Source of the DNA: Candidatus Fermentibacterota bacterium
Lineage (GTDB): Bacteria; JAFGKV01
Reading direction: 5' to 3'
Length of the DNA stretch: 64,000 nt
Assembly (NCBI GenBank): GCA_030620115.1
Contig: JAUXFG010000001.1
Location: forward strand, 9,677-73,676
In this document: positions 1 through 64,000 of the stretch, piece by piece
Position numbering within the stretch: position 1 is the first letter of the stretch
How the letters are laid out: the number at the start of each line of letters is the position of its first letter
Position numbers and translations under genes: made by a program
Notes under the pieces: model-generated
The model's database searches: none
What the model was told of the DNA's origin: nothing
The model's input: the letters and a program-made list of their open reading frames with translations, nothing else

Positions 1-2
1 TC

Positions 3-185
3 GTCTCCGTGGGAGTGCGGAGCCTGGATGTGGATGATATCAAGATAGAATACATCTTGGATCGATTGACCCGTCGCTTGGGCATCAGCAGACGGGTGGA
101 CATCAAGCTTGTTGGTGAACGGGCACAAGACGAGTACTCAGGAACGTCCTCGCAGGTTGAACTGAAGCTCAGGTATAAATTCTAG
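3..185 (+). CDS. C-terminal fragment of an upstream gene, possibly an outer-membrane beta-barrel protein (the C-terminal F fits the OMP C-terminal signature)
   Basis: Open frame 3 runs from the window edge to TAG at 183-185 and translates to ...VDIKLVGERAQDEYSGTSSQVELKLRYKF*. The alternating hydrophobic last strand ending in F is typical of OMP/TonB-dependent receptor C-termini. Confidence 0.25.
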   Translation, partial: VSVGVRSLDVDDIKIEYILDRLTRRLGISRRVDIKLVGERAQDEYSGTSSQVELKLRYKF

Positions 186-499
186 TAAAGCTGCGCCTCA
201 AACCGACGAGTGATCATGCCGTAGCCCATTGATCGAGGCGCAGCGATACCGGTTGCTGGTCACTGGATACTGGATGATGGGACCGGATCGTTCCGTTTTC
301 CTTCCAGCATCAAGCATCCAGAAACCAGCATCGCCTCGCAGCCAACCCACATATGTCGTCGCAAAACTTGACTCGTTTGTGAAGTTTCCAACCTATTGAA
401 GACGGCTAGTAAATCCATAGACTTACTAGAGATTTAGCCTACATTCCGCACTTCGTGAGGGCGATTCTGGCGAATATTGGGCCGCTCTCGACACCCGAA

Positions 500-1222
500 T
501 CAGGTGTAGCCTGAGAGGTCCATATCGAGTAATCTGAGCAGCAGTTTCTGGAGGGGCGAGAGTCGAATCGGAAACGTGACCGTTTCACCTCCTCGTTGGA
601 ATTCATACCACGATACCCCACTGAAGATTTCGAGGAGACGAGCTGTTGTCGGCGTCTTGGTTGGCCGCCCTTCCGGCAATATGGGCAAGCTCTCGATGCC
701 ATGGCGTTTCTCGACGTAGAGCTGATATTTGTAGATGAACAGCACTTCCTTCTTCGATGCCTTCCCCGATTTGAGGTTGGTGGCCAACGGGAAGACACCA
801 TCAGTCCGAGCCTCCAAGCGGAGTGCCTCTTTGTCTCGGTGTACCTGGAGGTGAAAGACACGAGTGTGAATCTCTCGCACGGGGTCGCCTGTCTTCGGTC
901 TACCGCGGCGGAGGTACTTGGTGGTGATCCGGATCTGAGAAGCAATAGTCACGTTGAGGAAACGCCGACAGCCTCGCTGCCCAACGATTCGCTCGACCTC
1001 TTTACGGATAGAAGCTCGGCGTCGCAAGTGGCCGCGGTTGAGCCGTGTATCGAGGGCAAAGAACTCTGCTTCAGCCTTCCGCATGGCAGCTTCTCGTGCA
1101 TATGCGTCAAGCTCCATCTTCTGGGAGCTGCGGAATGTAGGATTGTGCACAGAAGAACTGACGATTCGCTTTTTTGCGGAACGTCTGTCGGAAAGGAAAC
1201 CCACGCAAGGAGTCCCGCTCAA
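500..1222 (-). mobile_element. IS1634-family (IS4-superfamily) transposase, C-terminal ~240 aa only; truncated relic
   Basis: Motifs DGVFPLATN ... EVLFIYKYQLYVEKRHG match the conserved C-terminal block of IS1634-type DDE transposases. The N-terminal ~300 aa are absent because tonB begins 150 bp upstream. The flanking DNA has lower GC. Confidence 0.5.
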
Positions 1223-1371
1223 CTCAGGTTCCTCGCAGAGTATACGATTGCGTCGTCCGACATCCAGCGGCGTAGCCGCAGGTCAAGCCGCGTTAACCGA
1301 AAGCATCACCGTCTTTACCATCTCCGCTGTTTCGTACAGAGAGTTGGAGAGAAATACGGGTTAGCTTCGTC

Positions 1372-1971
1372 TCATTCAAGCGAGAAGATGAACTGCATGG
1401 ATACCCAGACGCCGACAGGCTTACCCATGAGCGTGGCGGAGTGGAAGAGCATCCGGTACGCCGCTTCACGGACGGTGTCGAAGGACATCTCATCGCCTTT
1501 GATGATGCGTACATCCCTCACGCACCCGTGTTCATCCACGAACAGGCGTGCAAGAACCCGTCCCTCATGCCCGGCGAGCCTGGCATTTTCGGGATACATG
1601 GGCGTCTCCCTTCTGATCAGTTTCGGTGTTGTGTCGTGAGGGATGTGTTCTCTTGGGCCAGGACGCACCGGCGGGGGTGGTCTCGATGGGATGATCTCCG
1701 GTCCGGTGCTCTTGGACCTGGTTTTGTCGGGGATTTCCTTGATGCGCGGTCTTGGAAGCGCGGACGATCTCCGTTTGGGGATGTCCAGCAAAGGAAGGCG
1801 TTCGATCTTGATGGGTTCTTGGGGTTTCGGTAATGCCACTCTGATGTCGTATGTCGGTGCTGCAACGAACATAAAGAGGTGGATGAGCAGAGCAAGAAGC
1901 AGCGCCCGTCGCTGGAAGGTTGCTGCTATGGACCGCTCCCGTCCCCATGGTGTCTTCTGTTCGCATTGCAT
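1372..1971 (-). CDS. tonB: energy transducer TonB
   Basis: N-terminal TM helix, Pro-rich spacer (PSRPPPPVRPGP), and a C-terminal TonB_C block YPENARLAGHEGRVLARLFVDEHGCVRDVRIIKG...FDTVREAAYRML...GKPVGVWVSMQFIF. Confidence 0.8.
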   Translation of the reverse strand: MQCEQKTPWGRERSIAATFQRRALLLALLIHLFMFVAAPTYDIRVALPKPQEPIKIERLPLLDIPKRRSSALPRPRIKEIPDKTRSKSTGPEIIPSRPPPPVRPGPREHIPHDTTPKLIRRETPMYPENARLAGHEGRVLARLFVDEHGCVRDVRIIKGDEMSFDTVREAAYRMLFHSATLMGKPVGVWVSMQFIFSLE

Positions 1972-2104
1972 GATCCCCTCCTTCTTTCCCGCGACAGTAG
2001 ACGGCTCCCCGGCTGTCTATTGGGAGCCATTCATGATTTCCACTAGTGAAGCGACGGAGATGGTCGCGAGGTTCACCGGGGGTTGATGTGTGCAGACCAA
2101 AGAT

Positions 2105-2272
2105 GGGGGATGGGGAAGAAGAGGCCTTCAGCGTTGAGCGTTCAGCGTTGAGATGATGGAGCAAGGAGAGATTCTTCGTTCCCTGTGGTCGCTCAGAATG
2201 ACAGTGGTAGTGCCAATGTGGATGTGTGAATGCCTGTCATTCTGAGGGAGCGGAGCGACCGAAGAATCTGGG
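2105..2272. repeat. composite palindromic repeat, family H copy 1 (cgttcag tandem units followed by the ~110-bp CAGAATGACA hairpin element)
   Basis: gagagattcttcg...GTCGCTCAGAATGACAG...(~35 nt)...TGTCATTCTGAGGGAGCGGAGCGACcgaagaatctg is a near-perfect inverted repeat. The ORF 2226..2426 (MNACHSEGAERPKNL...) is a translation artefact of it. Confidence 0.7.
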
Positions 2273-2491
2273 AGGGGGAATGATGGACGGAAAGGATTGG
2301 CCCGGACTCCTCAACTTCTCAATAGGTGCGGGCGGTCTCGGAAGAATCCCCTCAATCCCCCTCTACAGAAGGAGGAGCTCGCCCTCGGTCGCAAGCCTTT
2401 CAGTCTTCGCCTTCCCGTGGCTATGACGGACATGCGCAGCAATCCCGCATCCGCCGCGGAACACGAGATCCGGTGAGAAATGCGATTAGAG

Positions 2492-4039
2492 TTACGCGTC
2501 CTCCTCGGATGAAGCGGGCTGTCGCTGTTGGAACTCCTTGGATCCTTTGAGCACTGAGAGCGCCACGGCGCCGAGCAGGACGAGAAGGAGCATTGCCCAG
2601 CCAAAGACGACTTCTTGGCTGCGGAGGCCGAAATCGCCATACGGGGCCTTGAGACGTTCGTGTATTTCAAAGGCGAGCATGAAAATGATGAATGCGGGGA
2701 TGATGAGCTGAATCCTGATGTCCCACCAGATGCCGATCTTTCCTTCAGAGCGTTCGTTGATGAAATGGCGCATTCGAGAAGCCCTGTAGTACCATCCCAC
2801 GATCAGGCATGTGCCAAGAACCACGAGTGGGAGGCCGAAGAAATTCATGAAATGATCAACGATATCGAGCCAGTGAATACCTGAACCCAACAAGTACGGC
2901 AGCCCCATGACCAACCCTACGCCTGCCACCGTGAGGTTTGCCCGGGCATGGGTGAAGCCGAACTTGTCCTTTATGGCAGCCGACATGGCTTCCACCAGGC
3001 TGAAGGCGGAATCAATGGCCAGAAGACTGAGCATGGTGAAGAAGAGCACTCCGAAGAGCTCCGGAAGGGGCAGGCCGTTGATGATTTCCGGATAAGTCAC
3101 GAATGTCAGGCCGGGGCCGGATTCTACCACTTGTGCCACGTCAACACCTTCGAGGAATGCCTTATGCCCCAGTGCGCCAAAGACCGCAAATCCGCCCACC
3201 ACGGCAGTCATGGCGTCGGCGATGCCGATGATCCATGCATTTTTCACAATGCATGTCCTGTCGTCCATAAAACTCCCATACGCAATCATTACCCCGAAGC
3301 CAACCGTGAGGCTGAAAAAGACCTGCGAGATGGCTGCGAGCCAGAGCTCATGGGCGCCTATTTGGCCGGCCCCGGGGTTTATGGTCCACAGCATGGACCA
3401 GTCTGGCGTAAGGTAGTATGAGAGGCCCTGCGAGGCCCCCTCGAGCGTGACGCCGCGAACGACGAATACGATGAGGAGAAGCCATGGACCGAGGACGGTG
3501 AACCAGACCACCTTTCCCACGGTCTTCGTCCCTTTCCAGATGGAGGCTACTATCCAGATCCACGCCACGAGAACACCAGCAAACAACGGCCACTTGAATG
3601 CACCGAGCTCCCACGGTTTCTGGGGATTGTTGGTTATCCCAAGGACTTCGTCGAAGAAGAATTCCCCGGGAGTGTTGCCCCACGAGAGCCCGAAGCTGTA
3701 GCAGAAGTAGTTGATGCAGTAGGACATAATGCCGGAGTAATAGGTGCAGATGATGAAGCCTGTTCCTACGGCAAACCAACCAAACCATTCGAGATTCTTA
3801 TGCACGCCGCGAAAGGCGCCCGGAGATGCATTGCTCATCTTTTTCCCAAGGGAGAACTCGAGCATGAGGAGCGGTATCCCCGCCACAAGAAGGCAGATTG
3901 CGTATGCTATGAGAAATGCCCCCCCACCATACTTGTAGCATACATAGGGAAACCGCCAGAGGTTACCCAACCCGATAGCGGAGCCGATTGATGCCAGGAC
4001 GAAAGCCGTCCTGCTTCCCCAGACATCACGAGCTGCCAT
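2492..4039 (-). CDS. neurotransmitter:sodium symporter (NSS/SNF, SLC6-like) family transporter
   Basis: Hallmark GLGNLWRFPY motif and a 12-TM architecture. The likely start is the internal Met (MAARDVWGS...) at 4039, which has a revcomp AGGAGGA RBS just upstream. The ORF track extends to 4141. Confidence 0.85.
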   Translation of the reverse strand: MAARDVWGSRTAFVLASIGSAIGLGNLWRFPYVCYKYGGGAFLIAYAICLLVAGIPLLMLEFSLGKKMSNASPGAFRGVHKNLEWFGWFAVGTGFIICTYYSGIMSYCINYFCYSFGLSWGNTPGEFFFDEVLGITNNPQKPWELGAFKWPLFAGVLVAWIWIVASIWKGTKTVGKVVWFTVLGPWLLLIVFVVRGVTLEGASQGLSYYLTPDWSMLWTINPGAGQIGAHELWLAAISQVFFSLTVGFGVMIAYGSFMDDRTCIVKNAWIIGIADAMTAVVGGFAVFGALGHKAFLEGVDVAQVVESGPGLTFVTYPEIINGLPLPELFGVLFFTMLSLLAIDSAFSLVEAMSAAIKDKFGFTHARANLTVAGVGLVMGLPYLLGSGIHWLDIVDHFMNFFGLPLVVLGTCLIVGWYYRASRMRHFINERSEGKIGIWWDIRIQLIIPAFIIFMLAFEIHERLKAPYGDFGLRSQEVVFGWAMLLLVLLGAVALSVLKGSKEFQQRQPASSEEDA

Positions 4040-4267
4040 TATCTCCTCCTTGAGGGATCGACCCACGTTTATCACCCAATAGGAAAGGCATTGGGTTATG
4101 ACCTGGGTCAGGTGGTGGAAAGCGGCACTGAAGCGACTCACGGCTATCTATGACTCGTTGATTCCTGGTCAAGAGTCGTGTGTCGGTCGGAGTGGAGCTT
4201 TGCCACCCGCTTGTGGCGGGCTGGCCCAACTGGAGTATTGGAATGCTGGATTGCGGGAATGGGGAGA

Positions 4268-4352
4268 GGAGAGCGTTCAGCGTTCAGCGTTCAGATGGCA
4301 GAATGAGAAGAGGGAGAGGGTTTTTCGCTTCTTGCAGTCGCTCAGAATGACA
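4268..4352. repeat. family H repeat, partial copy (cgttcag x3 plus the left hairpin arm)
   Basis: gagcgttcagcgttcagcgttcag ... cagtcgctcagaatgacacatgtcatc. Confidence 0.55.
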
Positions 4353-4426
4353 CATGTCATCTACAAGAACCGGGCAACTCTGCTATTGACACATCTCCTG
4401 GAAGCCATATTCTGTTGCGCGTTCTC

Positions 4427-4503
4427 GGGGCGTAGCGCAGTTCGGTAGCGCACTGGCATGGGGGGCCAGTGGTCGCTGGTTCAAATCCAGTCGCCCCGAC
4501 CAG
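4427..4503 (+). tRNA. tRNA-Pro (anticodon GGG)
   Basis: Cloverleaf fits: acceptor CGGGGCG/CGCCCCG, D-arm GCGC-AGTTCGGTA-GCGC, anticodon stem CTGGC/GCCAG with loop AT-GGG-GG, T-arm GCTGG-TTCAAAT-CCAGT, and an encoded CCA. Confidence 0.85.
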
Positions 4504-4505
4504 AG

Positions 4506-4532
4506 GCCGGCTTCGGTGGTCGGCCTTTTTTC
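4506..4532 (+). terminator. rho-independent terminator after tRNA-Pro
   Basis: GGCCGGC-ttcggtg-GTCGGCC hairpin followed by TTTTTT. Confidence 0.6.
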
Positions 4533-4586
4533 AATTGCTGCGAGTCATTCAAACCCTATGACTCGGATGTTGACGGGAGTTGCACC

Positions 4587-5372
4587 ATGCTGATTCTTCT
4601 CACAAATGATGATGGAGTGGACGCTGTCGGACTGACTATTCTCAGGGAGAAGATTCGTATCCTCGGCGACGTGGTTGTTTGCGCTCCAAATCGAAACTGC
4701 AGTGCCAGCAGCCGCAAGCTGACATTGGATCGACCGCTTCATATCCGAGAGATTGAGCCCGCGGTTTTCTCCATTGACGGCTCGCCTGCTGATTGTGTGC
4801 TCTTGGCGATCCATCAGATTCTCCAAGAGAAGCCGGCTATCGTGATCTCAGGCATCAACTCCGGGGCCAATCTTGGACAGGACATCTTCTACTCCGGAAC
4901 CGTCGGAGCCGCTATGGAGGCACGGATTCATGGGGTGCCTGCCGCCGCCATTTCCCTTGCCTCCAGGGCGCCCGAGGGTATGCCCGCCGCAGGTGATGTA
5001 GCGCTCTGGGTGGCACAACATATGTTGCAAGGGCATGTGCCCGACCATGTGGTGCTTAATGTCAATGTGCCGTCGGGTATCACGACTCCCGGGGCGAAGC
5101 TCACGCGCCTGGGGCGGCGGACGTATGAGGATCTCGTGACCGTCTCGCGCGGTCCCCGGGATCGAATCGTCTACTGGATCGGTGGAAACGGGCCTACATG
5201 GGAGGAGGATCCGTTCTGTGATGCAGCCGCCATTGCCGAGGGGCTTGTCTCGGTGACGCCGCTGGGTGAAGATCTCACGGAGTACCGGGCGATTCGGCAT
5301 ATCAAGCTTCCCGGGCTCCGATTTGATGAAGAACTGTTTGTTGAAAATGCCGGTCAGGGATCCCAAGCTTAG
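4587..5372 (+). CDS. surE: 5'/3'-nucleotidase SurE
   Basis: N-terminal MLILLTNDDGVDAVGL signature. The internal Met at 4587 gives a protein of the expected ~260 aa. Confidence 0.85.
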   Translation: MLILLTNDDGVDAVGLTILREKIRILGDVVVCAPNRNCSASSRKLTLDRPLHIREIEPAVFSIDGSPADCVLLAIHQILQEKPAIVISGINSGANLGQDIFYSGTVGAAMEARIHGVPAAAISLASRAPEGMPAAGDVALWVAQHMLQGHVPDHVVLNVNVPSGITTPGAKLTRLGRRTYEDLVTVSRGPRDRIVYWIGGNGPTWEEDPFCDAAAIAEGLVSVTPLGEDLTEYRAIRHIKLPGLRFDEELFVENAGQGSQA

Positions 5373-6018
5373 CACTAAGCGTCCTGACGACGACGCGCAT
5401 ATCATCGCCGCGGTAGCCCGCGTACCTCGGGAGCGGTTTATCGATCCTTCCCTGAGATCGTTGGCATATGGGGATTACCCGTTACCAATTGGGAGCGATC
5501 AGACCATAAGTTCGGTGGAAACAGTCATTCGTCTTTGTTTGGCACTGAAGGTGCAGGGGGGAGAACGTGTACTCGAGATCGGCACGGGATCGGGGTATCA
5601 GGCAGCAGTTCTTTCGGAACTCGGCTGCCGCGTTTTCAGCATCGAGAAGGTTGCAGAGCTCTCAAGGGCTGCGCGTAGACTGCTTGACCGGCTCGGGTAC
5701 CAACGTGTGTTGGTTCATTGGGGTGACGGAGGTGAGGGCTGGCCCAAGTATGCGCCCTTTGATCGCATACTATTGACCGCCGCGTGCCCGTCGGTTCCTC
5801 CGCCTTTGGAGGGACAACTGGCGGAAGGAGGACTCATGGTGTTCCCTCTGGGGCCTCCCAAAGAGCAACGGCTTGTTCGAGCTTACAAGGGTCGGCACGG
5901 GCGACTCAGAATCACGGAGATGGAGCAGTGCAATTTCGTACCGATGGTCGGCCGATGGGGATGGAGCAAAGAGTTGCTCTCGAAGTTTTGGGGCGTGGGA
6001 GAGGCCGCTGAGGTCTAA
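5326..6018 (+). CDS. pcm: protein-L-isoaspartate O-methyltransferase
   Basis: SAM-binding VLEIGTGSGYQAAVL motif and the conserved surE-pcm gene order. The start is uncertain (Met at 5326 or 5347); the ORF track begins at 5266 and overlaps surE. Confidence 0.85.
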   Translation: MKNCLLKMPVRDPKLSTKRPDDDAHIIAAVARVPRERFIDPSLRSLAYGDYPLPIGSDQTISSVETVIRLCLALKVQGGERVLEIGTGSGYQAAVLSELGCRVFSIEKVAELSRAARRLLDRLGYQRVLVHWGDGGEGWPKYAPFDRILLTAACPSVPPPLEGQLAEGGLMVFPLGPPKEQRLVRAYKGRHGRLRITEMEQCNFVPMVGRWGWSKELLSKFWGVGEAAEV

Positions 6019-6043
6019 GGAGGATTTGGTGATTCGTCTACTC

Positions 6044-6643
6044 ATGTGGCCGTCGCGCATCATGCGAAAGATGTACGATTGGGTCCTGAAATGGGCGGAG
6101 ACGAAGCAGGCGCTGTGGGCTCTTTTTATCCTGGCATTCGCGGAGTCATCGTTTTTTCCGATTCCTCCTGATGTCTTGCTCATCGCCATGGCTGTGGCGA
6201 CACCCTTGAAGGGGTTACGGTACGCCGCCGTGGCCACGTTGGGCAGTGCCTTGGGCGGTATGCTTGGCTATGTGATCGGGGCGGAGCTATATGACGCCAT
6301 AGGGAGGCACATCATTGCGTTCTACCACCTGGAATCACAGTGGGAGACGGTGATGGCGAGCTATCAGAAGAATGCGTTTCTTCTTGTCGCGGGCGCGGGG
6401 TTCACGCCAATTCCCTACAAGGTCTTCACCATTGCGGGAGGAGCGTGTCGGATCTATTTTCCGACCATGGTCTTGGCTTCAGTACTCTCGAGAGGGGCCC
6501 GTTTCGGATTGGTGGCGGGTCTCATACGTGTCTTTGGGCCAGGGGTGAAACAGCTTATCGATCGCTATTTCAACCTGTTGAGCCTGCTTTTTTTCGTGCT
6601 CCTCGTGCTGGGGTTCTATGTGGCCAAGGTGCTCTTGCATTGA
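6044..6643 (+). CDS. DedA/YqaA-family (VTT domain) inner-membrane protein
   Basis: ALWALFILAFAESSFFPIPPDVLL motif and multiple TM helices. The start is taken at the Met after the pcm stop. Confidence 0.7.
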   Translation: MWPSRIMRKMYDWVLKWAETKQALWALFILAFAESSFFPIPPDVLLIAMAVATPLKGLRYAAVATLGSALGGMLGYVIGAELYDAIGRHIIAFYHLESQWETVMASYQKNAFLLVAGAGFTPIPYKVFTIAGGACRIYFPTMVLASVLSRGARFGLVAGLIRVFGPGVKQLIDRYFNLLSLLFFVLLVLGFYVAKVLLH

Positions 6644-6663
6644 GGGCTGAACGTGCAGATTTT

Positions 6664-6740
<77 letters not shown>

Positions 6741-6788
6741 GATATCAGCAGAGCGGACAGATTGCTTGTAGGCACATTCTCGCGACGC

Positions 6789-7268
6789 ATGAACTCGCAT
6801 ACCGGAAGGAACGTAAAAGCACAGATCGCCGTTATTGGGTCTGCCCGACCGTCCAAAGAGGGCTATGAGCTTGCCATGGAGGCGGGAAGGCTGCTGGGGC
6901 GAGAAGGTGTGGTGGTCCTCTGTGGTGGCCTGGGGGGGATAATGGAAGCCGTGAGCCGCGGAGTGCATGAGGAGGGCGGGCTTGTCATTGGTATTGTTCC
7001 CGGCGCAAGACACGACGGAAATCCATGGCTCAGTGCCAGGATTTCCCCGGGCATGGGGCTTGCGAGGAATTACATCCTTGTCAACTCCGCGGATGGCGTA
7101 CTCGCCGTGGAGGGAGGCCTGGGGACGCTTTCGGAACTCTCGTTCGCCAGGCAGCTTGGCCTGCCCATCGCGGGACTCAACTCATGGGATTTACCAGAGT
7201 TGGATCTGTTCCGTTCGACACGGCCGACAGAGGCCGTTGCTTGGCTCTTGGAGCAGCTAGATGTGTGA
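6789..7268 (+). CDS. LOG-family / TIGR00725-type Rossmann-fold nucleotide-binding protein (cytokinin riboside 5'-monophosphate phosphoribohydrolase-like)
   Basis: Motifs IAVIGSAR...[16 protein letters not shown]...GIVPG match the LOG / lysine-decarboxylase-like family. The track ORF overlaps the tRNA, so the internal Met at 6789 was used. Confidence 0.65.
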
Positions 7269-7536
7269 GCGAAGAAGCATTGTAGTGACCGGTCGGGTGC
7301 AGAACGTAGGCTTTCGTTGGTTTGTCGTTCAACGGGCTCGATCCATGGGACTCGTGGGGTGGGTGAGGAACGCTCCGGACGGCACGGTGGAGATTGAGGT
7401 CCAGGGAGTTCAAGACGATCTGGCATCATTTCTTGCAGCCATGAAAGAAGGCCCCCGCTTTGCGAGGGTTGCCGACGTGGTGGTGGAAGAGATCCCCTGC
7501 GGGAGCGGCGAGCACGACTTCGGAGTGAGATTCTGA
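7261..7536 (+). CDS. acyP: acylphosphatase
   Basis: VTGRVQNVGFRWFV...GWVRNAPDGTVEIEVQG signature in a 91-aa protein. Confidence 0.8.
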   Translation: MCERRSIVVTGRVQNVGFRWFVVQRARSMGLVGWVRNAPDGTVEIEVQGVQDDLASFLAAMKEGPRFARVADVVVEEIPCGSGEHDFGVRF

Positions 7537-7568
7537 GTGAAGACAAAGGAAAATCGGAGGTCAACAGA

Positions 7569-8093
7569 ATGGAGCTAGCAGATATTATCCGATCGGTACC
7601 GGATTTCCCAAAGAAAGGGATAGTTTTCAAGGACATCACGACTCTCCTCGCGGACGAGAAGGCATTTTGTGCGGTTCTCCACCAATGGGCCGATCGATTG
7701 CGGGCACGAGAGGTGACGAGGGTCCTTGCCATAGAGTCGAGGGGCTTTATATTCGGCGGTGCTTTGGCTTATGAACTCAAGGTTCCGTTGGCTTTGGCCC
7801 GGAAGGCGGGGAAGCTGCCCTGGTCGACCATACGGGAAGAATATGCCCTGGAATACGGCACGGATAGTCTTGAGCTCCACGAGGATGCAATAACGCCGGG
7901 AGACCGGGTTGCCGTGGTGGACGATCTCTTGGCTACCGGCGGAACTGCGTTGGCCACTGTCAAGTTGGCCGAGCGGCTCAATGGAATAGTCGTTGATGTT
8001 GGCTTCCTCATTGAGCTGGCATTCCTGCACGGAAGGGAGAAGCTCGACGCCTATCCTGTTGAGAGCTTCATCACGTATTCGTCTGAGGCCTGA
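7569..8093 (+). CDS. apt: adenine phosphoribosyltransferase
   Basis: PRPP-binding motif VAVVDDLLATGGTALA and the N-terminal DFPKKGIVFKDIT block. Confidence 0.9.
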   Translation: MELADIIRSVPDFPKKGIVFKDITTLLADEKAFCAVLHQWADRLRAREVTRVLAIESRGFIFGGALAYELKVPLALARKAGKLPWSTIREEYALEYGTDSLELHEDAITPGDRVAVVDDLLATGGTALATVKLAERLNGIVVDVGFLIELAFLHGREKLDAYPVESFITYSSEA

Positions 8094-8104
8094 TAAGGCT
8101 TCTT

Positions 8105-8182
8105 GCCCCCGTAGCTCAGTCAGGATAGAGCACCGGTTTCCTAAACCGGGTGCCGCAAGTTCGAGTCTTGCCGGGGGCGCCA
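8105..8182 (+). tRNA. tRNA-Arg (anticodon CCT)
   Basis: Acceptor GCCCCCG/CGGGGGC, anticodon stem CCGGT/ACCGG with loop TT-CCT-AA, T-arm GCAAG-TTCGAGT-CTTGC, and an encoded CCA. Confidence 0.85.
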
Positions 8183-8188
8183 TTCGAT

Positions 8189-8262
8189 ACCCTAAGCCGG
8201 ACTTCTCACCGGGTTTCGAAGCGAAGCGTTCGTCACGATGTGCCACGCGGTTCTGTGTGGTG
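8189..8262. repeat. family R (REP-like) repeat, partial copy
   Basis: agccggacttctcaccgggtttcgaagcgaag matches the arm of the 25.7-kb, 27.0-kb and 50.9-kb copies. Confidence 0.45.
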
Positions 8263-8292
8263 ATTTGGAGAATCGAAGAGAAGGAATAAACA

Positions 8293-9015
8293 ATGCCTCC
8301 CAAGAGAAAAAGGCTCACCAAGAAGGAGATCAAACACGATCCCATCCTCGAGAGTGTTCTTGCCGCATGGCAGTACTATACCCGGCATAGCGCCAGGTTC
8401 AATGGCATTGCACTCGGTGTAGTCGTGCTCGTGGTCGCGCTGATCGGCCTGAACTCCTACCATTCTTCGGGCATTCGAGATGCGGAGACCGATTTGGCCC
8501 GAGCATTGTTCCATTATGAGGCGGGGGAACAGAAACAGTCGGTAGAATTTCTCGGGAGACTTGTCTCTGAGAAGGGTGGCACGCCGGCAGGCAAGAGGGC
8601 GGTCTACTACCTTGGCCAGGCGAAATTCCAGATGGGCGAATATGCAGATGCTCAGGCGCTGTTCTCCCAGTATGAGAGCCACGCCACCGATGATCCAATG
8701 CTGAAAGCCGCAGCGGCAAAAGGTGAAGCTGATTGTTTGGTGGAACTTGGAGAGCTGTCGGCTGCCGGGGTCAAATACCTTGAAGTTGCCAAGGAGTTCA
8801 ACGCCAATCCTTTGGCACCGGACTGCCTATTCTTGGCTGGACTTGCGTTGGGCAAGGCTGCCGACAAGAAGTCGGCGGTTTCTGCGCTCCGGAAGCTTCT
8901 GGAAGACTATCCCGACTATGCGAGGAGTGGGCAGGCCCGTGTCCTGCTTGGTGAACTGCGTGCAGAGAATAAAAGGGTGGGGTCTCAGAGCAGCCCCATT
9001 GGTGCGGATAGTTGA
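8293..9015 (+). CDS. membrane-anchored tetratricopeptide-repeat protein (YfgM/YbgF-like)
   Basis: Basic N-terminus, a single TM helix (IALGVVVLVVALIGL), then TPR-like helices. Confidence 0.45.
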   Translation: MPPKRKRLTKKEIKHDPILESVLAAWQYYTRHSARFNGIALGVVVLVVALIGLNSYHSSGIRDAETDLARALFHYEAGEQKQSVEFLGRLVSEKGGTPAGKRAVYYLGQAKFQMGEYADAQALFSQYESHATDDPMLKAAAAKGEADCLVELGELSAAGVKYLEVAKEFNANPLAPDCLFLAGLALGKAADKKSAVSALRKLLEDYPDYARSGQARVLLGELRAENKRVGSQSSPIGADS

Positions 9016-9362
9016 ACGAAGGCATAACCGATACCGAGCGTGCTATTGGCGCCCTATGCTATATGGGGCCCCTCTTCGTCATCTCACGAGTGGTCTTGCC
9101 GAGAAGCGATTTCTGCCGGTTTCATTTCAGGCAAGGCCTGGTTCTTTTTGTTCTTGAGCTGGTGGCTGCTGTCTTCCTCGCCATAGTCAAGGGAACTCTG
9201 GGCCTTATTCCTGTTTTGGGTACACTCGTTGTGGCAGCTCTGGGATTCGTGATCTGGGTCGTTGCCTTTCTTGTTTCCTTGGCAGGGGTGGCGAGTGCGG
9301 TGAAGGGAGAGCGTTGGCGTATTCCTCTCATCTCGGAGTATGCCGACATCGTGCCAATCTGA
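9012..9362 (+). CDS. small membrane protein, DUF4870-like
   Basis: A GALCYMGPLFVI...HFRQGLVLFV pattern and 3 TM helices. Confidence 0.4.
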   Translation: MNEGITDTERAIGALCYMGPLFVISRVVLPRSDFCRFHFRQGLVLFVLELVAAVFLAIVKGTLGLIPVLGTLVVAALGFVIWVVAFLVSLAGVASAVKGERWRIPLISEYADIVPI

Positions 9363-9398
9363 TGATCTTTACGAATTGGGAAGAACTCTGGAGGAGTC

Positions 9399-9626
9399 AT
9401 GTCGCGTAGGTGTTGCATCACAGGGAAGAAGCCCATGGTGGCGAACCATGTTTCCCACGCCCACAATAAGACCAAGAGACGGCAGCTGCCGAATCTTCAA
9501 ACGAAACGGATCTGGCTTCCCGATGAAGGAAGATGGGTCCGACTCCGGGTCTCGGCACGCGCTTTGCGGACTATCGACAAGAAGGGACTCAAGGCGGCCA
9601 TGCGTGATGCGGGCGTAAGATTGTAG
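9399..9626 (+). CDS. rpmB: 50S ribosomal protein L28
   Basis: Motifs [12 protein letters not shown]...[12 protein letters not shown]...[15 protein letters not shown]. Confidence 0.85.
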
Positions 9627-9657
9627 GCTGACGAAACGTTCAGTCTGGGAGGAAAGG

Positions 9658-9891
9658 ATGAGACAGGTTAGAGAGCGGCGCAGGTTTGGAAGAGTACGGA
9701 TCAGGATCGAGCGAATTGAGGACCTCAACTACAAGAATCTCGAGCTATTGAAACGTTTTATCTCCGAAAGAGGGAAGATAGTGGCGCGTAAGACTTCTCG
9801 CATTCGGGCGCGGGAGCAGCGGATACTTGCACGCGAGATAAAGCGCGCGCGTCATTTGGCGTTGCTGCCCTACTGCTCGCATCACAAGTAG
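9658..9891 (+). CDS. rpsR: 30S ribosomal protein S18
   Basis: Motifs [50 protein letters not shown]. Confidence 0.8.
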
Positions 9892-9962
9892 AGCGGTTCC
9901 TTGACTCCCCGTATGTGGGAATCTATACTCGCGGGCGCATCCGCAACCGGTTAGGCCAGGAG

Positions 9963-10040
9963 GGGCGATTAGCTCAGTTTGGTTAGAGCGCTTGCTCGAC
10001 ACGCAAGAGGCCACTGGTTCAAGTCCAGTATCGCCCACCA
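9963..10040 (+). tRNA. tRNA-Val (anticodon GAC); position 33 reads C rather than the usual U
   Basis: Acceptor GGGCGAT/ATCGCCC, D-arm GCTC-AGTTTGGTTA-GAGC, anticodon stem CTTGC/GCAAG with loop TC-GAC-AC, T-arm ACTGG-TTCAAGT-CCAGT, and an encoded CCA. Confidence 0.7.
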
Positions 10041-10137
10041 GGTAGCAATTGAGCCGTCGGTCTTTTGACCGTCGGTTTGGCAGGCTGTGCGGAAGTCACA
10101 GCCATCATTCAAATAAGGAGAGGATAGCGCATTAAAT

Positions 10138-10686
10138 ATGGTGAGGAGGTGGAAGCCCGAAGGTGAAACGGATCGGGTCAAGATCAACCGCATGATTAAG
10201 GCCGCGCAGGTCAGGGTGATCGGCGCTGATGGAAGCCAGGTAGGCGTGATGCCTACGCGCGAGGCAATATTGATCGCAGAGGAGCAGGGATTGGATCTTG
10301 TGGAGGTGGCTCCCAAAGCGAAGCCTCCTGTGTGCAAGATAGTCGACTATGGAAAATTTCGTTATGAGCGCACGAGAAGGGAACGGATTGCCCGCAAGAA
10401 GCAGCATACCGTAGATGTGAAGGAGATCAGGCTTCGTCCCAAGATCGACGATCATGATTACGGATTCAAAGCGAAGAATGCAAAAAAGTTTCTTGAAGCG
10501 CGTAACAAGGTGAAGGTGTCGGTACTGTTCCGTGGTCGCGAGAAGAGCCATTCAGAGCGGGGTCGTGTGCTCCTCGATAGGTTTGCCGCAGATCTGGCGG
10601 AGGTGGCTGTCATTGAGCAGCAGCCGCAACTGGATGGCCGGAGCATGATCATGATCATGGTTCTTGCTCCGCGCTCTGTGAGCTGA
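10138..10686 (+). CDS. infC: translation initiation factor IF-3
   Basis: Motifs INRMIKAAQVRVIGADGSQVGVMPTREAILIAEEQGLDLVEVAP...CKIVDYGKFRYE, and a conserved infC-rpmI-rplT order. Confidence 0.85.
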   Translation: MVRRWKPEGETDRVKINRMIKAAQVRVIGADGSQVGVMPTREAILIAEEQGLDLVEVAPKAKPPVCKIVDYGKFRYERTRRERIARKKQHTVDVKEIRLRPKIDDHDYGFKAKNAKKFLEARNKVKVSVLFRGREKSHSERGRVLLDRFAADLAEVAVIEQQPQLDGRSMIMIMVLAPRSVS

Positions 10687-10793
10687 ATCAACTGATCCGT
10701 CTCTCCTAAGGTCGCCTTCCTTCCCCCTACGCTATTCGTTATCTACCATTTTTTGCCCCGGCTGCGAGGAGCCGGCTTACGTGGAGTTGTCTT

Positions 10794-10988
10794 ATGCCAA
10801 AAATCAAGACGAACCGCGCGGCGGCCAAGCGTTTCAGAACGACAGGAACTGGCAAGATCAGGCGATACCATTCCCATGCCAGTCATATTTTGACGAAGAA
10901 GTCTGCCAAGAGGAAACGCGGACTTCGTAAGGGAGCGCTCATAAGTGATGCCGAAGAAAAGCGCGTGCGGAGGCTGATCGTTTGCTGA
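10794..10988 (+). CDS. rpmI: 50S ribosomal protein L35
   Basis: [24 protein letters not shown]... in a 64-aa protein. Confidence 0.9.
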
Positions 10989-11000
10989 GGAGGTGATAGA

Positions 11001-11363
11001 TTGTCGCGATCACAGGTACGGGTTCCTTCCCGTGCGAGACGGAAGGAAGTTCTGCGCCTCGCCAAGGGTTTTCGGGGAGGACGTGGACGTTTGTATCGCC
11101 CTGCCGTCGAATCTCTGCTCAGAGCGGGCCAATTTGCCTATCGAGATCGTAGGCGGAGGAAACGGGATTTTCGAAGACTCTGGATAGCCAGAATCAATGC
11201 GGCCACACGGGCCAATGGTATGAGCTATTCTCTGTTCATCCATGGGCTCGACACTGCGGGGATTAGGTTGGACCGGAAACAACTGGCTGATTTGGCGGTG
11301 AGAGAGCCGGAGGCCTTTACGCAGGTAGTGAAAACCGCACAAGAAGCGTTGGCTCCAGAATAG
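11001..11363 (+). CDS. rplT: 50S ribosomal protein L20
   Basis: Motifs [21 protein letters not shown]...[19 protein letters not shown]. Confidence 0.9.
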
Positions 11364-11373
11364 TAGGTCACCA

Positions 11374-11697
11374 GTGGATCAACGTGATGCACCTCTGCTG
11401 GCAATACCGCTTGAGAAGTGGGAACAGTTGGAGGATTTGACTGCATCACTGAGAGCCATGTGTGCACGGCTCGTAATGGAGCAGAAGCAACTGAAAGGGC
11501 AGCTTGAGCGAACCATTGCGGAACTTGATCGCAAAAGGATCCTGAACGAGGAATTGGAAGAGAAGCGGCTGGAGGCCGATCATTTCCTCGCCCATAGAGA
11601 CAATATTCGGCAGAAACTGGATGGGCTGCTCTCACGACTGGATGTCCTAGAACTCCCCGAAGGAATCATGGCTATGCTCTCGGACAATGCATCGTAA
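11374..11697 (+). CDS. coiled-coil protein, possibly ZapB-like cell-division factor
   Basis: Heptad-rich E/L/K/R composition in a 107-aa protein lying immediately upstream of the zapA-like gene. Confidence 0.3.
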   Translation: MDQRDAPLLAIPLEKWEQLEDLTASLRAMCARLVMEQKQLKGQLERTIAELDRKRILNEELEEKRLEADHFLAHRDNIRQKLDGLLSRLDVLELPEGIMAMLSDNAS

Positions 11698-11706
11698 GGA
11701 AGAAGC

Positions 11707-12003
11707 ATGGGTGAACCAATAAAATTCGCGATGATGGGGCAGGAATATGTCATATCGGGGAATATAGAACCCAACTATATCGCTGAGCTTGCGAATTTTG
11801 TTGATAGAAGTACGAAGGAATTACGTGCAAAATCGAGTGGAATGTCGAGTGAAAGATTAGCAGTTCTTGCGGCGATGAATATCGCTGATGAGTTGTTTTC
11901 CTTAAGACAAGAGCTTGAGGAGGCAAAGGAGCGTGCTGGAAGTAGGGTCGATAGATTGATATCGGAGATGAGAGCCGATCTGGACGTGACGAGTGAAAAG
12001 TAG
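11707..12003 (+). CDS. zapA: cell division protein ZapA
   Basis: An IKFAMMGQEYVISGNIEPNYIAELANFVD start and a C-terminal coiled coil in a 98-aa protein. Confidence 0.6.
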   Translation: MGEPIKFAMMGQEYVISGNIEPNYIAELANFVDRSTKELRAKSSGMSSERLAVLAAMNIADELFSLRQELEEAKERAGSRVDRLISEMRADLDVTSEK

Positions 12004-12049
12004 AATAATCAGGCAAGATTATCATTTCAAATATCGGATTCACAAGGTC

Positions 12050-12235
12050 AAGAGTTCCCTGTCGTGTTTGTGAAGCTTGGGCATGTTTTGAGCCAACACT
12101 TGAACCGACGGGGTTCAACGTGGACACTTCTGAAAAGGCCCGCTCTCCGGGCATGGAGCGCTCTGCGGCGATCCCCACTTTTTGATTCAGGTTCAAGACA
12201 GACCCAACGCACGGCATTGATACGGGGGACTCTTT
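12050..12235 (+). ncRNA. candidate 6S RNA (SsrS)-like structured RNA
   Basis: A 275-bp non-coding gap after zapA, which is the classic ssrS position. An 11-bp closing helix GAGTTCCCTGT (12050-12060) pairs with ACGGGGGACTC (12222-12232) and is followed by a U-run. Confidence 0.3.
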
Positions 12236-12331
12236 TTTTTGCGCCCGTGGTTATGGGTTCTGGGCTGAATCACTCCTTTGGGAGCGCAGTCCCGGTACGA
12301 GCCCGACACCCGGGACATAGGGGAATCTCTG

Positions 12332-13900
12332 ATGATGGTGCATTACGGAATACTCGCAGCAGTGGCGGTGGTGTTGTCCTTCCTGGGCTTTCTGTTCGGG
12401 ATGTGGTGGAAGAGACTCAGCGACGAACGTCGTATGGCCAGCGTCAAGCAGCTGGCGGACAGGATTCTCGACGAAGCCCGCAGAGATGCGGAAGTACAAA
12501 AACGAGAAGCCGCCCTGGAGGCCAAGGATCGTTGGTATCAGGCCAAGTCGGCATTTGAGAGCGAAACAAAGGGGCGGCGCAAAGAGATAGAGACCCTCTC
12601 GAAGAAGCTTACTGAAAGAGAGTTCAATCTCGAACGCAAAGCTGATATCCTCAGCAAGAAGGAGCGCGAGTTTACCAATAGGGTGAAAGCCTTGTTGACG
12701 AAAGAGCGTGTCGTCAAACAGAAGGAGGAGAGACTCAGCGAGGTTCTTGCAGAGCAGAACCGTTGTCTTGAGCGCATTGCCGGCATGACCGAGTCTGAGG
12801 CAAAACGCCAGCTCATGGGGAACCTGGAAGAGGAGGCGAGAAAGACGGTTGCGCGAACGGTCAAGGCTATCAAGGATCGGGCCATTGAGACTGCGAACAA
12901 AGAGGCCAAGAAAATCATCAGCCTCGCCATACAGCGATGTGCCGCTGAGCACGTCACCGAGTCCACAGTGACCGTGGTAACTCTGCCATCCGACGAGATG
13001 AAGGGCAGAATTATTGGCCGAGAAGGCCGGAACATCAGAGCGTTCGAGACTGCAACCGGTGTGGACGTCGTGGTGGACGATACTCCAGAGGCGGTGGCCT
13101 TGTCCGCATTTGATCCAATCCGAAGGGAAGTCGCCAGGATTTCAATGGAACGACTCCTGGAGGACGGCCGCATCCATCCCACCAAGATCGAAGAAATCGT
13201 CAAGAAGGTCAGTCTGGAGATGGAAGAGAAGATTCGTGAGGCAGGGGAGCACGCTGCAATGGAGGTTGGCGTTCACGGGCTTCATCCCGAGCTCGTCCGT
13301 CTTCTTGGAAGATTGCGCTACCGCACGAGTTATGGTCAGAACGTACTAGTTCACTCCAAGGAGACGGCCATCATCGCCGGCATCATGGCCTCCGAGCTTG
13401 GGTTTGATGCGGCGCTCGCTCGGCGGGGGGGATTGCTCCACGACATCGGCAAAGCTTTGGATCACACTGTTGACGGGACCCATACGCAGATCGGCACCGA
13501 GTATGTGCAGAGGTACGGTGAGAATCCCGTGGTGGTGAACTGCGTTGCCGCCCACCATGAAGAGACGGATTTCGAGACCCCCATGGCGGTGCTCGTACAG
13601 GCGGCGGACGCCATCAGCGGGGCGAGGCCGGGCGCCCGGCGTGAGTTGTTGGAGACCTACGTGAAGCGTTTGGAGAAGCTCGAAGAGATCGGGGATTCCT
13701 TCGAAGGAGTCGAAAAGGCATACGCCATTCAGGCGGGAAGAGAAATCCGGGTCATTGTCTGCCATACCTTGATTGACGACGTCGGCGCAGAACAGCTGGC
13801 TTCATCCGTGGCACAAAAGATAGAGCAGCAAATGGAGTATCCCGGTCAGATCAAGATCACCGTCATCAGGGAAACCCGCGCGGTGGAATACGCTAGGTAA
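12332..13900 (+). CDS. rny: ribonuclease Y
   Basis: N-terminal TM helix, coiled-coil region, KH domain ([21 protein letters not shown]) and HD domain ([11 protein letters not shown]). The Met at 12332 follows a GGGGA RBS. Confidence 0.9.
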
Positions 13901-13904
13901 GATC

Positions 13905-15182
13905 TTGAGCACAAACGACCGATGCCCGAACGGAGAGAATGACCCAAAGAGCGATTCCGCAGAAGCCTCAGGCAGTGTATTCTGGCTCACCGTAAGCCAG
14001 CTCACTGGGCACGTGAAGAGGTGCCTGGAGGAGTCTGTTCTGCCTACATGGGTAAAGGGCGAACTCTCCAATGTGAAGCTGCATCGTCCGTCAGGCCACC
14101 TTTACTTCTCCTTGAAGGATGAGGGGGCCGTGCTCCGCTGTGTCATGTTTCGGCGGAGCGTAGCGGGTATCGGCTTCGAACCTATGGAGGGGGAGGATGT
14201 CCTCGCCTTCGGAAGGGTGACGGTTTACGAACGGCACGGTCAGTATCAACTCCTCGTTGATGATCTGGTCCCCGCAGGCACGAAGGGGTTGGCAGCTCTT
14301 CAGCTGGAACGTCTCAAAGAACGATTGGCCGGGGAGGGGCTGTTCGATTCTGCCAGGAAGAAGGAACTCCCGGCGTTTCCTGCGGTGGTGGGCGTGGTCA
14401 CATCGCCCACAGGCGCGGCATTACGAGATATCATCCGCGTCACGCGGCGTCGATGGCCTGCGGCCCGAATTCTCCTCTCGCCCGCACAGGTGCAGGGAAG
14501 TGATGCGCCTAGGACTCTGGCCAAGGCGATTGAACTGCAGAACATGGCCGGGCTTGCGGATGTCCTGATCGTGGGAAGAGGCGGCGGTGCTCGGGAAGAT
14601 CTGTCGGCATTCAATGAAGAGATCGTGGTTCGGGCCATCGCTGCATCTGCTATCCCCATCGTCTCCGCGGTGGGACACGAAACCGACACGACCCTGGCGG
14701 ATCTGGCGGCCGACGTTCGTGCACCAACACCCTCGGCGGCCGCCGAGCGTGCCGTTCCCGAGGGGAGAGACTTGACATTGCGCGTTTTCTCTCTCGGAGG
14801 CAGGATTGAACGAGCCATGGGTATGAAGCTTGAGCTTCTTGGAGAGAAACTCCGAAGACTTCAAGGGAGCCATGGGTTGCGGGGACCGCGCTATCTTGTG
14901 CAAGAAAAAGCCCTGCGATTCGACGAGCTTGGATCTCGCCTGAAGGCAGTGATGGACGGGCAGCTGAATCAGCTGGAAACGAGATTCACAGGACTGGACG
15001 AGCGGCTGGCTGCCTTGAATCCTATGGCCGTTCTCCAGCGCGGGTACACACTCTGTGTGGACCCACGGTCTCGAGCGCTCCTTGCACGGGCCAAAGAGGT
15101 CCAGACTGGGCAGCTTCTGGAGGTTGTATTCTCGGATGGAGAGGTGACATGTCAGGCGATAAAAACAACTCAACCGACATAA
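13905..15182 (+). CDS. xseA: exodeoxyribonuclease VII large subunit
   Basis: OB-fold N-terminus (LKDEGAVLRCVMF) followed by the conserved catalytic region. Confidence 0.9.
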   Translation: MSTNDRCPNGENDPKSDSAEASGSVFWLTVSQLTGHVKRCLEESVLPTWVKGELSNVKLHRPSGHLYFSLKDEGAVLRCVMFRRSVAGIGFEPMEGEDVLAFGRVTVYERHGQYQLLVDDLVPAGTKGLAALQLERLKERLAGEGLFDSARKKELPAFPAVVGVVTSPTGAALRDIIRVTRRRWPAARILLSPAQVQGSDAPRTLAKAIELQNMAGLADVLIVGRGGGAREDLSAFNEEIVVRAIAASAIPIVSAVGHETDTTLADLAADVRAPTPSAAAERAVPEGRDLTLRVFSLGGRIERAMGMKLELLGEKLRRLQGSHGLRGPRYLVQEKALRFDELGSRLKAVMDGQLNQLETRFTGLDERLAALNPMAVLQRGYTLCVDPRSRALLARAKEVQTGQLLEVVFSDGEVTCQAIKTTQPT

Positions 15183-15415
15183 TCGGACCAGAGATCAGAG
15201 AGTTTGACGCCCGCCTGAAGAGGCTGGAGGAAGTTGTCGCACAGCTTGAGCGAGGAGGAGTGCCACTCGAAGAATCGCTGAAGCTGTTCGAGGAAGGCAT
15301 GGGTCTTCTCAAGAAGCTTCAGCGTGTGCTGGAGCTGGTAGAAGTGAGGATCGATGAGCTGGTAGATCATGGGGAAGAGAAGCTGGGAACTAGACCTCTC
15401 GAAATCTCCGACTGA
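15149..15415 (+). CDS. xseB: exodeoxyribonuclease VII small subunit
   Basis: FDARLKRLEEVVAQLERGGVPLEESLKLFEEGMGL... in an 88-aa protein. Confidence 0.85.
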   Translation: MSGDKNNSTDIIGPEIREFDARLKRLEEVVAQLERGGVPLEESLKLFEEGMGLLKKLQRVLELVEVRIDELVDHGEEKLGTRPLEISD

Positions 15416-15440
15416 ACTCCTCGCACACATCGGGGCCCGG

Positions 15441-16295
15441 ATGGATACGTTCTTCGAGGAAGAATTGGCCGGGCTTCTGGGAGGTGAAACGTATCTGGCG
15501 GAAGCAGCCCGGTACATGCTGCGGGGAGGGGGAAAGCGTGTGCGTCCCGCCCTGGTGATACTGTCAGCATGGAGCTGCCGTGGCCCTATGGCCATTGACT
15601 TCAACGCTCTTCTTGCGCTTGCTGCCGCCACAGAGCTCATGCATACCTACTCCCTGGTGCATGACGATTTGCCATGCATGGACGACGATGATACGCGGCG
15701 AGGGAGGCCCTCCTGCCATGTGATGTTCGGCGTCGAAAGCGCTGTCTGGGCAGGAGATAGCCTCCAGATGGAGGCTATCAGATTGCTTCATGCGAGCTTG
15801 CACAAGCCGGCACTATTGAGAGATGCTGTTGGAGTCCTTGCCAAGGGGTGTGGATTCCAGGGGATGGTGGGAGGTCAGTGGCTCGATCTGTTGTGGGAAG
15901 GAACAGAGCCGACGTGGGAGAAGGTGAAGCGCATTCATGCTCAGAAAACCGCGGCGCTTATGTCTTCGTGCGGTGAGCTCGGGGCGCTGGCGGGGAATGC
16001 GGATCAGGAAGAACGGTACATACTTCGACGATTTGGGTGCAACGTGGGGTTGGCCTTCCAGGCCATCGATGATCTGTTGGATGTGGTGGGCGACGAATCG
16101 ACCGTGGGGAAACGAACAGGGAAAGATCTCGCTGCGGGCAAGATGTCCATGGCCGGCGTCGCCGGCATTACGGAGACCAGGCGTTATGCAGAGGATCTCG
16201 TAGGGAAGATGGTGGCTGATGTGGAGAGGCTGGAAGGAGAAGCCGCACCTTCTCTTGCGGAACTCGCGCGTCATCTGTTGAGAAGAACAAACTGA
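15441..16295 (+). CDS. ispA: polyprenyl (farnesyl/geranylgeranyl) diphosphate synthase
   Basis: First DDxxD motif (LVHDDLPCMDDDDTRRGRP) and second (FQAIDDLLDVVGD). The conserved xseB-ispA-dxs order. The start is taken at the first Met after the xseB stop. Confidence 0.85.
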   Translation: MDTFFEEELAGLLGGETYLAEAARYMLRGGGKRVRPALVILSAWSCRGPMAIDFNALLALAAATELMHTYSLVHDDLPCMDDDDTRRGRPSCHVMFGVESAVWAGDSLQMEAIRLLHASLHKPALLRDAVGVLAKGCGFQGMVGGQWLDLLWEGTEPTWEKVKRIHAQKTAALMSSCGELGALAGNADQEERYILRRFGCNVGLAFQAIDDLLDVVGDESTVGKRTGKDLAAGKMSMAGVAGITETRRYAEDLVGKMVADVERLEGEAAPSLAELARHLLRRTN

Positions 16296-16300
16296 CGGAA

Positions 16301-18214
16301 ATGGATACAAGTCTAGTGAGCAATAGATCCGAACTCCTCAATAGGATCAATTCGCCGGCCGATGTAAAGGAGCTCACTATCCCCCAGCTGCTTCAACTTG
16401 CTCAGGAAATCCGCGAGTTGGTGGTGAAGACTGTCAGCAAGACGGGGGGACACCTTGGTCCGAGCCTAGGGGTTGTTGAGCTTACGCTTGCACTCCACTA
16501 CGTGTACGATTTCGCCGTGGACAGACTGGTGTGGGATGTCGGGCATCAGTGCTATCCCCATAAGCTCCTGACCGGCCGCAGGGAGCAGTTCGCCACGCTG
16601 CGTCAACTGGGGGGCATAAGTGGATTTCCCAAGCGTAGCGAGTCCCTCTATGATCATTTTGGCACCGGACATGCGGGGACCGCTGTCTCTGCGGTGCTTG
16701 GGATGGCGCTGGCCCGGGATGCGTTAGGCAAGGATCATTCCGTGGTAGCCGTGGTAGGAGACGGCGCCGCCACGGAAGGAATGGTATTCGAGGGGCTCAA
16801 TCATGCAGGCGATTCAGCCACTGATATCACCGTAGTGCTCAATGATAATGCATGGTCAATATCACCCAGCGTCGGTGGGTTGAATGAGTACTTGAATCGG
16901 CTCATCACCATGCCTGCTTATCAGAAGCTTCGGGATGAGATGTGGCGCTTCACCGGCGTTCTGCCAACCGAATCCAAGCGAAAGGTTCGCAAGGCGGTGC
17001 ATCGTTTCCAGGAAAGCGTCAAGAACTTGCTGGTGCCGGGGACGCTGTTCGAAGAACTAGGATTTCGCTACATAGGCCCCGTGGATGGGCACAACTGCTC
17101 GGCCCTCATTCGAACCTTCAAATATGTCAAGAATCTGAAGTGCCCTGTGCTCGTTCATGTGATGACACAGAAGGGCCGTGGCTACGCTCCCGCTGAGAGC
17201 GATGGGCAGCGGCTTCATGGCGTGGGACCGTTTGACGTGTCCAAAGCGAAACCGGATATATCAGGCGGCATCACTTTCACCCGAGTGTTTGGCACCACCT
17301 TGGTGGATTTTGCCAAAGAGCGTAGTAATGTGTTTGCCATCACAGCCGCCATGCCTGTGGGCACGGGGCTGCAATTTTTCGCTGATGCCTATCCCGATCG
17401 TTTTATTGATGTAGGGATTGCGGAGCAACATGCCGTCACCTTGGCGGCGGGGATGGCGGCAGAAGGCCTCAAGCCCGTGGTGGCCATTTATTCGTCGTTT
17501 TTGCAGCGGGCATATGATCAGGTCATTCATGATGTGTGTCTGCAAAAGCTTCCCGTGGCCCTTTTTCTGGACAGGGCGGGACTCGTTGGGGAGGACGGCC
17601 CTACCCACCATGGCGCCTATGATCTCAGTTATCTCAGGCCGATTCCGGATCTTGTACTCATCTCGCCGGCTGACGAAGCCGAATTGCAGCGAGCCATGGC
17701 CTTCGCACTCAATTTTGATTCCGGCCCCGTGGCGGTACGGTTTCCCCGCGGAAAAGGCCCAGGAATCGCCTTGGAAGAGCCGATCTCTGCTTTTCCTCTT
17801 GGCAAAGGAAGGCTCCTAAGGCAGGGGCATGGAGTGGCCATTATCGGCGTGGGGCCTGTGGTGTACGAAGGGCTGAAGGCAGCCGAATTGCTCGTAGAAG
17901 CGGGAATCGACATAGCAGTTGTCGACGCCCGATTCGTGAAGCCTCTGGATGAAGAGCTTTTGCTCGATATTGGGAAGAGGAGCAGGCTGATCCTTACCAT
18001 TGAGGATAATGTATTGGCCGGCGGGTTTGGGAGCGCGATCCGGGAACTCTACGGCGAGAAACTTCCCCTTCCGCCGAGAATGGTATCGATTGGGCTGCCT
18101 GACCGATTCGTGCAGCATGGGGATGTGACCATACTGCGCGATATGATGGGGTTGAGTGCGGAAAAGATCACCGAGAGAGTGAGAGAAGAACTCGCGGCAG
18201 ACGGTGAGGAATGA
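16301..18214 (+). CDS. dxs: 1-deoxy-D-xylulose-5-phosphate synthase
   Basis: 637 aa with a TPP-binding GGHLGPSLGVVELTLALHYVYD block and transketolase-like domains. Confidence 0.95.
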   Translation: MDTSLVSNRSELLNRINSPADVKELTIPQLLQLAQEIRELVVKTVSKTGGHLGPSLGVVELTLALHYVYDFAVDRLVWDVGHQCYPHKLLTGRREQFATLRQLGGISGFPKRSESLYDHFGTGHAGTAVSAVLGMALARDALGKDHSVVAVVGDGAATEGMVFEGLNHAGDSATDITVVLNDNAWSISPSVGGLNEYLNRLITMPAYQKLRDEMWRFTGVLPTESKRKVRKAVHRFQESVKNLLVPGTLFEELGFRYIGPVDGHNCSALIRTFKYVKNLKCPVLVHVMTQKGRGYAPAESDGQRLHGVGPFDVSKAKPDISGGITFTRVFGTTLVDFAKERSNVFAITAAMPVGTGLQFFADAYPDRFIDVGIAEQHAVTLAAGMAAEGLKPVVAIYSSFLQRAYDQVIHDVCLQKLPVALFLDRAGLVGEDGPTHHGAYDLSYLRPIPDLVLISPADEAELQRAMAFALNFDSGPVAVRFPRGKGPGIALEEPISAFPLGKGRLLRQGHGVAIIGVGPVVYEGLKAAELLVEAGIDIAVVDARFVKPLDEELLLDIGKRSRLILTIEDNVLAGGFGSAIRELYGEKLPLPPRMVSIGLPDRFVQHGDVTILRDMMGLSAEKITERVREELAADGEE

Positions 18215-19095
18215 GGAATAGTTTCTCCCTGGGGTTGGTGGTAAACCTCGCGCGCCCCGGGGCACTTGAGCTCCTGGGGGAGGTGCGGCGTTGGGCAGGA
18301 GCGAAGCACGCAGACCTCGTGCTGGGAGATGTGGGTTTCGGCTATCCCCCCGGCGATGAGAAGAAACTACCGGTGACGGAGATGTCGGGGTTCTGTGATG
18401 CAGTTCTCGTGATCGGTGGCGACGGGACGATACTGAGAGCCGCGCCGCTTGTGGCTCCGTTGGCTATTCCTCTGGTTGCGGTGAACACAGGTGACTTCGG
18501 CTTCTTGGCCACTGCCGAGAGCGAAGAGATCGAAGATCTTCTGGAGGAATTGCTGGCGGGGAGCCTCAGGGAGGAGTCTCGTTGCCTTCTCGATGCCCAT
18601 TTCGATGCGACTCATGGTTCCCGGGATGTCCTTGCATTGAATGACATCGTCATGCATAGAGGAGAAGAGGCCAAAATCGTGAAGCTCCAGGTCATGGTGG
18701 GAGATGAGTTGGTGAGTAGGTTTGCTGCCGATGGGGTCATTGTTTCGACACCCACCGGCTCAACCGCCTACAGTCTCTCGGCCGGTGGCCCGGTGTTTCA
18801 TCCCGGAGTCGACGCCTTGGCCATCACCCCACTCTGTGCGCACACGCTTGCCATGAGGCCGGCGGTGGTGTCGGGGAACGCGAAGATCACTCTGAAGGTT
18901 CTGGCCTACGAAGGCGGGGACGTTCTCGTGCTGGCTGATGGCCAGGTGGTGGCGAATCTTGGGATAGGCGATGAGGTGATCGTTGAGAGATCCCAACACC
19001 GGGTCCGTCTGCTCCTGAGGAAGGAGCGATCTTTTTACCAAGTACTGAGGGCGAAACTCGGATGGGCTGGAGCCCGGGATTTCGGGGAGATCTGA
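18211..19095 (+). CDS. nadK: NAD(+) kinase
   Basis: GGDGTILRAA and NDIVMHRG...DGVIVSTPTGSTAYSLSAGGP motifs. Overlaps the dxs stop (ATGA). Confidence 0.9.
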   Translation: MRNSFSLGLVVNLARPGALELLGEVRRWAGAKHADLVLGDVGFGYPPGDEKKLPVTEMSGFCDAVLVIGGDGTILRAAPLVAPLAIPLVAVNTGDFGFLATAESEEIEDLLEELLAGSLREESRCLLDAHFDATHGSRDVLALNDIVMHRGEEAKIVKLQVMVGDELVSRFAADGVIVSTPTGSTAYSLSAGGPVFHPGVDALAITPLCAHTLAMRPAVVSGNAKITLKVLAYEGGDVLVLADGQVVANLGIGDEVIVERSQHRVRLLLRKERSFYQVLRAKLGWAGARDFGEI

Positions 19096-19096
19096 C

Positions 19097-20788
19097 GTGC
19101 TCAAGAAGCTCCTCATACGTAGCTTCCGTGTCGTAGAAAGCCTGGCTTTCGAGCCAGGAGGAGGACTCAACGTCATCACAGGCGAGACCGGAGCCGGTAA
19201 ATCGCTTTTGGTGGGAGCATTGGAAGCTGCTTTGGGAAGTGAAGTCACCAAAGACGATGTCCGTGATCTCGCCGAGACTGCTGCAATCGTGGCGGAGTTC
19301 GAGATTGCTCCCGACTCGCATGCATTCACCAAACTCAATGAGCTGATTCCAGGATGGCAGGGGCCAAGTCTGGTGATGGAGCGGCGAATCCACTCGAGCA
19401 GCCGAAGCTCATGCCGTGTACAAGGGAAGCAGGTGAGCCGAGAATTCCTCTCCAGGGCGGGGGCATGGCTGGTTGATTTCCATGGGCAACATTCACACCA
19501 GCTCCTGTTGACACCATCATCGCAGCTCGAGATCCTTGATGAGTTCGCGGGGTTTGGGCCCAAACGAGAAGTGGTGGCACAAGCGCACAAACGCTGGCAG
19601 GAGTTGAAACGGCTTGTTCAGGAACGCAAGGCCTGGCTCGAGAGAGCCCGCAGGGAGCGAGAGGAACGAGCCTTCCAGTTGGCAGAGCTGCGTCAGTTGA
19701 ATCTCCGCCATGGTGAGAGAGCGGAGCTGGAGAAGGATCTGAAGATCCTCGCCACTGGGCAGGATTGGAAGGAGACCTGCATCCGCGCTCGGCAAACCCT
19801 CATGGAGGAAGATGGATCCGTGGCGGAGAGGCTCGTGCACATCAGTCGTGACCTCGAGGCACTTGGAGCTCATTTCCCCGAACTCAAGAGTGGGCTTGTG
19901 GGGCTTGAGTCATCGATAGTGGAGATCCAGGAGTTCACCGACGTAATCCGCCATATCGGTGAACGCTTGACCGTGGATCCGGCGAGGCAGAGTGAGATCG
20001 AAGAGCGGCTCGCCGCGCTCATTGGCCTCGAAAAGCGATTTGGACGAGACGAAGCGGGTCTTATCGAACTGCGGCAGGAACTGGAGCATGCTGCTGATGT
20101 GCTAACCAGAGCAGACGAGGATTTGCGGGCCTTGGAGATTGAACTGGAGGGTTCGAGGAATACGCTGGAGGAGCAGGCAGCCGAATTGAGCATGGGAAGA
20201 CTCAGGGCTGCGGAGCAATTTGTCCCGAGGGTGGAGGCAGAGCTTGCGCTTCTGGGCCTGGAACGAGCGCGTCTTATCGTTCGCCTCGAACCATTGCCGG
20301 TACGTGATGGTTTTGCAGGTGACGGGAGCGGCAAGGAACGGGCTATGCTTCTCTTCTCTTCGGCACTAGAGGAGGAGCCTAAGGAGCTGGCTCGGGTAGC
20401 CAGCGGAGGCGAGCTCTCGAGAATCATGCTTGCCTTGAAGACCGTTCTTGGCGATTCCGATCCAGTTGGCGCCATGGTGTTTGACGAAATCGACACAGGC
20501 GTCGGAGGAGGGTTGGCGGCGGTTGTGGGGGAGCGTTTGCAGGCATTGGGCGCCGAGCGCCAGGTTATCTGCATTACCCACTTGGCCCCAGTGGCCAGCC
20601 GAGCGGCTCATCATTTCGTGGTGGAAAAGGACGTACGAGAACGGGTCTCTATTCAGATCAGGAGGCTCTCTCCCGAAAAGAGGATCAACGAAGTTGCACG
20701 GATGCTTGGCGGTTTTCCGCTATCCGATGAGGCATTGCGCCACGCCGAGGCTCTTCTTGACAAGACTCCCCAAGGAGGTTCCCAGTGA
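19097..20788 (+). CDS. recN: DNA repair protein RecN
   Basis: Walker A GETGAGKSLL, a long coiled coil, and a C-terminal signature. GTG start. Confidence 0.9.
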   Translation: MLKKLLIRSFRVVESLAFEPGGGLNVITGETGAGKSLLVGALEAALGSEVTKDDVRDLAETAAIVAEFEIAPDSHAFTKLNELIPGWQGPSLVMERRIHSSSRSSCRVQGKQVSREFLSRAGAWLVDFHGQHSHQLLLTPSSQLEILDEFAGFGPKREVVAQAHKRWQELKRLVQERKAWLERARREREERAFQLAELRQLNLRHGERAELEKDLKILATGQDWKETCIRARQTLMEEDGSVAERLVHISRDLEALGAHFPELKSGLVGLESSIVEIQEFTDVIRHIGERLTVDPARQSEIEERLAALIGLEKRFGRDEAGLIELRQELEHAADVLTRADEDLRALEIELEGSRNTLEEQAAELSMGRLRAAEQFVPRVEAELALLGLERARLIVRLEPLPVRDGFAGDGSGKERAMLLFSSALEEEPKELARVASGGELSRIMLALKTVLGDSDPVGAMVFDEIDTGVGGGLAAVVGERLQALGAERQVICITHLAPVASRAAHHFVVEKDVRERVSIQIRRLSPEKRINEVARMLGGFPLSDEALRHAEALLDKTPQGGSQ

Positions 20789-21870
20789 GGATCTTGCGTA
20801 ACGATTGGATGGATGTGATCTCCGCCGCCAGCCTCGGGCTCAGGGTGAGGAAGTGGGCAGTGGCGCTACCGGGTGTGGCGGCCGGATTCGTCTGGTGGGG
20901 AGTGTTTGGCTATGTCGCCCTCCTCGTTCAGGGATGGTCGTTTGCGCAGATCTGGCGTGTCTTCGGTCCCCTACCATGGATGACAAAAATGACGCTGGGA
21001 GGTCCAATCGGAACGCTGTTGTGGCTAGTGGCGGACATAGGTTCCGTGGCTGCCTGGCTTCTGGCTTCGGCCGCCATCGCGAAGATTACCTACGAGCAGC
21101 TCAAGGGCAATGAGTTCGTGAGCTGGACGGAAGCATGGACATTCTCATTGTCGCGGTGGAAAGCGCTGATCCTTACCCCCTTCACGCTGCTGGTGGGTGC
21201 AGGCCTTGCCCTGTTCTTTCTTTGGATCATATCTCTACTGGTGGGGGCGTGGCAACCGTTGGCGGGGATACTCTTCGTGTTCGCCTTGCCTGCCGCCGCA
21301 GCGCTTCTCTATATCTGTATGCTCAGTTGCCTGGCGGTTGTCATGGGGCCTGCAGTGGTTGCCAGCAGCAACAGCCTTACCCTCGAGACACTCTTCGAGA
21401 TTCTCAGTCTCCATGCGAGTCAGGGGCGAAGGAGTTGGTTCTATTCGTTGCTCTCCGGCCTTCTGGCCTCGATTCATACCGCTGCTCTGGGACTGTTCCT
21501 CGCAGTGGCGTCGTTGTTTTCGACTTGGGTCTTGGATCTGGGGCATGGGGGTATGGTGGGCCGCATGTTCAAAGCCGCGTCGGCCTGCACACCGCGGATC
21601 GCTGCGGCGATCAACGGGGTGCCGGGGTTCTTCGAATCAGTGACTCATGCAGGAGGAGTGGGCTCCCGTGTGCCTCAGAGTTATGCGCTGCTTGCAGAAC
21701 CTATCTCGTTGGGCACGGGTCTTTTGGCATTCTGGTTGCTCGTCTTGTTTTTTCTGTTAGGAGCACAGTTTGTCACGACATACACTACATGCAGTACCAC
21801 TTCATACATCGTACTCAGGCAGCTGAAGGATGAACAGAACTTGCTTGAGGAAGATCTCGGGGATGAGTAG
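20785..21870 (+). CDS. polytopic membrane protein, hypothetical
   Basis: 361 aa with at least 7 predicted TM helices and no recognised motif. Confidence 0.45.
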   Translation: MRILRNDWMDVISAASLGLRVRKWAVALPGVAAGFVWWGVFGYVALLVQGWSFAQIWRVFGPLPWMTKMTLGGPIGTLLWLVADIGSVAAWLLASAAIAKITYEQLKGNEFVSWTEAWTFSLSRWKALILTPFTLLVGAGLALFFLWIISLLVGAWQPLAGILFVFALPAAAALLYICMLSCLAVVMGPAVVASSNSLTLETLFEILSLHASQGRRSWFYSLLSGLLASIHTAALGLFLAVASLFSTWVLDLGHGGMVGRMFKAASACTPRIAAAINGVPGFFESVTHAGGVGSRVPQSYALLAEPISLGTGLLAFWLLVLFFLLGAQFVTTYTTCSTTSYIVLRQLKDEQNLLEEDLGDE

Positions 21871-21903
21871 CATCACGTTTCCTTGAGAGCCGAGGCGAGT
21901 GCC

Positions 21904-22410
21904 ATGTACTATCTGGTCGATGGTTCCAACCTGCTGGGCGCCATGAACGAGCTTGGTTCTCGCGGTGCGGAGATATCACTTCTTGCGAGAATCGACCGTT
22001 TCTGCCAGGCGCGACGGCATCGTGCACTGGTGGCGTTCGATGGCATGGAGAATCATGAGCCAGGAAGGAAGTTCGGTTTCGGAGCACGTGTCACCGTCTG
22101 TATTGCTCCGGGACGAGGGGGGAAGGACCGCGCCGACCGTCTACTCTTGGCTCGATTGAAGGAGCGGAAAGACACCCAGGGAGTCTGCCTTATTTCCAGT
22201 GATCGTGTTCTTGCGGCTCTCGTCCGCGTCACGGGGGCAGAGGTGATGGGGAGCCGGGAATTCGCCGATATGCTTCAGCAAAGGCTCGCCAGAGCTACTG
22301 ATGATTCTGAAAAAGAACACGCCATACGAGGAATCGACAATTCGGAGTTCCGCCGTTTGTGGGGCTCTTCCGCGCCGGATAGATCCAGGGACCAGGGCGT
22401 GGGGGACTGA
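21904..22410 (+). CDS. NYN-domain (YacP/Rae1-like) putative RNase
   Basis: MYYLVDGSNLLGA ... ALVAFDG ... VCLISSDR pattern of NYN/PIN-like nucleases. Confidence 0.5.
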   Translation: MYYLVDGSNLLGAMNELGSRGAEISLLARIDRFCQARRHRALVAFDGMENHEPGRKFGFGARVTVCIAPGRGGKDRADRLLLARLKERKDTQGVCLISSDRVLAALVRVTGAEVMGSREFADMLQQRLARATDDSEKEHAIRGIDNSEFRRLWGSSAPDRSRDQGVGD

Positions 22411-22415
22411 TTGCC

Positions 22416-22910
22416 TTGGCTTGTCTTTACGAGAAAAAAGAGAAGCCTCAAACAGGTGGGTCTGCGAGCCACCCCGAAGACTCAGTGGCCATGGTCGTGG
22501 AACTCACCTTTGGTGCAGTGCGCATGGCGGCCTCTGCAGTGCGAGGCATCGCCGAACTGATGCTGGATCAAGAACAAGGTCAGCAGCTGGAAGTCGTGGT
22601 CGCCGAGGTAGGGAACAACATCATCCTGCACGGCATGGGAGACATGCAGAACCCGCCTGGTCATACATTCACCATCACGGTGACAGGCCGAGATGGGAAG
22701 CTCACCTTGATCTTCGAAGACGAGGGCCCCCCATTTGACCTGGCAGCAGCCCGGCCTGGGACGCCGGAAGAGAGTGTTGCGCAGGGAGGAGGCGGCCTTG
22801 GGATTTTCATCGTTCGACAGGTGATGGACGAGTTGTCCTACACAAGGAAGGGCACGAGAAACAGGCTGACGTTGGTGAAGTATGGGGCGCCGGCGGAAGA
22901 TGCTTCATAG
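22416..22910 (+). CDS. HATPase_c-type ATP-binding protein (anti-sigma regulatory factor / RsbW-SpoIIAB-like)
   Basis: VAEVGNNIILHG...TGRDGKLTLIFEDEGPPFD...GGGGLGIFIVRQVMDE, i.e. N-box and G-box of GHKL kinases. The start is uncertain (possibly the Met at 22491). Confidence 0.5.
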   Translation: MACLYEKKEKPQTGGSASHPEDSVAMVVELTFGAVRMAASAVRGIAELMLDQEQGQQLEVVVAEVGNNIILHGMGDMQNPPGHTFTITVTGRDGKLTLIFEDEGPPFDLAAARPGTPEESVAQGGGGLGIFIVRQVMDELSYTRKGTRNRLTLVKYGAPAEDAS

Positions 22911-23165
22911 GCCCCACGAAGGGTATAGGCTTCTTCCGAGACTATGCTCGGAAGAAGAAACGTCGAACATCCAACATTCAACGTCCAACATCGAAGTAGG
23001 AGCCTGGATTGGATCCGTCGGCTGGGGGATAGGTTTCTTTCGAGACTACGTATGGAAAAAAAACGTCGAAGATCGAACGCCGAAGTGGGGCGCTTCCTTC
23101 ATCCGTCCTCAGTCATCACTCTATCCCCGCCACTGCGGGGTTGGTGAACTCGCACTACCAATCGT

Positions 23166-23972
23166 CTAATCTACTGTATCGTTTCCCAAGATGGCATTTG
23201 CGATGCGCCTGATGGAAAAGGTTTTTATGCGGCGAGGGGAAGGGACAAGCAGGCGGATATCTTCTCCTCTGAGGATCATGCGAGGAAGCGTCTCAGAGAT
23301 CACATGGAAGTACTCCTCACCCCCCAGCTTGACAACCTTTTTCACAGCGTCCTTCCAAAGACGGACCCTTGAGGAGGGACCATGCAGGTCAGAGCCGAGA
23401 AGGTGAACCAGATGATTCCTTATCAGCAGTTCAGCGAATCTCTGGACATCAGAGCCATGCAGCCCAAAAAGGCTGGCGATGTCGAGCTGAGCGAGGATGC
23501 CTTTGCAGTACCACGATCGGATCTCCTCAGTATCTCTGTGGAGCAGGTAGTATCGCGCTGGATGGGCCACAATAGGAGTTATGCCTGATTCAACCATGTG
23601 TTCGAGTACGCTCATGGAGAACCATGGAATCTCATGCAGAGGAAACTCTACGAGAGCGTATGTGTGCTGATCCGCGATGGTGAGAAGATCGCCCTTGAGG
23701 AGTCGTTCGGTCATTCCTTGGTGAACCATGATTTCGCATCCGGGAATGAGCCGTATCACGATTCCCGCATCATCCAATGTCTGCTGGAGATCCCTGGTCG
23801 CAGAGAGCAGCATGTCAGGCGTGAGCTCATAGTGCCCCGGAAGGTAATGGGAGCTTGCGACCAGCGTCTGGATACCTTGCTCAACAAGTGCCCTGGCCGC
23901 CTGGAGGGCCTCTTCTGTGGTGGCACACCCGTCATCCATACCGGGAAGAATATGAGAATGGAAGTCTATCAC
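23166..23972 (-). CDS. Mn-dependent protein-tyrosine phosphatase, CpsB/YwqE (PHP-domain) family
   Basis: MIDFHSHILPGMDDG N-terminal signature with conserved His/Asp of the PHP fold. Confidence 0.8.
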   Translation of the reverse strand: MIDFHSHILPGMDDGCATTEEALQAARALVEQGIQTLVASSHYLPGHYELTPDMLLSATRDLQQTLDDAGIVIRLIPGCEIMVHQGMTERLLKGDLLTIADQHTYALVEFPLHEIPWFSMSVLEHMVESGITPIVAHPARYYLLHRDTEEIRSWYCKGILAQLDIASLFGLHGSDVQRFAELLIRNHLVHLLGSDLHGPSSRVRLWKDAVKKVVKLGGEEYFHVISETLPRMILRGEDIRLLVPSPRRIKTFSIRRIANAILGNDTVD

Positions 23973-24061
23973 CTGCTGCTCCAGAAGGGGCCTACGAAAA
24001 ATCCAAACAAGTAAGAGCGCGCCTGTGGGTGGTCAACCTGGACAGGAATTGCGAATGAGGA

Positions 24062-24217
24062 ATGTGAAATCTGATAATCTGGAATCTGCAATCTGGAATC
24101 TGGGGAAAGGGGAGAGATTCTTCGCTCCTGTCGGTCGCTCAGAATGACAGGGGTGTGGTACGAACAGATGTGGCACTGTGTGTCATTCTGAGGAAGCGGA
24201 GCGACCGAAGAATCTGG
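24062..24217. repeat. family H composite repeat, copy 3 (gaatctg tandem units plus the CAGAATGACA hairpin element)
   Basis: aatctgataatctggaatctgcaatctggaatctg followed by gagagattcttcgctcc...GTCGCTCAGAATGACAG...TGTCATTCTGAGGAAGCGGAGCGACcgaagaatctg. Confidence 0.7.
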
Positions 24218-24404
24218 GTGGGGGGAAGGCGGGAATTGAGGAATGCGGGAAGCTCGTGAGCTATTGAGCCCTTCGACTTTGCTCAGGACAGGCTGATAAG
24301 CTGTTGAGCGGGGATGGGAAGGGAAGATTGCTGGAATGGATTGGGATTCTTTGGCACATAAGACGTCATCCGCCAAAAAATTGTAACATTCCCGATGCGT
24401 CAGA

Positions 24405-25664
24405 TTACCCCTCCTTGGCCGCATATTCCTCGTACATCCAGCGATGCCCGTGCAGAGCCCTCAGTGCTTGCTTCGCATATATATTGTAGGGCTCGTCGAT
24501 GAGTATTCTCCGAAAGACTTGTTCGATTGTCTTTTTCTTGCCCGATCTGCGGCCGATCTCGGCCAAGATCTCGTAGACCCTCCATTGGCGCTTATTCACC
24601 GCCAGGAATCGTGTGGCGATCTCCTCTGCCTTGTACATGTTGCCGCCTTCATAGTACATGGTCATTACCCGTATCCACAGTTCCCAGTGGCTCTCCCAGT
24701 ATTCCGCGAGCTGCTCATACTCTCGTGCCGCCTCCAACATCATCCCCCGCCCCTCATACCCCATCCCTGCTTGGAGATGACCCACATTGAAGATCTGCTC
24801 CCGGTGTTCGGGTTTCATGAAACAGAGAGCCGACAGCAGGAGGGACGCCGCCAGAAGTACTCCGGCGCCCTTGAGAATTACCCGTTCCCTTCTGCGGACC
24901 ATTCCATGGGCTGCGATGGCTGCCACGGCAGTCAGGGAAAAGGCAAAAAAGACCTCCCCGACCTCATCGTCTGTTGCGGTAATCGGTGCACTCATGAGCC
25001 AGGCCCCCACTGCGAAGCCGGTGGCTGCACCAAAGCTGGGAACCGGAATGCCGAGTCGATAGAGAAGGCGCCCCAGGGGCTTGATGGCCCACGCGAGCAG
25101 AGGGACACCGACACCATAGATGAGCATGAAAAGGGCGCCCATGCGCCGTGGTTGCATCCACGGAGAAGAAATATTGTGGAGTGTTACCTCCATCTGTACG
25201 TTTCGTTGGAGAAAGTACTCGGGGGGGGTGAAGCCGAAGATCCGTTGTCCCCAACTGATTTCTTCCCCGGCTACGAAGAAGCTGAAAGCCGCCATGGCGC
25301 CGCAAAAGAGCATCCCAAGCCATTGGCGTTTCCGGGAGCGCCGGAAAGAGCTTCTCCCCCATAACAAGGCGCCCCACATGAGCGTCAGGAAGCCAAACCA
25401 TTCCGGTGGCGTATCCTCCATGAGCATATAACCATAGAGGGCAGGGAAGAAGAAGAGGAGTCCGCCGAACATGAGCACCAGGAGGCCGTTGACCAGAAGC
25501 TCGGGCCTTCCGAAGCGCCGGGTATCATATGATTGGTTTCCTGTGGCGAGTTGCGAAGATTCCACCCGGTCAGGCTCCTGAGACAAGAGATGTAGAGCTT
25601 TTCCCCTTCGATGCCCCCAACTTACACGAAAGCCGTGAATTGGGAAGATCCATCCATGGCACAC
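24405..25664 (-). CDS. membrane protein with C-terminal TPR-like domain, hypothetical
   Basis: Several TM helices and a conserved EEISWGQRIFGF loop, then helical repeats. The start is uncertain. Confidence 0.45.
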   Translation of the reverse strand: MCHGWIFPIHGFRVSWGHRRGKALHLLSQEPDRVESSQLATGNQSYDTRRFGRPELLVNGLLVLMFGGLLFFFPALYGYMLMEDTPPEWFGFLTLMWGALLWGRSSFRRSRKRQWLGMLFCGAMAAFSFFVAGEEISWGQRIFGFTPPEYFLQRNVQMEVTLHNISSPWMQPRRMGALFMLIYGVGVPLLAWAIKPLGRLLYRLGIPVPSFGAATGFAVGAWLMSAPITATDDEVGEVFFAFSLTAVAAIAAHGMVRRRERVILKGAGVLLAASLLLSALCFMKPEHREQIFNVGHLQAGMGYEGRGMMLEAAREYEQLAEYWESHWELWIRVMTMYYEGGNMYKAEEIATRFLAVNKRQWRVYEILAEIGRRSGKKKTIEQVFRRILIDEPYNIYAKQALRALHGHRWMYEEYAAKEG

Positions 25665-25756
25665 GGCGGGGCTGAAGCTGATACTGTGTGAGAAGGGCCT
25701 CGATCGGAGCGATTGCGGCGAAGGGCAGAATTTGCGTATGTTGCCCGCTCAGCGTT

Positions 25757-25900
25757 AGCCCGGACTTCTCACCGGCTTTCGTCGCGAAACCGTCGAGATG
25801 GTTCTGGCTGCGAGGCTTGCGACTGAGGACCCCGCAGGCGTATCCACTGTCCCGCGTCGGACGCGGGACTGCAGCCGAAAGCTGGTGAGAAGTTCGGGTT
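25757..25900. repeat. family R (REP-like) palindromic repeat, copy 1
   Basis: Contains gcttgcgactgaggaccccgcaggcgtatccactgtCCCGCGtcggaCGCGGGac. Its ends (ccggacttctcaccggctttcg / cgaaagctggtgagaagttcgg) are themselves inverted. Confidence 0.7.
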
Positions 25901-25911
25901 AGGAGGAATCA

Positions 25912-27036
25912 GTGAGCACACGCCGCGCAAGAATTGCCATCAAGAACCTCTGTTTCTCGATACTGCCTGCGCTTGTTCTTTTCGTGGGAGCGGAGGTGGC
26001 TCTTCGGCTTATTGCGCCTTTTTGGATGGAGTGTGTGCGGACCAGAGCTTGCCCGGCACATGATCACAGGCCTCTGAATCTTACCGAACAGGGACACAAT
26101 TTCAGTCTCGAGACGCATGAACCATTGTTCGTATACCATCCACGATTTTTCTGGTGGCCACGATCATATGTGCAAGGGACGTTCTGGTCGACGCCGGATG
26201 TGAAGACCAACAGGTTCGGGCTGCGAGATGATGAGGTCGACATGTCTCCCGGGAGGAGGAACATCCTGTTCGTTGGTGATTCGGTGGTGTGGGGTAGCCT
26301 GGTCTATCAGGAGGACCGATTCACGGAGAAGACGCACGCCATTCTTCAAAGCCAGCCTGAGTTCAGGGACGTCCAACTCATCAATGCAGGAGTTCTCGGC
26401 TTCTCCACCTTTCAGGTACGCACCTACCTCAAGGAAGAGGGGCTGGACCGATTCAAGCCTGAGGTTGTGGTCATTTGCGCGGGGATAAACGACAACTGGC
26501 CGTTCTCCATGTGCGACCGGGAGATCTATGCTCGTAATATGCGACTTGGCAACAGACTGAGGCGGTGGTGCATGCGGTCGGACCTCTTTCTATTGCTCGA
26601 CAGGTACGTCAATGAGCTGGCGTTGTGGGCGCGAACCGGGGAGAACCCTCAAGGATTCACATTCCTGTTCCGGGAATCGTCAGGGAAGAAGACGGTTCTT
26701 CGGAATCAACCCCATCAGACCGAGCAGAACTTGAGGGAGGCCGGCGCACTGATCGAAGCGTCGGGAGCCCGGGTCGTCATCGTGTTGGAGGACATACGCG
26801 CCCGACAACCCGGAGGTTTCGCTACGCGAAGCTTCAAGGCCGCAAGATCGAGGATCAGGCAGCTTGCCGCGCATGCGGGGTGGCCGGTCATCGAAATCGC
26901 CAAGCTCGGTCAACCCCCGATCGAGATGAAGGTGAATGACTATCTCATTGATTTTTGTCATTTACACCCGAGAGGGCACGAAGTGGTGGGGAGATGGCTG
27001 GCGGATGTGTTGACGGGAATGCTGCAAGAAGACTAA
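25912..27036 (+). CDS. membrane-anchored SGNH/GDSL-family hydrolase (paralog 1)
   Basis: N-terminal TM helix, a WMECVRTRACP motif, block I FVGDSVVWG, block III GINDN and block V DFCHLHPRGHE. GTG start with an AGGAGG RBS. Confidence 0.7.
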   Translation: MSTRRARIAIKNLCFSILPALVLFVGAEVALRLIAPFWMECVRTRACPAHDHRPLNLTEQGHNFSLETHEPLFVYHPRFFWWPRSYVQGTFWSTPDVKTNRFGLRDDEVDMSPGRRNILFVGDSVVWGSLVYQEDRFTEKTHAILQSQPEFRDVQLINAGVLGFSTFQVRTYLKEEGLDRFKPEVVVICAGINDNWPFSMCDREIYARNMRLGNRLRRWCMRSDLFLLLDRYVNELALWARTGENPQGFTFLFRESSGKKTVLRNQPHQTEQNLREAGALIEASGARVVIVLEDIRARQPGGFATRSFKAARSRIRQLAAHAGWPVIEIAKLGQPPIEMKVNDYLIDFCHLHPRGHEVVGRWLADVLTGMLQED

Positions 27037-27390
27037 CCCGAACTTCTCACCAGTTTTTGGCTGCAGTCCCGCGTCCGACGCGGGACAGTGGATACGCCTG
27101 CGGGGTCCTCAGTCGCAAGCCGAGCCCGGACCTCTCACCAGCTTCCTACCCCGCTGGAAGCGGGGCCGATATGGCTCTGTCTGCTGCGTTACGCTCCGTC
27201 AGCTTCCTCGATCCCGCGTCGGCCGCGGGACAGAGGATACGCCTGCGGGAGCCTCGGTCGCAAGCCTTGCAGCCACAACCATTTCTTCTGTCTCGCCACG
27301 GAAGCCGGCGAGAAGTCCGAGCTAACATTCAGAACCATTTCGGCCGTTTCGCTTCGAAAGCCGGTGAGAAGTCCGGCTTATCGAAGCTCC
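27034..27390. repeat. family R repeats, two tandem core copies in inverted orientation relative to copy 1
   Basis: 27067-27120 is the exact reverse complement of 25808-25861. A second core (CCCGCGtcggcCGCGGG) lies at ~27216. Arms ttctcacc / ggtgagaag are present. Confidence 0.7.
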
Positions 27391-29309
27391 GGGCGAAGCA
27401 AGAGCACCTGAATGTCGTGCTGGGCATCCTGGTACCCCACCTCAAGCTCTTCCCCTCTCATCATATCAAGACCTTTGCACACCCCCGGTTCACACCGTCT
27501 GAAGAGCTCATCAACATAGATGGCCTTGACATCTCTTGTCAGAAGCCACCCGAGCAGGTCGCGGCGCGATGTGAGTTTGCGGGGTTCGGGAAATATGGGG
27601 ATATAATCCAAGCGTGCCATGATCACGGGAGCCGGAGAGTAGGAAGCCACATTCGAACCTGCAGGGAGATGGCTGGCCAAGAAGAGAGCCGCCTGCTCGT
27701 TGGGAGCTGTGCCCAGCTCCGGGATGGAAGGGATGGAGCAGCGAGCTGGGCGGCAGAATAGGCTTTGGAGGGTAAGCAGGAATACTATGCCATAGGAGCC
27801 AATCGAGGTTCTGACTGAGTGTCTCAACGTGCCCCCATACCGATCCGATAGAATCCATATGATCGACAAGCCAAGCAGGAAGACCACGGCCGGGGCGAGC
27901 AGGCGCTTATTGACAGTGCCGAGTGCATAGATGATCAGTCCGAGCATTACGGCGCATGCTATTACCCGCTCTCGTCTCTGGTTTATTGTGGCGAATAGCG
28001 CGGCCGAACCAATGGCAGCAAGCACAAATACGATGGCGCAAGGCAGAAGGAAGTACCCCTCCCTGAAGAAGGTCACCAGGTAGGCCAGGAGATGCAAGGG
28101 CCACGCGAGCATGATGAGGAGAACGGACCATGCCCGTCTTCTGGCGAGTGCGACGATTCCGCGGACTGCGAGCAGGAGGAGCAGCGCGCCTGTTCCGTGG
28201 AGCCCCTTGCCATAGGCCACGAAAGCTTGAGCCGGCATCTGGAGGATTACATGAGTGATACGTTGAAGAAACGCCCTTGGATTCCTCCGGATGGCCTTGA
28301 GTACGGAATAGTTGTTATCCTCAGGCGTACCATAGAGATCCCGCGCCAAGGCATATCCCTCTACATAGGGATTCTCCGCCTCGCAGAGAGGACCATAAGC
28401 GACCCCTTGGCCTTGCTCAAACGCGTCGTAGAGTCTACGCTTGGTACCAACCTCGAACTCTCCCGAAAGCAACCCGACGAGCGCGATATATCCCCCAACT
28501 ATCACGGCGAATGGCGCCACGCATGCGGCGACTGATCCGAGCGTTTTCCCCCGTGCGCCATGCAGGAGAATCACAAGTATCAGTGCGGTGATGAAGAGAA
28601 GCAGCCCGTCATTCCGACAAAGTGCCGCCATGGAGATGAATACCGCGCAGATAACGAGGTGTTTCCTCAAGCCGGTGGCGGAGAACCTCAGAAACTGCCA
28701 GAGCGCAAAGGCGGAGAGAGCCGCGAAGAGCGCATCGCTGGAGTTATCCAGGATGCTCAAGAGACTGGGCGTTACCAAAAGAAGGAGCAAAGGCATGAGG
28801 GGCGATACGATGTGCTTGAGTTCGCGGCTGATGACGTAGGTGCCAAACCAAAGGAAGATGAAGATGATGATGCGGCCAAGCGCATAGGCATGCATGAGCC
28901 AGAATGGCGATTCTTGAAAAGGGATGATCGCCAGCGCCCAGAACGCGGCGACAAGCGGGTTGGATGCGTAGGTGGGGAATTCCCCGTGGAGCAGCAGCCG
29001 GCCATTGTTGAGATAGTAGGCTTCATCGAACGACCAGATGTCGGTCAGAGTGGGAAAGAAAGCGCGGAAGGTGAGAGCAAAACCTAAGGCGATGAGCAGA
29101 GCGACGCATATGGGTGGGCAGTCCCCGGGGATGAAAACATTCGATTTCCCCGGCGTTTGGCTATCGGGGATCCTACTTGATGTTCGCGTCTTGTTAGGCA
29201 AATCTATGGCCTCGCGACAGGGCTCCCTGCCATGGAAACGGGGAGCTCCGGATCTTGTCCGTGGCGAACAGGCGTCCGAGCCAACTGGGCAACCCCGAGA
29301 TCTTTCCAC
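27378..29309 (-). CDS. GT-C fold glycosyltransferase (PMT/ArnT, GT39/GT83-like) polytopic membrane protein
   Basis: At least 12 TM helices and a DE motif in the first extracytoplasmic loop (IWSFDEAYYLNNG). The track start at 29309 overlaps paralog 2, so the real start is probably an internal non-ATG codon. Confidence 0.55.
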   Translation of the reverse strand: MERSRGCPVGSDACSPRTRSGAPRFHGREPCREAIDLPNKTRTSSRIPDSQTPGKSNVFIPGDCPPICVALLIALGFALTFRAFFPTLTDIWSFDEAYYLNNGRLLLHGEFPTYASNPLVAAFWALAIIPFQESPFWLMHAYALGRIIIFIFLWFGTYVISRELKHIVSPLMPLLLLLVTPSLLSILDNSSDALFAALSAFALWQFLRFSATGLRKHLVICAVFISMAALCRNDGLLLFITALILVILLHGARGKTLGSVAACVAPFAVIVGGYIALVGLLSGEFEVGTKRRLYDAFEQGQGVAYGPLCEAENPYVEGYALARDLYGTPEDNNYSVLKAIRRNPRAFLQRITHVILQMPAQAFVAYGKGLHGTGALLLLLAVRGIVALARRRAWSVLLIMLAWPLHLLAYLVTFFREGYFLLPCAIVFVLAAIGSAALFATINQRRERVIACAVMLGLIIYALGTVNKRLLAPAVVFLLGLSIIWILSDRYGGTLRHSVRTSIGSYGIVFLLTLQSLFCRPARCSIPSIPELGTAPNEQAALFLASHLPAGSNVASYSPAPVIMARLDYIPIFPEPRKLTSRRDLLGWLLTRDVKAIYVDELFRRCEPGVCKGLDMMRGEELEVGYQDAQHDIQVLLLRPELR

Positions 29310-30451
29310 TCCCCAAGGTCAGCCCCGACCAATAGCTTCTCCAGTACCTCAGCGAGCCGCGTCGCCACGATATCATGGCCCTTTGGATGGAGATGGCAGA
29401 AATCAAGGAGGTACTCGTGTGGAACCAAGGACAATGGTGAGCTACTAAGATCCTCAATCTTGATGATTCCCCATCCTCGGTTGGTTGCCAGTCGCTCCAC
29501 TTTTGAGCGTCCGGCTCTGAATCCTTCTGGATCCCAGTTCTTTGGATGCTCGCTACGAGTGTGTTCCAGAATGATCACGACTCGCGCTCCCTGGACCTCG
29601 GCCGAATTGCCGATTTCTCTGAAATTCTCTTCCGTCTCGGAAGGCGAGTCTCGATGAATTCTCACAGGATTCCATCTCTCACGAAACAGAAAAGAAAGCC
29701 CTTCAGGATTGCGGCCAGTTCTCCGCCATTCCAGTAGTTCGCCGACGTACCGGTTGAGGAGAAGGAATACGTTTGAATGCATGAGGAAATGCTTCACACG
29801 ATATGGAGGCGACATATTCGTGCGGAAGCTCTCCCTGTCGCTCCTGTTAAACAGCCAGCTATCGTTGATGCCAGCACAGACAACAACAATCTCGGGTCTG
29901 AACCTGGTGAGGCCAACTCTCTTGAGGTATTGGAGTACCTGAAAAGATGAGAACCCGACTATGCCGGCATTGATGAGCTGTACATCTTCGAGGCCCGAGC
30001 GTCTTGAAAGGAGTTTCTGCGCTTTGTTGGAGAAACGTTCAGCCTCGAACACGAGACTCCCCCACATGACGGAGTCTCCCAGGAGGAGAACATTCCTTCT
30101 TGCCTGGGACTCGTCGATTTCGTTTCCGCGGAGCCCCAGACTGTTTGTCCGCACCTCGGGCGTTGCGCATACTGTGCCACGAATATGGGGCCGTGGCCAC
30201 CAGAACAGCCTTGGATGATAGATGGACAATGGTTCTCCCGTCTCAATCACGAAATTGCCGCGGTGCTGGGTGAAGAATACCGGATTGAAGTCATGCGGGG
30301 GGCATGCTCTCGTCCGCAGACATTCCATCCATGGTGGCGACACGATGCGGAGCCCAATCTCCATTCCAAGGAGGAGCAGCACAGCGGGAGCAACCGAAAA
30401 AAGGAGTTTCTTCCATTGCACAAGCTTCGCTACATTATTCCTATTGCTCAC
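29204..30451 (-). CDS. membrane-anchored SGNH/GDSL-family hydrolase (paralog 2)
   Basis: WMECLRTRACP, LLLGDSVMWG, GINDS and DFCHLHPKGHD. It has the same architecture as paralog 1 plus a ~40-aa C-terminal extension. Confidence 0.7.
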   Translation of the reverse strand: MSNRNNVAKLVQWKKLLFSVAPAVLLLLGMEIGLRIVSPPWMECLRTRACPPHDFNPVFFTQHRGNFVIETGEPLSIYHPRLFWWPRPHIRGTVCATPEVRTNSLGLRGNEIDESQARRNVLLLGDSVMWGSLVFEAERFSNKAQKLLSRRSGLEDVQLINAGIVGFSSFQVLQYLKRVGLTRFRPEIVVVCAGINDSWLFNRSDRESFRTNMSPPYRVKHFLMHSNVFLLLNRYVGELLEWRRTGRNPEGLSFLFRERWNPVRIHRDSPSETEENFREIGNSAEVQGARVVIILEHTRSEHPKNWDPEGFRAGRSKVERLATNRGWGIIKIEDLSSSPLSLVPHEYLLDFCHLHPKGHDIVATRLAEVLEKLLVGADLGEWKDLGVAQLARTPVRHGQDPELPVSMAGSPVARP

Positions 30452-30542
30452 TGAGACGGTCCTTTCGCGTCGACGAAGGGATATTGGTGAAAAGCACTCC
30501 TGGGCGCGGTAGTCCAGCTAACACTGCTGAGAACCGGGAGAG

Positions 30543-31673
30543 CTATGTGCCCGCCACAGGTAATGAGAGCGTATCGTCATTTGTACTTGTCATCAGCTCG
30601 TCAATCCATCCCTCTTCGATGATTCGGGTTGCGACACACTCAGCGACGCGGCGGTTTCCTTTTGCATTGAAGTGACACTTGTCTTGTGGATAGTTCTTCA
30701 TGATCCCATCTTCAGGCGCCGTGCGGTACATGTCTCGAATATCGACGAGGACCAGGGAGTCTTCTCGCTCGAGACGCTGGAGCATGGCATTGTAGAAGTC
30801 AAGTGCAAGATCATGTCTTGCATGCTGCCGCGTGATGGCCAGGAATCGTGCTCCCCTGTGTTCACAGTAGGCTTTGGCTTTCTTGATGTTCTCGAAGTAC
30901 TGGGGCGGATCGACCCGCCGTGGATAATCGAGTGAGTGCTCCCAGGGCCTTTCCTCTATGGTACTGTTAGGGACCAAGTAGAGGGTACGTGTCCATCGGA
31001 TGAAGGCACTCTTGTCAAGGAGATGGCGCAGCGTGTACATGGGACCGGCATACAGTCGTGCGAATATGCGATCGCAATAGCCGTTGGCTGGCGCATTGTC
31101 GTTACTGCCTCCCCAGTACACCACGATGTCAGGCTTCACGCGGTCGAATTCCCCGCGCAGGATTTTCAGTGTCTGGTATGAACTATGGGCGGGAATGCCA
31201 AGATTGAAGGAGGCCATTCTCTGGGTGTCATATCGCTCGGCCACCAATGAAACCAGTACATCAGGGAAGCTCTTGCCCGGTGGTGACGACCAGCCCAATA
31301 CCATGGAGTCGCCCAAGAATATCCATCGAATCGCGTCGACTCCCTGATACCGCCAGGGTGTAGTGCGAAAACCCCAGGAGTCGATTCTGATCGTTTTTTT
31401 CTCGCCGGGTTTCATGCCGGCTTTGAGCTCGATATCGGGCTTGAGGGTCCAGAAGTAGCGCTGATGCCAGACAATCTTGCCCCGTACACCGGCGAGTCCC
31501 CGGCACCGAAATACCACTGGGTCGTGCAATGCCATTCCCGGGAAATGGAATGCCCGCGCCACCAACTCTCCTGCAAGAAAAAGCACCGGGAGCGCCAAGG
31601 CGACTATGGTGAAAAATCTGGTGATTCGCCACATCCTCATATTCCTTTTCCGGGGAAGAATCCGCGCTGCCAC
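30543..31673 (-). CDS. membrane-anchored SGNH/GDSL-family hydrolase (paralog 3, divergent)
   Basis: IFLGDSMVLGWS, WGGSNDN and DKCHFNAKGN blocks, with an N-terminal TM helix. The start may be an internal Met (MRMWRIT...). Confidence 0.6.
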   Translation of the reverse strand: MAARILPRKRNMRMWRITRFFTIVALALPVLFLAGELVARAFHFPGMALHDPVVFRCRGLAGVRGKIVWHQRYFWTLKPDIELKAGMKPGEKKTIRIDSWGFRTTPWRYQGVDAIRWIFLGDSMVLGWSSPPGKSFPDVLVSLVAERYDTQRMASFNLGIPAHSSYQTLKILRGEFDRVKPDIVVYWGGSNDNAPANGYCDRIFARLYAGPMYTLRHLLDKSAFIRWTRTLYLVPNSTIEERPWEHSLDYPRRVDPPQYFENIKKAKAYCEHRGARFLAITRQHARHDLALDFYNAMLQRLEREDSLVLVDIRDMYRTAPEDGIMKNYPQDKCHFNAKGNRRVAECVATRIIEEGWIDELMTSTNDDTLSLPVAGT

Positions 31674-31856
31674 ATAGGCCGGTTCCGATCAATCTAACGG
31701 CGCAATGTGCCGACGCAACGATAGATGTGCCGCATTGTTGAGTATTCTCCCATGGAGATGGATCATGGCTCAGTCCCGGCAAAGTGGACTCTGCCCATTC
31801 TCAGCCTTAGCTTCCCAAGAGAGCAATGAAGAGAAGTACCACGAAGGAGTTGGGCC

Positions 31857-34190
31857 ATGACTAGTCGTCTTGCTTGTATGATCGTTGCCGCCATGCTCTG
31901 TGGGTCGGCACCTGCGATGACCCTTGTGGAGGAAGCTACGGTTGCCGGTGACTCCCGGGAAGCCGGGTTCGAGGCAGTACAGCTCGCGCTACGAGGAGTC
32001 ATTGATTCAGCGGTGGTGAAGACCATTGGCCCGAGGCTTGCCCAGCGTTTTCGGCGCGAGCTGGAAGCCCACATCCATGCGAGACGAAGGGCGTTCATTT
32101 CCCATTACCGAATCCCGTTTCTCGTGGATAAGCCCTATGATGGGATCACCACGAGAAAGGTCTCTGCCGAAGTCTCTCTGGAAACGTTGGCCGACACCCT
32201 CATCGCCATGGGGCTGGCCTGGCGAGATCCTGAGGGAAAGGTGGCAGGGTGCCGCGAGGTAGTGGTGAACTTCGCCGACTTTTCACCCCATGATGCACTT
32301 GCCCTGGCAAATGAGATCGAGGGCAGTGGTCTTGTGGCCCGGAACCTGGGCACAGTCGAGAAAATGGCGGGTCCCCAGATGCGCTTCTTGATTTCCGGCT
32401 CCCCATGGGACCTTGCCAGGTCTCTCGCTCAGCTTAGCGCGGAGCGGTTCTCTGTTGGTGCGGTTGCGGGAGATGTCATCGATTTGATCGCCGGCGGGGA
32501 CTTGGCTATCCGGCCTTCGGACGAACGAGAGAATCTTCCACCGCTGGAGATTATGGAGCTCTGGATTGATGAGCTTTTTCCGGCACGCCATCCCCGCTAT
32601 GCACATGAGGCTGTAGGGCGGCTGGTTGTGGCGAACCATGGCGCCCATGCCGTCAGCCATATGGATGTCGAAGTAGAGTGCCCCGCATTCCTCGAGGTGC
32701 CATGGGTGATGCATGCCGGTCCCATTGCTCCCGGCACGATCGATTCCCTGCTCCTCCTGATTCCTTTCTCAGGCGCGCGGCTTATGGCGGTCAGGGATGA
32801 AACACAAACGGTGGTCAGAGTGACCTTGACGTGGAGCCGGGGAGGAGAGGAAAAGCAGCGTGCCGCCACCACGACAGTGACTGTTCACAGTCGCAATGCC
32901 GTGGATTGGAACGATGTGAGATCCGCGTGTGCATTTGTCACGCCAAGTGCACCGGTAGTGGAAGGCGTTGCCAGAAGGGCAATGTCCACTGCGCTCCAGG
33001 GCCAGCAGGATCTTCCGGGAAGCCTTGCCAGGGCGTTCAAGATCGTGCAGGCGCTTTCGTCGTTTGAACTTGCATACACGCCCGATCCTCCCTCGCCGGT
33101 GAGTGCGGCATACGATCATATGCAATTCTCCAACGAAACGCTGCGCCTTGGGGCAGGTGATTGCGAGGATACCGCCGTGCTCTTAGGATCATGTCTGGAA
33201 AATGGGGATCTGCCGGTCCAGCTGCTTCTTACCCAGGACCATGTCTTTGCCGCGTTCAACACGGGCTTGTATTCCAAGGATGGCTTTCTGATCTCTCCTG
33301 ACCGGGAGCGATTTCTCGTGTTGGACGGGAGAATCTGGTTGCCCATAGAGACGACACTGTTGAGCCAGGGCTTTCTTCGGGCCTGGAACGAGGGTGTCCA
33401 AACCTATCGCGCTTTGGAGAAGACAGGCGATTATCTCGAGCGGGTTGATGTACGCCGGGGGTGGCGTATCTATCCTCCTGCAGGAACTCCCGGCGACGAC
33501 GGCTTCACCAAGATGCCCGATATGGCGGGGGCTTCGGCTGAGCTGCGTGCCTTGCTCTCTGCCAGGAGGAAGGCGGTGGCGGAGGTAGAGGAGCGGCTTC
33601 ATGCAGCGGTCAAGGCGCATCCCGAAGATTGGGAGTCGCTCTATAGACTTGGGGTGCTATTGGGGCGCGAGAGCAGGGCTTTCGAAGCTCTCGAATCGTT
33701 CAAGCGTATCCCCGATGGGGTGGCACTTGGCGCGCAGGCGCGAATCGGTGAAGGGAACAGTTACTTGGTTGAGTCGAAGGTTGAGTCTGCGTTGGTCAAG
33801 TATCGCCATGCCGTGGAGCTGGATCCCGATAGTCCTGTGGCGCATGTGAATCTTGGGGTGGCCTACTACCTGGGTGGAGATGAAGAGGGAGCGGTGGAGA
33901 GCTTTGCCTCGGCGGTGGACCTGCTCCCGGGAGAAGAGAAGTCGCTGGCCCATCTGCTGGGAGTGGATATCGAGGAGCTTGGCACCAAAGCTGCAGATGC
34001 ACGGCAGAGACAAGCACTCTCCAAGGGTGAACTCAGGGCGCTCATGGACAAGGTACGAAAGAAGAAGGAATGGAAAAGGCTTGCGGACCGCGGCCCGAGC
34101 CGTCACAAGTTCGCGGGAAGGAAGGCGCTGGATCCAGAGCAGCGGCTTTGTGCAGAGCGGCTCGTGTTTTGGCCCGAGATCGAAGGGTAG
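31857..34190 (+). CDS. secreted transglutaminase-like (papain-fold Cys/His/Asp) domain protein with C-terminal TPR repeats
   Basis: Signal peptide. A GAGDCEDTAVLLGSCLENGDLPVQLL...DHVFAAF...LDGRIWLPIETT arrangement resembling the TGase core. TPR-like helices in the last ~200 aa. Confidence 0.45.
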   Translation: MTSRLACMIVAAMLCGSAPAMTLVEEATVAGDSREAGFEAVQLALRGVIDSAVVKTIGPRLAQRFRRELEAHIHARRRAFISHYRIPFLVDKPYDGITTRKVSAEVSLETLADTLIAMGLAWRDPEGKVAGCREVVVNFADFSPHDALALANEIEGSGLVARNLGTVEKMAGPQMRFLISGSPWDLARSLAQLSAERFSVGAVAGDVIDLIAGGDLAIRPSDERENLPPLEIMELWIDELFPARHPRYAHEAVGRLVVANHGAHAVSHMDVEVECPAFLEVPWVMHAGPIAPGTIDSLLLLIPFSGARLMAVRDETQTVVRVTLTWSRGGEEKQRAATTTVTVHSRNAVDWNDVRSACAFVTPSAPVVEGVARRAMSTALQGQQDLPGSLARAFKIVQALSSFELAYTPDPPSPVSAAYDHMQFSNETLRLGAGDCEDTAVLLGSCLENGDLPVQLLLTQDHVFAAFNTGLYSKDGFLISPDRERFLVLDGRIWLPIETTLLSQGFLRAWNEGVQTYRALEKTGDYLERVDVRRGWRIYPPAGTPGDDGFTKMPDMAGASAELRALLSARRKAVAEVEERLHAAVKAHPEDWESLYRLGVLLGRESRAFEALESFKRIPDGVALGAQARIGEGNSYLVESKVESALVKYRHAVELDPDSPVAHVNLGVAYYLGGDEEGAVESFASAVDLLPGEEKSLAHLLGVDIEELGTKAADARQRQALSKGELRALMDKVRKKKEWKRLADRGPSRHKFAGRKALDPEQRLCAERLVFWPEIEG

Positions 34191-34195
34191 CGCTC

Positions 34196-36130
34196 GTGGC
34201 GATACCCAGGGCGTATGGCTGGTCTGCCGCCGGTGTCATGGCTGTGGGGTGGGTACTGGTGACATGTGCGCTCTCGCCTCTCATCCTGGAGGACTTGGAG
34301 CTTCGCGTTTTTGATCTTTTTCAGCGTTTGGAAGGTATCGATGAAGCCAAACGAGACGATATCGTGCTCGTCAATGTGGACGATGCGACCATCTCTGCCT
34401 TTGGATGGCCGGTGCCTCGTATAGTTTGGGCTCTGTGGCTGAATAATCTGAATGAATTCGGCCCTCGCCAGATAGGATTCGATCTTTTCCTGACACATCA
34501 CCTTTGTGATCCTGCGGAGGATACATTGTTGGCGGCGACCATGCGCGATTCCCGCCCCGTTATTCTCGCAGTCGGGCTGGCATTGCCAGAGGAGCAGAAT
34601 TACCATGAGATCGTGGTGCTCGACAGCGCGGATTTGTCTCTTGTATCCCCGTGGCCTCAACGAGAGGGGTTGGCCTTCGACTCGCGGATTCTCCACTCGG
34701 ATGTGGTCACCGAACGGCCGCTGCCTGTGCTCTTGGACTCGGCATGGGGAGCAGCCAATGTGGCATTGGATCCGGACGGCGATGGTGTGATCCGTCGGGT
34801 TCCACTGTTTACCGAGTTTGCCGATCGGTTGGCGCCGAATTTTGCGCTATCACTCTTTCTCCAGCGGCGGGGCATTGGCCTTGGCGAGCTCACCCTCATA
34901 CCCGGAATGGAACTCATCATTCCCGGAACGGCGCCGATACGTTTGGACTCCAAGTCGCGGATGATTCTGGACTATGTGGGTGGACCGGGCTCTTTTCTCA
35001 CGTTCAGCTTTGTCGAACTCCTCGATCTCTTGGATCGGGCTCTCTCTGATGGGGACGAGAAGGCCATGGAAGCGCTGAGATCGATTCGGGGGGCAACGGT
35101 CATCCTCGGAGTAACCGATCCCTCCCTCATGGACTTACCCGCCACTCCGGTGCATCCCCGATTCCCCGGTCCTGAGATACAGGCCACCGTTCTGGACAAT
35201 CTCCTGAGGGGCACGCACATAACACGGACGGGCTGGAAGGTGGAACTGCTCCTTGCATTCCTTCTCTCGCTCCTCGCGTCAGCAGTGGGGTTACGACTTC
35301 GTCCCGCCACGGGGGCCGCCGTAGTTATTGTCGTGGCAGTAGTCTTCTTGGTGGCCGTTTTCCTGCTTGGCACGCAGCACAACCTATGGGTTGGATCTGT
35401 GGCTGCTCTAGTGGCCGTCGCAGGGAGCTATGGCGCCAGTGTCACCCTTGAACGATTGGCGCGGGAGAAGGAGCAGCGGCTTGTGAAGGATGCGTTCGGC
35501 AAATATGTGTCGCCGGCCGTGCTCAAGGAGCTCCTCCACGATCCCAGTTCCGTACTGAGTGGGGCGGGACAGAAGAAAGACATCACGATCATTTTCTCGG
35601 ATGTAAAGGGCTTCAGCAGACTATGTGAAGAGCACGAGGCTACGGCGCTCCTCACGCAACTCAATGAATATCTCTCGGAGATGACCGAGATCGTGTTCAT
35701 GCATGGGGGGACTGTCGACAAGTTCATGGGTGACGGGCTCATGGCCTTTTTTGGCCATCCGGCCATCCTGGATGATCATGCTGCAAGGGCAGTCCGCGCG
35801 GCCGTTGAGATGCAGCGGAGGTTAGGGGAACTGAGGAAGCGGTGGGAAGAGGAAGGGAGACTTCAGTTCCGCATCAGGGTTGGGGTGAACTCAGGTCAAG
35901 TCATAGCCGGGAGTATGGGTGGCGCCGGAAAGATGGATTATACGGTCTTCGGGCGAAGTGTAAATCTGGCACAGCGTCTCGAGGCTGGTTGTGATACCGA
36001 TGGTGTGCTGGTGAGCGAGCGGACGCTCTTGGAAGCTGGATTGGAAACAGACCAGGCGCAGGCGAAAACCATCCATGCGAAGAATATCGGAGAGGTGACG
36101 GCCTTTCAACTGCCTATGGGGGTTCCGTGA
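34196..36130 (+). CDS. CHASE2 sensor domain - class III adenylate/guanylate cyclase
   Basis: N-terminal TM helix and a CHASE2-like periplasmic region. Cyclase core motifs IIFSDVKGFS...GDGLMAFFG...RIRVGVNSGQVIAG. The start is taken at the GTG just after the upstream stop; the track ORF begins at 34070 inside the previous gene. Confidence 0.75.
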   Translation: MAIPRAYGWSAAGVMAVGWVLVTCALSPLILEDLELRVFDLFQRLEGIDEAKRDDIVLVNVDDATISAFGWPVPRIVWALWLNNLNEFGPRQIGFDLFLTHHLCDPAEDTLLAATMRDSRPVILAVGLALPEEQNYHEIVVLDSADLSLVSPWPQREGLAFDSRILHSDVVTERPLPVLLDSAWGAANVALDPDGDGVIRRVPLFTEFADRLAPNFALSLFLQRRGIGLGELTLIPGMELIIPGTAPIRLDSKSRMILDYVGGPGSFLTFSFVELLDLLDRALSDGDEKAMEALRSIRGATVILGVTDPSLMDLPATPVHPRFPGPEIQATVLDNLLRGTHITRTGWKVELLLAFLLSLLASAVGLRLRPATGAAVVIVVAVVFLVAVFLLGTQHNLWVGSVAALVAVAGSYGASVTLERLAREKEQRLVKDAFGKYVSPAVLKELLHDPSSVLSGAGQKKDITIIFSDVKGFSRLCEEHEATALLTQLNEYLSEMTEIVFMHGGTVDKFMGDGLMAFFGHPAILDDHAARAVRAAVEMQRRLGELRKRWEEEGRLQFRIRVGVNSGQVIAGSMGGAGKMDYTVFGRSVNLAQRLEAGCDTDGVLVSERTLLEAGLETDQAQAKTIHAKNIGEVTAFQLPMGVP

Positions 36131-36520
36131 TTCCGCACGGAACTGAGCTGCCGCTTCCCGCCGGGATGACAGAAGACAGAGGACAGCCATATGGAGTGCG
36201 GCGACATGTCGCCGCTTTGTTTCTCCGTGCCGTGTCGCGGAATCTGAAAGCGGCCTCGTGCGGCCGCACTCCAAGATTCTGTCATCGGAGCTTATCCCGC
36301 GCGGTACGCGGGATTGGTAATCTCCGCCCCACTAAGCGCTCATGGGGAAGCAGAGCGGTGTGCTCCATGAGCGTGAGAATGAATCAGTGTAGCTTCTCAA
36401 TAGATCCGTGCAATATCGGAAAAATCCCCCTCAATCCCCCTTTGCAAAGGGGGAGAAGGCCCGGATGCACGGACTTATTGAGAAGTTGCGAATCGCAAAG
36501 GCGCGTGAGGGGCTGGTAGC

Positions 36521-38200
36521 ATGGGGCGTTCACCGGTATTCGTGCTCGGACTCGATGGTGCAGCATGGCCGGTGGTGCAGCCTTTGATCGATAAGGGTGC
36601 TCTCCCATTCCTGGGGAGCTTGGTGGACAACGGGGCATGGGGTACCTTGGAGGCCCCATGGCCGTGGGCCACTTTTCCGTCGTGGACAAGCATCATGACG
36701 GGCACAACCCAGGGGGTGCATGGTCTCCTTGATTTCAGCGAGCTCGATCCCGCCACAATGCATGTGCGTTTTGTCGATTCCACGTGGCGTCGGGTACCGG
36801 CGATCTGGCAGCTTGCCACAACGAGGGGAAAACGATCCGTGGTTCTCGGGGTACCGGGAACCTATCCCCCTGACAGAGATGTGGAGCTCATGATTTCCGG
36901 CTTTGATACCCCGGTGACCACCAGCATTGATCCGACATTTGTCTGGCCTCCGGACTTCCGTACTCGATTGTTCAGAGAGGTGGGCCGGTTTCCCCTGACG
37001 CCGGTACAAGAGCTGCGCATTGGGAAGGGGTGGCATCGGAAGGCGCTTGCGGCGTTGCTGGAGAGCATCCAGGGGAAGACTCGAGTCGCACGATTTGTTC
37101 TCGAAGAGCTCCACCCCGATTTATTCGTCATGGTATTCGGGGAATCGGATACGGTGTGTCACCACTTCTGGCATTTTGCGGATCCCAGGAGTCCCCGGGC
37201 AGAACCAGGCCTTCGCCCTGAGTTGCGGACCGCCATTGAGCAGGTCTATACGGCGCTGGATAGCGCACTCTCAGAGATCGTGCAGAGCTCGAGATTGGCG
37301 CCTACTGTTCTGCTGGTTTCGGATCATGGATTCGGCGGCGCGGGAAGTACGGCGCTTCACCTCAACCGGTTTCTTGCATCCCATGGCTTCCTTACATTCG
37401 GATCACGTGCCGCCTTACCGGCTGTTTTTTCTTCGGTGCCCGCCACGATGCTGCCCTTTTTCCCACGGACCCTGCAGCAGTGGGTCTTTCGCAAGGCGGG
37501 GTCAAAGATGATTCCGCGGCTCGAAGGTCGGCGCAGATTTGCGGGGATTTTGTGGCAGGAGACGTTGGCCTATTCTGAGGAGTTGAACTATGCTCCTGCG
37601 ATTCGGATCAATCTGCGCGGTCGCGAGCGAGGTGGCGTGGTTGCGCCTGAGAAATATGAAGAGGTCCGGGAGCGGATTACGGCGGCATTGCGGGCATGGA
37701 GGGACAAGAGGACGGGCGAGCCCGTGGTAAGGAGAATCTTTCGGAGGGAAGAGCTCATCCAGGGGCCCGCGGTCGAGAAGGCGCCGGACCTTCTCCTGGA
37801 ATTGCATGCCCCTGGAGGATACTCGTATGTGGTGCTTCCCTCGGAGGGGAAAACGGAGCCGGTGCAGGAAGAGATCGACAGCGCTGGATCGAGTGGGGCC
37901 AAGGGCAGGGGAATGCACGGGAGCCACCGGCGGGAGGGGTTTTTTGTCGTCTCCGGCAAAGGCATTTCCCGGGGGGCGCTGCAGAACCCGGTGCAGGCGC
38001 ATCAGGTGGCGGGAATTGTCCTTGCGGAGTTAGGTCTTTCGCTTCCGTCCTGGATCTCTCTGCCCCCTCCAGGGGTGCTTATGCATGAGCCCGAGATAGA
38101 AGCGGGAGAAGAGCATGCCCAAAGAGGTGAATTAGTTGACCGCGCGGGAGATCTGGCATGGGAACGCACCAGGCGCCTGAAAGATCTTGGATATCTATGA
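36521..38200 (+). CDS. alkaline-phosphatase superfamily phosphohydrolase/phosphomutase (COG3379-like, type I phosphodiesterase/nucleotide pyrophosphatase family)
   Basis: N-terminal VFVLGLDGA metal-ligand block, SGFDTP and VSDHGF motifs. Confidence 0.65.
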   Translation: MGRSPVFVLGLDGAAWPVVQPLIDKGALPFLGSLVDNGAWGTLEAPWPWATFPSWTSIMTGTTQGVHGLLDFSELDPATMHVRFVDSTWRRVPAIWQLATTRGKRSVVLGVPGTYPPDRDVELMISGFDTPVTTSIDPTFVWPPDFRTRLFREVGRFPLTPVQELRIGKGWHRKALAALLESIQGKTRVARFVLEELHPDLFVMVFGESDTVCHHFWHFADPRSPRAEPGLRPELRTAIEQVYTALDSALSEIVQSSRLAPTVLLVSDHGFGGAGSTALHLNRFLASHGFLTFGSRAALPAVFSSVPATMLPFFPRTLQQWVFRKAGSKMIPRLEGRRRFAGILWQETLAYSEELNYAPAIRINLRGRERGGVVAPEKYEEVRERITAALRAWRDKRTGEPVVRRIFRREELIQGPAVEKAPDLLLELHAPGGYSYVVLPSEGKTEPVQEEIDSAGSSGAKGRGMHGSHRREGFFVVSGKGISRGALQNPVQAHQVAGIVLAELGLSLPSWISLPPPGVLMHEPEIEAGEEHAQRGELVDRAGDLAWERTRRLKDLGYL

Positions 38201-38593
38201 GCGGTGTCAGGGTTCGCGCAAGAATCAGCACTAACAACGGCCATGACGGAGTATGGCCCTCCAGAGGGGGATGCGTACATCTTGTCCTGTGGAGGGACGA
38301 CCTCCGTGTCGTCCGCAGAACTAGGCCCAAGAATCTCACGACTTTCTGCCTGAATCAACAACTCCGCAACCCGAAGTCCGTGAGCCACTGCCCTTGAGCA
38401 GAACCGAATGGCGAGAATGACTATGACGGCCAATGTCCTCCATCTTCCATCGGCATCGGCATCGAATTGAGGTGTGATCACATGGCCCTCAGTCGCGGAA
38501 ATCCGGATGTTTGATGAAGGCGCGCGCAACGGTGTGGCTGATTTTGATAGCGATTCCGATGATGCTCAGCTGAGAGCAGGGAGCAGAGAGCTC

Positions 38594-39775
38594 ATGGCCG
38601 GGGCTGGCGGGAAACAAGCACTGCGCATCCTTATGCTGGCGCCCTGCCCATTCCCCACCAGCCAAGGATCGCAGACGTTGATCAGGCAGCTGGCAGCCGG
38701 CCTCCAACATCGTGGACATGAAGTCCACCTGGTGACCTATCACCATGGTGAGTACAGGGAGGAATTCGCCTTCAGCGTGCATAGGACGCCCTATTTCCCC
38801 GGCACAAGCAGGCTCAAGGCGGGGCCGAGCCTTGGCAAGCTCGTGCTTGATCTTTTCTTTTGGTACATTGCAGTGAGAGTGGCGGGAGAGATCAATCCCC
38901 ATCTTATTCACGGGCACAACTACGAGGGCGCCATTCTTGGCCATTTGGTGGCCAAGAAACGCGGCATTCCACTGATATATCACACACATAACGTGATGCA
39001 TGAAGAGCTGCCCACCTACTTCCATCAGAGGCCTCTTCGATTTTTGGCGCGGAAGGTCGGTCTATGTTTGGATAATTGGATACCGCGGCACGCCGATCAA
39101 ATCATTGCCATCAACAGGGCGCTGAGGCGGGAGCTCGTGACCATGGGGATTGATCCTGAACGGATACGGATCGTACCTCCAGGAATCTGGCCGGCGGAGT
39201 GGGAGAGAGCCGTGGAGCCCCGGCAAGAGCCTTTGGTCGTCTACACCGGCAATCTGGACAACTATCAGAACCTTTCCCTGCTGATTGAGGGTATAAGGCT
39301 GGTGAAACAGAGGATTCCTGGAGCCACGCTGAAGATCGTAAGCCATGAGACCAGACCGAGGTTGGAACGAGAAGCTCGTAAGCTGGGCATGGAAGAAGCC
39401 GTAGAATTCATCAAAGTCGATACGTTCAGTCAGGTCAAGGCGTGGATACTGCGGGCTGCGGTGGTGGTCTGCCCGCGGATACCAACGTGTGGTTACCCCA
39501 TAAAGCTTGTGAACTACCTTGCTGCGGGTAGACCGGTGGTGGTCAGCGAGGCTTCCGCAGACGGCATTGTGGATGGGGAAAGCGGGCTGGTGGTGGAAAC
39601 AGGGAATCCCGCCGCGTATGCAGAGGGTATCATCAAGCTCCTCACCGATCGAGCACTTGCGACTCGCATTGCCCGGGAAGGGAGGCGCTTGGCATCGGAG
39701 AAGCATTCATGGGATCGATCTTTGGCTGCCATCGAGGCTTCGTATCGAGCGGCATTAACCGGGGTCAAATCTTGA
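38594..39775 (+). CDS. glycosyltransferase family 4 (GT-B)
   Basis: ILMLAPCPFP N-terminal domain and the EX7E-like C-terminal region (ESGLVVETGNPAAYAEGI). The start is taken at the internal Met; the track begins at 38474. Confidence 0.75.
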   Translation: MAGAGGKQALRILMLAPCPFPTSQGSQTLIRQLAAGLQHRGHEVHLVTYHHGEYREEFAFSVHRTPYFPGTSRLKAGPSLGKLVLDLFFWYIAVRVAGEINPHLIHGHNYEGAILGHLVAKKRGIPLIYHTHNVMHEELPTYFHQRPLRFLARKVGLCLDNWIPRHADQIIAINRALRRELVTMGIDPERIRIVPPGIWPAEWERAVEPRQEPLVVYTGNLDNYQNLSLLIEGIRLVKQRIPGATLKIVSHETRPRLEREARKLGMEEAVEFIKVDTFSQVKAWILRAAVVVCPRIPTCGYPIKLVNYLAAGRPVVVSEASADGIVDGESGLVVETGNPAAYAEGIIKLLTDRALATRIAREGRRLASEKHSWDRSLAAIEASYRAALTGVKS

Positions 39776-39786
39776 CGGGCATCCTC

Positions 39787-42700
39787 ATGGCCGGGCTTGT
39801 GCTGGCAGTCATCGGAGCACCTTCGCATGGGGCTGAGGTCGAGGTTCTCAGATCAGACCAGGCGAGCATCAGGTTGCTGATCAGGCCCTCAGTGGATGAT
39901 CGGGTATGGAATGGATGGGTCGGCCTCCCTCCCGGAGCCTCGGTGGAAGAGGTGAGCGTTCGAACACAAGGGCGTGTGCGCCCGGTACCATGGGAGCTGG
40001 GCCGCGAGGTCACCACAAGTCCTCAAATCACCGTTGGTCCCGTGGGTTTCATAAGGTTCCATAGGGCTTGTCCCCTTCGGGTCGAGACAGGAATGGCTAC
40101 CCAGGACGGGGTGGCAGGAATTCCAGAGGTCCTATTGGTGGAGATCCTGCTTTCGCCAGGATCTGCCAAGGCGCGGAAACGAAATGTCGGATTTCAGAAT
40201 GTATTGTCGAATTTGTTCGTGAACTGGCAAAGCGCCCAGCATTGGGCCGAGCAGATGGACGGTCCGCCGCTTCCGCCTCCAGTGCCGGCCCCGAGCATCC
40301 GTATCCGAGTAAGAGAGGAGGGGCTCTACAGGATTACTGCAGAGGATCTTCCCGATATGCCTGGGGATGCGGATCCCCGGATGTTTTCTCTTTGGAACCG
40401 AGGGAGCTATGTTCCTTTGCGGGTGGTAGTGCAGCAGCCGGACACCGTATGGAAAGATGGTGACTGGATCGAGTTCTATGCCCACGGCACCCGGCGGGAA
40501 GATCCACAGGGACGGTGGACTCCGGTGGAAAGCAAGTATGGCCTCGATAACCCCTACTATCTCGTGTGGGACCAGGTGGATCCTCCAAGAATCCTCGATG
40601 TGTCTTCAGAGCCTACAGGCGGCCCGGCCGCTACGTATCATTGGTGGGTATGTCACCGTGAGGTGAACACGAATTCCTCACTATCGGGCCATGAGGGAGC
40701 CATCGACGATGAATGGTACTGGGGCGGACAGCTCGGCCCCGGCCAGATTTCCAAGCAGTTTTCTCTGCCAGATCTGGCGCGGGAAGTGGCGGATGGGGTG
40801 ATCCGCGCCAGATTCCAATCCATGAGCCTTTCCGAGTCTGAGATGCATCTTCTGGTGAATGGCGCCATGGTCGCAGAAGGGTCGTGGAACGGCTTCGGCG
40901 CACAGCTCTTGGAAGGTCAGGGGGTGCCGCTTGATGTGGGTACGAATCAGCTCGTTATGGATTTCTCGGGAGATGCGTACTCACGAGTTCATCTCGACTG
41001 GTTCGCAATTCAATACCCTCGAGAGTATGTCATGTCAGGGGGGCAGGCCGCGTTCGGACCATCTGCCGATGATCGCCCAGAGTACGAGATTTCTGGTTTG
41101 GAGCCTGGGACCAAGACGGATATCTTTGAGATCAGCTCAGGCCTCAGATTCATGGATTTCCACCACGAGGCGGACCAAGAAGGGGCAATCCGGTTCAGGG
41201 CTAATCTCCCGGATAGTGCGACCTTCTTGGTGGTGACGAACAGCGGTTGGCTTACTTCCCTTGATCTTCCCGACATGCCTACGTGGATCGAGCCACATCC
41301 GGCCGTGGCTGATGAGGATCGAGAAGGTAGCTATTTGATTGTGTATCCGTCTGATTTCTTAGAGGCGGCCAGCGGCCTGAGAGATCACCATCTGGACGCC
41401 GGAGATATCGAAAGTGCAGAGATGGTGGATGTGCGCCATATCTGGGAGGAGTTCTCATACGGCCTGCCGGACCCGCGAGCCTTGCGCTCATTCCTGCAAT
41501 GGACATTGGCCAATTGGAGCGATCCGCCGGAGTTCGTGCTGCTCTTTGGGGACGGCACGTGGGACTACAACGGCTACATGAACCAACACGCCAGCGTGAA
41601 TCTCGTGCCCAGCTATGGCAATCCCGCGTCTGATAATTTCTACGCGAGCCTCAACGATACGAGCTACTTCCCCGATCTACACGTCGGACGTGTGCCGGCG
41701 GTTGATGCCACTCAAGCCTGGAATGCTTTCCAAAAGATACGCAACTACCGTGCCTCTCCAGAGCCGTCGTTGTGGCGCAAGCTTGTTCTTTTTGTCAATG
41801 GCGGGGGCACACAGGATGAGTTTGACTACTTCGCGGCGTGGACATCGATCACCTCCCAGCTTGTCGTCGCACCGCCGCCGGTCCTGGGCGCCACATCGAT
41901 CATTGCTAAGGACCAGGAAGAATACTGGATGGGCTACTACAATAAGAGCATAGCCGCGGCGGTAGACTCAGGCTGTCTGATCATGAACTTCTTCGGCCAC
42001 GCCGCAACGCAGACCTGGGACTTTATGTTCGAGTCAGATGATGTTGATTCACTTCTCAACGGGGATCGTACCCCCTTGGTGCTCAGCCCTACATGCTTCA
42101 CCGGCGATTTCGCGGATCCACGCCAGGTGGTCTTCGCGGAACACTTCCTCAGATTGGACGAACCGGAGCACGGCGCAATCGGCTTTTTTGGAAGCTCCGG
42201 CACCGCGTACCAGAACAAAGGCGGGGTCTACGCCTATCGGATCATGGAGTCCATCTTTTGCAAGGGAGATCCCCGAGTCGGGCCGGCAATCACCTGGGCG
42301 AAGCTCAACGGATATCCCTACACGAGCCCTGAGGACTCGATCATGGCCACGGTATTCAGCCTGCTGGGCGATCCGCTCCTCTCCCTCGTGCTGCCCGAAG
42401 CGCCGGACCTTCACATCGGTCCGGAGAGGGTTACCGTGCAACCAGAGGAGCCGGCAGTGGGGGATAGCGTGAGGCTTCTTGTGAGCGTGCTCAATGAAGG
42501 GGTGTCATGGGAGGATGAATACCGGGTGACTGTCCACTGCGAAGGCCAGGAGCTGGCTTCAGGATTTGCCCGGGCCGATTCGCTGGAGAATCGCCTTTCC
42601 TTGTCCTGGCCTGCCCCTGCCCAACCGGGAAGCCAGGAGATCGAGATCCATGTGGACCCGGATCAGAGTGTAGAAGAGGAAGACAGGGAGGACAATACCA

Positions 42701-45700
42701 CTGCGTTGACCATAACCTACCTCAAGCGGCGCCCTGTGGTCCTCTTGCCTCTCAGCGATGCCATGGTTCCGGGAGCTCTTGCGGAATTTTTCATCACCGC
42801 AGTCTCGACGCAACCCCATGGGTTCCAGATTGCGCTTTGCGATACCTTTGGTTCCTCTGTGATCGACTCCTCCGGTCCCGTGTCGCCTGAGGCAGGCCTT
42901 GTTTCGTGGACATGGTCCTCGCCTAGTCCAGGGACCTACTGTTGGAGGGCGAGGGGCCAGGGCGGCGCATGGTCTTTTCCCAGGTGGTTCACTACTGGAG
43001 TGGAAGCAGCGGGATGGGGCCAGTTCCTTCCCGCGCAGCTGACCGGCGGGGTCATGGAAGACTGCGAAGTCACCGATCTAGGGCTTGGGTTGTACGCCAG
43101 GGTCAACATATCTCGGGATTTTGCACTGTTGTCAGAAGGCGCCACTGTTCCTGAGGTCTCGACCCACAACCCCGACGCCTGCGGCCCGGAGAATCTCATT
43201 GGAGGCCAGGTGGGGAACACCGATTGGGGCGGTTCCTTTTACTTCCGCCGGCTCGATGAGAACCAGTATGCGGTGGTGGACCTGGGAGAGCCCAGGATGA
43301 TAATAAAGATCGCCAGCGCCCATGAAGGGGATACACTCACTGACCGATCCGTATGGTCCCATTTCGGTATCGAAAGCTCGTTGAATGATGTCGATTACAA
43401 GCTGTGGGGCAATACGCCTGACTACAGCGACTCAGGCTATGGGCCATGGATTTCGAGTAACATGGCCTATGAGAAGCCGTATCCGATCTCGGTTCGGTAT
43501 ATCAAGTTCAGCTATGGACAATGTCATCCCATAGGCACAATACGGCCGGGCTCACGGGTCTATGAAGTCTATGCATATGCCGCGCTGTACCCTGATTCAG
43601 GCTCGGTCTTTTCCCCGCCCCTCGGTCCTTCTGATCAGTGGGGCAGGCTCACGGCCTTGGGCGATGTTCCAGGAGGGACCAACACGACGATCGAGGTCTA
43701 TCTGGAAGATGAGAATGGAACGTGGGAGCTGGGCAGAACTATGTCCTTGGGAGCGGATCAGGCCCTTGATTGGATCGGAGATGAGTACCGGCGCGTGAAG
43801 CTTCGTGGCGTACTCACCAGCGAGTCTATGGATGTGACGCCCAGGCTTATGAGCTGGAGCGTGGAGTATCGCTCGATCCCGGATCTTGCGACCATGCACG
43901 ATACGCTTCTCGTAGTTCCTGAGCTGCCGGAGCCTGGCAGCACGGCCCAGATTCGAGCCATAGTGATCAATGCCGGTTCAGAACCAGTTTCGGGAGCCTC
44001 GTACCGTCTCGATGCGCAGCTTGATGATGATGCGCCCACGACTCTGGAGTCGGGCGTGCTGGGATGGCTTACCCCGGGATTGCCCGAGAGTCTTTCGACC
44101 CCATGGGTTGCGGAGGGAGGCGTGACGCGTTTCACCCTGGTGCTCGACCCTGATGAAAAGATCACCGAGGCATGGGAAGAGAACAATACGGTGTATGGAG
44201 AGGCCCGTGTACTGGGCAATCTTGCCTGGATAGATAGTATCGAGGTCAGCCCTCCGGTTCCCAGTCCCAGAGAATCGCTTTCTGTAGAAGCATGGGTCGT
44301 CAATAATGGGGTTCTTGCTTTGGGCGAGAGTTGGGCACGGTGTTTCTGGGTTGGGTCGGACAGCGGAGAGATAGTCGCCATTCCCCCTCTTGCGCGTGAT
44401 GAACGAGCAAGGCTTATCTGGTCCATGGTGGCGCCCGACAGCGTGGGGTCCTATCAGCTCGCCTGTGAGCTCGATCCGGATTCCCTGGTTCGGGAAGCCT
44501 GGGAGGATGATAATATCATCTTGCTCCCTATCGAGGTTGTACAAGGCCCTGACCCGGCTCTTTTCGATGTAGATGTCTACTGTGTGACGCCCGCGGTGGG
44601 CGATCCTGTGGAGGTCGTTCTGGGATTGACGAACTTCGGTGGCCGGGATACTGAAGAGTTCCTCGTTCTTGGCCTCGAACAAGGGGTGTGGCGCGACAGT
44701 CTCTTCATTGATGGGCTCGCCGGCGCGGAGAGTACGGTGGTCTCTTTGTGGTGGCCCACCGGCGATGCGGCGCGGAGCCACTTCCTGGAGTTCCATGTCG
44801 ATCCTGACAGCTTTGTCGTTGATTGTGACCGGGCCAACAATGTCTTGACCATGGAGCTTATCACGGTTCTTCTCCCCGATCTCTACGCCGCAGGCGATAG
44901 TACGTGGCCCGCTTTTCCCATTGCAGGTGACCCCATGACCCTGCATACAGAAGTCAGGAATCGCGGCATCGTGCCTGCAGGGGGCTTCGAGGTATCCGTG
45001 CAATGGCCCGATGGGGAACAAGAGACGCAACGCGTTGATTCGCTGGGGGGCCAAGAGACGGTTCAGTTCCAGTGGGATTGGATACCCGAGACATCCGGTA
45101 GCGGTAGCGTGATCATGACCATTGATAGTGCCGGTGAGGTGGGAGAGGCATGTGAAACCAACAATGAGACGGCAATCCAGCTCCAAATAGGGCAGCCGTG
45201 GGACTTGGCTGTAGCCTCAACGGACATTCAGAAGCAAGATCCCACGGCTTCGTTCGTGGCCTGGGATTCATTGTTTCTCCACATCATCGTGCACAATGTG
45301 GGAGACGAGGCATCGCCTTCAGTGCCTGTCGAGCTTTTCGACGGCATCCCGGAATCGGACGGAACGCTTCTCAAAGCGGAGGACATGGCCTTGGCGGCAG
45401 GCGCTTCCGATACCTTGGAGGCGGTGTGGCCCGAAGGTGCTTTTCCCGGCACACATCTTCTGGTGGCGGTGCTGAACCGGCAGAATGAGATCGAAGAGTT
45501 CAATACTTCGAACAACCGGGCGAGCCGGGAGGTGGTGGTGTTGGGAGACACGATCCCTCCAGGCGTGGCGGTCAGGCCGCCGTGGCCGGGATTCGCCCAG
45601 GGCGGGTTTCTCGCTCAGGGAGACACCATTACGGCATACGGATGGGATGAAGCCAGCGGGATGAATCGCCTGGAGATTTTTCTGGATGATGCGGACATCA

Positions 45701-46155
45701 CCGAGGCATTCATCTCAGAGCCGGACTCGAGTCAGGGGATTCCAGGGATCAGAACGATTTTCCCTATTGTGGGGGGGCCTGGTGAACATCGATTGAGAGC
45801 CCGGGCTGTGGATAATGCGGGGCTATGGACAGAGGCTGAAATCCGATATACGCTTTCCCAAACCGCACTGGTACGAAATGTGGCTGCATTCCCGAGCCCC
45901 GCGTCAGGTCCTACCCGGGTCACGGCGGAACTCTCACGGCCGGGCCAGATGATTATCAGCCTCTATACCACAGGGGGCCGGTTCATCCGGCGCCTCCAGG
46001 GCGAAGCTCTCTATCCGGGCAGGGCAGGCCTGGAGTGGGACCTTCTGGACCAGGATGGTGACCGCGTGGCGAATGGCGTGTACCTTGTAAGCTTCAAATT
46101 GCAGACTGATGAAGCCAGCACGGAGGCACTAGGGAAACTCGTGGTGATGAGGTAG
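39787..46155 (+). CDS. giant secreted peptidase C25 (gingipain-like) family protein with multiple CARDB/Ig-like repeats and a C-terminal FlgD-Ig / T9SS-type sorting domain
   Basis: Signal peptide (MAGLVLAVIGAPSHGAEV). C25 core at ~41.3-42.4 kb with candidate catalytic His (NFFGHAATQTW) and Cys (SPTCFTGDFADP). At least 5 repeats ending in DN/NN motifs (REDNTTA, EDDNII, RANNVL, ETNNET, NTSNNR). The C-terminus PSPASGPTRVTAELSRPGQMIISLYTTGGRFIRRLQ...VYLVSFKLQTD...GKLVVMR resembles a Por/T9SS CTD. Confidence 0.8.
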   Translation: MAGLVLAVIGAPSHGAEVEVLRSDQASIRLLIRPSVDDRVWNGWVGLPPGASVEEVSVRTQGRVRPVPWELGREVTTSPQITVGPVGFIRFHRACPLRVETGMATQDGVAGIPEVLLVEILLSPGSAKARKRNVGFQNVLSNLFVNWQSAQHWAEQMDGPPLPPPVPAPSIRIRVREEGLYRITAEDLPDMPGDADPRMFSLWNRGSYVPLRVVVQQPDTVWKDGDWIEFYAHGTRREDPQGRWTPVESKYGLDNPYYLVWDQVDPPRILDVSSEPTGGPAATYHWWVCHREVNTNSSLSGHEGAIDDEWYWGGQLGPGQISKQFSLPDLAREVADGVIRARFQSMSLSESEMHLLVNGAMVAEGSWNGFGAQLLEGQGVPLDVGTNQLVMDFSGDAYSRVHLDWFAIQYPREYVMSGGQAAFGPSADDRPEYEISGLEPGTKTDIFEISSGLRFMDFHHEADQEGAIRFRANLPDSATFLVVTNSGWLTSLDLPDMPTWIEPHPAVADEDREGSYLIVYPSDFLEAASGLRDHHLDAGDIESAEMVDVRHIWEEFSYGLPDPRALRSFLQWTLANWSDPPEFVLLFGDGTWDYNGYMNQHASVNLVPSYGNPASDNFYASLNDTSYFPDLHVGRVPAVDATQAWNAFQKIRNYRASPEPSLWRKLVLFVNGGGTQDEFDYFAAWTSITSQLVVAPPPVLGATSIIAKDQEEYWMGYYNKSIAAAVDSGCLIMNFFGHAATQTWDFMFESDDVDSLLNGDRTPLVLSPTCFTGDFADPRQVVFAEHFLRLDEPEHGAIGFFGSSGTAYQNKGGVYAYRIMESIFCKGDPRVGPAITWAKLNGYPYTSPEDSIMATVFSLLGDPLLSLVLPEAPDLHIGPERVTVQPEEPAVGDSVRLLVSVLNEGVSWEDEYRVTVHCEGQELASGFARADSLENRLSLSWPAPAQPGSQEIEIHVDPDQSVEEEDREDNTTALTITYLKRRPVVLLPLSDAMVPGALAEFFITAVSTQPHGFQIALCDTFGSSVIDSSGPVSPEAGLVSWTWSSPSPGTYCWRARGQGGAWSFPRWFTTGVEAAGWGQFLPAQLTGGVMEDCEVTDLGLGLYARVNISRDFALLSEGATVPEVSTHNPDACGPENLIGGQVGNTDWGGSFYFRRLDENQYAVVDLGEPRMIIKIASAHEGDTLTDRSVWSHFGIESSLNDVDYKLWGNTPDYSDSGYGPWISSNMAYEKPYPISVRYIKFSYGQCHPIGTIRPGSRVYEVYAYAALYPDSGSVFSPPLGPSDQWGRLTALGDVPGGTNTTIEVYLEDENGTWELGRTMSLGADQALDWIGDEYRRVKLRGVLTSESMDVTPRLMSWSVEYRSIPDLATMHDTLLVVPELPEPGSTAQIRAIVINAGSEPVSGASYRLDAQLDDDAPTTLESGVLGWLTPGLPESLSTPWVAEGGVTRFTLVLDPDEKITEAWEENNTVYGEARVLGNLAWIDSIEVSPPVPSPRESLSVEAWVVNNGVLALGESWARCFWVGSDSGEIVAIPPLARDERARLIWSMVAPDSVGSYQLACELDPDSLVREAWEDDNIILLPIEVVQGPDPALFDVDVYCVTPAVGDPVEVVLGLTNFGGRDTEEFLVLGLEQGVWRDSLFIDGLAGAESTVVSLWWPTGDAARSHFLEFHVDPDSFVVDCDRANNVLTMELITVLLPDLYAAGDSTWPAFPIAGDPMTLHTEVRNRGIVPAGGFEVSVQWPDGEQETQRVDSLGGQETVQFQWDWIPETSGSGSVIMTIDSAGEVGEACETNNETAIQLQIGQPWDLAVASTDIQKQDPTASFVAWDSLFLHIIVHNVGDEASPSVPVELFDGIPESDGTLLKAEDMALAAGASDTLEAVWPEGAFPGTHLLVAVLNRQNEIEEFNTSNNRASREVVVLGDTIPPGVAVRPPWPGFAQGGFLAQGDTITAYGWDEASGMNRLEIFLDDADITEAFISEPDSSQGIPGIRTIFPIVGGPGEHRLRARAVDNAGLWTEAEIRYTLSQTALVRNVAAFPSPASGPTRVTAELSRPGQMIISLYTTGGRFIRRLQGEALYPGRAGLEWDLLDQDGDRVANGVYLVSFKLQTDEASTEALGKLVVMR

Positions 46156-46211
46156 TCCTCCGTCCGGATCGAATCGCGTCGTTGTTGTGACGCGAGGCGG
46201 GGAGAGCTGCC

Positions 46212-46718
46212 GTGTCATTGATGAGATACCTCAGGGAAGACGGCGTTCGAATGGAACTGCAGACCGTTATGCCGACACCCGAGGAGATGGAGACAAGTGA
46301 GAGAAGCCGATGGCTTCCGGAGGTGAAGAGGGCGGTTCTCCAGGAGCTTGCCGAATTGCTGAGTACTTCCCCAGAGATCCGGAAACCCGGCAAGATCTTT
46401 ATTGACCTATACAACCGAGAGAAGCAGTGGACCACCGCACTTGGGAGAGGAGTTGCATTCCCACATGTGCGAACCAAGCATACGAGATCCCTCGTTTTTG
46501 CCATCGCACGGAGTGTTGAGGGCATTGATTTCGGGGCGCCGGATGGGGAACCGGTGCATTTTTTCCTTTGTATGGTGGCGCCACCGTACGAAGACAAGAC
46601 CTATTTGAGGTTTGTCAAGAAATTGGCCGAGGCAGTGACGTATGGCGGGCTTATTAAGCGGGCTCTGGAAGCGCAGAGTGCCTGGGAGCTGATACGGTTG
46701 GTGGACGATCTGATCTAG
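46212..46718 (+). CDS. ptsN: PTS EIIA type-2 (PtsN/EIIA-Ntr-like) regulatory protein
   Basis: GVAFPH active-site signature in a 168-aa protein. Confidence 0.7.
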   Translation: MSLMRYLREDGVRMELQTVMPTPEEMETSERSRWLPEVKRAVLQELAELLSTSPEIRKPGKIFIDLYNREKQWTTALGRGVAFPHVRTKHTRSLVFAIARSVEGIDFGAPDGEPVHFFLCMVAPPYEDKTYLRFVKKLAEAVTYGGLIKRALEAQSAWELIRLVDDLI

Positions 46719-46807
46719 CCCGCACCACGGTGCGCAGTTGATCGTGGGTTATGCGTGGTGGACCGTCTTGCGTGGGCATTGGACTCGGTCAGGCATCTCG
46801 GCCAGAG

Positions 46808-46852
46808 TAAGAGAGATTCTTCGGTCGCTCCGCTTCCTCAGAATGACACACA
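46808..46852. repeat. family H repeat, half copy (right arm, reverse orientation)
   Basis: gagattcttcggtcgctccgcttcctcagaatgacac is the reverse complement of the right arm of the hairpin element. Confidence 0.5.
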
Positions 46853-47239
46853 GCATCCAGTTTCCTCAATTCGCAATCCAGCATTTTGCTTTTCGTAACC
46901 GTTGACGGAGATATTTCAGGAAAAGCCCGGAAGTGCTTTACACTTTCGGAACCCTCCTTGCAATGACTGAGGCCCCGGTGGTCATCGCGAGCGGTAGCGC
47001 GGCGATCTCAGTTGAGGGCATGAGATTGCTTCGTCGCGGACTCAATCCTGAGCTTGCCGAAGGGCTCCTCGCAATGACTGATGGTGGGGCTACGGTTCCG
47101 GGATCTCTCTATGGGATTTTATATTCCTATCGTGAGCCGTAGCGTCAGGCCGAGACCGTAAAACGAGAAAATGAAACATCCCAATCCCCGCTCAGCAGCT
47201 TATCAGCCTGTCCTGAGCAAAGTCGAAGGGCTCAATAAC

Positions 47240-48457
47240 TCACGAGTTTCCTGCATTCCCCGTGGCGAATACCAGCCAGAGCAAGAGGAGTACTCCCGAG
47301 AAACGATGGAGCTCTCTGATCCAAGGGACAAGTTCGTCGAATATGGAGGTGATGGAAGGGATCAGAAGCAAGACCCCAGTGGCCAAGAGGAGGCTCAGGA
47401 TGACCGCCCGAAAGAAGCGCGCGGAAAGAAATTTCGGATGGGAAATCCCTCTGGGGAGCAGGAATCGGGCAGCGCATACTGCAAGGAGAATGACGCCGGC
47501 AAGCAGATGAACGTGACAGAGTGAAGAAAGTGCCCGGCCGCCACCAAAGTAGATACCCGCTCCGGTGATCAAAAGGAGGAGCATGGCGATTCCACGGATC
47601 CTCGCGGCGGGCCCTGGTGCGAATATTTGTATAAAACCATTGGCGCCGGTTCGAAGCACCCGTCGGAGATGCAGTGCAATGAGGAGGAGCAGGACCGCGA
47701 TGACGAAGATCAGCTCCGCGGCGAGACCATATCCCCATCCGGGCACTCTTCTTCCCGTCCAATGGTCAATCTGTTGGCCAAAGGTGGCGTCGGCCAACCG
47801 TCTGGAATGGCAAATCCTGCAATCTCGGAGGGATGAGGGCGCCGGCAGCACAAAATGCTCCGATCCGCCTGTCTCCAGGGGGAAGTGGCATCGCGTACAT
47901 GACACTTGCCTGAGATGTAACCCTGCTCCAGGAAAGAGCAAATGGCTCTCATTCAGCTCTCTCATTGGGTGACAACGGATGCAGGACTCATTGGTCTGTT
48001 GAGGTGGTGCACATCGTGAGATTGATGAGGAATGTGGCTCGTGGCAGGCGCCGCACGAGAAGTTCCCCATTCGGGTGACGTGAATATCCCCGCCTTGCGC
48101 AGCAAGATACTCGTTGAATGGCAGATGACTGCAAGGGGCCGGCTCTGTTCCGTGGCATGAACCGCAGGAGAGTGACGTGGAAGCGCCTGGAGGGAGGTGG
48201 GGTACGTGGGCGAATGATTCGCCATGGCACTGTATACAGCTCAAAGAACCATGATCACTCTCAAGGAATCCCTTCTCCGACAGGGGGACGGAGAATCCGA
48301 CGCCCATGCTATCCGCCTTCACGAGAGAGACCCGCTCGTGACACCCGAGACATGATGCGCTCTCGGGGGGAAGGCTCTCTCGGTTCGCTGCATTGATGAG
48401 CAGCGCGAGGATAACAAGCAAAATCGCCATCGATTCGGGACCTCCATGAGGGATCAT
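47240..48457 (-). CDS. multiheme (7x CxxCH) c-type cytochrome fused to a C-terminal polytopic membrane (putative di-heme b-type) domain; CbcL-like
   Basis: Signal peptide. Seven CxxCH motifs: CLGCH, CIQCH, CGSCH, CGACH, CIRCH, CTRCH, CRICH. Then ~5 TM helices with conserved His residues (ALHLRR, LCHVHLLAG, RELHRF). Confidence 0.7.
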   Translation of the reverse strand: MIPHGGPESMAILLVILALLINAANRESLPPESASCLGCHERVSLVKADSMGVGFSVPLSEKGFLESDHGSLSCIQCHGESFAHVPHLPPGASTSLSCGSCHGTEPAPCSHLPFNEYLAAQGGDIHVTRMGNFSCGACHEPHSSSISRCAPPQQTNESCIRCHPMRELNESHLLFPGAGLHLRQVSCTRCHFPLETGGSEHFVLPAPSSLRDCRICHSRRLADATFGQQIDHWTGRRVPGWGYGLAAELIFVIAVLLLLIALHLRRVLRTGANGFIQIFAPGPAARIRGIAMLLLLITGAGIYFGGGRALSSLCHVHLLAGVILLAVCAARFLLPRGISHPKFLSARFFRAVILSLLLATGVLLLIPSITSIFDELVPWIRELHRFSGVLLLLWLVFATGNAGNS

Positions 48458-49022
48458 GGTGTTCTATGATCTACAGATGATAGGCAACTTGTGGGTTCGA
48501 GTCCAGTTTTTGATGCCTCTGCGGGTTGCCAATCGAAGAAGAATGATGCATATTGTTTCCAGGGCAGATAGCCCTGCTGAATGCACCATGGCAGGAGGAT
48601 GGAAAGCTTTGCGCCACTTGTTGGGCTGCCATTCTATTCGCCGGTTCGGATATCCCGTACGTGGGCGATCTCGAAGAGGTAGCACCGACCTCCCACCGTT
48701 CAATTCCCTTGAGATACTTAACCCCCAGAGGTCAGAAGTCAGAAATCAGAGGTCAGCCGGACAACTTCGTCGGCAGCTCTCTCGCGAGCTTCTCCGCGTG
48801 ATGAGCTTCCACTCCCGCGCAGTACGCGGGACAGAAAGCGTAGATGTCTCGAATCAAGACTCTGATCTTTGTGTCCCGCACTGGTTCCATGTGTCCTTCA
48901 TGGGGTTGATAGGGGAAGAAAGCACGGTTCTGAGGCGCAGCTGAAGATCATGAGAAGGGATTGCCGAGGATTGGTGCAAAGCGGTCTTGTTGCATCATGA
49001 CACCGACGCTGGAGGTGATGTA

Positions 49023-49442
49023 ATGCCAAAACGTTGCGCTGTTTGGATCGATCATTCAAATGCCTTTATTGTGAAGTTCGCCAACGGTGGCGAACCTGAA
49101 GTGGAGAAGTTGGAATCAGGTATCGGAGCCATACACAAGAGTACCGGTGGGGCAAGAGCAAAGGAACCATATCGTCACGGTTCGGCGAGGAGACATTCCG
49201 AAGAGGAGCGGAGGAACCATCAGCTCACGAAGTTCTACGGCCAGATAGTATCACGGATCAAGGATGCCCCGAAGGTTCTGCTGCTTGGCCCAGGTTTGGC
49301 AAAGCAGGAGCTTGGGAAAGCCATCCAGGACTTACCTGGCGCTCACAAACCAGGTTACGAAATCCATCCAGCCGAGAAGATGTCCGATCGTCAGCTAGTG
49401 GCCCTGGTCCGGAAAGAGCTGAATGTACCGGCGCCTCTCTAG
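49023..49442 (+). CDS. Host_attach (PF10116) / bacterial eRF1-like (baeRF) family protein
   Basis: 139 aa. CAVWIDHSNAFIVKF...RHSEEERRNHQLTKFYGQIV...KVLLLGPGLAKQELGKAI...KMSDRQLVALVRKEL resembles the Host_attach family. The ATG is preceded by a GGAGGTGA SD. Confidence 0.4.
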   Translation: MPKRCAVWIDHSNAFIVKFANGGEPEVEKLESGIGAIHKSTGGARAKEPYRHGSARRHSEEERRNHQLTKFYGQIVSRIKDAPKVLLLGPGLAKQELGKAIQDLPGAHKPGYEIHPAEKMSDRQLVALVRKELNVPAPL

Positions 49443-49460
49443 CTGCCTGCGGCAGGCAGG

Positions 49461-49528
49461 GGGAATTGGGTGATGGAAGAATGGGGTGATGGGGTGATGG
49501 GGTGATGGGGTGATGGGGTATGGGGAGG
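49461..49528. repeat. tandem octamer array (GGGGTGAT)n
   Basis: gggtgatggaagaatggggtgatggggtgatggggtgatggggtgatggggtatgggg. Immediately preceded by the perfect palindrome CTGCCTGCgGCAGGCAG at 49443-49459. Confidence 0.8.
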
Positions 49529-49652
49529 GGATTCTCGGAGAGAGGGAATATCAGTATTCCTATTCCTGCGCGAACCCTAAGCTCCATATCCGTGCACGGG
49601 TGACCGTTTCGATCACTTAAAAGAGGAAAGAATCTCCAAGGGACCGTCTGCG

Positions 49653-50909
49653 ATGAGGTGGGCGGCCCTTGAAGCACGACAGCTTTTCTCCACTGGATTC
49701 TTCCATGTCGTGGGAGCCCAGGGTGTGGTGCGAGCTGTCACGATTGTACAGGGGTTGGTGCTTGCGCGTATGCTGGGGCGCGAGGATCTTGGGCGATACG
49801 CGGTATTCGCGTCCGTGTTGGCCCTGGGGGCGATTGTTGCCCAGGCGGGAGTTCCCAGTGCGCTTTCCCGTTTCATCGCCCTTGCTGAGGACAGGAAGCG
49901 CCAGAAGGAAATCCGTGACTCGGCGGCGACCGTGGCAATCCTGTGGTCTCTGGTGGTGGGTGCTTCTCTCGCGCTGCCGCCGTTAGGACGCGTGCTCTCC
50001 AATGAGTCCTGGGTATGGGGCGTCCTTCCTCTTGCACTGATCATTCTTCCGCTGCAGACAGCTTCGCAGTCGAGCCTGGCGTTGTTGCACGGCCGTGCGA
50101 TGCTCCAGAGGAAATCCGGTCTCGAGAGCCTGGCTGCTCTGATCTCCATTATGGCCATCATCGGGGGAGCTATGGGCATGGGCGTCTCTGGCGCGGCGTG
50201 GGGGCGGGTCGTCGCGGCGGGGTGTATTGCGGTGATGATAGGCCGGGTCACCGGGCAAAGGCCCTCTGCAAAGAAGGTATGCCCCGATGGATTCTGGCGA
50301 TTCGCGCTTTTGAGCCTGGCCAGCTCGTCGTTCTCCACCATGATCCATACGGCGGATACGCTGGTGCTGGCAATATTCCGGATCGGCAGTGGCATCATCG
50401 GAGATTACCGTGTCGCCGCCATGGCATACCTTGGTCTCTCCATGGTTCCCGCTGCCGCCATGCATACGATGTTTCCTCGACTGGTGAGAATACACAGGGA
50501 TGGCGGCGATCTCGCAGCTCTCTGTCGGCGATTGGGGATTCGACTCCTGGCTTATGGGCTGACCGTGGGGATCATGGGAGTGGTGTTTTTACCCAGGCTG
50601 CTTGTATGCATTCTTGGGGCACAGTACCATGGGTCCAAGCCCTTTCTTCTGATTCTCTCAATGGGGCTGCCCTTTCGGGCGCTGGTGTTGGGCGCAGGCA
50701 GCGTCATCCTTGCTTTGGGAAGACCGGGTCTCAACTTCTCACTTCTTCTACTTTCGGGAACTCTCAACATTGCCCTCAATGTGTTGCTCATTTCCTCAAT
50801 CGGCGCAGTTGGCGCGGCGTGGGCAACATTGGCCACCGAGGCAACCAGCGCCATTGCCGGATCCGTGGCGGTTCTGGTTATTTTGAGGAGGTCTCTCCGT
50901 GCGGGCTAG
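49653..50909 (+). CDS. MOP-superfamily polysaccharide flippase (Wzx/MurJ-like)
   Basis: 418 aa with ~12 TM helices and a polysaccharide biosynthesis protein-like N-terminus. Confidence 0.65.
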   Translation: MRWAALEARQLFSTGFFHVVGAQGVVRAVTIVQGLVLARMLGREDLGRYAVFASVLALGAIVAQAGVPSALSRFIALAEDRKRQKEIRDSAATVAILWSLVVGASLALPPLGRVLSNESWVWGVLPLALIILPLQTASQSSLALLHGRAMLQRKSGLESLAALISIMAIIGGAMGMGVSGAAWGRVVAAGCIAVMIGRVTGQRPSAKKVCPDGFWRFALLSLASSSFSTMIHTADTLVLAIFRIGSGIIGDYRVAAMAYLGLSMVPAAAMHTMFPRLVRIHRDGGDLAALCRRLGIRLLAYGLTVGIMGVVFLPRLLVCILGAQYHGSKPFLLILSMGLPFRALVLGAGSVILALGRPGLNFSLLLLSGTLNIALNVLLISSIGAVGAAWATLATEATSAIAGSVAVLVILRRSLRAG

Positions 50910-51110
50910 CCTGCGCTTCTTACCGGCTTTCGTCGCGAAGCGGTGTAGTTAGCTGTGCCTGCAAGGCTTGCGACCGAGGACCCCGCAGGCGTATCCCCTG
51001 TCCCGCGTCTGACGCGGGATCGAGGAGTCCGAAGGAGCGTAACGCAGCAGGCAGAGCCAAATGCAACGCTGTAGTCCCGCGGCGGACGCGGGATGAGAAA
51101 TGCGGGCTAA
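50907..51110. repeat. family R (REP-like) repeat, copy 3
   Basis: cttaccggctttcgtcgcgaag...gcttgcgaccgaggaccccgcaggcgtatcccctgtCCCGCGtctgaCGCGGGat...gagcgtaacgcagcaggcagagcc...CCCGCGgcggaCGCGGGat. It shares both cores and the gagcgtaacgcagcagg segment with the 27-kb copy. Confidence 0.7.
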
Positions 51111-51114
51111 GCCC

Positions 51115-52068
51115 ATGGTATTCTACGGAGAGGACGCATTGGCGCTGGAACTCTGGCATGATCTTGCCGCTGGAGACCGGCGATGCAGGCTGTCTCAGAC
51201 ACCGCAGTGGGCACGGTGGTCTGCGGATGAGCTGGGGTGGAAGATAGGGTGCATGATGTGGGAATTGGAAGAAGTCGTCTTCCCGTTTGTGGTGGTCAAT
51301 CGGCACTCGTGTATTGATGTTCTTGTGGAATCGCTTCCATGGGGTCAGATCGGGGGGCCCCTGGTGGGTGGGAGCGAGCATCGGGAAGTGACCTCATTGG
51401 TGGCAAAAGAGATCGAAGGACTTGCGCAGGAACTCCTAGTATACGCCGACTCCGTGCGATTCTCCCCGGCCACGTGGCAATCATGCACCTACAGCATTCA
51501 TGAGGCTTCTCTGACGGACGACCGGGAACGCCAGTGGGCACTTGCAGAGCCGCGTTGCAGAACCGCTGCCCGACATGCGGAGCGAGAAGGCGTCCGAATT
51601 GTGAAAGCCACGGGAGGCGCCTTGCTGGCCGAGTCAGTGGCTCTCCACCTGAGACAGCAAGGCGTGAGAGATGCCAGGGTACTGCCTGGTAGCTGGTGGG
51701 AGCGTCTTTTGCGGGAAGGTGCACATCATGTGGGGCTCTGGTGTGCAGTTATGGACAGCCGCGTTATTGCCGCATTGCTCGTCGGGTGGTGGCAAGATCG
51801 AGCAGTAGCATTGATTTCCACCAGTGACCCAAGGGCACGGCCTCTGAAGGCGGGGAACCTTCTCTATCTCACCGTGTTGGAAGAGCTTGGAGTTCGGGGC
51901 CTCAGAACCCTTGATCTCGGCGGGAGTCGAGGCAAGCCCGGGCTCGAATCATTCAAGGAGTCAGTGGGTGCGTATCGCACCAGCAGACCCTTCTATCGAT
52001 ACAGGAATCCGACCTACAAGCTTTACCAGAGCGTTGCCCGGAAAGCGAAGATGATCGTCGGGCATTGA
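51115..52068 (+). CDS. FemAB-family / BioF2-like GNAT acyltransferase (peptide or aminoacyl transferase acting on a glycan or lipid-linked precursor)
   Basis: Two-lobed GNAT-like architecture of ~320 aa. The start is taken at the Met after the repeat; the track start at 51100 lies inside repeat R3. Confidence 0.45.
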   Translation: MVFYGEDALALELWHDLAAGDRRCRLSQTPQWARWSADELGWKIGCMMWELEEVVFPFVVVNRHSCIDVLVESLPWGQIGGPLVGGSEHREVTSLVAKEIEGLAQELLVYADSVRFSPATWQSCTYSIHEASLTDDRERQWALAEPRCRTAARHAEREGVRIVKATGGALLAESVALHLRQQGVRDARVLPGSWWERLLREGAHHVGLWCAVMDSRVIAALLVGWWQDRAVALISTSDPRARPLKAGNLLYLTVLEELGVRGLRTLDLGGSRGKPGLESFKESVGAYRTSRPFYRYRNPTYKLYQSVARKAKMIVGH

Positions 52069-52161
52069 CAAGGAGGTTGTTTTCTCGCAGGTTGGATGAA
52101 TGAATTTGCGAGGTTTGGCCCGAACTAGTCTAACACCAAATGCAAGTGAGGAGCGCAGACG

Positions 52162-52590
52162 ATGAGAACAAGGCTCTTGATCATAGCAGGAATGATAGTG
52201 TTCGCTCACACGGCAGGTTTGGCCTTTACCGGGGTCAGCGCGCCCTCGCTCTCGATGGGTGAGCGGCACACTGGAGTGAGCTTGCTGGATCTATCGAGAG
52301 TGAGCATCAAGAACAGTCTCATGTTCGGCTACTCCTCTGGTGTGGGAAGGAAGGAGTCGGCTGGCGCGCTCTTCACTACCCTCGGGTATAGATTTTCGCC
52401 ACGATTGATGGTTCGGGCGACCCTAAGCAAAGAGTTCTCGATCTATGGCCGGGACTCGTCGGATCAGAACATTTCCCTCTCCGGGCTCAAGGTCGACTGG
52501 AAGCCCATAGACAGCATGCATTTCCATCTGGAGTTCGCCAGAGTCCCCTCTCTCTGGCAGGAGCGAACCCTGTTTCCCCGCAATTGGTGA
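52162..52590 (+). CDS. small secreted protein, beta-rich, hypothetical
   Basis: Signal peptide MRTRLLIIAGMIVFAHTAGLA, alternating beta-strand-like composition, and a C-terminal aromatic. Confidence 0.35.
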   Translation: MRTRLLIIAGMIVFAHTAGLAFTGVSAPSLSMGERHTGVSLLDLSRVSIKNSLMFGYSSGVGRKESAGALFTTLGYRFSPRLMVRATLSKEFSIYGRDSSDQNISLSGLKVDWKPIDSMHFHLEFARVPSLWQERTLFPRNW

Positions 52591-52634
52591 GCGGGGGGGT
52601 TTTGATCCCTCTCCCGAGCTAGATCTAGCTGCCC

Positions 52635-53813
52635 ATGTACCGCATATTGGGCATCGCTCCTACGCCGTTTTTTTCTGATCGCGGCTGTCACGTCCGTATA
52701 CTTGAAGAGGCCCGGGCGCTTACCCGGCTTGGGCATGAAGTCACCATTTGCACCTACCATCTTGGCCGAGATCCCGAAGGTATCACGCTCCATCGCATCC
52801 CCCATATCCCCTGGTATTCCAAACATGATGCAGGCCCATCCTGGCACAAGTACTACATTGATATGCTTCTAACGGTGCGGGCTCTATTGAGTGGCCTTCG
52901 CGATAAGCCTGATATCGTCCATGGCCATCTTCATGAGGGGGTCTTCATCGGCTACTTCGTAAGCCGGATTCTGGATGTGCCCCTGGTATTCGACCTCCAG
53001 GGAAGCCTCACGGGGGAGATGCTTGCACACGATTTTATCTCCACCAGAGGCCTGTTCTACAGCTCCAATCGTTTCCTCGAAAAGTTGACCACGCAGATGG
53101 CTGATGTGATTCTTGCGTCCTCGGTGGGTGCAGCATCTTATCTCCAGGACGATCCCGATCTGAACGGGAAGAAGGTTCATATCGTGCCCGAAGGGATCGA
53201 TGTCCGGCCGTATGATGCCATCAAAGAGACCGAAACGCTTCGTGCTTCCTTAGGGATTTCGAGGGACGATCCGCTCTGTGTCTACATGGGAGTGCTCTAT
53301 CCATATCAGGGAATCGATGCGTTGATCCGATCGGCGCCCATTGCCCTTGAATTGTGCCCTGCTCTTCAATTTCTTGTCATCGGGTTTCCCCATGTTGAGC
53401 ACTATCGGCAGATGGCCGAGAGGCTCGGTTTGGGAGAACGGTTTCATTTTGTTGGCAAGGTTCACTACGAGAACGTGCCCGAGTACTTGAAGGCGGGCGA
53501 TCTTGCGGTTACGCCGAAGGATTCCCAGACCGAAGCAAACTCAAAGATATACAACTTCATGGCTGCAGCGCTCCCAGTGGTTGCCTACGACACCGCCACC
53601 AACCGGTCACTGCTGGGCGAGCTGGGCGTATATGTGACGCGAGGTGACGAGTCGGGGCTCGCCAAGGCGGTGGGCTCGTTGGCCGCGGACCATACGCGAA
53701 GGAAAGACCTGGGAGAGGCGGTTCGGCGCAAGGCACAGGAGGAGTTCAGCTGGATGGAGGTGGGAAGAAAGATCGTGACCGTCTACGAAGATCTGCTTCG
53801 TGGAAGAGGATAG
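52635..53813 (+). CDS. glycosyltransferase family 4 (GT-B)
   Basis: YRILGIAPTPFFSDRGCHVRILEEARAL N-domain and the C-terminal GDLAVTPKDSQTEANSKIYNFMAAALPVVAYD EX7E region. Confidence 0.8.
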   Translation: MYRILGIAPTPFFSDRGCHVRILEEARALTRLGHEVTICTYHLGRDPEGITLHRIPHIPWYSKHDAGPSWHKYYIDMLLTVRALLSGLRDKPDIVHGHLHEGVFIGYFVSRILDVPLVFDLQGSLTGEMLAHDFISTRGLFYSSNRFLEKLTTQMADVILASSVGAASYLQDDPDLNGKKVHIVPEGIDVRPYDAIKETETLRASLGISRDDPLCVYMGVLYPYQGIDALIRSAPIALELCPALQFLVIGFPHVEHYRQMAERLGLGERFHFVGKVHYENVPEYLKAGDLAVTPKDSQTEANSKIYNFMAAALPVVAYDTATNRSLLGELGVYVTRGDESGLAKAVGSLAADHTRRKDLGEAVRRKAQEEFSWMEVGRKIVTVYEDLLRGRG

Positions 53814-53825
53814 GGAGGAATGGGG

Positions 53826-53997
53826 AATATAGAATCTGCAATGTAGAATCTGAAATCTGACAATCTGGAATTTGGGGAAAGTGTGGGAGAGATTCTTCAC
53901 TCCTTGTGGTCGCTCAGAATGACAGGGGTGGTGCGCAGAAGGATGCAGTACGTTGTGTCATTCTGAGGGAGCGGAGCGACCGAAGAATCTGCGGGAG
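53826..53997. repeat. family H composite repeat, copy 5
   Basis: gaatctgcaatgtagaatctgaaatctgacaatctggaatttg then gtgggagagattcttcactcc...GTCGCTCAGAATGACAG...TGTCATTCTGAGGGAGCGGAGCGACcgaagaatctg. The ORF 53953..54270 (MCHSEGAERPKNL...) is an artefact of it. Confidence 0.7.
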
Positions 53998-54321
53998 GAG
54001 GGGGAGGATGTGGGAATGAGGATTGGGAGAAATGAACATCCAACGCCGAACGTCCAGCGTCGGAGTGGGGATGATGGAGGGCCATGCTCCGTCATGGCCG
54101 TTGATGCTCGATACGACGGACGCGATCCGCCACCTGGCGGACGTCCCTCCAGAGATGCAATACTCCTCCGGCTGAGGGCTGATAGCTGGAGATGGGAAGG
54201 AGGAGGAAGGATAAGGGAATTTGAAATTAAACAAGCTGCAATCCGGGCTAAGAGCTCAGATTGTGGGTGATCGACAACGGACCAATAGACAAATCGACGA
54301 ACTTCAAGGAGGTTTCGTGTC

Positions 54322-55920
54322 ATGAACATTCGCTTTATTGTTGTCTCGCTGCTTCTGGTTGGGGCTATCTCATGTCAAATCCCGTCTGAATCCGGTGACG
54401 ACATACTGGTGGAGGGGAAAGGCCTGCGGATCACCAAGGATGAATTCGCGGAGTATCTGAAGCAGGTACCTCCCTTTGCCAAGGGTCAGCTCTCGGAGGA
54501 CGAGATACTCGACAGGTATGTGAAGTCCGAGCTTCTTTACCTGGAGGCGCTCAATACCGGATTGGATCGGGAACCGGAGGTCAAGAAAAAGATCGATACC
54601 ACCATCAAACAGATCCTCCAGCGGGAGTACTACACGCGGGAATTGGAACAGAAGATGGGTGTTGATGATGATGCGGTGGCGAGCTACTACGAGGCACACC
54701 AAGACCTCTTCGCCCAGCCCGAGCAGCGGAAGTGCTGGCATCTGCTATGCAAGACTCGTGAGCATGCCGAAGCGGCCCGGCAAGAGATAGAAGGGGGTGT
54801 TGATTTCCGGGATGTGGCGAAGCGGGAGAGCATAGACGACAAGACACGCGAGGCTGGTGGGCGGCTTGGCATTTTCTCCAGGGGAAAGGCGCCTCCCATT
54901 ATCAAGGAACGTCCGGCCCTTCTCGATACCTTGTTTGCTCTTCCCTCCGGCATGATGAGCAGCGTCATCGAAAGTGATCTTGGATATCACGTACTCAAGG
55001 GAATGGTGGCGAAGCGGATGCCATACAAGCCATTGGATGAAGTGGCACATGACATCCGTGGCCGGATACTGGTGCCGGACTCCTTGGTTCAGCAGTACTA
55101 TGATAAGAATGAGGACAAGTATCGAGTTGAGGATAGAGCGCGTGTCCGCCATCTCATGGTGGCACAGAAGAGCCAAGCGGAGGAGCTGAAGGAGCGTATT
55201 CTCCAGGGCGAGGATATGTCGGCGTTGGCCAAGGAGCACAGTATTGACGAAGGCACAAAACGGTCCGGTGGCCTTCTTGGTTGGGTTCGGCGTGAGGCGC
55301 CAATAAAAAGCATCGGAGAGAATGCGGCATTCGAGGCTGCGGTATGGGAAACCCGTGCTGGTGAGATCGGACCAATCATGAAGGTTGAGAACGGGTACAG
55401 CCTTTTCAGAGTCGAGGAGCGAAAGCATGCGGGAATAAAGGATCTGGGGGAGGTGGAATCTTCCATCCGTTCACAGCTTGCATCCCAGGCCAAGCGTGAA
55501 GCCATTGAGAAGGCCTTCGAGAAGATGAAAGCAGACTACCAGGTGACCGTACGCACAGAGAACGGGAAGGGAAAGGCGAAATCCCAAAAGGGAGTCGTAG
55601 ATGCGGCGGGAAAAGATCGCCAGGAGATGAACGACGAGGAGCTATTCGCTCTCGCCCAGGAGGAGGCTACCCCGACCAAACGCCTGGAGATCTATCGCGA
55701 GATTGTGCGGAGGTTTCCTGACGGTGAGCGGGCTGATGATAGTCAGTTCATGATGGGATTCGTGCTCTCGGAGGAATTGGGTGACTCTAGCGCAGGCGCC
55801 AATGCATACAAGGAGCTTCTTGCGCGCTATCCTAAGAGTGATTGGGTGGATGACGCGGAAACAATGCTCAAGGTACTGCAGCAAGGCGAGGCCGCAGAGG
55901 CGCAACTGGAGGACAAATAG
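54322..55920 (+). CDS. periplasmic parvulin-type peptidyl-prolyl cis-trans isomerase (SurA/PpiD/PrsA-like), two PpiC domains
   Basis: Signal peptide. Two rotamase blocks (KCWHLLCKT...SIDDKTREAGGRLGIF and VRHLMVAQ...SIDEGTKRSGGLLGWV). C-terminal TPR-like tail. Confidence 0.8.
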   Translation: MNIRFIVVSLLLVGAISCQIPSESGDDILVEGKGLRITKDEFAEYLKQVPPFAKGQLSEDEILDRYVKSELLYLEALNTGLDREPEVKKKIDTTIKQILQREYYTRELEQKMGVDDDAVASYYEAHQDLFAQPEQRKCWHLLCKTREHAEAARQEIEGGVDFRDVAKRESIDDKTREAGGRLGIFSRGKAPPIIKERPALLDTLFALPSGMMSSVIESDLGYHVLKGMVAKRMPYKPLDEVAHDIRGRILVPDSLVQQYYDKNEDKYRVEDRARVRHLMVAQKSQAEELKERILQGEDMSALAKEHSIDEGTKRSGGLLGWVRREAPIKSIGENAAFEAAVWETRAGEIGPIMKVENGYSLFRVEERKHAGIKDLGEVESSIRSQLASQAKREAIEKAFEKMKADYQVTVRTENGKGKAKSQKGVVDAAGKDRQEMNDEELFALAQEEATPTKRLEIYREIVRRFPDGERADDSQFMMGFVLSEELGDSSAGANAYKELLARYPKSDWVDDAETMLKVLQQGEAAEAQLEDK

Positions 55921-55971
55921 CCTGGCCATTTCACGAATCGCATGGCGAAGCAACGTGAGGGATATCCCTGA

Positions 55972-56056
55972 GAGGTTCAGGCTTCAGAGGTTCAGGGTTG
56001 AGGGTTCAGAGTTCAGAGGTTGAGGGTTCAGTGTTGAGGGTTCAGGGTTCAGTCCG
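55972..56056. repeat. tandem octamer array (GGTTCAG/GGTTGAG)n, ~11 units
   Basis: aggttcaggcttcagaggttcagggttgagggttcagagttcagaggttgagggttcagtgttgagggttcagggttcag. Confidence 0.8.
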
Positions 56057-56148
56057 GCCACTGATGGCGCCGCGCCATCAGGTTTTTCAAGGCAGAGAGT
56101 ACAGCAAATATGAAATGTACTCTCAAAGAAGACAACGGAGGAAGGATG

Positions 56149-56258
56149 TGGGAGAGATTCTTCGCTCCTTGGAATCGCTCAGAATGACAGTGGAAGTGTG
56201 CAGAAGTATGTGGCATTGCGTGTCATTCTGAGGGAGCAATGCGACTGAAGAATCTGGG
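56149..56258. repeat. family H hairpin element, copy 6
   Basis: gtgggagagattcttcgctcc...ATCGCTCAGAATGACAG...TGTCATTCTGAGGGAGCAATGCGACtgaagaatctg. Confidence 0.7.
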
Positions 56259-56286
56259 TGGGGATTGGGGGGGGAAGAAGGCTTCA

Positions 56287-56958
56287 CTAAAGATCTGAAT
56301 CGTTGATTTGTGAGTTCTGGACCTGCGAGCCCCAAGAAGGTGACGGACGGGCTTCGAAGAGCGCAGAGGCCGGAGAACCGAGCAGTGAGGTGAGACCCAC
56401 GGCACGGGCGCCTGATTCCAGGAGCCTTGAGAGCCGGGGCCATCGGAGAAGGCGATGCAGCCGGTACGGAAGAATGAGACCCCTGTCTTTCTTGCTGCAA
56501 TAGAAACCGCATGACCGGAACGTGCTGACTACTTCCGAGAGCGAGAATATCCGATGAGGGGGCGGCGCTTCTGGCCCACGAACCAGGCGCCAGATTCGTG
56601 GTTCCAGCGCGGCCAGGGATGGCCGGATTGGAAAATCGATGAGTACTGCGCTCCTGGCCACACGGCAGCACTCAGAGACCATGGCCTCCCAGGATGGCAC
56701 ATGCAGGAGGAGCCTGGAAGCCATGACCAGGTCAAATGAATTATCGGGAAAGGGCAGAGCACACGAATCGCCGAGCACGAGGGGAGAGAGAATGCCAGCG
56801 TTTCTTGAGACTATGAGCATAGGGAGACTACAATCGAGCCCCACAATGAACCGGGGTTTGACCGCAGAGAAAAGTTTTCCAGAGCCGGTTCCAAGGTCGA
56901 GCATAGAAGCGTTTGAGGAGTATCCCGCGGCGAACTCGGCAAAGATAGCTCGCTCCAT
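56287..56958 (-). CDS. class I SAM-dependent methyltransferase
   Basis: Motif I MLDLGTGSGKL, motif II LPFPDNSFDLVMAS. The track ORF (to 57276) would overlap the divergent lipoprotein gene by 230 bp, so the start is taken at the internal Met (MERAIF) and is uncertain. Confidence 0.55.
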   Translation of the reverse strand: MERAIFAEFAAGYSSNASMLDLGTGSGKLFSAVKPRFIVGLDCSLPMLIVSRNAGILSPLVLGDSCALPFPDNSFDLVMASRLLLHVPSWEAMVSECCRVARSAVLIDFPIRPSLAALEPRIWRLVRGPEAPPPHRIFSLSEVVSTFRSCGFYCSKKDRGLILPYRLHRLLRWPRLSRLLESGARAVGLTSLLGSPASALFEARPSPSWGSQVQNSQINDSDL

Positions 56959-57046
56959 CTCAATGAACCATGCTCCTGTTGCACCACCATATCTGTCCTT
57001 GTGGAATGCATCAGCCACGGCCGGGTTTCTATAGTAATCCGGGATT

Positions 57047-58750
57047 TTGTCTTTGTTTACGCTCAAAAGATCCACTCCAGCGAAGAGAAATCTGCTCCTG
57101 AATGTAGGCTCTCTAGCGCTCTGCCTCACGCTTTTTTTTTCCTGTGCATCAACTACCCGGCTCCGAACAGACTCTCCGGAAGAGGATGATCCATATGTGA
57201 GCTTTGTCTTGGGAGCTATGTATGACCAAGCGGGGAGGCCCAATGCGGCGTATCGGGAGTATCTGAAAGCAGCCAAGAGCGGTATTGATGATCCCTATAT
57301 CTGGTACAGGATTGGGGCACTGGCGCTCAGAATGGGAGACATCGAACGATCAGCGCAGGCGTTCGACAGAGCCATCAAGGGTGCGGCACCCCCTGTGGGC
57401 TGGCTTCGTCAGACTGCGACGGTTCAGGGCATGGCAGGAATGCCGCGGGATGCTTTGGACACGTATGGCCGAATCCTGCGTCTTGCACCTGGGGATCAGC
57501 ATGCTTCACTGGCTGCGGCGAAGTTGCTTTTGGGTTTTGGGAAGAGCGACAGTGCAGCGGTGCTCTTGGAGGGGATGATTCCACGGTGGCCGGAGAATAT
57601 CTCGGCGGCGAAAGAGAAGGCGCAGCTTTTGCTGAACGCCCATAGACCTGATCTGGTGGTGGAATGGTGTCGCAGCCACCCGCAGTATGGGAGTGATCGA
57701 CAGGCAGCGTACCTGTGTGCACTGGCCATGGAAGCAACGGGGACCGCTGATTCTGCTGCGGCAACATACGTGAGTTTGGCGGGAGACGCTGGCTGCAGTG
57801 AGCAGCTTCTGACAAGCTGTTTCCAGGGTCTTGTAAGGCTTGGGAGATCGGATGACGCCTATATGGTGGCAAAGGCAGCCTCAAGGTGTGAAGGTCTCGA
57901 GGAAGAATGGGGGCGCCGGGCCGTGCTGATTTTGTTGAGTTCCAACCAGCTTGCGAAGGCTGAGGAGGAATTGGAACGGACATTAAAGAAGGCTCCCAAC
58001 GATTTTTTTGCCCTGGATCTGCTTTCAATGGTGGACATCCAGACCAACCGGCTTGGTCGGGCTCTTTCATTGCTGTCGCGCGCGGTCCAACTGGATCCTC
58101 GCTCCGGCCCATTGCGGAGGAAGTCCGCGGCCCTTCTTGCGGATATGGGAGATGACCGGGGGGCTCTTCTCTTGCTTGGCCGGTGCGTGGATGAGGTTAT
58201 GGATACTACCTGTGCCTTGGCCTTGGCTTCAGCATGGACGGCAGTGGGATTCCCTGAACGTGGGGTGGAGATCACCTCAGCATTCTCCTCCTCGAACAAT
58301 GAGGTGCTATTCCAGCGCGCTGCTTCGTGGGAGCGTTTGGCGTGCGTCGGACGGAGCAGGGAACTGTTTGAGCTGCTTCTGGAACAAGAGCCTGCACATG
58401 ACTCAGCCTGCAACTATCTCGGGTATATGCTCGCTGAGCGGGGCCTGGAGTTGTCGTACGCGAAGTGGCTCATAGAATCCGCACTTGCTGCGGAGCCCAA
58501 GAATCCGTACTACCTGGATAGTCTGGCCTGGGTTTTCTATATGGAAGGCCGCGTGGAGGAGGCCCTTCCTCTCTTGGAACAGGCGCTGGATGTCGCGGGG
58601 GATGAGCCCGAGCTATTGAAACATCTAGGCGAAGTACTCGTTCAGCTAGGTCGCACGGAAGAAGGGTTGGTCTATCTCGAGAAGGGGCTCAGGCTTACGC
58701 CTTGGGATGCGCCGCTGAGACTCCGGATCCGCGAGCTGACGGGGCCATGA
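57047..58750 (+). CDS. TPR-repeat lipoprotein
   Basis: Lipoprotein signal with lipobox (LTLFFSC) followed by about 10 TPR-like helical pairs. Confidence 0.65.
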   Translation: MSLFTLKRSTPAKRNLLLNVGSLALCLTLFFSCASTTRLRTDSPEEDDPYVSFVLGAMYDQAGRPNAAYREYLKAAKSGIDDPYIWYRIGALALRMGDIERSAQAFDRAIKGAAPPVGWLRQTATVQGMAGMPRDALDTYGRILRLAPGDQHASLAAAKLLLGFGKSDSAAVLLEGMIPRWPENISAAKEKAQLLLNAHRPDLVVEWCRSHPQYGSDRQAAYLCALAMEATGTADSAAATYVSLAGDAGCSEQLLTSCFQGLVRLGRSDDAYMVAKAASRCEGLEEEWGRRAVLILLSSNQLAKAEEELERTLKKAPNDFFALDLLSMVDIQTNRLGRALSLLSRAVQLDPRSGPLRRKSAALLADMGDDRGALLLLGRCVDEVMDTTCALALASAWTAVGFPERGVEITSAFSSSNNEVLFQRAASWERLACVGRSRELFELLLEQEPAHDSACNYLGYMLAERGLELSYAKWLIESALAAEPKNPYYLDSLAWVFYMEGRVEEALPLLEQALDVAGDEPELLKHLGEVLVQLGRTEEGLVYLEKGLRLTPWDAPLRLRIRELTGP

Positions 58751-61116
58751 ACAGTCACACGAGAGATGTGCTCGAGCTTCCTCATGTGTTGGGGCTCGTG
58801 GAGCAGTATGTCGTCTCCCCCATAGGGAGGGGGCAATTGCGGAGGCTCAGGCCTTCGCACGCAGCACGGGTGGTGAGCCTTCGGTTGCATCGTACCAAAG
58901 AGGCCTTGCTATTGCTCAGCGCGGGAGACGAACCAAACCTTGAAGAGCTCAAAGATCCCACGCCGGTCTTGCGGAGGGCAAGCGCTGACGCGACGCTTAG
59001 CGGTCCCGAGCTTGTGATCGCGGCGAATCTTCTCGCTGAGTCCAGAAGGCTTCGGGACTTCTTTGCTGCAAGGGAAGAGGTCTGTCCGGTTCTTTCCGCC
59101 ATGTTTTCCCCACGTGAAGTCGGCCCATCCACAGAGGGTGTGAGGCAGGTGTCGGAGAGCGAACGGCTCGAATCCTCCATCTGGCATGCCGTGGAGATTA
59201 CGGGAGAGGTGCGAGACGATGCGAGTCCAAAGCTCGCAGGCATACGTCGCAGGATCGCGCACCTGGAGCAACAGGCTCGTGCCCAAGCCGCATCTATGGC
59301 CACGCTGCCCTCGCTTCGTGAGGTGCTCCAAGAACCGGAAGTTCACTTCAAGGGTGGTCGACCGGTGCTCCCGGTGAAGGTGATGTTCCGTGAGCGCGTG
59401 AAGGGCGTGGTGCGGGATGTCTCGGCCAGTGGGGCGACGCTGTTTATCGAGCCTTTGGACGTAGCGAAGATGAGTGCAAAGCTTGAGAAGCTCAGAAAGG
59501 CCGAAACCAAGGAGGAGCTTCAGATCAGGAAAGCGCTCAGTCTCCGTCTCGGGGGATTGGCGGACTTCATGTCGCGAATGAGGGCGGCCATTGCTCGTAT
59601 AGAGTTGGCATTTGCGGCGGCGAGGTTCGGCCTCTCAAGGGGGGGGTGTTGCGCAGAGCTGTGCAACGATGGGGCCATTTCGCTCAAGAGATTAAGGCAT
59701 CCTCTTCTGGAAGCCGAGTGCATTCCAATGAGTCTCGATCTCAACGAGTCGAGGAGAACAGTGTTGGTGACAGGCCCGAACACCGGGGGGAAGACGGTTG
59801 CGCTGAAGAATATCGGCCTGGCGGTTCTCATGACCGCGTGTGGCCTTCCGGTTTTGGCGGATGAGGGGACACAGATTCCGGTATTCAGGGATGTATTGGT
59901 GGACATAGGCGATGAGCAATCGATTGAGCAGTCATTGAGTACCTTCAGCGGCCACATGGCCAATACGGTGGCTGTCATGCAACGATTCGCGGAGTTGGAT
60001 CGAGGGTACTGTCTTGTGTTGCTGGATGAGATGGGCGCAGGCACCGATCCGGAAGAGGGCCAGGCCTTGGGTTGCGCCATCCTTGAATGGCTTCATGATG
60101 CAGGTCTTGGGAAGGCCAGAATATTGGCGACGAGCCATTTTGCGGGACTCAAAGAGGTGGCGGCTACCACCGATGGAATGGCAAATGCGCGGATGCAATT
60201 CGATCCGGAGACTCTTCGCCCCACATTCGAGCTGAAGATGGGCGCATCAGGAGCCTCGCAGGCATTTCCCGTTGCCGCGCGTCTTGGTCTGGAGCCCGGA
60301 GTATTGGCTCGTGCCAGTGCCTTTCTCGGGCCGGACCGCGTGCAGCTTAGGGAGCTTCTCGCCTTGGTGGAGCGTGAACGGGCAGTGGTGAGAAACAAGG
60401 AAGAGGAGCTGAGATCCGGTGAAATATCTCTTGAGCAGCGCCGGGAGGAGTTTGAGATACAGGCGCGAGAGAAGCTCACCCAAGCGAATAGGCAGCGTGA
60501 GGAGTTCAGGAAAGAGGCGTTGGATCTGCTCTCCGAGTCGAGGCGGAAGTTAAAGAAAGCCCGTAAGGGAGAAGACATGCGCGCGACCCAAAGACGGCAC
60601 GTGGAGCTTGACCACTCACTCTCATCTCTCGCCAAGGCCCCTGGCGCAGACGAGGAACCACTCCAACCGGTTGCCGAAGTGGAGGCTGGACAGCACGTGG
60701 TGGTCAAAGACATTGGTGAGGGAGTTCTTGTTGAATTGAATGAGGAGGAGGGGACGGGAGTAGTTGCGATCAGGGGGTTCCAGGTGGAAGTTTCCCTGAC
60801 ACGAATCAAGCTCGGATCGGGAAAGAAACCGATCCAAGGGCATGTGGATCTTTTGGCATCCACCGATGATGCCTTTGGTCTGGAACTGAAACTCCTCGGT
60901 ATGCGAGCCGAAGAGGCGCGGGACGAAGTGGAGAAGTATCTTGACCGGGCTGGTCTTGCAGGGCTTTCCCAGATCAGGATTGTGCACGGGATGGGAAAGG
61001 GAGTACTGCGTGAGGTGGTACGCACCATGTTGACGGGCCACCCTCTGGTGAAGCGATTCAGGAACGCGAAAGCAGAAGAAGGGGGCAGTGGAGCCACTGT
61101 CGTCTATCTCGAGTAA
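58747..61116 (+). CDS. mutS2: endonuclease MutS2 (MutS domain plus C-terminal Smr)
   Basis: Walker A VTGPNTGGKTVALK, signature LVLLDEMGAGTDP, and a C-terminal Smr domain (IRIVHGMGKGVLREVVRTML). ATGA overlap with the upstream stop. Confidence 0.9.
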   Translation: MNSHTRDVLELPHVLGLVEQYVVSPIGRGQLRRLRPSHAARVVSLRLHRTKEALLLLSAGDEPNLEELKDPTPVLRRASADATLSGPELVIAANLLAESRRLRDFFAAREEVCPVLSAMFSPREVGPSTEGVRQVSESERLESSIWHAVEITGEVRDDASPKLAGIRRRIAHLEQQARAQAASMATLPSLREVLQEPEVHFKGGRPVLPVKVMFRERVKGVVRDVSASGATLFIEPLDVAKMSAKLEKLRKAETKEELQIRKALSLRLGGLADFMSRMRAAIARIELAFAAARFGLSRGGCCAELCNDGAISLKRLRHPLLEAECIPMSLDLNESRRTVLVTGPNTGGKTVALKNIGLAVLMTACGLPVLADEGTQIPVFRDVLVDIGDEQSIEQSLSTFSGHMANTVAVMQRFAELDRGYCLVLLDEMGAGTDPEEGQALGCAILEWLHDAGLGKARILATSHFAGLKEVAATTDGMANARMQFDPETLRPTFELKMGASGASQAFPVAARLGLEPGVLARASAFLGPDRVQLRELLALVERERAVVRNKEEELRSGEISLEQRREEFEIQAREKLTQANRQREEFRKEALDLLSESRRKLKKARKGEDMRATQRRHVELDHSLSSLAKAPGADEEPLQPVAEVEAGQHVVVKDIGEGVLVELNEEEGTGVVAIRGFQVEVSLTRIKLGSGKKPIQGHVDLLASTDDAFGLELKLLGMRAEEARDEVEKYLDRAGLAGLSQIRIVHGMGKGVLREVVRTMLTGHPLVKRFRNAKAEEGGSGATVVYLE

Positions 61117-61187
61117 CCAGCGAGGAGCGTAGGTGCTGAAGGCGGGGCCATCCACGCCGAATCGTGGGATGTCCATGGAAAGGTGAG

Positions 61188-61664
61188 ATGATGGAAAGCT
61201 GTTACAGAGGGCTCTTCTTCGAAGAGTTTGAGCAGGGAAGATCGTTTGGGACACAGGGGAGAACGATAACAGAGGCCGACATAGTGAATTTTGCAGGGCT
61301 CTCCGGGGATTTCAATCCTCTGCATATGGACGAGGAGTTCGCGCAGACTACGCCGCACGGGAAACGGATTGCCCACGGTATGCTGAGCGCGTCCATTGCG
61401 TCCGGAATGGCCGCCCAGGCCGGGCTCTTTGATGGAACCGCTCTAGCGCTCATGGCAGTGAATGTGAAGTTCACAGGTGCGGTGTATCCGGGAGACACGA
61501 TACATTTCGTTCTGCAAGTCAGTGGCGCGAAAAAGGCGCCGCAGGGGGACAGTGGGATCGTACAATTAAAAACCCATCTTAAGAACCAGCGGGGCGAGTC
61601 GGTGTCAGAGGGCAAGTGGACGCTGCTCATCAAGACGCGGTCGTGGCAACCGACACAGGAGTGA
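61188..61664 (+). CDS. MaoC-like (R)-specific enoyl-CoA hydratase / hot-dog fold dehydratase
   Basis: DIVNFAGLSGDFNPLHMDEEFAQTTPHGKRIAHGML hot-dog signature. Confidence 0.75.
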   Translation: MMESCYRGLFFEEFEQGRSFGTQGRTITEADIVNFAGLSGDFNPLHMDEEFAQTTPHGKRIAHGMLSASIASGMAAQAGLFDGTALALMAVNVKFTGAVYPGDTIHFVLQVSGAKKAPQGDSGIVQLKTHLKNQRGESVSEGKWTLLIKTRSWQPTQE

Positions 61665-61668
61665 AGAG

Positions 61669-62682
61669 ATGAACGTACTCGTCACAGGAGGGGCCGGTTT
61701 CATCGGCTCGAACTTCGTGCGACTGCTTCTTCACCAACGGCCTGATTGGCGCGTCACGGTCCTTGATAAGCTGACCTACGCAGGAAATCCGGCAAACCTC
61801 GACGATCTCAAGACGTCATCGCGATTCACCTTCTACAAAGGCGATATCTGTGATGGTTCGTTGATGGAGAAACTCATTCCCCCGCAAGATGCCGTGGTGA
61901 ACTTCGCTGCTGAGACCCATGTGGATCGATCATTGACAGGGGCAGATGATTTCTTAAGAACCGCAGTGTTGGGTACCAACACCATGCTCGAGATCATCCA
62001 GCGCCATCCCGCCATCAGATATATCCAGATCTCGACAGACGAGGTATATGGAAGCCTCGAAGAGGGAAGCGCCACCGAGGCATCCCCCCTGGTCCCACGG
62101 AATCCATATTCCGCCAGCAAGGCCGGGGGCGACTTACTGGCATTGAGCTACAAGGAAAGCTTTGGTCTTGATGTCCTCATTACCAGGAGTTCGAACAACT
62201 TCGGACCGTATCAGTATCCCGAAAAGGTGATGCCCCTATTTATCACCAATCTCCTTGAAGGCAAGCCGGTGCCGCTGTATGGAGACGGGCTCAATATACG
62301 CGATTGGCTGTTTGTTGAAGACAATTGTCATGCAATACTCACGGTACTGGAACATGGCGCTTCCGGACATATCTATAATATCGGTGCAGGCAACGAGATG
62401 CCGAACATCACGGTGACGAAGATGATCCTGGAGGCGCTCAACCAGCCTGAGAGCATGATACGTATGGTTGAAGACCGACCAGGGCATGATCGGCGGTACA
62501 GTCTTGTTTCGGATAAGATGCGTTTGCTTGGGTGGAAACCAGAGGCCGCCTTCCGTGATCAACTGGAGGCAACGGTGGCGTGGTATCGCGAGAATCCCGT
62601 ATGGTGGGAATCGCTCAAGAGTGGTGCGTTCAAGGAGTACTATCGCAAGATGTACGAGGAACGCAAAGGGTACTATGAGTAG
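61669..62682 (+). CDS. rfbB: dTDP-glucose 4,6-dehydratase
   Basis: NAD-binding VLVTGGAGFIGSNFV, catalytic YSASKAGGD, and the typical C-terminal ENPVWWE. Confidence 0.9.
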   Translation: MNVLVTGGAGFIGSNFVRLLLHQRPDWRVTVLDKLTYAGNPANLDDLKTSSRFTFYKGDICDGSLMEKLIPPQDAVVNFAAETHVDRSLTGADDFLRTAVLGTNTMLEIIQRHPAIRYIQISTDEVYGSLEEGSATEASPLVPRNPYSASKAGGDLLALSYKESFGLDVLITRSSNNFGPYQYPEKVMPLFITNLLEGKPVPLYGDGLNIRDWLFVEDNCHAILTVLEHGASGHIYNIGAGNEMPNITVTKMILEALNQPESMIRMVEDRPGHDRRYSLVSDKMRLLGWKPEAAFRDQLEATVAWYRENPVWWESLKSGAFKEYYRKMYEERKGYYE

Positions 62683-62711
62683 CGTTTTGATACCAGGGAA
62701 GGGGAAAAATC

Positions 62712-63377
62712 TTGCGTAGGCAAGATCATTTCGTCGCTATTGCGGGCAACATCGGGGTGGGGAAAACACGCCTCACGACTGAGCTCTCCCGCCTTCTGGG
62801 ATGGGTGCCATACTTTGAGCCGGTGGACGTGAATCCCTATCTTGATGATTTCTATCGTGATATGCCGCGCTGGAGTTTTCACCTCCAGGTATATTTTCTC
62901 TCCAAGCGTTTCATGATGCACAAGGAGCTTGTGGAGAACGGTGTGCCATGCGTCCAGGATAGATCCATCTATGAGGATGCCGAAATATTCGCTCGCATCC
63001 TCCACTCCTCAGGGCAGATGGACGACAGGGATTTCGAGAACTACTTGGATCTCTACAAGGTGATGACCTTATACCTGCGTCCACCGGATCTGATCATCTG
63101 TCTGCGGGCAACGGTGGATACTCTTGTTGAAAGGATATCCCAGCGTGGCAGAGACTGCGAGAAGGAGATTCCCCGGGCGTATCTCGAGACCCTGAACGAT
63201 GCCTACGAGGCATGGTGGGAGCGGGCCGGGCAACTGACGCAGCTCCTCCAAGTCGATACTGAGACCGTGGATCTGCTCTCTGAGGATGCCATGAGAGATC
63301 TGGTAGAGGAGGTGGCGCTCCGCGTGGGCTATCAGATGGAGTTGCCCCTGGGCGAACCGGGGCTTGCCCCAGACTGA
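62712..63377 (+). CDS. deoxynucleoside kinase (dAK/dGK/dCK family)
   Basis: P-loop AIAGNIGVGKTRL, an ERS-like motif (VQDRSIYED), and a LID region. Confidence 0.8.
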   Translation: MRRQDHFVAIAGNIGVGKTRLTTELSRLLGWVPYFEPVDVNPYLDDFYRDMPRWSFHLQVYFLSKRFMMHKELVENGVPCVQDRSIYEDAEIFARILHSSGQMDDRDFENYLDLYKVMTLYLRPPDLIICLRATVDTLVERISQRGRDCEKEIPRAYLETLNDAYEAWWERAGQLTQLLQVDTETVDLLSEDAMRDLVEEVALRVGYQMELPLGEPGLAPD

Positions 63378-63426
63378 ACACTGAAACCTCAAGATCTGTG
63401 AACGGCTACCCGGGATGGAAGGATCC

Positions 63427-64000
63427 ATGAAGAAGAATAAGAACCTGATGAGCCCATTGGGCCTCATTCTAGGGTTCCTGCGGCCCTATGTCCCTCGCCT
63501 TGTTCTTTCATTGCTCTGCCTGGCGGTTTTCTCGGTCTTGAGTGGCGTTACCATCGGTATGATTTCACCATTCGCCAAGGCATTGTTTCAACCGGAGAGT
63601 ATGGTGCAGTCTCCCGCGGAAGCCGGCGGGGTTGCAGTGGATGATGCCGCGTTGGTGAAGGCTCGAGGTTGGGCTGAATCGATAAGAAGCTGGGGGATGA
63701 GCCAGATCACCGGCGAAACGCCCTATGAGACCCTCCAACGAATCTGTGTGGCCGTACTCATCATTTTCCTCCTAAAGGCTCTCTTTTGGTACGCACAGGC
63801 CTACCTTTTCGCCACCGTGGAACAGGGCCTCATGAAGGACATCAGGGAGGCGCTCTACCGTCAGCTTCATAGCCTCTCCCTTTCCTTCTTCCATACCAGC
63901 CGGACTGGGGATCTTGTCTCCAGGATTACCAATGATGTGATGCTGGTTCGCGGTATGGTTCGCGCCATTGCAAAGGATTTCCTGCGCAAGGGGATGGAGC
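63427..64000 (+). CDS. ABC exporter, fused permease/ATPase (MsbA-like); N-terminal part only, continues beyond the window
   Basis: Open frame from ATG 63427 to the window end with ABC type-I exporter TM helices (LVLSLLCLAVFSVLSGVTIGMISPF...). Confidence 0.7.
   Translation, partial: MKKNKNLMSPLGLILGFLRPYVPRLVLSLLCLAVFSVLSGVTIGMISPFAKALFQPESMVQSPAEAGGVAVDDAALVKARGWAESIRSWGMSQITGETPYETLQRICVAVLIIFLLKALFWYAQAYLFATVEQGLMKDIREALYRQLHSLSLSFFHTSRTGDLVSRITNDVMLVRGMVRAIAKDFLRKGME

Follow-up and report, generated by a model that had tools for sequence, protein, structure and literature searches.

The 64-kb window (the whole stretch of 64,000 nucleotides that was analyzed) encodes an infC-rpmI-rplT cluster that is followed by a coiled-coil ORF of 107 aa, by zapA and rny, and further downstream by xseA, xseB, and ispA, and it is the intergenic stretch between zapA and rny that houses, on the forward strand, the candidate 6S RNA (ssrS) gene described here (Table 1). 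The coiled-coil ORF finds no Pfam match at default settings and scores 13.2 bits (E 0.13) against the ZapB family PF06005, for which its orthologues on two related contigs (L167 and L168, see below) reach 27.5 to 28.2 bits (E ~3e-6) at a cutoff of 31.5; we refer to it as ZapB-like. Upstream of infC-rpmI-rplT, four tRNA genes on the forward strand (4426–4499, 6664–6737, 8105–8179, and 9963–10037) are interspersed with protein-coding genes, and the tRNA preceding infC is kept in relatives.

Table 1. Genes of the zapA–rny locus and parts of the candidate 6S RNA, with positions in the window.
Feature	Position	Strand	Remarks
ZapB-like ORF, 107 aa, coiled-coil	11374-11697	+	Between rplT and zapA; ZapB assignment sub-threshold
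zapA	11707-12003	+	Upstream neighbor; Pfam ZapA, E 4.3e-18
6S RNA (ssrS) gene, very probable, ~181 nt	12052-12232	+	RF00013 match, model R2, conservation boundaries
Closing stem, 5' strand GAGUUCCCUGU	12052-12062	+	Pairs with 12222-12232
Terminal arm, irregular middle, 5' strand	12064-12081	+	Consensus: 12064-12072 with 12210-12217, 12074-12080 with 12203-12209
Helix P2 ("downstream duplex"), 5' strand UGUUUUGAGCC	12084-12094	+	Pairs with 12190-12200; presumed continuation of product-RNA template
Central bubble, 5' strand AACACUUGAACCGAC, 15 nt	12095-12109	+	Unpaired in consensus; presumed product-RNA start
Inner (apical) arm, GGGG...CCCC, 67 nt	12110-12176	+	Folds alone as one unbranched hairpin
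Central bubble, 3' strand ACUUUUUGAUUCA, 13 nt	12177-12189	+	Unpaired in consensus
Helix P2, 3' strand GGUUCAAGACA	12190-12200	+	Includes predicted collapse-helix partner GGUUCAAG (12190-12197)
Terminal arm, irregular middle, 3' strand	12203-12217	+	Contains invariant CACGGCA, 12210-12216
Closing stem, 3' strand ACGGGGGACUC	12222-12232	+	Pairs with 12052-12062
U8 tract	12233-12240	+	Directly after closing stem; likely 3'-end or termination signal
rny (RNase Y)	12332-13900	+	Downstream neighbor; Pfam RNase_Y_N, KH, and HD domains

The extent of the gap depends on where rny begins. Its longest ORF starts with a TTG at 12278 and would give 540 aa, but the RNase Y in the database that is 100% identical has 521 aa and a conserved GGGGA Shine-Dalgarno-like motif precedes the ATG codons at 12332/12335, which together place the start there and not at the TTG. 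The zapA–rny gap therefore spans ca. 328 nt and 12278–12331 is non-coding leader, so that the 274 nt that follow from the coordinates in the earlier note, which assume the TTG start, were too few, though the candidate lies fully within the interval 12004–12277 that it had proposed. A similar correction seems due on one of the related contigs (L167, GCA_016928395.1), where the RNase Y start has been called at an ATT at position 2501 (2501–2518 region) and where the alignment suggests that the true start is the ATG at 2516, which follows GGGGAGUACAUC.

In a permissive scan, the Rfam 6S family (RF00013) matches 12053–12232 over the full length of the model (positions 1–187 of 187) with 43.0 bits, on the forward strand only, at an E-value of 1.7e-7 when the gap is searched by itself and of 2.4e-5 when all 64 kb of the window are. 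It is the sole non-tRNA match at E≤0.05 in the window, and no Rfam family besides 6S matches the gap at E≤10. The terminal arm and the flanks of the bubble are aligned at high posterior probability, while the inner arm is aligned poorly, at low posterior probability and with several non-canonical pairs. A default Rfam scan of the whole window at gathering thresholds lists four tRNAs and no 6S, because the candidate scores 3.4 bits less than the gathering score of 46.4 bits, an operational cutoff that marks no biological feature. We consequently dropped the silence of the default scan as a refutation; the Rfam search suggested in the earlier note thus comes out empty at the default threshold and yields a full-length match once the threshold is relaxed. 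The ends of the gene as given in Table 1 are the limits of conservation and of the closing stem, i.e., they are deduced from the sequence.

Relatives were sought through RNase Y. A search of species-representative genomes and metagenome contigs yielded nothing closer than 61% to 62% identity, but a large protein collection contains RNase Y relatives that are 76% to 85% identical, one of which carries the label Candidatus Fermentibacteria (FCB group). The contigs of eight such relatives (L161–L165 and L167–L169) all show the gene order rplT, ZapB-like, zapA, a gap of ca. 300 nt, rny, xseA, and xseB, and in each of the eight the zapA–rny gap gives a full-length 6S match with Rfam. Five of them score above the cutoff of 46.4 bits (70.8, 60.1, 58.8, 53.8, and 51.5 bits) and the three closest to the window score below it (44.5, 44.5, and 43.7 bits), which puts the window into a subgroup that narrowly misses the cutoff, in an otherwise passing clade. 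The more distant L082, from the set with 61% to 62% identity, also has the order zapA-6S-rny, with its 6S gene in the same slot at 76.7 bits, so that the orthologues in the zapA–rny slot spread continuously from 43.7 to 76.7 bits. Beyond this slot, above-cutoff 6S genes lie 1.5 to 4 kb upstream of rny at four Omnitrophota-like loci. The slot is not always occupied, as two further loci with RNase Y at 61% to 62% identity (L001, at 3811–3943, and L081, at ca. 2800–3000) have zapA directly before rny with a short gap, and neither Rfam at E≤1 nor our own covariance model (R2, see below) finds a 6S RNA in the available sequence of these loci; their ssrS must lie elsewhere or have been lost. No paper on 6S RNA in Fermentibacteria turned up in the literature search.

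Compared with the orthologues that pass the cutoff (L164, L165, L167, L168, L169, and L082; 177–183 nt), which share the slot and the invariant blocks described below, the window and its closest sisters (L161 and L162/L163) remain 2 to 3 bits under it, and the window differs in having an uninterrupted U8 instead of an interrupted T-tract, an A instead of a G at 12195, and a competing hairpin specific to its sequence. A blastn search with the gap against all loci gave marginal matches only, which means that sequence alone does not suffice to find these homologues. We therefore built a covariance model, R2, from six homologues that pass the Rfam cutoff, with the window and its sub-threshold sisters excluded. 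On the 64-kb window, R2 hits a single site, 12053–12232 on the forward strand, with 104 bits and an E-value of ca. 1.6e-26, and the 6S genes of the Omnitrophota-like loci are picked up as well, with 34 to 47 bits. R2 and the clade alignment A4 replaced an earlier covariance model (R1) that had been seeded with a MAFFT alignment whose 3' side was out of register, with degraded pair counts for helices 2 and 4.

The predicted RNA is a rod in which a closing stem, an irregular terminal arm, and helix P2 lead to an asymmetric bubble capped by an apical arm. The closing stem consists of 11 bp including two G.U pairs (U12056.G12228 and U12060.G12224), much as the earlier note had described it, with its 3' strand exactly where the note had put it and its 5' strand two positions further on (not at 12050–12060); it encloses 159 nt, close to the estimate of ca. 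160 nt, and the run of eight U residues noted there indeed follows directly. A proposed extension of this stem by CGTG/CACG is possible in the window as a pairing of 12063–12066 with 12210–12213, but the clade consensus adopts another register in which 12064–12067 pair with 12214–12217 and 12069–12072 with 12210–12213, leaving a bulge of 4 nt at 12218–12221. In the window's own best fold, the second helix of the terminal-arm middle lies one base out of the consensus register. The bubble opposes 15 nt to 13 nt between the flanks GAGCC/GGUUC and GGGG/CCCC, and the apical arm ends in the hairpin GCCCG-CUCUC-CGGGC at 12138–12152.

Just outside of the rod, the sequence GGTCA (12047–12051 in the window) directly precedes the first conserved base in five of the eight clade members (the window, L161, L162, L164, and L165) and may represent the context of a processing site or of a transcription start. 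In the fold, the first U residues of the U-tract are possible partners of the two A residues that precede the closing stem.

In an alignment of the whole gap, conservation begins sharply at 12052 and fades past the T-tract, and a T-rich tract occupies the position of the U8 in all eight clade members as well as in L082. Several blocks are invariant in eight of eight sequences: TTTTGAGCCAACACTTGAACCGA.GGGG (12086–12113), CCCCAC, GGTTC.AG, CACGGCA, and CGGGG. These cover the 5' bubble strand except for position 12109, while CCCCAC lies just 5' of the 3' bubble strand and extends into it. The 5' strand of P2 is likewise invariant across the clade, and the invariance of UGAgCCAACA extends to L082 and the Omnitrophota-like 6S genes. 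The inner arm presents the opposite picture, since it has an almost wholly different sequence in each relative yet retains the form of one unbranched irregular hairpin of 64 to 67 nt in the clade; folded alone, the unrelated inner-arm sequences of nine out of nine homologues (64–71 nt) each give a single unbranched hairpin.

RNAalifold on the clade alignment A4 returns a 6S rod of 56 consensus pairs in four helices with an open bubble and an apical arm, and 16 of these pairs are compensatory. Observed pairing and covariation clearly exceed those of controls in which the 3' partners were slid by 1 to 3 columns, with 93.3% of cells paired (39% to 53% in the slid controls), 16 pairs changed on both sides (4 to 8), and 38 cells changed on both sides (4 to 9), a contrast that is inflated because the rod was derived from A4, the same alignment that was used for the counts. 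None of 500 shuffles reaches the observed covariation score. In the closing stem, 97.9% of cells are paired, and covariation is seen at columns 4/182 (AU to GC) and 5/181 (GC to AU); the terminal-arm middle covaries at columns 15/168, 28/157, and 30/155 (the latter GC to AU), P2 (columns 35–45 with 141–151) has a pair that passes from GC over GU to AU (36/150), and six of the seven consensus pairs of helix 4, in the inner arm, are compensatory. The specific swaps at 4/182, 5/181, 30/155, and 36/150 are hard to explain without the rod.

The window sequence folds on the forward strand with -80.8 kcal/mol (z -3.5; none of 200 shuffles folds as well) and on the reverse strand with a z of only -1.5, while its inner arm alone reaches -27.6 kcal/mol (z -1.36), i.e., it is weakly more stable than shuffles. 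In six of eight sequences, the unconstrained minimum free energy (MFE) structure already corresponds to the canonical rod, its 5' bubble strand being open. The earlier note had looked to folding for a central bubble, and this expectation is borne out in part: In the window's unconstrained MFE the open bubble is absent and the 5' bubble strand is paired with the start of the inner arm, shut by a competing hairpin of 10 bp at 12097–12122 (CACUUGAACC/GGUUCAACGUG), but with the bubble strands alone forced open the canonical rod lies at -73.0 kcal/mol against -75.7 kcal/mol for the MFE. This difference of 2.7 kcal/mol is within the range of 1.8 to 4.2 kcal/mol that the open-bubble rod costs in the relatives. 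The competing hairpin was not found in any clade relative in the alignment, and it may either be neutral or reduce the share of molecules whose bubble is open. We dropped the bubble-less MFE as decisive evidence given that the hairpin is window-specific and that the open form comes at such a modest cost, and we also discarded a fold in which the window had been constrained to the clade register, since its cost of 11.7 kcal/mol was overstated. As a side note, the first bases of the inner arm in this genome are a near copy of the P2 3' strand, GGUUCAAG.

Five lines of evidence thus agree, i.e., the full-length RF00013 match, the orthologues in the same slot, the independent model R2, the covariation, and the position downstream of zapA, and we conclude with high confidence that, as the earlier note had proposed for this gap, 12052–12232 on the forward strand encodes a 6S RNA (SsrS), with a rod in the form of an open-promoter mimic. 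The gene is bona fide yet slightly divergent, and it adds one more member to an established family (RF00013).

Among other explanations, the most serious would be a structured 5' leader of rny, that is, a cis-acting attenuator in which the stem and U8 form a regulated terminator for RNase Y and no trans-acting RNA is made. Such an arrangement would suit an element that lies on the strand of rny, ca. 100 nt upstream of it, and runs into a U-tract, that is followed by a second covarying helix between this U-tract and the rny start codon, and whose order zapA-element-rny is shared by eight relatives and L082. It does not account for the full-length match to the 6S model or for homology to 6S genes that pass the cutoff, and a role as terminator leaves the invariant unpaired strands of the bubble unexplained. 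The Omnitrophota-like loci, moreover, have the homologous RNA two or three genes away from rny, indicating that its conservation is independent of adjacency to rny, and the element is missing from L001 and L081 although zapA and rny are neighbors there. We hence regard the leader explanation as very improbable, while a dual role, with a 6S RNA whose closing stem also terminates transcription, is possible.

It is less probable still that the element is simply the 3' UTR of zapA with an intrinsic terminator and a chance likeness to 6S RNA. It does begin 48 nt past the zapA stop codon (11–48 nt in relatives) and has U8 behind a GC-rich stem at its end, but an intrinsic terminator needs no more than a short hairpin and here 180 nt with four covarying helices and invariant single-stranded segments are conserved, the 6S match is significant, and a terminator scan does not flag the site. 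The least credible reading, which we consider extremely improbable, invokes a chance fold or a part of one of the three ORFs that exist mechanically across the element (12064–12558 on the forward strand, 164 aa; 11750–12217 and 12048–12212 on the reverse strand, 155 and 54 aa), against which stand the z of -3.5 on the forward strand only, an RNA-like pattern among relatives, whose inner arms differ by paired substitutions and by indels of 1 nt and 3 nt while other blocks are invariant at every codon position, the forward ORF running through rny out of frame, and the lack of any conserved reading frame with third-position variation among the relatives, so that both minus-strand and coding readings were rejected.

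The location of this 6S gene fits a theme known from beta- and gamma-proteobacteria, where ZapB, ZapA, and SsrS form an array in which ssrS often goes unannotated (PMC7641849), and it was the zapA-downstream position that the earlier note had rightly taken as typical. No single ssrS synteny holds for all bacteria, and the classic link is the one of ssrS and ygfA (PMC9130861). For the proteobacterial arrays, co-transcription with zapA and subsequent processing have been proposed (PMC7641849). In our clade, the spacer between the zapA stop codon and the 6S 5' end is short and no conserved sigma-70-like promoter was found in it across the relatives (one weak sigma-70-like site lies at 11981–12009 in the window), which suggests that the 6S RNA is either processed out of a joint transcript with zapA or driven by a promoter located within zapA. 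We tentatively hold the former to be probable, with the closing stem and U8 setting the 3' end of the RNA. The terminator scan passes over this stem and tract because the "loop" would be the whole RNA.

Characterized 6S RNAs accumulate in stationary phase, bind the RNA polymerase holoenzyme with the housekeeping sigma factor, and occupy it by mimicking an open promoter until copying of their 5' bubble and P2 5' strand into a product RNA frees them. By inference from this precedent, the gene in the window would be expressed, presumably in the mode and with the RNA ends described above, its RNA would bind RNA polymerase, and product RNAs would be synthesized from it. By analogy, the rod would sit in the active site of the housekeeping-sigma holoenzyme and sequester polymerase when nutrients are scarce. 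Once NTPs are back, a short product RNA, predicted as roughly 5'-GUGUUGGCUCAAAAC, would be copied by the polymerase from the 5' bubble strand and the helix strand next to it (ca. 12085–12099), and the invariance of 12086–12109 fits a joint role as template and as polymerase contact. Synthesis of the product RNA would unzip P2 and free its 3' strand GGUUCAAG (12190–12197), which is complementary to CUUGAACC (12099–12106) in the distal 5' bubble, so that unwinding of P2 is predicted to collapse the bubble and would thereby release the polymerase. When the presumed template was blocked in silico, the full collapse helix of 8 bp formed in eight of eight sequences.

Such a release mechanism would be of the type known from B. 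subtilis 6S-1 and A. aeolicus 6S RNA, whose freed P2 3' strand pairs with the distal 5' bubble in a collapse helix (PMC8876501). Like these RNAs, the clade has a distal 5' bubble, CUUGAACC, that is complementary to the P2 3' strand (GGUUCRAG), with collapse predicted in all eight members, and several relatives show in their MFE a small pre-formed hairpin in the 3' bubble strand like the one of B. subtilis 6S-1 (PMC8876501). Apart from this likeness, no sequence relationship to 6S-1 or the Aquifex RNA is detectable beyond the family model, the organisms belong to the FCB group versus the Firmicutes and Aquificae, the gene neighborhood is another, and the rearrangement in our clade is a folding prediction. 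Inspection by eye revealed no collapse complementarity in L082 and the Omnitrophota-like homologues.

In E. coli-type 6S RNAs, release is instead driven by an extended hairpin of 9 bp in the 3' bubble strand (PMC8876501), for which we saw no potential in the window by eye, its 3' bubble strand lacking any convincing hairpin. In other respects the RNA resembles E. coli SsrS (encoded in zapA-ssrS-ygfA and also covered by RF00013), as it has a similar length of ca. 180 nt, the same rod of closing arm, bubble, and apical arm, and an alignment over the full model, in line with the general description of 6S RNA as a rod of ca. 180 to 200 nt with terminal and apical arms broken by small loops and bulges (PMC8876501). 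The arrays are also alike in placing ssrS right after zapA and a ZapB or ZapB-like gene before it, but the downstream gene is rny and not ygfA, and the score of 43.0 bits falls short of 46.4. A 6S-like rod that binds RNA polymerase, as 6S RNA does, is also formed by the Ms1 RNA of Actinobacteria (PMC9130861), which however is a longer RNA found only in that group and has the core enzyme as its binding partner.

Our results describe a genuine ssrS in a poorly sampled candidate lineage that is allied to Candidatus Fermentibacteria; in a default Rfam scan, the gene falls 3.4 bits short of being reported. Routine annotation would probably overlook it, whereas synteny and a clade-specific model recover it unambiguously. 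The finding leaves the understanding of 6S RNA itself unchanged, but it extends the ZapB-like/ZapA-SsrS array known from beta- and gamma-proteobacteria to a lineage of the FCB group, which, together with the occurrence of 6S near rny in several candidate phyla, hints that the linkage of zapA and ssrS is old.

The leader of rny (12241–12331) contains a helix of its own that is conserved across the eight relatives, in which GC(U/C)CGG past the T-tract pairs with CCG(A/G)G. Its 3' strand sits just before the conserved Shine-Dalgarno-like motif CAU(A/G)GGGGA. Three pairs of this helix are compensatory, with variants such as GCUCGGA/UCCGAGC, CGGGGAA/UUUCCCG, and CUCGGGUC/GACCCGGG, and the 50 to 70 nt between the two strands are unconserved. 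RNAalifold additionally draws a weak pairing of the U-tract after the 6S RNA with the Shine-Dalgarno-like motif.

As a speculation that we consider unlikely, the ZapB-like gene, zapA, ssrS, and rny might form one conserved transcription unit in which the closing stem and U-tract act as a leaky terminator and the leader helix tunes the synthesis of RNase Y, so that maturation of the 6S RNA and RNase Y expression (or processing of a 6S precursor by RNase Y) would be coupled. If true, this would be an undescribed link from a global regulator of transcription to the main endonuclease of mRNA decay.

At the Omnitrophota-like loci, the genes follow on the same strand in the order 6S, (MgsA), an MTHFR C-terminal-like gene, a 5-formyl-THF cyclo-ligase of the ygfA family, and rny, an order reminiscent of the classic ssrS–ygfA pair. 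Examples are found at 262–3003 of L005, where the gene for the MgsA ATPase also lies in between, and at 2446–3961 of L012.

Follow-up and report, generated by a model that had tools for sequence, protein, structure and literature searches.

The BOX elements of Streptococcus pneumoniae are intergenic and modular, with partly complementary ends around a variable middle, and form stable stem-loops. REP and BIME sequences of enterobacteria and pseudomonads are extragenic, carry an over-represented GC-rich palindromic core and are arranged in mosaic clusters of a few modules; they often stand right after stop codons and show an orientation bias relative to transcription. Bacterial MITEs are <200 bp long; inverted repeats and TA mark their termini, and their transcripts form long stem-loops (PMC2229807). 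The Correia elements of Neisseria (NEMIS, CREE) occur in two forms, of 107 and 155 bp, whose inverted repeats measure 24 bp, and the RUP of S. pneumoniae is a TA-targeting MITE linked to IS630-Spn1 (PMC2229807).

Here we describe Family R, a set of small, non-coding, hairpin-forming intergenic repeats of MITE/REP-like, "junk-type" character, found in a window of 64,000 nt (the whole stretch analysed) from the genome of a Candidatus Fermentibacterota bacterium. It is probably a lineage-specific, non-autonomous bacterial MITE-type family whose closest counterparts are Correia, BOX and BIME. With Correia elements it shares terminal inverted repeats of about 25 nt, TA at both termini, intergenic positions that often abut genes, and transcripts in the form of long stem-loops (PMC2229807), along with a short and a long size class, the latter having about 50-60 nt more in its interior (107/155 bp in Correia, 146/~205 nt in Family R). 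There is no sequence similarity between the two, and Family R is GC-rich whereas Correia is A+T-rich; of the two, only Family R contains a REP-like GC hairpin and has half-units that stand alone and a doublet that may be propagated, and in it no counterpart was seen of the Correia IHF site, promoter or RNase III processing. BOX resembles it in the modular build, partly complementary end modules, stem-loops and intergenic position, but is unrelated in sequence. The REP/BIME features listed above all recur in Family R; its unit, however, is much larger, is bounded by 26-nt arms with TA, and comes without a conserved GTAG-type 5' motif, REPIN geometry, or a RAYT in the window ORFs tested. RUP differs in having a known parent IS with matching inverted repeats, and it too has no sequence relation to Family R.

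Anatomy and abundance of the repeats

Each unit is bounded by 26-nt terminal inverted arms that close with TA (TA-RCCCGGACTTCTCACCGGCTTTCG). The family's left arm has the sequence TAGCCCGGACTTCTCACCGGCTTTCG. Its right arm differs slightly and, taken as the reverse complement, reads TAACCCGAACTTCTCACCAG. Between the arms lie a short spacer and then a conserved B module with a REP-like GC hairpin (GTCCCGCG-N5-CGCGGGA), a GC-rich palindrome of 17-21 nt; long copies have an additional segment of about 60 nt, made up of a linker and a second hairpin. Besides the short form of 146 nt and the long form of about 205 nt there are solo, nested and decayed copies (Table 1). The arms are kept across five full elements (those of E1 form a 26-nt inverted repeat, 88% complementary), and the consensus structure maintains the terminal stem, with compensatory changes in 4 of 54 predicted pairs.

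Exact matches to the core CCCGCG-N5-CGCGGG number 7 in the window, where 0.34 would be expected, an approximately 20-fold over-representation and a count reached in none of 100 shuffles; all seven cores (25851, 27068, 27213, 36296, 48814, 51002 and 51076) lie in apparently non-coding stretches. The arm motif GGACTTCTCACCGGCTT, allowing up to 3 mismatches, had 10 matches against 0.21 expected, one of them a partial arm at 8193-8228. E1 to E5 occupy two intergenic regions, at 25.7-27.4 kb and 50.9 kb; elsewhere there are a solo unit (8.2 kb), decayed copies (1.3 and 2.4 kb) and lone hairpins (36.3 and 48.8 kb). ORFs that overlap the repeats had no Pfam match and are accounted for by the repeats themselves.

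Table 1. Family R copies in the window and the SGNH gene that they enclose
Feature	Position	Strand	Score or likeness	Parts and surroundings
Old decayed copy	1238..1365	-	HMM E 6e-4	Recognisable L arm, spacer, B-module start
Decayed, rearranged copy	2296..2490	.	Weak HMM matches at 2382-2405, 2437-2471	L-like arm; B fragment (CCTCGGTCGCAAGCC); degenerate hairpin 2442-2462; R-like arm (GGTGAGAAATGCGATTAG); adjoins stop codon of SNF-family transporter
Solo L arm + spacer unit	8193..8250	+	T-arm HMM E 3.8e-8; 36 nt at 94% to 27345-27380	10 nt past tRNA-Arg(CCU), 8105-8182
E1, complete short-form element, 146 nt	25756..25901	+	Family HMM E 1.6e-41	L arm 25756-25781; spacer 25782-25813; B module 25814-25869; GC hairpin 25849-25869; R arm 25876-25901; TA at both ends
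SGNH/GDSL hydrolase ORF, 374 aa	25912..27036	+	Pfam Lipase_GDSL_2 PF13472, E 8.6e-14	GTG start 25912; TAA stop 27034-27036
E2, partial element (R arm + B module)	27033..27121	-		Inverted twin of the 3' 89 nt of E1
E3, complete long-form element	27122..27325	-	HMM E 1.7e-63; 156 nt, 81% to 50.9-kb copy; 115 nt, 85% to E1	R arm 27122-27144; second hairpin 27149-27165; linker 27181-27196; B module 27211-27266; spacer; L arm 27299-27325
E4, solo "L arm + spacer" unit	27330..27380	-	54 nt at 85% to 25753-25806	
Lone CCCGCG-N5-CGCGGG hairpin	36296..36312	.		Apparently intergenic
Lone hairpin with B-module remnant (..CGCTTTCTGTCCCGCG..)	48795..48835	-	HMM E 0.068	
E5, complete long-form element, 203 nt	50907..51109	+	HMM E 2.3e-59	Hairpins 51002-51018 and 51076-51092; between flippase and GNAT genes

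An earlier note on this DNA had proposed a dispersed palindromic family of REP/BIME/MITE type, and the several copies in the window, with those on three unrelated metagenome contigs, bear this out. The cores that it placed near 27216, 51003 and 51076 are exact matches at 27213, 51002 and 51076, its partial arm near 8200 was found at 8193-8228, and the 50.9-kb copy matches 27169-27324 over 156 nt at 81%, GAGCGTAACGCAGCAG included. Two cores described as degenerate are present, at 36296 and 48814, but their core pattern is exact and it is the arms that are absent. The arm ends given as ttctcacc/ggtgagaag are contained in the arms, which run on to the terminal TA.

REPs are imperfect palindromes of 20-40 nt, paired in inverted orientation in REPINs, and a RAYT gene typically has REPs at its flanks. 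An over-represented extragenic palindrome of this kind could also point to REP/REPIN elements that owe their mobility to a RAYT (Y1 tyrosine transposase), with the GC hairpin functional as ssDNA and the arms as passengers. The armless hairpins at 36296 and 48814 and the BIME-like, clustered mosaic arrangement agree with this, and the strand-specific folding bias reported below would suit a single-strand mechanism. The conserved unit, however, is neither a hairpin nor an inverted hairpin pair, but a sequence of 146-205 nt with 26-nt TA arms. In a long element both hairpins run in the same direction at a spacing of about 74 nt, which is not REPIN geometry; the 5' flanks of the hairpins vary (CTGT, GCAG, CGAT, TTAT, CACT, GTAG), a GTAG-type tetranucleotide occurring only at 51072. 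No RAYT or Y1_Tnp match was obtained among the ~40 window ORFs tested, and the lone hairpins, with their B-module and R-junction remnants, look like decayed elements. Directly after the hairpin at 36296 comes GGGATTGGT, which is also seen at the R junction in the L023 and L015 copies, and this hairpin is therefore probably a decayed family fragment; that at 48795-48835 is probably one as well. We consider a REP/REPIN origin unlikely.

The preferred MITE-type reading agrees with the terminal inverted repeats, the dispersed copies and their absence at two orthologous junctions in relatives, and the elements, at 146 and ~205 nt and without coding capacity, are of MITE size (about 100-300 bp for such non-autonomous derivatives of DDE transposons). 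Solo modules, fixed composites and the same solo|full junction at three loci argue against a simple cut-and-paste MITE and are more like a BIME mosaic.

Copies beyond the window

A metagenome scan with GGCGTATCCNCTGTCCCGCG returned 11 matches, only three of which, on the unrelated contigs L015, L019 and L023, are true family members. These carry the same modules beside different genes (GNAT/GrpB/NUDIX, an AAA_14 ATPase, and ORFs of no assigned family). Searched against 185,579 species genomes, the same pattern gave 9 single matches in unrelated taxa, none extending past the pattern and all put down to chance; these representatives evidently do not include the source species. The 23 matches to the arm pattern CCGGACTTCTCACCGG in a viral scan were likewise chance matches, none of them extending, and blastn of E1 against plasmids found no match. 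Rfam returned only tRNAs at gathering score over the whole window and, in E-value mode over 25650-27450, only chance-level matches (E >= 0.067). No transposase/Y1 family was matched among the ~40 window ORFs or in the ORFs of the three contigs. Mobilisation of Family R would have depended on a transposase supplied in trans from another part of the genome.

Folding and sense-strand bias

Folded as RNA, the sense strand of E1 reached -87.8 kcal/mol (z -6.9), and that of E3 had a z-score of -6.6 as compared with -3.4 for the antisense strand; the sense strand was the better of the two in 5 of 6 elements. Arm transitions compatible with wobble pairing numbered 31 on the sense strand and 8 on the antisense strand, counts that are not independent events since much of the L/R asymmetry is inherited from the master copy. 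At every site where the flanking genes are co-directional (E5, 8193, L023 and L015), the sense strand of the element is the transcribed strand. The elements are probably co-transcribed with neighbouring genes and would fold as long sense-strand stem-loops, so that if they have an effect today it would be on how mRNA is processed or how stable it is. The family hairpins have no T-run and so are not intrinsic terminators, and a scan of 25.5-27.5 kb found no terminator-like site and a sole promoter-like match, which lies within the SGNH ORF but on the opposite strand. Were the family abundant across the genome, an extrapolation from one window and three small contigs putatively of the same organism, it could serve as a strain-typing marker and as a handle on mRNA processing in a phylum without genetics.

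The G·U-compatible asymmetry of the arms on one strand, the better sense-strand fold scores in 5 of 6 elements, the sense orientation at co-directional sites and the identity of the inverted pair described below all hint at a single-strand reading. The family would then have been shaped or propagated as RNA or ssDNA, and the 89-nt pair maintained for action on the SGNH gene, whether by switching through inversion or by forming a 5'/3' RNA stalk. We judge this to be very unlikely; were it true, such a switch or stalk would control a polysaccharide-modifying esterase.

The inverted pair around the SGNH gene

The earlier note had reported a block of ~55 bp and its exact reverse complement on the two sides of the SGNH gene. 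The 55-nt block is real, although its left copy lies at 25815-25869 rather than 25808-25861 (about 7 nt off), and its exact reverse complement is present at 27066-27120. The repeat that brackets the gene is longer than claimed: 25814-25902 and 27033-27121 match in inverted orientation over 89 nt, with 87/89 positions identical (98%). On the left it stops 10 nt short of the GTG start, and the AGGAGG ribosome-binding site overlaps the terminal A of E1; on the right it begins at the TAA stop. The SGNH ORF is enclosed by the repeats and is not itself a part of the family.

The B modules of E1 and E2 are identical (56/56), as compared with 86-93% for every other pair, and the distal part (E1 vs E4) is only 85% identical. 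This near-identity appears best explained by local gene conversion; the gene-proximal 89-nt segments could have become alike by conversion or by local partial duplication, and a conversion tract would be confined to the stretch of uninterrupted homology. The module order on the right-hand side agrees with a history in which E3 inserted into a short element and split it into E4 and E2. However, L019 and L023 show the same junction of solo unit against full element (CTGAATG|T.A, E4/E3) with no fragment trailing it, and the doublet of solo unit and full element may therefore itself be a propagated form.

Could the pair act as a functional SGNH switch, through inversion by RecA or a recombinase (phase variation of polysaccharide modification) or as a long-range RNA stalk that joins the 5' and 3' flanks of the SGNH mRNA for RNase III-type processing? 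Its identity of 98-100% is far above the family background, and the limits of the repeats at the start and stop codons would suit such a role. The transcript 25754-27121 is predicted to pair the repeats (duplex -205 kcal/mol; 88/89 positions with E2), and inversion would set SGNH in the same direction as the convergent membrane-protein gene. On the other hand, gene conversion is by itself enough to account for the identity, folding during transcription would favour the local stem of E1, and the same elements stand at unrelated loci without such pairing; no recombinase gene was found nearby in the window, and the present orientation of SGNH is the ancestral one, as seen in the relative described next. 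We give a switch only a slim chance.

Gene order in relatives

The SGNH gene is one of three paralogues in a polysaccharide locus. In a syntenic relative, represented by four Fermentibacteria-type contigs (L010-L013), the order is CpsB, membrane protein, SGNH and a convergent 610-aa gene, with DXS, NAD kinase, RecN and others kept in order ahead of CpsB. Protein identities to the window are 59% for the membrane protein, 55% for SGNH (P0002) and 48% for the convergent gene. The gap between SGNH and the convergent gene is 7 nt in the relative and 341 nt of repeats in the window, and no family copy occurs across ~35 kb of the relative (L010 and L025). The flippase-GNAT junction, site of E5, is a 4-nt gene overlap in one relative, and in another it is a spacer of 60 nt free of repeats, the repeat-free sites being those of relatives at only 48-59% protein identity at the locus.

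Since the same gene order exists without repeats, the SGNH gene is a resident positional orthologue and the repeats are later arrivals. The order of events can be reconstructed as follows: the SGNH gene is evidently ancestral, and the repeats were inserted on both sides of it afterwards. Copies would have entered intergenic space once the lineage had split from its nearest sampled relatives, landing independently, E1 upstream and E2-E4 (nested or tandem) downstream of the resident gene. The elements do not move SGNH.

The earlier note had suggested instead a MITE pair able to mobilise the enclosed gene, and had named beforehand the observation that would count against this, an SGNH gene without repeats in a matching context; the syntenic relative provides it. 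The idea of a composite cassette, flanked by MITEs and able now or in the past to move SGNH, gains some appeal from the tight bracketing of the ORF by an 89-nt, 98% inverted repeat and from the accessory type of the SGNH genes, with their three paralogues. We find it highly improbable: in the repeat-free relative the gene has the same position and orientation between the same orthologues, and P0002 is closer to the window copy (55%) than to the paralogue (49%). The geometry is also wrong for a composite transposon, with R-arm termini at the gene-proximal ends and internal B sequence at the outer ends, and the right-hand copy (E2) is a truncated fragment. An integron-type attC or other site-specific recombination site marking gene cassettes, brought to mind by imperfect palindromes of 60-150 nt directly 3' of stop codons and by the GTTAGG end of E1 (like the attC core GTTRRRY), can be dismissed, as other ends do not keep the GTT core (GCTAAC, GCTTAT, GCTAAG), orientations are mixed, the window has no integrase match, and the flanking genes are syntenic core genes in relatives.

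The chief use of these results is in correct annotation: SGNH is to be treated as resident rather than as a mobile cassette, and the repeats account for several spurious ORFs and enlarged intergenic regions in an uncultivated Fermentibacteria-type genome.

TA termini and stop codons

TA was found at nearly every intact terminus, the two exceptions being the R end of E3 (CTC) and one terminus on L015; the terminal TA may be a target-site duplication or a part of the arm. The terminal TAA or TAG of elements forms the stop codons of four genes. The TAA of E2 (27034-27036) doubles as the SGNH stop, the terminal TTA of E4 (27378-27380) is the reverse complement of the TAA stop of the convergent gene, which encodes a 643-aa PMT_2-like membrane protein, and the first three bases of E5, TAG, are the flippase stop; the fourth is that of an ORF on L023. 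When E5 or the L023 doublet was removed in an excision model that left one TA, compact stop-N4-ATG junctions resulted (TAAGCCCATG, TAAAATCATG). The four coincident stops and these compact junctions together suggest that the family inserts into the TA of stop codons and regenerates the stop. Insertion would be at TA dinucleotides, frequently the TA of a stop codon, which would be restored because the element begins TA-A/G. With such insertion, a repeat could spread into tightly packed operons and do little harm.

Structure and distribution of Family R

Family R, the palindromic repeats with a CCCGCG-N5-CGCGGG core, is genuine: a mosaic, MITE-like family that is specific to its lineage and carries a REP-like hairpin internally. 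The window contains seven matches to the core, where 0.34 would be expected and no more than 2 appeared in any of 100 shuffles; for the arm motif the figures are ten and 0.21. We recovered every other site named in the earlier note (27213, 51002, 51076, 36296, 48814 and the arm at 8193–8228), and the segment GAGCGTAACGCAGCAG is common to copies, as it stated.

The window is core chromosome, with four tRNAs, IF3, RNase Y, exonuclease VII, DXS, NAD kinase, RecN and MutS2; RNase Y has its best named relatives in Candidatus Fermentibacteria (78% identity), and its closest sequences reach 84–85%. A polysaccharide locus comprises CpsB, a flippase, GT4 glycosyltransferases, GNAT, an epimerase and three SGNH paralogues; a very large ORF of 2148 aa (39709–46155) lies in the same region. 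None of about 40 window ORFs matched a transposase, an integrase or the Y1 family.

Coordinates of repeat elements and associated features in the window (L023 is a metagenome contig)
Feature	Position	Strand	Description
E1	25756-25901	+	complete short form, 146 nt: TA, L arm, spacer, B module, R arm, TA
E2	27033-27121	-	R arm + B only
E3	27122-27325	-	long element
E4	27330-27380	-	solo L arm + spacer unit
E5	50907-51109	+	long element, 203 nt
Solo L arm + spacer unit	8193-8250	+	3' of tRNA-Arg
Decayed Family R copy	1238-1365	-	
Decayed Family R copy	~2296-2490		
Lone hairpins	36296, 48814		remnants of adjoining family sequence retained
SGNH stop	27034		TAA, terminal triplet of element
Convergent gene stop	27378-27380	-	TAA, terminal triplet of element
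Flippase stop	50907		TAG, terminal triplet of element
L023 37-codon ORF stop			TAG, terminal triplet of element
SGNH/GDSL paralogue	25912-27036	+	
SGNH/GDSL paralogue	29204-30451	-	
SGNH/GDSL paralogue	30543-31673	-	
Second palindromic family	2169-2269, 24115-24215, 46814-46853, 53890-53990, 56155-56255, 4304-4352		4 full and 2 half copies
Heptamer-like arrays	2125-2152, 4274-4301, 55989-56052, 24047-24102, 53826-53852, 22965-23000, 54034-54069, 48730-48757		
Long-range inverted pair	24240-24318 / 47181-47259		79 nt, 94%
Long-range inverted pair	38235-38263 / 54075-54103		29 nt, 97%

In E1 the L arm is TAGCCCGGACTTCTCACCGGCTTTCG, the spacer contains ..GAGATGGTTCTG.., and the B module, which carries a GC hairpin, reads GGCTTGCGAC.GAGG..CCCGCAGGCGTATCC.CTGTCCCGCG-N5-CGCGGGA; the two arms of E1 are inverted repeats of 26 nt with 88% complementarity. 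Between L and R arms there are consistent differences (CCGGAC...CACCGG versus CCGAAC...CACCAG/AA). In the long elements a linker plus another GC hairpin add about 60 nt between B and the R arm. On the right-hand side of the SGNH gene, the array on the minus strand reads [L-spacer] [L-spacer-B-linker-hairpin2-R] [B-R], and one reading is that an E1-like short element (E4 plus E2) was split by the nested long element E3. The junction between solo unit and full element, CTGAATG|T.A..., is seen again in two metagenome contigs (L019 and L023), so the doublet may itself be a propagated form. The B-module loop in L023 (362–408) and in a third such contig, L015 (3206–3375), is interrupted by a further palindromic sequence nested within it, CCACG(T/C)GAGTC...GTGGTCACGGGAA, of about 45 and 170 nt, respectively.

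A 20-nt B-module pattern gave chance matches only against 185,579 species genomes, a set from which the source species is absent. Metagenome contigs yielded three genuine members with the same pattern: L015, L019 and L023, whose accessions share the prefix RCNG01 and which all have Family R arms, spacer, B module and hairpin; the family is therefore not unique to the window. Similarity of these contigs to the window is limited to the repeats, and their neighboring genes are unrelated (GNAT/GrpB/NUDIX/DUF3024; an AAA_14 ATPase; ORFs without assignment).

The inverted copies around the SGNH gene

The ~55-bp block and exact reverse complement of the earlier note are present (25815–25869 and 27066–27120), the left copy having been placed about 7 nt too far left. 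The actual inverted repeat is longer, 89 nt (25814–25902 versus 27033–27121), with 87 of 89 positions matching and both mismatches, G/A, in the arm. It stops 10 nt upstream of the SGNH GTG start (25912) and resumes at the TAA stop (27034–27036), enclosing an ORF of 374 aa for an SGNH/GDSL hydrolase (Pfam PF13472, E 8.6e-14). Three SGNH/GDSL paralogues lie within 6 kb, the first two with 70% DNA similarity over 160 nt.

Self-matches aside, the SGNH protein's best homologue is P0002, which is 55% identical to it (49% to the paralogue) and is present on four contigs of a relative, L010–L013. These share the window's order of polyprenyl synthase, DXS, NAD kinase, RecN, a 361-aa protein, NYN, HATPase and CpsB(-), followed by a membrane protein(-), SGNH(+) and a convergent 610-aa protein(-); the proteins flanking SGNH are 59% and 48% identical over nearly full length. 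The SGNH and convergent genes are 7 nt apart in the relative versus 341 nt in the window, nearly all of it E2–E4, and a search of about 35 kb from the relative (L010 and L025) gave no arm, B module or core. At the flippase–GNAT junction, E5 stands in place of a 4-nt gene overlap in one relative and a 60-nt spacer without family sequence in another (L051); downstream synteny is kept in both. Judged by this shared gene order without repeats, the SGNH gene is ancestral in position and orientation, and the repeats arrived later.

The syntenic relative has a single SGNH gene, then CAT and DUF169 genes. Within the syntenic block, repeats expand the window's intergenic regions, as between CpsB and the membrane-protein gene (about 430 nt, 23972–24405, versus 153 nt, L010 8371–8524). 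ORFs such as 23969–24424 and 27088–27411 had no protein-family match and are probably artefacts of repeats.

E1 and E2 have identical B modules (56/56), whereas every other pair is 86–93% identical, and the distal part of E1 is just 85% identical to E4. The 89-nt tract coincides exactly with the uninterrupted homology, limited by the gene-proximal element terminus on one side and the start of E3 on the other. Gene conversion between inverted copies 1.1 kb apart, or local partial duplication, would most simply explain the match. Copies thus entered the DNA to either side of an SGNH gene already in place, and the two inverted ones were then probably homogenised locally. There is a small probability that the pair instead serves SGNH as an RNA stalk or inversion switch; in a transcript spanning E1 to E2 the 89-nt repeats are predicted to pair at −205 kcal/mol, but the orientation of SGNH is the ancestral one. 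A MITE pair mobilising the gene, one of the earlier note's suggestions, is contradicted: SGNH sits in the same gene context without flanking repeats on L010–L013, the finding that the note had named as refuting it.

Class of element and probable insertion at stop codons

Membership among MITEs is supported by size, inverted repeats, dispersal and presence/absence differences. Typical bacterial MITEs, Correia and RUP among them, end in TA, carry inverted repeats of ~25 nt, fall into short and long classes, and give stem-loop transcripts (PMC2229807); Family R likewise has TA at almost every intact terminus, 26-nt arms, two size classes and predicted stem-loops. In mode of working it resembles Correia, BOX and BIME elements. 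Membership of REP/RAYT fails on geometry and flanking motif. Family R is neither an attC array nor a known RNA family, Rfam having matched only tRNA across the window.

The predicted fold of E1 is −87.8 kcal/mol in sense versus −76.3 in antisense, and fold z-scores from dinucleotide shuffles were better on the sense strand in five of six elements (E3, −6.6 versus −3.4; E5, −4.5 versus −2.3). Wobble-compatible arm transitions numbered 31 in sense versus 8 in antisense, many inherited from a master copy and not independent events. Where flanking genes are co-directional (E5, 8193, L023, L015), the sense strand is always the transcribed one. By these predictions, the pattern fits co-transcribed, structure-forming repeats, as in REP, ERIC and Correia elements.

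The single noteworthy detail of Family R is its stop-codon-regenerating ends. TA is present at almost every intact terminus, and in four cases the terminal triplet is a gene's stop codon. Removing E5 or the L023 doublet in silico, with one TA kept, leaves a compact stop–4 bases–ATG (TAAGCCCATG and TAAAATCATG); in L023 the downstream frame is then open for 99 codons. TA-targeted insertion with TA duplication would yield these ends and junctions and, since the element's first bases are TA-A/G, a stop codon hit at its TA would be restored. In the database, the GNAT protein (P0142, 322 aa) begins at an ATG inside the E5 R arm (51100), and a second ATG lies 5 nt past E5 (51115); E5 may donate the start codon and first five codons.

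Other repeats in the window

A second palindromic family of about 100 nt, unrelated to Family R, is intergenic (AGATTCTTCG..GTCGCTCAGAATGACA / TGTCATTCTGAGG..CGACCGAAGAATCT); one pair of 40 nt shows 100% complementarity. Beside this family are short heptamer-like tandem arrays (GTTCAGC/GTTGAGC, AATCTGG/AATCTGC, GAACATCCAAC.., GGTCAGAAGTCAGAAATCAG), which seem to be parts of composite intergenic repeat blocks. Two tRNA-Pro genes lie 2.2 kb apart (4426–4502 and 6664–6740; anticodons GGG, CGG), the first preceded by a second-family half copy and a tandem array. Two long-range inverted pairs belong to further repeat families.

Follow-up and report, generated by a model that had tools for sequence, protein, structure and literature searches.

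Three SGNH/GDSL genes beside a gene for a predicted GT-C-fold glycosyltransferase in a Candidatus Fermentibacterota bacterium

Organization of the locus

We analysed a window of 64,000 nucleotides from a contig of a Candidatus Fermentibacterota bacterium, in which the initial annotation had described three paralogous, membrane-anchored SGNH hydrolase genes surrounding a GT-C glycosyltransferase gene. An open reading frame check of the window located all four genes (P1, GT, P2 and P3; Table 1) at the positions given there, and the motifs and folds that this description implied were found as well. Two boundaries were revised: the GT start is most likely the TTG codon at 29201, as in the public-record gene call, rather than 29309, so GT and P2 do not overlap; and P3, whose longest open reading frame reaches 31673, is called from 31634.

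P3, P2 and GT form a tight operon with P3 as its first gene: 91 nt separate P3 from P2, and from the P2 stop to the start codon of GT there are only 2 nt. P1 is convergent with GT and is not co-transcribed with it, and the gene encoding the membrane protein mem419 is divergent from P1. Scanning positions 24000–32200 for promoters and terminators returned a site count not above that of shuffled sequence, and the only four tRNAs found by Rfam and tRNA scans all lie far from the locus. Envelope functions are well represented in the window, by CpsB, GT4 genes, Wzx and a FemAB-like acetyltransferase.

Table 1. Features of the SGNH/GT-C locus, in window coordinates.
Feature	Position	Strand	Evidence
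P1, SGNH paralogue, 374 aa	25912..27036	+	Pfam, motifs
GT, GT-C-fold membrane glycosyltransferase (predicted), 607 aa, TTG start	27378..29201	-	public-record gene call, AF2, Foldseek
P2, SGNH paralogue, 415 aa	29204..30451	-	Pfam E 9.9e-11, 50% identity to P1
P3, SGNH paralogue, 363 aa as called	30543..31634	-	Lipase_GDSL_2 E 2.1e-13, Lipase_GDSL E 2.4e-9
mem419, possible accessory membrane protein	24405..25664	-	pairing with SGNH and GT in L002

The SGNH proteins and the membrane glycosyltransferase

P1 and P2 align across 361 aa at 50% identity with zero gaps (E 8e-143), while P3 is more divergent (22% identity to P1, E 9e-12; 25% to P2, E 9e-16) yet keeps the catalytic blocks, just as had been read from the window initially. 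All three proteins score above the gathering score of the Pfam profile Lipase_GDSL_2 (32.9 bits), with 52.9 bits for P1, 42.9 for P2 and 51.6 for P3. Their sequences contain each of the hallmark blocks of the SGNH/GDSL superfamily: firstly, the GDS of block I is found at residues 122–124 of P1, 125–127 of P2 and 108–110 of P3; secondly, the block II glycine is present and is followed by the GxND of block III, beginning at residue 191 of P1 (GIND), 194 of P2 (GIND) and 176 of P3 (GSND); thirdly, the DxxH of block V begins at residue 347 of P1 (DFCH), 350 of P2 (DFCH) and 318 of P3 (DKCH). Across 18 members of the SGNH family the invariant columns include, in P1 numbering, G122-D123-S124, G163, N193-D194 and D347/H350, of which the catalytic Ser124 and His350 are encoded by nt 26281–26283 and nt 26959–26961. 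With a three-layer alpha/beta/alpha, flavodoxin-like SGNH fold accompanying the profile scores over the curated cut-off, P1, P2 and P3 are true SGNH/GDSL proteins in which the catalytic Ser and His are in place.

Each protein also has the predicted N-terminal anchor, a single hydrophobic segment preceded by K/R residues (approximately residues 8–35 in P1). A K/R-rich N-terminus, one hydrophobic helix and a set of cysteines invariant in the SGNH family (C41, C47, C189 and C349) fit an extracytoplasmic catalytic domain. In structure they come closest to generic lipase/acylhydrolases and to carbohydrate esterases (CE2, CE3 and acetyl-xylan esterase types), but P1–P3 differ from such small SGNH esterases (TesA/TAP, E. 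faecalis 1yzf, CE2/CE3 acetyl-xylan and carbohydrate esterases) by the added membrane helix. The family is further distinguished from TesA/TAP-type esterases by a conserved cysteine motif (WMxC-x5-C in P1) and, ahead of block I, ~40 residues rich in beta structure, and by a largely helical insertion of ~100 residues between blocks III and V.

The fourth gene was modelled with AF2 at high scores (pLDDT 89.8, pTM 0.90), giving a protein with about 12–13 hydrophobic/TM helices that ends in an alpha/beta domain of ~105 aa. Foldseek searches with this model returned ArnT (5f15) as the top match (E 2.9e-8, TM-score 0.52/0.58), followed by OST, ALG, Emb and PMT enzymes, and the top ~30 matches were all GT-C enzymes with a probability of 1.00. 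On the strength of this model, GT is a GT-C-fold enzyme with a polytopic N-terminal membrane module, whose best structural match is ArnT. The predicted architecture, in which ~13 TM helices are followed by a small extracytoplasmic domain at the C-terminus, is that of ArnT (GT83) and the wider GT-C clan (PMT_2/GT39, STT3/PglB/AglB, Emb, ALG9/12), as is a conserved acidic pair in the first outer loop after TM1. In GT this pair belongs to an FDE motif (residues 58–60; D59-E60 at nt 29027–29022) that opens the first helix following TM1, within loop 44–100; D59 is invariant and E60 at least 90% conserved among 32 GT homologues, which upholds the earlier description of a protein with 12 or more TM helices and a DE loop motif. 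The other conserved motifs are NxSDALF (153–159), RNDG (196–199) and RxYxAFEQGQG (256–266), the last of these a loop motif specific to the GT family.

The label "PMT/ArnT-like" thus holds for the fold but not for the sequence. PMT_2 (PF13231) matches GT at 19.4 bits (E 1.3e-3), below its cut-off of 26.1 bits; a GT profile search of the PDB found no chain at E<=10 except one chance match; and hhalign of GT against E. coli ArnT (from MG1655) gave a probability of 0.6%. We therefore rejected a sequence-level placement of GT in PMT_2/ArnT GT83. Two other members of the GT family have a precomputed PMT_2 domain.

All of these families are small. Among 5.8 billion proteins, the GT family comprises ~43 clusters, named "hypothetical" almost throughout, and the family of P1 and P2 ~18 clusters; for P3, five homologues/clusters were found. 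The closest relative of P2 (61%) is a Fermentibacteria MAG protein at locus L001. In NCBIfam, weak matches connect GT to a putative glycosyltransferase family of Leptospira (LA_3751/LA_3752; E 5.8e-5) and P2 to two SGNH families of the same genus (LA_2490 and LA_2486; E 2e-4 and 6e-3), with scores far below the cut-offs (22 bits against 200, 21 against 325); these are likewise uncharacterised families of membrane glycosyltransferases and anchored SGNH proteins.

Recurrence of the gene pair and candidate partners

Three separate settings place SGNH genes of these subfamilies beside GT-C genes: one is the window with its close relatives, the second a locus with YfhO and sulfatase-family genes, and the third a distant carbamoyltransferase cluster. 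The juxtaposition was seen at L002, L022, L004/L017/L019 (with YfhO) and L037, and it involves two SGNH subfamilies and two GT-C families. In L022, whose DNA is ~90% identical to the window, P2 is deleted and the rest of the operon is kept, with the P3 orthologue directly upstream of GT. A relative of P3 in L019 (53%) adjoins the sulfatase and YfhO genes. The initial suggestion of a dedicated SGNH/GT-C system is therefore borne out in part: such pairs do recur in other genomes, but the pairing is general to neither family, since an SGNH neighbour occurs at only 3 of the 54 GT-family loci whose flanks extend for 1.5 kb or more. Those without one include the GT relatives in L006, L007 and L008.

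The 51 of 54 GT loci that have no SGNH gene raise the possibility that the adjacency is coincidental or loosely regulatory, with the SGNH proteins acting as independent periplasmic or surface esterases or lipases and the GT-C enzyme decorating an unrelated envelope molecule. The SGNH proteins might then be carbohydrate acetyl-esterases working on imported acetylated oligosaccharides, or lysophospholipase-type lipid hydrolases, roles consistent with the generic lipase and esterase types among their nearest structures. The SGNH family also has a conserved context of its own, Peptidase_M6-SGNH-ABC_tran_2, in three loci, and other relatives stand alone; the P2 relative in L001 has no GT nearby, and P2 itself is dispensable in L022. 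Moreover, the gene orders sampled are few and several are syntenic, so several of the sampled loci are not independent. Set against this, of roughly 10 distinct SGNH loci about 6 have a GT-C gene from one of two families within three genes, although GT-C genes are typically few per genome; the gap between P2 and GT is just 2 nt; P3 immediately precedes GT in L022; and esterases that scavenge nutrients are not usually anchored permanently in a membrane. We consider coincidence possible but somewhat unlikely.

The neighbourhoods of relatives could point to a more specific substrate. The SGNH genes of L004, L017 and L019 adjoin genes for large sulfatase-family proteins that weakly match the phosphoethanolamine transferases CptA/EptA, and LptF and LptG, the mark of a diderm envelope, are encoded near the L002 locus. 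With ArnT as the best structural match of GT, an Arn/Ept-like modification of lipid A or the LPS core could be envisaged, in which the GT-C enzyme adds a sugar, the SGNH proteins de-O-acylate or remodel acyl chains, and the sulfatase/EptA-like enzymes of the relatives add phospho-substituents. We regard this as very unlikely: the window has no arnA/B/C/D-like genes, comparing profiles shows no relationship of GT to E. coli ArnT, the fold of GT is matched almost as well by OST and ALG enzymes as by ArnT, and the sulfatase-family matches to CptA/EptA fall far under the family cut-offs. PagL and LpxR, which deacylate lipid A, are not known to belong to the SGNH superfamily.

A different precedent for GT is three-component, Gtr-like extracytoplasmic glycosylation, in which a polyprenyl-phosphate-sugar synthase and a flippase serve a GT-C enzyme (PMC11127046), as in the YfhO/CsbB/GtcA systems (PMC8035078). 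The locus resembles these systems in having a GT-C protein as the putative extracytoplasmic transferase, and its relatives add to the likeness, with a GT2 gene in the flanks of 19 of 79 GT-family loci (mostly directly adjacent and on the same strand) and YfhO beside SGNH relatives. The scheme as described, however, has no SGNH partners, and the window GT lacks the other two components beside it: a profile built from the neighbouring GT2s found no GT2 of that type in the window, there is no recognisable flippase next to GT, and no GtrA-type gene was found among the scanned proteins. Nor do all of the relatives' GT2s look like donor synthases. The cluster at L037, which encodes a carbamoyltransferase and a DUF5672 protein, has an ArnC-like GT2 that ends in two TM helices, but this TM pair, typical of ArnC/GtrB, is present in no other neighbouring GT2; most of these proteins therefore need not be donor synthases, and we dropped the idea that the GT2 neighbour is in general an ArnC/GtrB-type polyprenyl-phosphate-sugar synthase.

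For the SGNH proteins, the obvious comparison is with known envelope acylation systems, which join an extracytoplasmic SGNH protein to a membrane acyl-translocase (PMC12148441). P1–P3 share with the MBOAT-SGNH and AT3-SGNH systems (PatA/PatB/Ape1, AlgI/J/X, DltB/D, OatA, OafA/B) an SGNH domain with a Ser-His-Asp triad, which is extracytoplasmic in those systems and predicted to be so here; some SGNH components of those systems are likewise membrane-tethered, and the systems act on envelope polymers. P1–P3 differ from them in that their top structural neighbours are generic esterases and that a GT-C gene, not one for an acyl-translocase, is conserved beside them. The scan of window ORFs, which took in all polytopic proteins and all but ~23 shorter ORFs, recognised no MBOAT or AT3, and thus the standard scheme for envelope O-acylation was not found in cis. 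Donor-synthesis genes are also absent next to GT, and the more specific proposal that O-acyl groups are edited on a mannosylated or arabinosylated acceptor finds no specific support.

If the SGNH proteins were nonetheless O-acyltransferases of the PatB, AlgJ/AlgX or DltD kind acting on the GT-C glycan, acyl groups would have to come from a lipid donor or an unrecognised membrane partner, which could be an MBOAT/AT3 protein encoded elsewhere or mem419. The latter is predicted to have 5–7 TM helices and a TPR-like C-terminus, with a true start that is probably internal, near residue 49–58. Its invariant acidic and His residues all fall within loops of the predicted outward face (GEEISWGQR, QxExxxHN, ExxE), in two genomes its gene and P1 form a divergent pair (the orthologue in L002 being 59% identical), and two members of its family are fused to a PMT_2 GT-C domain, in each case outside the A1 GT-C family. 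In L002, a CAT-family acetyltransferase is encoded just upstream of GT. Yet mem419 has no match in Pfam, NCBIfam or the PDB and no detectable similarity to MBOAT or AT3, and its family, which is large (4086 representatives at E<=1e-3) and unannotated, is paired with SGNH genes of these kinds only in the window and L002. We accordingly rejected mem419 as a general companion of the SGNH or GT families, and, with no MBOAT/AT3 recognised in the scan, we judge an acyltransferase role for the SGNH proteins to be improbable.

A proposed role in the cell envelope

We favour, at a probability of roughly 45%, the explanation that the locus serves the periplasm-facing decoration of an envelope glycoconjugate in a diderm, Fermentibacteria-like bacterium. 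By analogy with characterised GT-C enzymes, GT would most likely move a sugar from a polyprenyl-phosphate-linked donor to an acceptor at the outer face of the cytoplasmic membrane, with the D59/E60 pair of its first outer loop as the putative catalytic or metal-binding site. Candidate acceptors are proteins, glycolipids of the lipid A/LPS type, and polysaccharides that are lipid-linked or nascent. The three SGNH enzymes would be tethered in the same membrane by one helix each, placing their Ser-His-Asp domains on the same outer side, where the probable reaction is the removal or relocation of O-acyl groups, either on the glycoconjugate modified by GT or on its lipid-linked precursor. What we observed are the gene order of the operon, the folds, the catalytic motifs and the recurrent pairing; membrane topology, sugar donor, acceptor, the direction of the acyl reaction and a substrate common to all of the enzymes are inferred. 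Because no recognisable MBOAT/AT3 partner lies nearby, the SGNH proteins are more probably esterases than acetyl-CoA-dependent transferases, and the several paralogues may differ in site or substrate specificity.

In favour of a decoration locus, the GT family sits in glycan-synthesis contexts, with GT2 neighbours and the L037 cluster as examples, and envelope genes abound around the locus in the window. The scarcity of SGNH neighbours across GT-family loci, the loss of P2 in L022, the occurrence of SGNH relatives in other contexts, the convergent orientation of P1 and the lack in the window of a GT2 gene of the type seen beside other family members count against it. A bolder version, which we consider rather unlikely, is that in Fermentibacteria-like bacteria anchored SGNH proteins and a GT-C enzyme constitute an undescribed two- or three-part extracytoplasmic machine that de-acylates or trans-acylates a lipid-linked donor or freshly made product without any MBOAT/AT3; its third part could be the mem419 family.

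The locus is a new combination of known kinds of enzymes, built from uncharacterised protein families: the SGNH and GT-C superfamilies are well known, whereas these particular families are not, and all members of the GT, P1/P2 SGNH and P3 families come from uncultured lineages. Direct pairing of SGNH and GT-C genes was not described in the literature that we searched, and searches for SGNH proteins with YfhO or for the EEISWGQ motif returned nothing relevant. If the link between the genes is not real, the locus amounts to three esterases beside an orphan GT-C enzyme. If it is real, it would represent a new way to combine glycosylation with acyl editing at the membrane's outer face, and would open up the envelope chemistry of a candidate phylum to a first line of study.

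Gene layout and the SGNH paralogues

The initial annotation placed three membrane-anchored SGNH genes (P1, P2 and P3) around a central glycosyltransferase gene (GT), and all four reading frames were recovered at their places (table). On the minus strand, P3 is followed after 91 nt by P2, whose TAG stop codon (29206–29204) lies 2 nt upstream of the GT start; the three genes make up a compact operon. P1 and GT are convergent, with 341 nt between them. Housekeeping genes (DXS, NAD kinase, RecN and YacP), followed by CpsB, make up the window's left flank.

P1 and P2 share 50% identity in an ungapped alignment of 361 residues (E = 8e-143), P3 is 22–25% identical to the two (E = 9e-12 and 9e-16), and all three exceed the Pfam Lipase_GDSL_2 gathering score, upholding their assignment as SGNH proteins. 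The GDS, GxND and DxxH-type blocks and the N-terminal hydrophobic segment recognized earlier are present in every paralogue; basic residues precede the segment, a pattern consistent with either a signal peptide or an anchor of N-in, C-out topology, and we infer that the catalytic domain lies outside the cytoplasm. Among the 5.8 billion protein clusters searched, only some 18 proved close to P1/P2 (45–55% identity; those named are 'Candidatus Fermentibacteria'), and the P3 family is very small (five matches found). Aligning the P1/P2 relatives revealed two sets of invariant residues: firstly, G122-D123-S124, G163, N193-D194, D347 and H350; secondly, four cysteines, C41 and C47 (within WMxCxRTxAC), C189 and C349.

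The AF2 model of P1 (pLDDT 84.5) has a canonical SGNH fold, in agreement with Foldseek (TesA match, E = 2e-10), and none of its top 60 structural matches is AlgX, AlgJ or DltD. Members of the P1/P2 family add a membrane helix and a beta-rich segment ahead of block I and, between blocks III and V, a largely helical insertion some 100 residues long. In a neighbour-joining tree, P1 clusters with a protein of the metagenome contig L002, P2 with a protein from a Fermentibacteria MAG (L001, 61% identity), SGNH proteins associated with Peptidase_M6 form a group apart, and P3 pairs with the L019 protein in a distant sister group. By these groupings, P1, P2 and P3 are old paralogues rather than recent duplicates.

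Features of the window and of related loci
Feature	Sequence	Position	Strand	Description
P1	window	25912–27036	+	SGNH, 374 aa
P2	window	29204–30451	-	SGNH, 415 aa
P3	window	30543–31673	-	SGNH, longest ORF 376 aa; public record: 363 aa from 31634
GT	window	27378–29201	-	TTG start at 29201; 607 aa in public record
mem419	window	24405–25664	-	membrane protein, domain of 5–7 TM helices
777-aa protein	window	31857–34190	+	divergent from P3; C-terminal TPR repeats
Cyclase	window	34070–36130	+	CHASE2-sensor adenylate/guanylate cyclase, after 777-aa gene
Phosphodiesterase	window	36521–38200	+	type I phosphodiesterase/nucleotide pyrophosphatase family, after 777-aa gene and cyclase
Peptidase_C25 protein	window	39709–46155	+	giant, gingipain-like, 2148 aa, six CARDB repeats
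361-aa protein	window	20785–21870	+	six hydrophobic segments, no Pfam match
Envelope polysaccharide genes	window	38474–39775 and 49653–53813		GT4 at 38474
Four tRNA genes	window	4426–10040		Pro-GGG, Pro-CGG, Arg-CCT, Val-GAC; singly interspersed between protein genes
P2 deletion site	window; L022	29220–30423; 650–660
SGNH + YfhO + sulfatase family	L004; L017; L019	8245–15808; 1624–14517; 4770–9262
Peptidase_M6-SGNH-ABC	L010; L011; L018	1898–8991; 7658–12640; 1810–7187

The central GT-C protein

GT had been described as PMT/ArnT-like, which holds for its fold but not for its sequence. Its one Pfam match, PMT_2, is weak (E = 1.3e-3; 19.4 bits, cut-off 26.1), NCBIfam yields a weak match to a putative glycosyltransferase family from Leptospira, sequence methods found no PDB match, and hhalign against E. 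coli ArnT gave a probability of 0.6%. Its relatives (about 43 clusters, 32–87% identity) are almost all 'hypothetical' and without a Pfam domain, two carrying PMT_2. Within the motif FDExxYIN, D59 is invariant, with E60 conserved to 90% or more, confirming the expected DE loop; N153, S155, D156, R196 and G199 are also conserved, as is a family-specific RxYxAFEQGQG motif.

The AF2 model of GT is confident (pLDDT 89.8, pTM 0.90) and has some 13 TM helices. Its first loop, at residues 44–100, contains a pair of short helices, with D59 at the start of the first; there is also a large loop at 247–307 and a C-terminal alpha/beta domain at 500–607. Foldseek against the PDB returned exclusively GT-C enzymes as top matches, led by ArnT (E = 2.9e-8, TM 0.52/0.58) and followed by STT3/OST, AglB, ALG9/12, Emb, PglB and Pmt. 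Taken with the failure of sequence methods, these matches identify GT as an enzyme of the GT-C fold, acidic loop included, that is not placeable in GT83 or GT39.

Recurrence of the SGNH/GT-C pairing

L002, a 55-kb contig syntenic with the window's left flank, carries CpsB, mem374, an SGNH orthologue of P1 and GT in that order, and lacks P2 and P3. A CAT-family (chloramphenicol acetyltransferase-like) gene (13041–13700) occupies their place there, immediately upstream of GT on the same strand. On a 2.8-kb contig with about 90% DNA identity to the window (L022), a P3 orthologue lies directly upstream of GT, P2 having been cleanly deleted between two 11-nt microhomology copies to leave a 10-codon remnant ORF; 3' of GT, this contig matches not P1 but window 32787–32619, within the 777-aa gene, at 79% identity. 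The locus has thus been rearranged between close relatives.

In L004, L017 and L019 the locus adjoins RuvCAB and QueA, and combines a YfhO-type GT-C gene with three or more P1/P2-type SGNH genes (L004, L017) or a P3-type gene (L019), and with large sulfatase-family proteins (524–766 aa) whose matches to CptA/EptA phosphoethanolamine transferases are weak and fall below threshold. Arn/Ept-like lipid A remodelling seems quite improbable, and overlaps our preferred reading of envelope decoration since lipid A is among the acceptors considered there. The L004 cluster also contains a radical SAM gene, and L017 encodes further divergent GDSL-like proteins (586 and 449 aa). In a distant lineage (L037), an anchored SGNH and a relative of GT (A1 family) share one cluster, in the order carbamoyltransferase, 231-aa protein, SGNH, DUF5672, GT, 618-aa protein and ArnC-like GT2, the last with two C-terminal TM helices.

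The proposed association thus recurs in several settings, but it is not general: among 79 metagenomic loci of the GT family, 54 had a flank of 1.5 kb or more on one side, and only 3 of these 54 had an SGNH neighbour. L006, L007 and L008 had none. GT2 was the most frequent neighbour (19/79 loci, mostly directly adjacent and on the same strand); TM helices were absent from all but the L037 copy, and these genes indicate a glycan-synthesis context rather than proof of a donor synthase. Two SGNH relatives (L001, L020) have no glycan genes next to them. Three others, a third subgroup of the P1/P2 family found in Fermentibacteria, Eisenbacteria and one unassigned contig, follow an immune inhibitor A-like Peptidase_M6 and precede ABC_tran_2 and ABC_tran, a conserved order that points to a different role. 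The main rival explanation, that the SGNH and GT enzymes are functionally independent, we consider rather unlikely.

Neighbouring genes and a possible role in envelope decoration

The most interesting by-product of the locus analysis is mem419, a membrane protein encoded divergently from P1. Its family is very large and unannotated (4086 representatives at E ≤ 1e-3, 605 at E ≤ 1e-10), with no match in Pfam, NCBIfam or PDB. The invariant residues E83, E88, E134, E135, Q157, E159, H163, N164, E234 and E237 (motifs GEEISWGQR, QxExxxHN and ExxE) are all predicted to lie in outward-facing loops. In two family members of about 890 aa, P0133 and P0188, a PMT_2 GT-C domain is fused to the mem419-type domain.

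A central region of the 777-aa protein (residues ~253–540) matches the N-terminal part of NCBIfam anti-phage ProA (E = 4e-16, far below cut-off), and a GDCED...H stretch resembles, by eye, a candidate transglutaminase-type Cys protease core. The end of this gene is overlapped for about 120 nt by the cyclase ORF, whose true start therefore probably lies further downstream. Some 8 kb separate the Peptidase_C25 gene from the SGNH genes; in L004 (1–4052), a protein with this Peptidase_C25/CARDB architecture is encoded immediately upstream of the SGNH/YfhO cluster. The 361-aa protein keeps its position in L002, between RecN and the YacP/NYN gene. An Rfam scan of the window gave no match beyond the four tRNAs. 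Further envelope genes include a Wzx-type flippase (Polysacc_synt), a FemAB-like Acetyltransf_6 protein and another GT4; surface-glycan functions are abundant across the region.

No recognizable MBOAT/AT3 protein was found among the scanned window ORFs, every polytopic protein included. A PatB-like model, in which SGNH proteins would act as acyltransferases with an unrecognized partner, appears improbable. The locus resembles part of the MBOAT/AT3-SGNH acylation systems (PMC12148441) and part of the three-component Gtr-like glycosylation systems (PMC11127046), but fails a defining feature of each. The searchable literature yielded no description of the SGNH/GT-C combination; both superfamilies are already known, while these particular families are uncharacterized and rare.

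Mainly because genes of two SGNH subfamilies adjoin GT-C genes from two unrelated families, in about three independent settings, and additionally because of the operon coupling, we tentatively favour (probability roughly 0.45) a locus for envelope glycoconjugate decoration, combining GT-C glycosylation with acyl editing, as the initial annotation had suggested. The GT-C enzyme would glycosylate an acceptor at the outer face of the cytoplasmic membrane, and the anchored SGNH enzymes, probably esterases, may edit acyl groups on the glycosylated molecule or on its lipid-linked precursor.

Follow-up and report, generated by a model that had tools for sequence, protein, structure and literature searches.

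In the type IX pathway, to our knowledge, no characterised enzyme apart from PorU links secreted proteins to a glycolipid of the cell surface, and work on PorU has nearly all been done in a few Bacteroidota. The gingipains are type IX secretion system (T9SS) substrates that bear a C-terminal sorting domain (CTD). PorU cleaves the CTD and transfers the protein to A-LPS (PMC11205867, PMC11285876). In the literature searched, we found no report of a T9SS in Fermentibacteria.

Here, we analysed a 64,000-nucleotide stretch of DNA from a Candidatus Fermentibacterota bacterium (the window), in which an uninterrupted open reading frame on the plus strand (39709..46155) encodes a very long C25 peptidase. 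An earlier note on this DNA had described the product as gingipain-like. On the basis of sequence comparisons and structural models, we consider that it probably belongs instead, as a long form, to the PorU branch within peptidase family C25.

Gene and domain layout

The reading frame described in the earlier note, 39787-46155, is open throughout on the plus strand, and all the peptides quoted from it are found in the translation: NFFGHAATQTW (with His738), SPTCFTGDFADP (with Cys770), ISLYTTGGRFIRRLQ, VYLVSFKLQTD and GKLVVMR. Only its length needs correction, from the 2,121 aa claimed to 2,122 aa by translation from ATG 39787. A database protein (P0001, NCBI-sourced, 2,122 aa) is identical, with its first residue at the same ATG. 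The start of the gene is ambiguous between three candidates: ATG 39709, which has a GGAG 8 nt upstream and yields a fuller signal peptide; TTG 39772, which forms a TTGA overlap with the stop codon of the preceding GT4 glycosyltransferase gene; and ATG 39787, the start used in P0001. Numbered from the last of these, the gene and its parts are as follows.

39787..46155, plus strand: gene for the long PorU-like C25 peptidase, 2,122 aa and stop (ORF list, translation)
39787..39834, plus strand: short signal-peptide-like hydrophobic N-terminal segment, MAGLVLAVIGAPSHG followed by AE (read from sequence)
39835..40296, plus strand: N-terminal beta-sandwich domain, aa 17-170 (AF2 strands, outside the PorU/PorU2 models)
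40297..41331, plus strand: PorU-type N-terminal beta domains, aa 171-515 (NCBIfam, phmmer, Foldseek)
41332..42387, plus strand: Peptidase C25 catalytic domain, aa 516-867 (Pfam PF01364)
41998-42000, plus strand: catalytic His738 (aligned with PorU and Kgp)
42094-42096, plus strand: catalytic Cys770 (aligned with PorU and Kgp)
42403..42702, plus strand: CARDB repeat 1, aa 873-972 (Pfam, repeat mapping, AF2/Foldseek)
42703..43878, plus strand: middle region, aa 973-1364, with Ig-like, discoidin-like and a further beta module (homologue profiles)
43177-43512, plus strand: discoidin-like (F5/8 type C) module, about aa 1131-1242 (family matches in homologues)
43879..45522, plus strand: CARDB repeats 2-6, aa 1365-1912 (Pfam, repeat mapping)
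45523..45876, plus strand: penultimate Ig-like domain, aa 1913-2030 (common to canonical PorU)
45877..46152, plus strand: T9SS-type C-terminal beta-sandwich sorting domain, aa 2031-2122

The N-terminal segment is a predicted signal peptide, which would be longer if translation begins at 39709; in the orthologues P0002 and P0003, hydrophobic leaders of 18-24 aa precede a conserved EV.VL.SD motif. The sandwich that follows is modelled with pLDDT mostly 80-93 over the strands E17-E122, and matches to the NCBIfam PorU and PorU2 models start only after it, at aa 171-172, from position 8 of the PorU model and position 34 of the PorU2 model. Here, phmmer pairs window aa 171-237 with PorU residues 40-111.

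The catalytic domain matches Peptidase_C25 over its full length (PF01364, aa 516-867, model positions 1-374 of 374; E 1.9e-66, 225.3 bits against a cut-off of 23). In a phmmer search of the PDB, the catalytic residues of both Kgp (His444 and Cys477) and PorU line up with His738 and Cys770. This bears out the C25-like fold with catalytic His and Cys that had been read from the sequence, and the conservation of the dyad relative to gingipains, on which that reading had been made to depend. The catalytic His is invariant and the catalytic Cys at least 90% conserved in alignment A1. Each of the 30 long-form relatives examined keeps both residues, with similarly conserved flanking motifs, as does the window protein; the same holds for both copies of tandem pairs. 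Sequence does not separate a transpeptidase from a hydrolytic protease, which counts against the reading that we favour below.

Beyond the catalytic domain, the protein is a PorU chassis carrying an insert of about 1,040 aa, arranged as one CARDB repeat, an Ig-like and discoidin-like part and five more CARDB repeats. At least five CARDB modules had been claimed, and Pfam and repeat mapping find six (PF07705, six stretches; E 3.5e-53, 178.5 bits against 22.7), at aa 873-972, 1365-1469, 1480-1578, 1590-1687, 1697-1795 and 1806-1912, each closing with a D/E/N-N motif (EDNTT, EENNTV, EDDNII, RANNVL, ETNNET and TSNNRA). The fold matches the structures 3idu and 2kl6 in Foldseek, with a TM score of 0.76-0.81 between the AF2 model of repeat 1 and the CARDB structure 3idu, and the CARDB-like PDB structure 2l0d aligns with aa 1608-1690. 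The discoidin-like module itself is sub-threshold for F5/8 type C (15.8-18.9 bits against 28.2); among the middle regions of nine long-form homologues, F5_F8_type_C was matched in six (best E 2e-8) and Ig_Rha78A_N in four. A PDB profile search returned only the CASPR2 discoidin domain (E 0.07). Invariant residues are numerous in this region across 11 homologues.

Relationship to PorU and gingipains

The best-scoring NCBIfam model is PorU2 (NF052324), which is covered almost end to end (257.8 bits against a cut-off of 450; aa 172-970, model positions 34-879 of 879). The PorU model (NF033707) scores 248.9 bits against a cut-off of 420 (aa 171-871, model positions 8-736 of 1,095), with its positions 737-1095 unmatched in the HMM search. 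For comparison, the controls P0008, P0017, P0021 and P0022 score 607-1054 bits on the PorU model, and long-form relatives from Bacteroidota and Ignavibacteriota 294-330 bits on the PorU2 model. That the window protein stays well under both curated cut-offs is a further point against our favoured reading.

PorU (6za2) was ranked first by profiles, by sequence search of the PDB and by two AlphaFold2 models, and this is true at either end of the protein, for its N-terminal 1,000 aa as for the last 210 aa. In the PDB, phmmer aligns the window protein with 6za2 in three collinear stretches (N-terminus, C25 and CTD) at E 2e-8, against 5e-4 to 7e-3 for the gingipains. The model of aa 1-1000 (pLDDT 82.6) matches 6za2 over about 960 columns (Foldseek E 2e-30) and RgpB/Kgp over about 500 (E 1e-20 to 1e-17), and the top match of the aa 1913-2122 model is the C-terminal part of 6za2 (E 2.4e-11). 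Pfam found neither Propeptide_C25 (PF08126, at E<=1) nor gingipain adhesin domains. With PorU ahead by sequence, NCBIfam and fold, and both kinds of gingipain domain missing, we rejected the gingipain-like identity.

The C-terminal sorting domain

The extreme C-terminus holds a beta-sandwich of about 80-90 aa; its beta3-beta4 loop has the conserved Gly (in TGGRFI) and its last strand the Lys (in GKLVVMR). Among the Pfam families that the earlier note had expected, Peptidase_C25 and CARDB were recovered; FlgD_ig stayed below threshold in the tail (17.3 bits against 27), and neither Por_Secre_tail (PF18962) nor TIGR04183 matched it with Pfam and NCBIfam profiles. Despite these sub-threshold profiles, structural and family evidence confirms that the tail is a T9SS-type CTD, as had been proposed for the last ~90 aa. 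The penultimate Ig domain is modelled with pLDDT 95, and alignment A3 pairs the last two domains with those of the PorU equivalogs P0008 and P0017; it also takes in two further proteins of PorU type, P0015 and P0026. Close CTD homologues (P0177 and P0178) carry a precomputed PF18962 annotation. In 96 of 174 relatives the tail forms the very end of the protein, and its motifs are shared with the CTDs of proteins scoring above the PorU cut-off.

Gene neighbourhood

The following genes related to glycan synthesis lie near the C25 gene.

38474..39775, plus strand: GT4 glycosyltransferase gene, overlapping or abutting the start of the C25 gene (Pfam Glyco_transf_4, Glycos_transf_1)
49653-50909, plus strand: Wzx-type flippase (Pfam)
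51100-52068, plus strand: GNAT-domain protein, Acetyltransf_6 (Pfam)
52635-53813, plus strand: second GT4 (Pfam)

The last three, spanning 49653..53813 on the plus strand, are syntenic in the orthologous locus L064 and may belong to one functional unit with the C25 gene; in other phyla, members of the flippase and GT4 families again lie upstream of long-form genes. The GT4 reported directly upstream is supported by Pfam, and its adjacency means far more than a single-locus coincidence. A glycosyltransferase lies immediately upstream on the same strand in 18 of 28 long-form loci, where GT-family ORFs make up 69/197 of those upstream and 2/183 of those downstream (Fisher p 2e-20). The window's GT4 belongs to a neighbour cluster (C1) present in 20 of 30 loci, and a GT4 is directly upstream also in L003/L064 (GT4 64% identical) and in the P0004 locus. 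Loci with this adjacency carry a Wzx-flippase/GT4/GT2/GT9/WecG cluster, and in several FCB-group phyla the long-form gene is the 3'-terminal gene of a Wzx/Wzy-type glycan cluster. The adjacency is missing in 10 of the 28 loci, including that of a 47%-identical Fermentibacteria orthologue, which also weighs against the reading below.

Canonical PorU genes adjoin a PorV or PorZ-like gene; the window C25 gene has neither porV nor porZ beside it, with GT4 upstream and a PTS-EIIA gene downstream. Beyond the C25 gene, no T9SS gene (porV, porZ, sov and porK-N included) turned up in the window's 40 longest ORFs, a screen that took in all but about eight small ones; nor did porV, porZ, sov or porK-N turn up in the orthologous loci L001, L003, L064 and L065. 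This absence counts against the same reading. The protein's family is a large one, and its 1,363 cluster representatives at E<=1e-30 span FCB-group phyla. The earlier note had taken the protein as cargo implying a T9SS elsewhere in the genome; we found no support for this, the window gene is itself the best porU-like candidate, and the virulence or polymer-degradation role suggested for it has no specific support.

Interpretation

From the homology and domain architecture, together with an intact dyad and the conserved 3'-terminal position in glycan clusters, we favour a transpeptidase of PorU type linked to a glycan that the operon encodes, a reading on which we are evenly balanced. The C25 protein would be a Sec-exported, CTD-bearing cysteine transpeptidase or peptidase on a PorU chassis, exported through a T9SS-like pathway by its own CTD and then retained at the cell surface. 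There, it would cleave the CTDs of cargo proteins and transfer these, in the fashion of a sortase, to a glycan. The acceptor would be the product of the linked glycosyltransferases, as for PorU and A-LPS in P. gingivalis, and the discoidin-like module and the CARDB stalk may bind or reach it. These steps, from export to glycan transfer, are proposed by analogy with PorU.

It is possible, if somewhat unlikely, that the protein is ordinary T9SS cargo: a large surface-anchored or secreted C25 endoprotease or adhesin of gingipain-style function in nutritional protein degradation, its own CTD removed by a separate canonical PorU and its CARDB and discoidin modules binding substrates or surfaces. 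In ordinary surface hydrolases, too, CARDB and discoidin modules are typical, and the intact dyad in a full-length catalytic domain and the scores under the PorU equivalog cut-offs suit such a protease; yet the homology to PorU reaches far past the catalytic domain at both ends, and the Propeptide_C25 match is lacking. Its CTD is of the type found on unrelated cargo near relatives, such as a Big_5/phosphatase protein with Por_Secre_tail at locus L008, but the relatives sit, as a single copy or in tandem, at one conserved locus and are not scattered like cargo. The genome paper on Hyd24-12/Fermentibacteria deduces that these bacteria depend on extracellular proteases (PMC5030696), although a conserved terminal place in glycan operons is unexpected for a nutritional protease.

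An accessory of the glycan cluster that works without T9SS seems improbable. Its tail would be merely Ig/FlgD-like, and it would leave by another export route and act on envelope- or exopolysaccharide-associated proteins, possibly maturing or anchoring one particular partner, for which exosortase genes in EPS loci offer an analogy. The C-terminal position and PorU-like motifs of the tail and the PF18962 annotation of its close homologues argue otherwise, as do the Por_Secre_tail cargo that adjoins relatives in several loci and the occurrence of relatives in Bacteroidota, where T9SS is known (PMC10202324), as well as in the FCB-group Ignavibacteriota and Chlorobi. Least of all do we expect a structural or surface-layer protein without catalysis that retains the C25 fold: the protein is very large and rich in repeats, and P0008, which passes the PorU cut-off, carries Ser in place of the nucleophile Cys, so inactive or altered family members exist, but His738, Cys770 and their flanking motifs are kept in every long-form relative examined.

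For the PorU-type transpeptidase, a bolder and more speculative extension, which we think rather unlikely, is that long-form PorU-like enzymes are dedicated operon-encoded sortases that form, with the co-transcribed Wzx/Wzy pathway, a self-contained and undescribed module for attaching proteins to glycans. A discoidin/ILEI-type module would replace PorZ as the glycan presenter, and the system would range over FCB-group phyla, Fermentibacteria-like lineages without a reported T9SS among them. More generally, there is a large, deeply branching PorU-like set with intact active sites that consistently ends glycan-biosynthesis operons, which suggests that the sorting of proteins to glycans has more variety and a wider spread than the P. 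gingivalis model. The locus offers a concrete pairing of enzyme and candidate glycan substrate that is open to testing. Its annotation moves from virulence-type protease cargo to candidate secretion or attachment machinery, and the C25 gene is the first place to look for a T9SS in Fermentibacteria-like organisms.

Comparison with known systems

A precedent for the gene-neighbourhood logic is the exosortase/PEP-CTERM system, in which, as Haft et al. reportedly described in 2006, the gene of a sorting cysteine transpeptidase lies in a polysaccharide-synthesis locus and its substrates carry C-terminal tags. The likeness ends there and is one of analogy: exosortase is a membrane protein whereas the C25 domain is soluble, the folds are unrelated, the tags differ and there is no homology.

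The gingipains RgpB and Kgp (C25 type peptidases; PDB 1cvr, 4rbm) have the caspase-like C25 fold and the dyad in common with the window protein, but the match is limited to its catalytic and Ig part of about 350-500 aa. They also have Propeptide_C25 and haemagglutinin/adhesin domains, both of which the window protein lacks, and by Foldseek E-value PorU is closer by ten orders of magnitude. NF052324, the 'putative type IX secretion system sortase PorU2', is an N-terminal domain model that the window protein covers nearly completely, with a score below the cut-off; the literature that could be searched yielded no description of PorU2.

The closest described system is PorU, the T9SS C-terminal signal peptidase/sortase (P. 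gingivalis PG0026; PDB 6za2; NF033707). The two proteins share collinear N-terminal beta domains, the C25 domain with its dyad, the penultimate Ig domain and a type-A-like CTD. At an identity of about 14-19%, the window protein differs in adding the ~1,040-aa insert after the catalytic domain and a 150-aa N-terminal sandwich, and its gene stands beside a GT4 glycosyltransferase rather than porV or porZ.

A PorU chassis with a large insert

The C25 gene is a single ORF on the + strand spanning 39709..46155, and its translation contains every peptide cited by the earlier note. Read from ATG 39787, the start of the identical NCBI-sourced sequence P0001, it encodes 2,122 residues. One possible alternative start, ATG 39709, is preceded at 8 nt by GGAG and would give the signal peptide a charged n-region. 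Another is TTG 39772, whose TTGA overlaps the stop codon of the preceding GT4 gene; the orthologue at locus L003 has a 4-nt overlap with its own GT4. The G+C content is even around the gene, and a promoter and terminator scan was uninformative. Pfam and repeat mapping gave the following architecture, with no match to Propeptide_C25 or Por_Secre_tail in Pfam.

Domains of the window protein
aa 516-867: Peptidase_C25, full length (Pfam, E 1.9e-66)
aa 873-972, 1365-1469, 1480-1578, 1590-1687, 1697-1795 and 1806-1912: CARDB copies, boundaries from repeat mapping (Pfam, six stretches, E 3.5e-53)
aa 1133-1242: F5/8 type C, below threshold (Pfam, 15.8 bits versus 28.2)
aa 2056-2106: FlgD_ig, below threshold (Pfam, 17.3 bits versus 27)

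The protein had been described as gingipain-like, a reading that did not hold, as PorU is ahead of Kgp and RgpB by NCBIfam, PDB sequence search and predicted fold. NCBIfam puts 'PorU2' first (257.8 bits against a cut-off of 450), with aa 172-970 covering positions 34-879 of the 879 in the model, and PorU second (248.9 bits against a cut-off of 420), with aa 171-871 covering positions 8-736 of 1095. Neither score reaches its cut-off; the one for PorU is passed by four control relatives, at 607-1054 bits. Among PDB sequences, Porphyromonas gingivalis PorU (6za2) ranks first (E 2e-8) over three collinear stretches (one each in N-terminus, C25 domain and CTD), with Kgp and RgpB at 5e-4 to 7e-3 only; in these alignments the catalytic dyads of PorU and Kgp line up with His738 and Cys770. 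When aa 1-1000 are modelled with AlphaFold2 (pLDDT 82.6, pTM 0.83), the model is matched by 6za2 with E 2e-30 over about 960 columns, and by RgpB and Kgp with 1e-20 to 1e-17 over about 500.

In a multiple alignment, the window protein has its penultimate Ig domain as well as its CTD in common with two PorU equivalogs, P0008 and P0017, and with two more PorU-type proteins, unscored here. The CTD of the window protein has the conserved β3-β4 loop Gly (TGGRFI) and last-strand Lys (GKLVVMR), residues of reported functional importance (PMC11285876). The earlier proposal of a C-terminal sorting domain stands on these features and on the alignment with PorU equivalogs, but not on the Pfam families it had named, Por_Secre_tail being unmatched and FlgD_ig below threshold. 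Given PorU matches at the N-terminus, C25 domain, penultimate Ig domain and CTD, the window protein is, as judged from sequence and model, a PorU chassis with an insert of about 1,040 aa placed after the catalytic domain.

Within the insert, all mapped CARDB copies terminate in a D/E/N-N motif, and the 392-aa interval between the first and second copies is conserved in all homologues of about 2,100-2,250 aa. Six of nine such middle regions match F5_F8_type_C (best E 2e-8; taken alone, the window copy falls below threshold) and four of the nine match an Ig family, from which we read the region as three modules, one Ig, one discoidin-like and one other of β type. A PDB profile search of this region returned only marginal discoidin matches and a katanin match that we consider spurious. 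Three relatives of about 1,750 aa (P0006, P0033 and P0035) carry a different module in place of the discoidin-like one, precomputed in P0006 as PF15711 (ILEI/PANDER-like), so the sugar-binding-type module of the insert seems swappable among relatives.

Family distribution and active site

Homologue searches by word index proved insensitive, with 22, 7 and 4 matches. The real size of the family emerged when aa 1-900 were searched exhaustively with HMMER: 11,736 cluster representatives reach E<=1e-3, and 1,363 reach E<=1e-30. The same CTD, typically ...ANGVYLY...KLVVMR, ends 96 of 174 related proteins, and CARDB is present in 76 of them. Full-length orthologues are P0002 (52% identity) and P0003 (47%, from a 'Candidatus Fermentibacteria' MAG); a 'Candidatus Eisenbacteria' MAG supplies a partial orthologue (48%). 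Distant long forms, 23-32% identical over the best aligned segment, come from MAGs labelled KSB1, Caldithrix, Ignavibacteriota, Chlorobi, Kapaibacteria, Bacteroidota, Latescibacterota and Gemmatimonadaceae; the five tested all fall below the PorU and PorU2 cut-offs. In a rough, unbootstrapped neighbour-joining tree, the window protein groups with the forms of 2,100-2,250 aa, and canonical PorU falls elsewhere.

Both catalytic residues, His and Cys, are kept in the window protein, as they are in each of the 30 long-form relatives examined. P0008 (L004 10001-13678), which passes the PorU cut-off with 607 bits, has Ser in the catalytic Cys position (YAAASQVGVFD). The long-form gene is often duplicated, with both residues kept in both copies where checked; the copies are in tandem, or convergent in L011.

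Duplicated long-form genes
L017 9386-20154
L020 8591-19464
L021 9194-20283
L047 9137-17356
L011 2922-8840 and 12396-18152: convergent pair

Some relatives, mostly of about 1,000 aa (965-1,775), lack the β-sandwich CTD and share instead a short tail, [FY]LP[LISA]xx[RK], as in ...YLPLVLRR, ...IFLPLLVR and ...FIPLVMRPTP (P0060, P0062, P0085, P0106, P0107, P0109, P0111, P0116, P0118, P0121, P0136, P0155, P0157, P0162, P0165, P0167 and P0169). By its sequence, this tail resembles a C-terminal sorting tag of another type, borne by the same protease family.

A linked glycan operon

A GT4 glycosyltransferase precedes the C25 gene effectively without a gap, in agreement with the placement first noted. 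On the downstream side, the genes at 3.5-7.7 kb include a Wzx-type flippase, a GNAT-domain protein (Acetyltransf_6) and another GT4, and a dTDP-glucose 4,6-dehydratase is found at about 15.5 kb. Loci L003 and L064 are syntenic with the window over the whole neighbourhood, and P0004 (28% identical) also has a GT4 directly upstream; its locus holds a second C25/CARDB gene (2,182 aa) and a YfhO-like membrane protein. The 47%-identical Fermentibacteria orthologue (L001/L006) has no GT4 directly upstream, which by itself would make the adjacency look coincidental; clustering of the neighbouring ORFs of 30 loci spoke against that reading.

A co-directional cluster recurs upstream of the long-form gene, comprising a Wzx flippase, GT4 in two or three copies, a GT2, a GT9, a protein of about 500 aa without Pfam match and a WecG/TagA-family transferase, joined in some loci by a WecA/MraY-type transferase. 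In 18 of 28 loci the gene immediately upstream is a glycosyltransferase on the same strand; the upstream neighbours in annotated loci without one are housekeeping genes, Pfam-less proteins or CTD-bearing cargo. Of the 197 upstream ORFs, 69 belong to glycosyltransferase families, versus 2 of the 183 downstream ones (Fisher p 2e-20, for loci that are phylogenetically non-independent and ORFs called heuristically). We found no description of this conserved context in the literature.

Other genes near the C25 gene in the window
25912-27036 (+), 29204-30451 (-) and 30543-31673 (-): three paralogous GDSL/SGNH hydrolases, 8-14 kb upstream
31857-38200 (+): co-directional run upstream of GT4, kept in L003/L064, with a TPR protein, a CHASE2-sensor adenylate/guanylate cyclase, a 130-aa ORF and an alkaline-phosphatase-superfamily phosphodiesterase
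47240-48457 (-): multihaem c-type cytochrome (Cytochrome_C7/c3, MtrC-like matches), just downstream, kept in L003/L064

The Fermentibacteria orthologue, too, is closely preceded by a GDSL lipase gene (L001 7686-8777). These hydrolases may be glycan O-acetyl esterases or lipases tied to the same envelope functions, and the run at 31857-38200 may be a regulatory or envelope-modifying context of the cluster.

Type IX secretion in the organism

Screening of the 40 longest ORFs of the window (all those that reach 240 aa, plus several below that length, with about eight small ORFs outside this set) found no further T9SS component; a PorW/SprE match was dismissed as TPR-level (21 bits). A custom HMM detected no other CTD-bearing protein in the window or in L001-L003. 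The literature searched contained no link between Fermentibacteria and T9SS, and nothing relevant on PorU2 and PorU paralogues; the single apparent mention of 'PorU2' proved to be 'PorU' with a superscript reference number. The C25 gene is the best porU-like candidate.

Interpretation and comparison with known systems

We consider it about evenly balanced that the window protein would be exported in a CTD-dependent way, retained at the surface and there cleave cargo and transfer it, as PorU does, onto glycan made by the linked operon, with the discoidin-like module and CARDB stalk providing glycan binding or reach. What the analysis establishes is PorU-family homology at both ends of the protein, an intact dyad, a T9SS-type CTD fold and a linkage to glycan operons that extends across deep branches of the family. 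The main rival, an ordinary surface protease or adhesin bearing a CTD, is possible but less probable. That the protein is an accessory enzyme of the glycan locus, independent of T9SS, we regard as improbable, and an inactive structural protein as very improbable.

C25/PorU-like proteins are already known as a kind, and a 'PorU2' model exists in NCBIfam. The window protein shares with PorU the homology at both of its ends; it differs in falling below both curated equivalog thresholds, PorU and 'PorU2', and in its additional large insert. Genomic context differs as well: the gene of the equivalog P0017 is followed by PorV, and that of P0008 comes directly after a PorZ-like β-propeller gene, whereas in most of the long-form loci compared a glycosyltransferase lies directly upstream.
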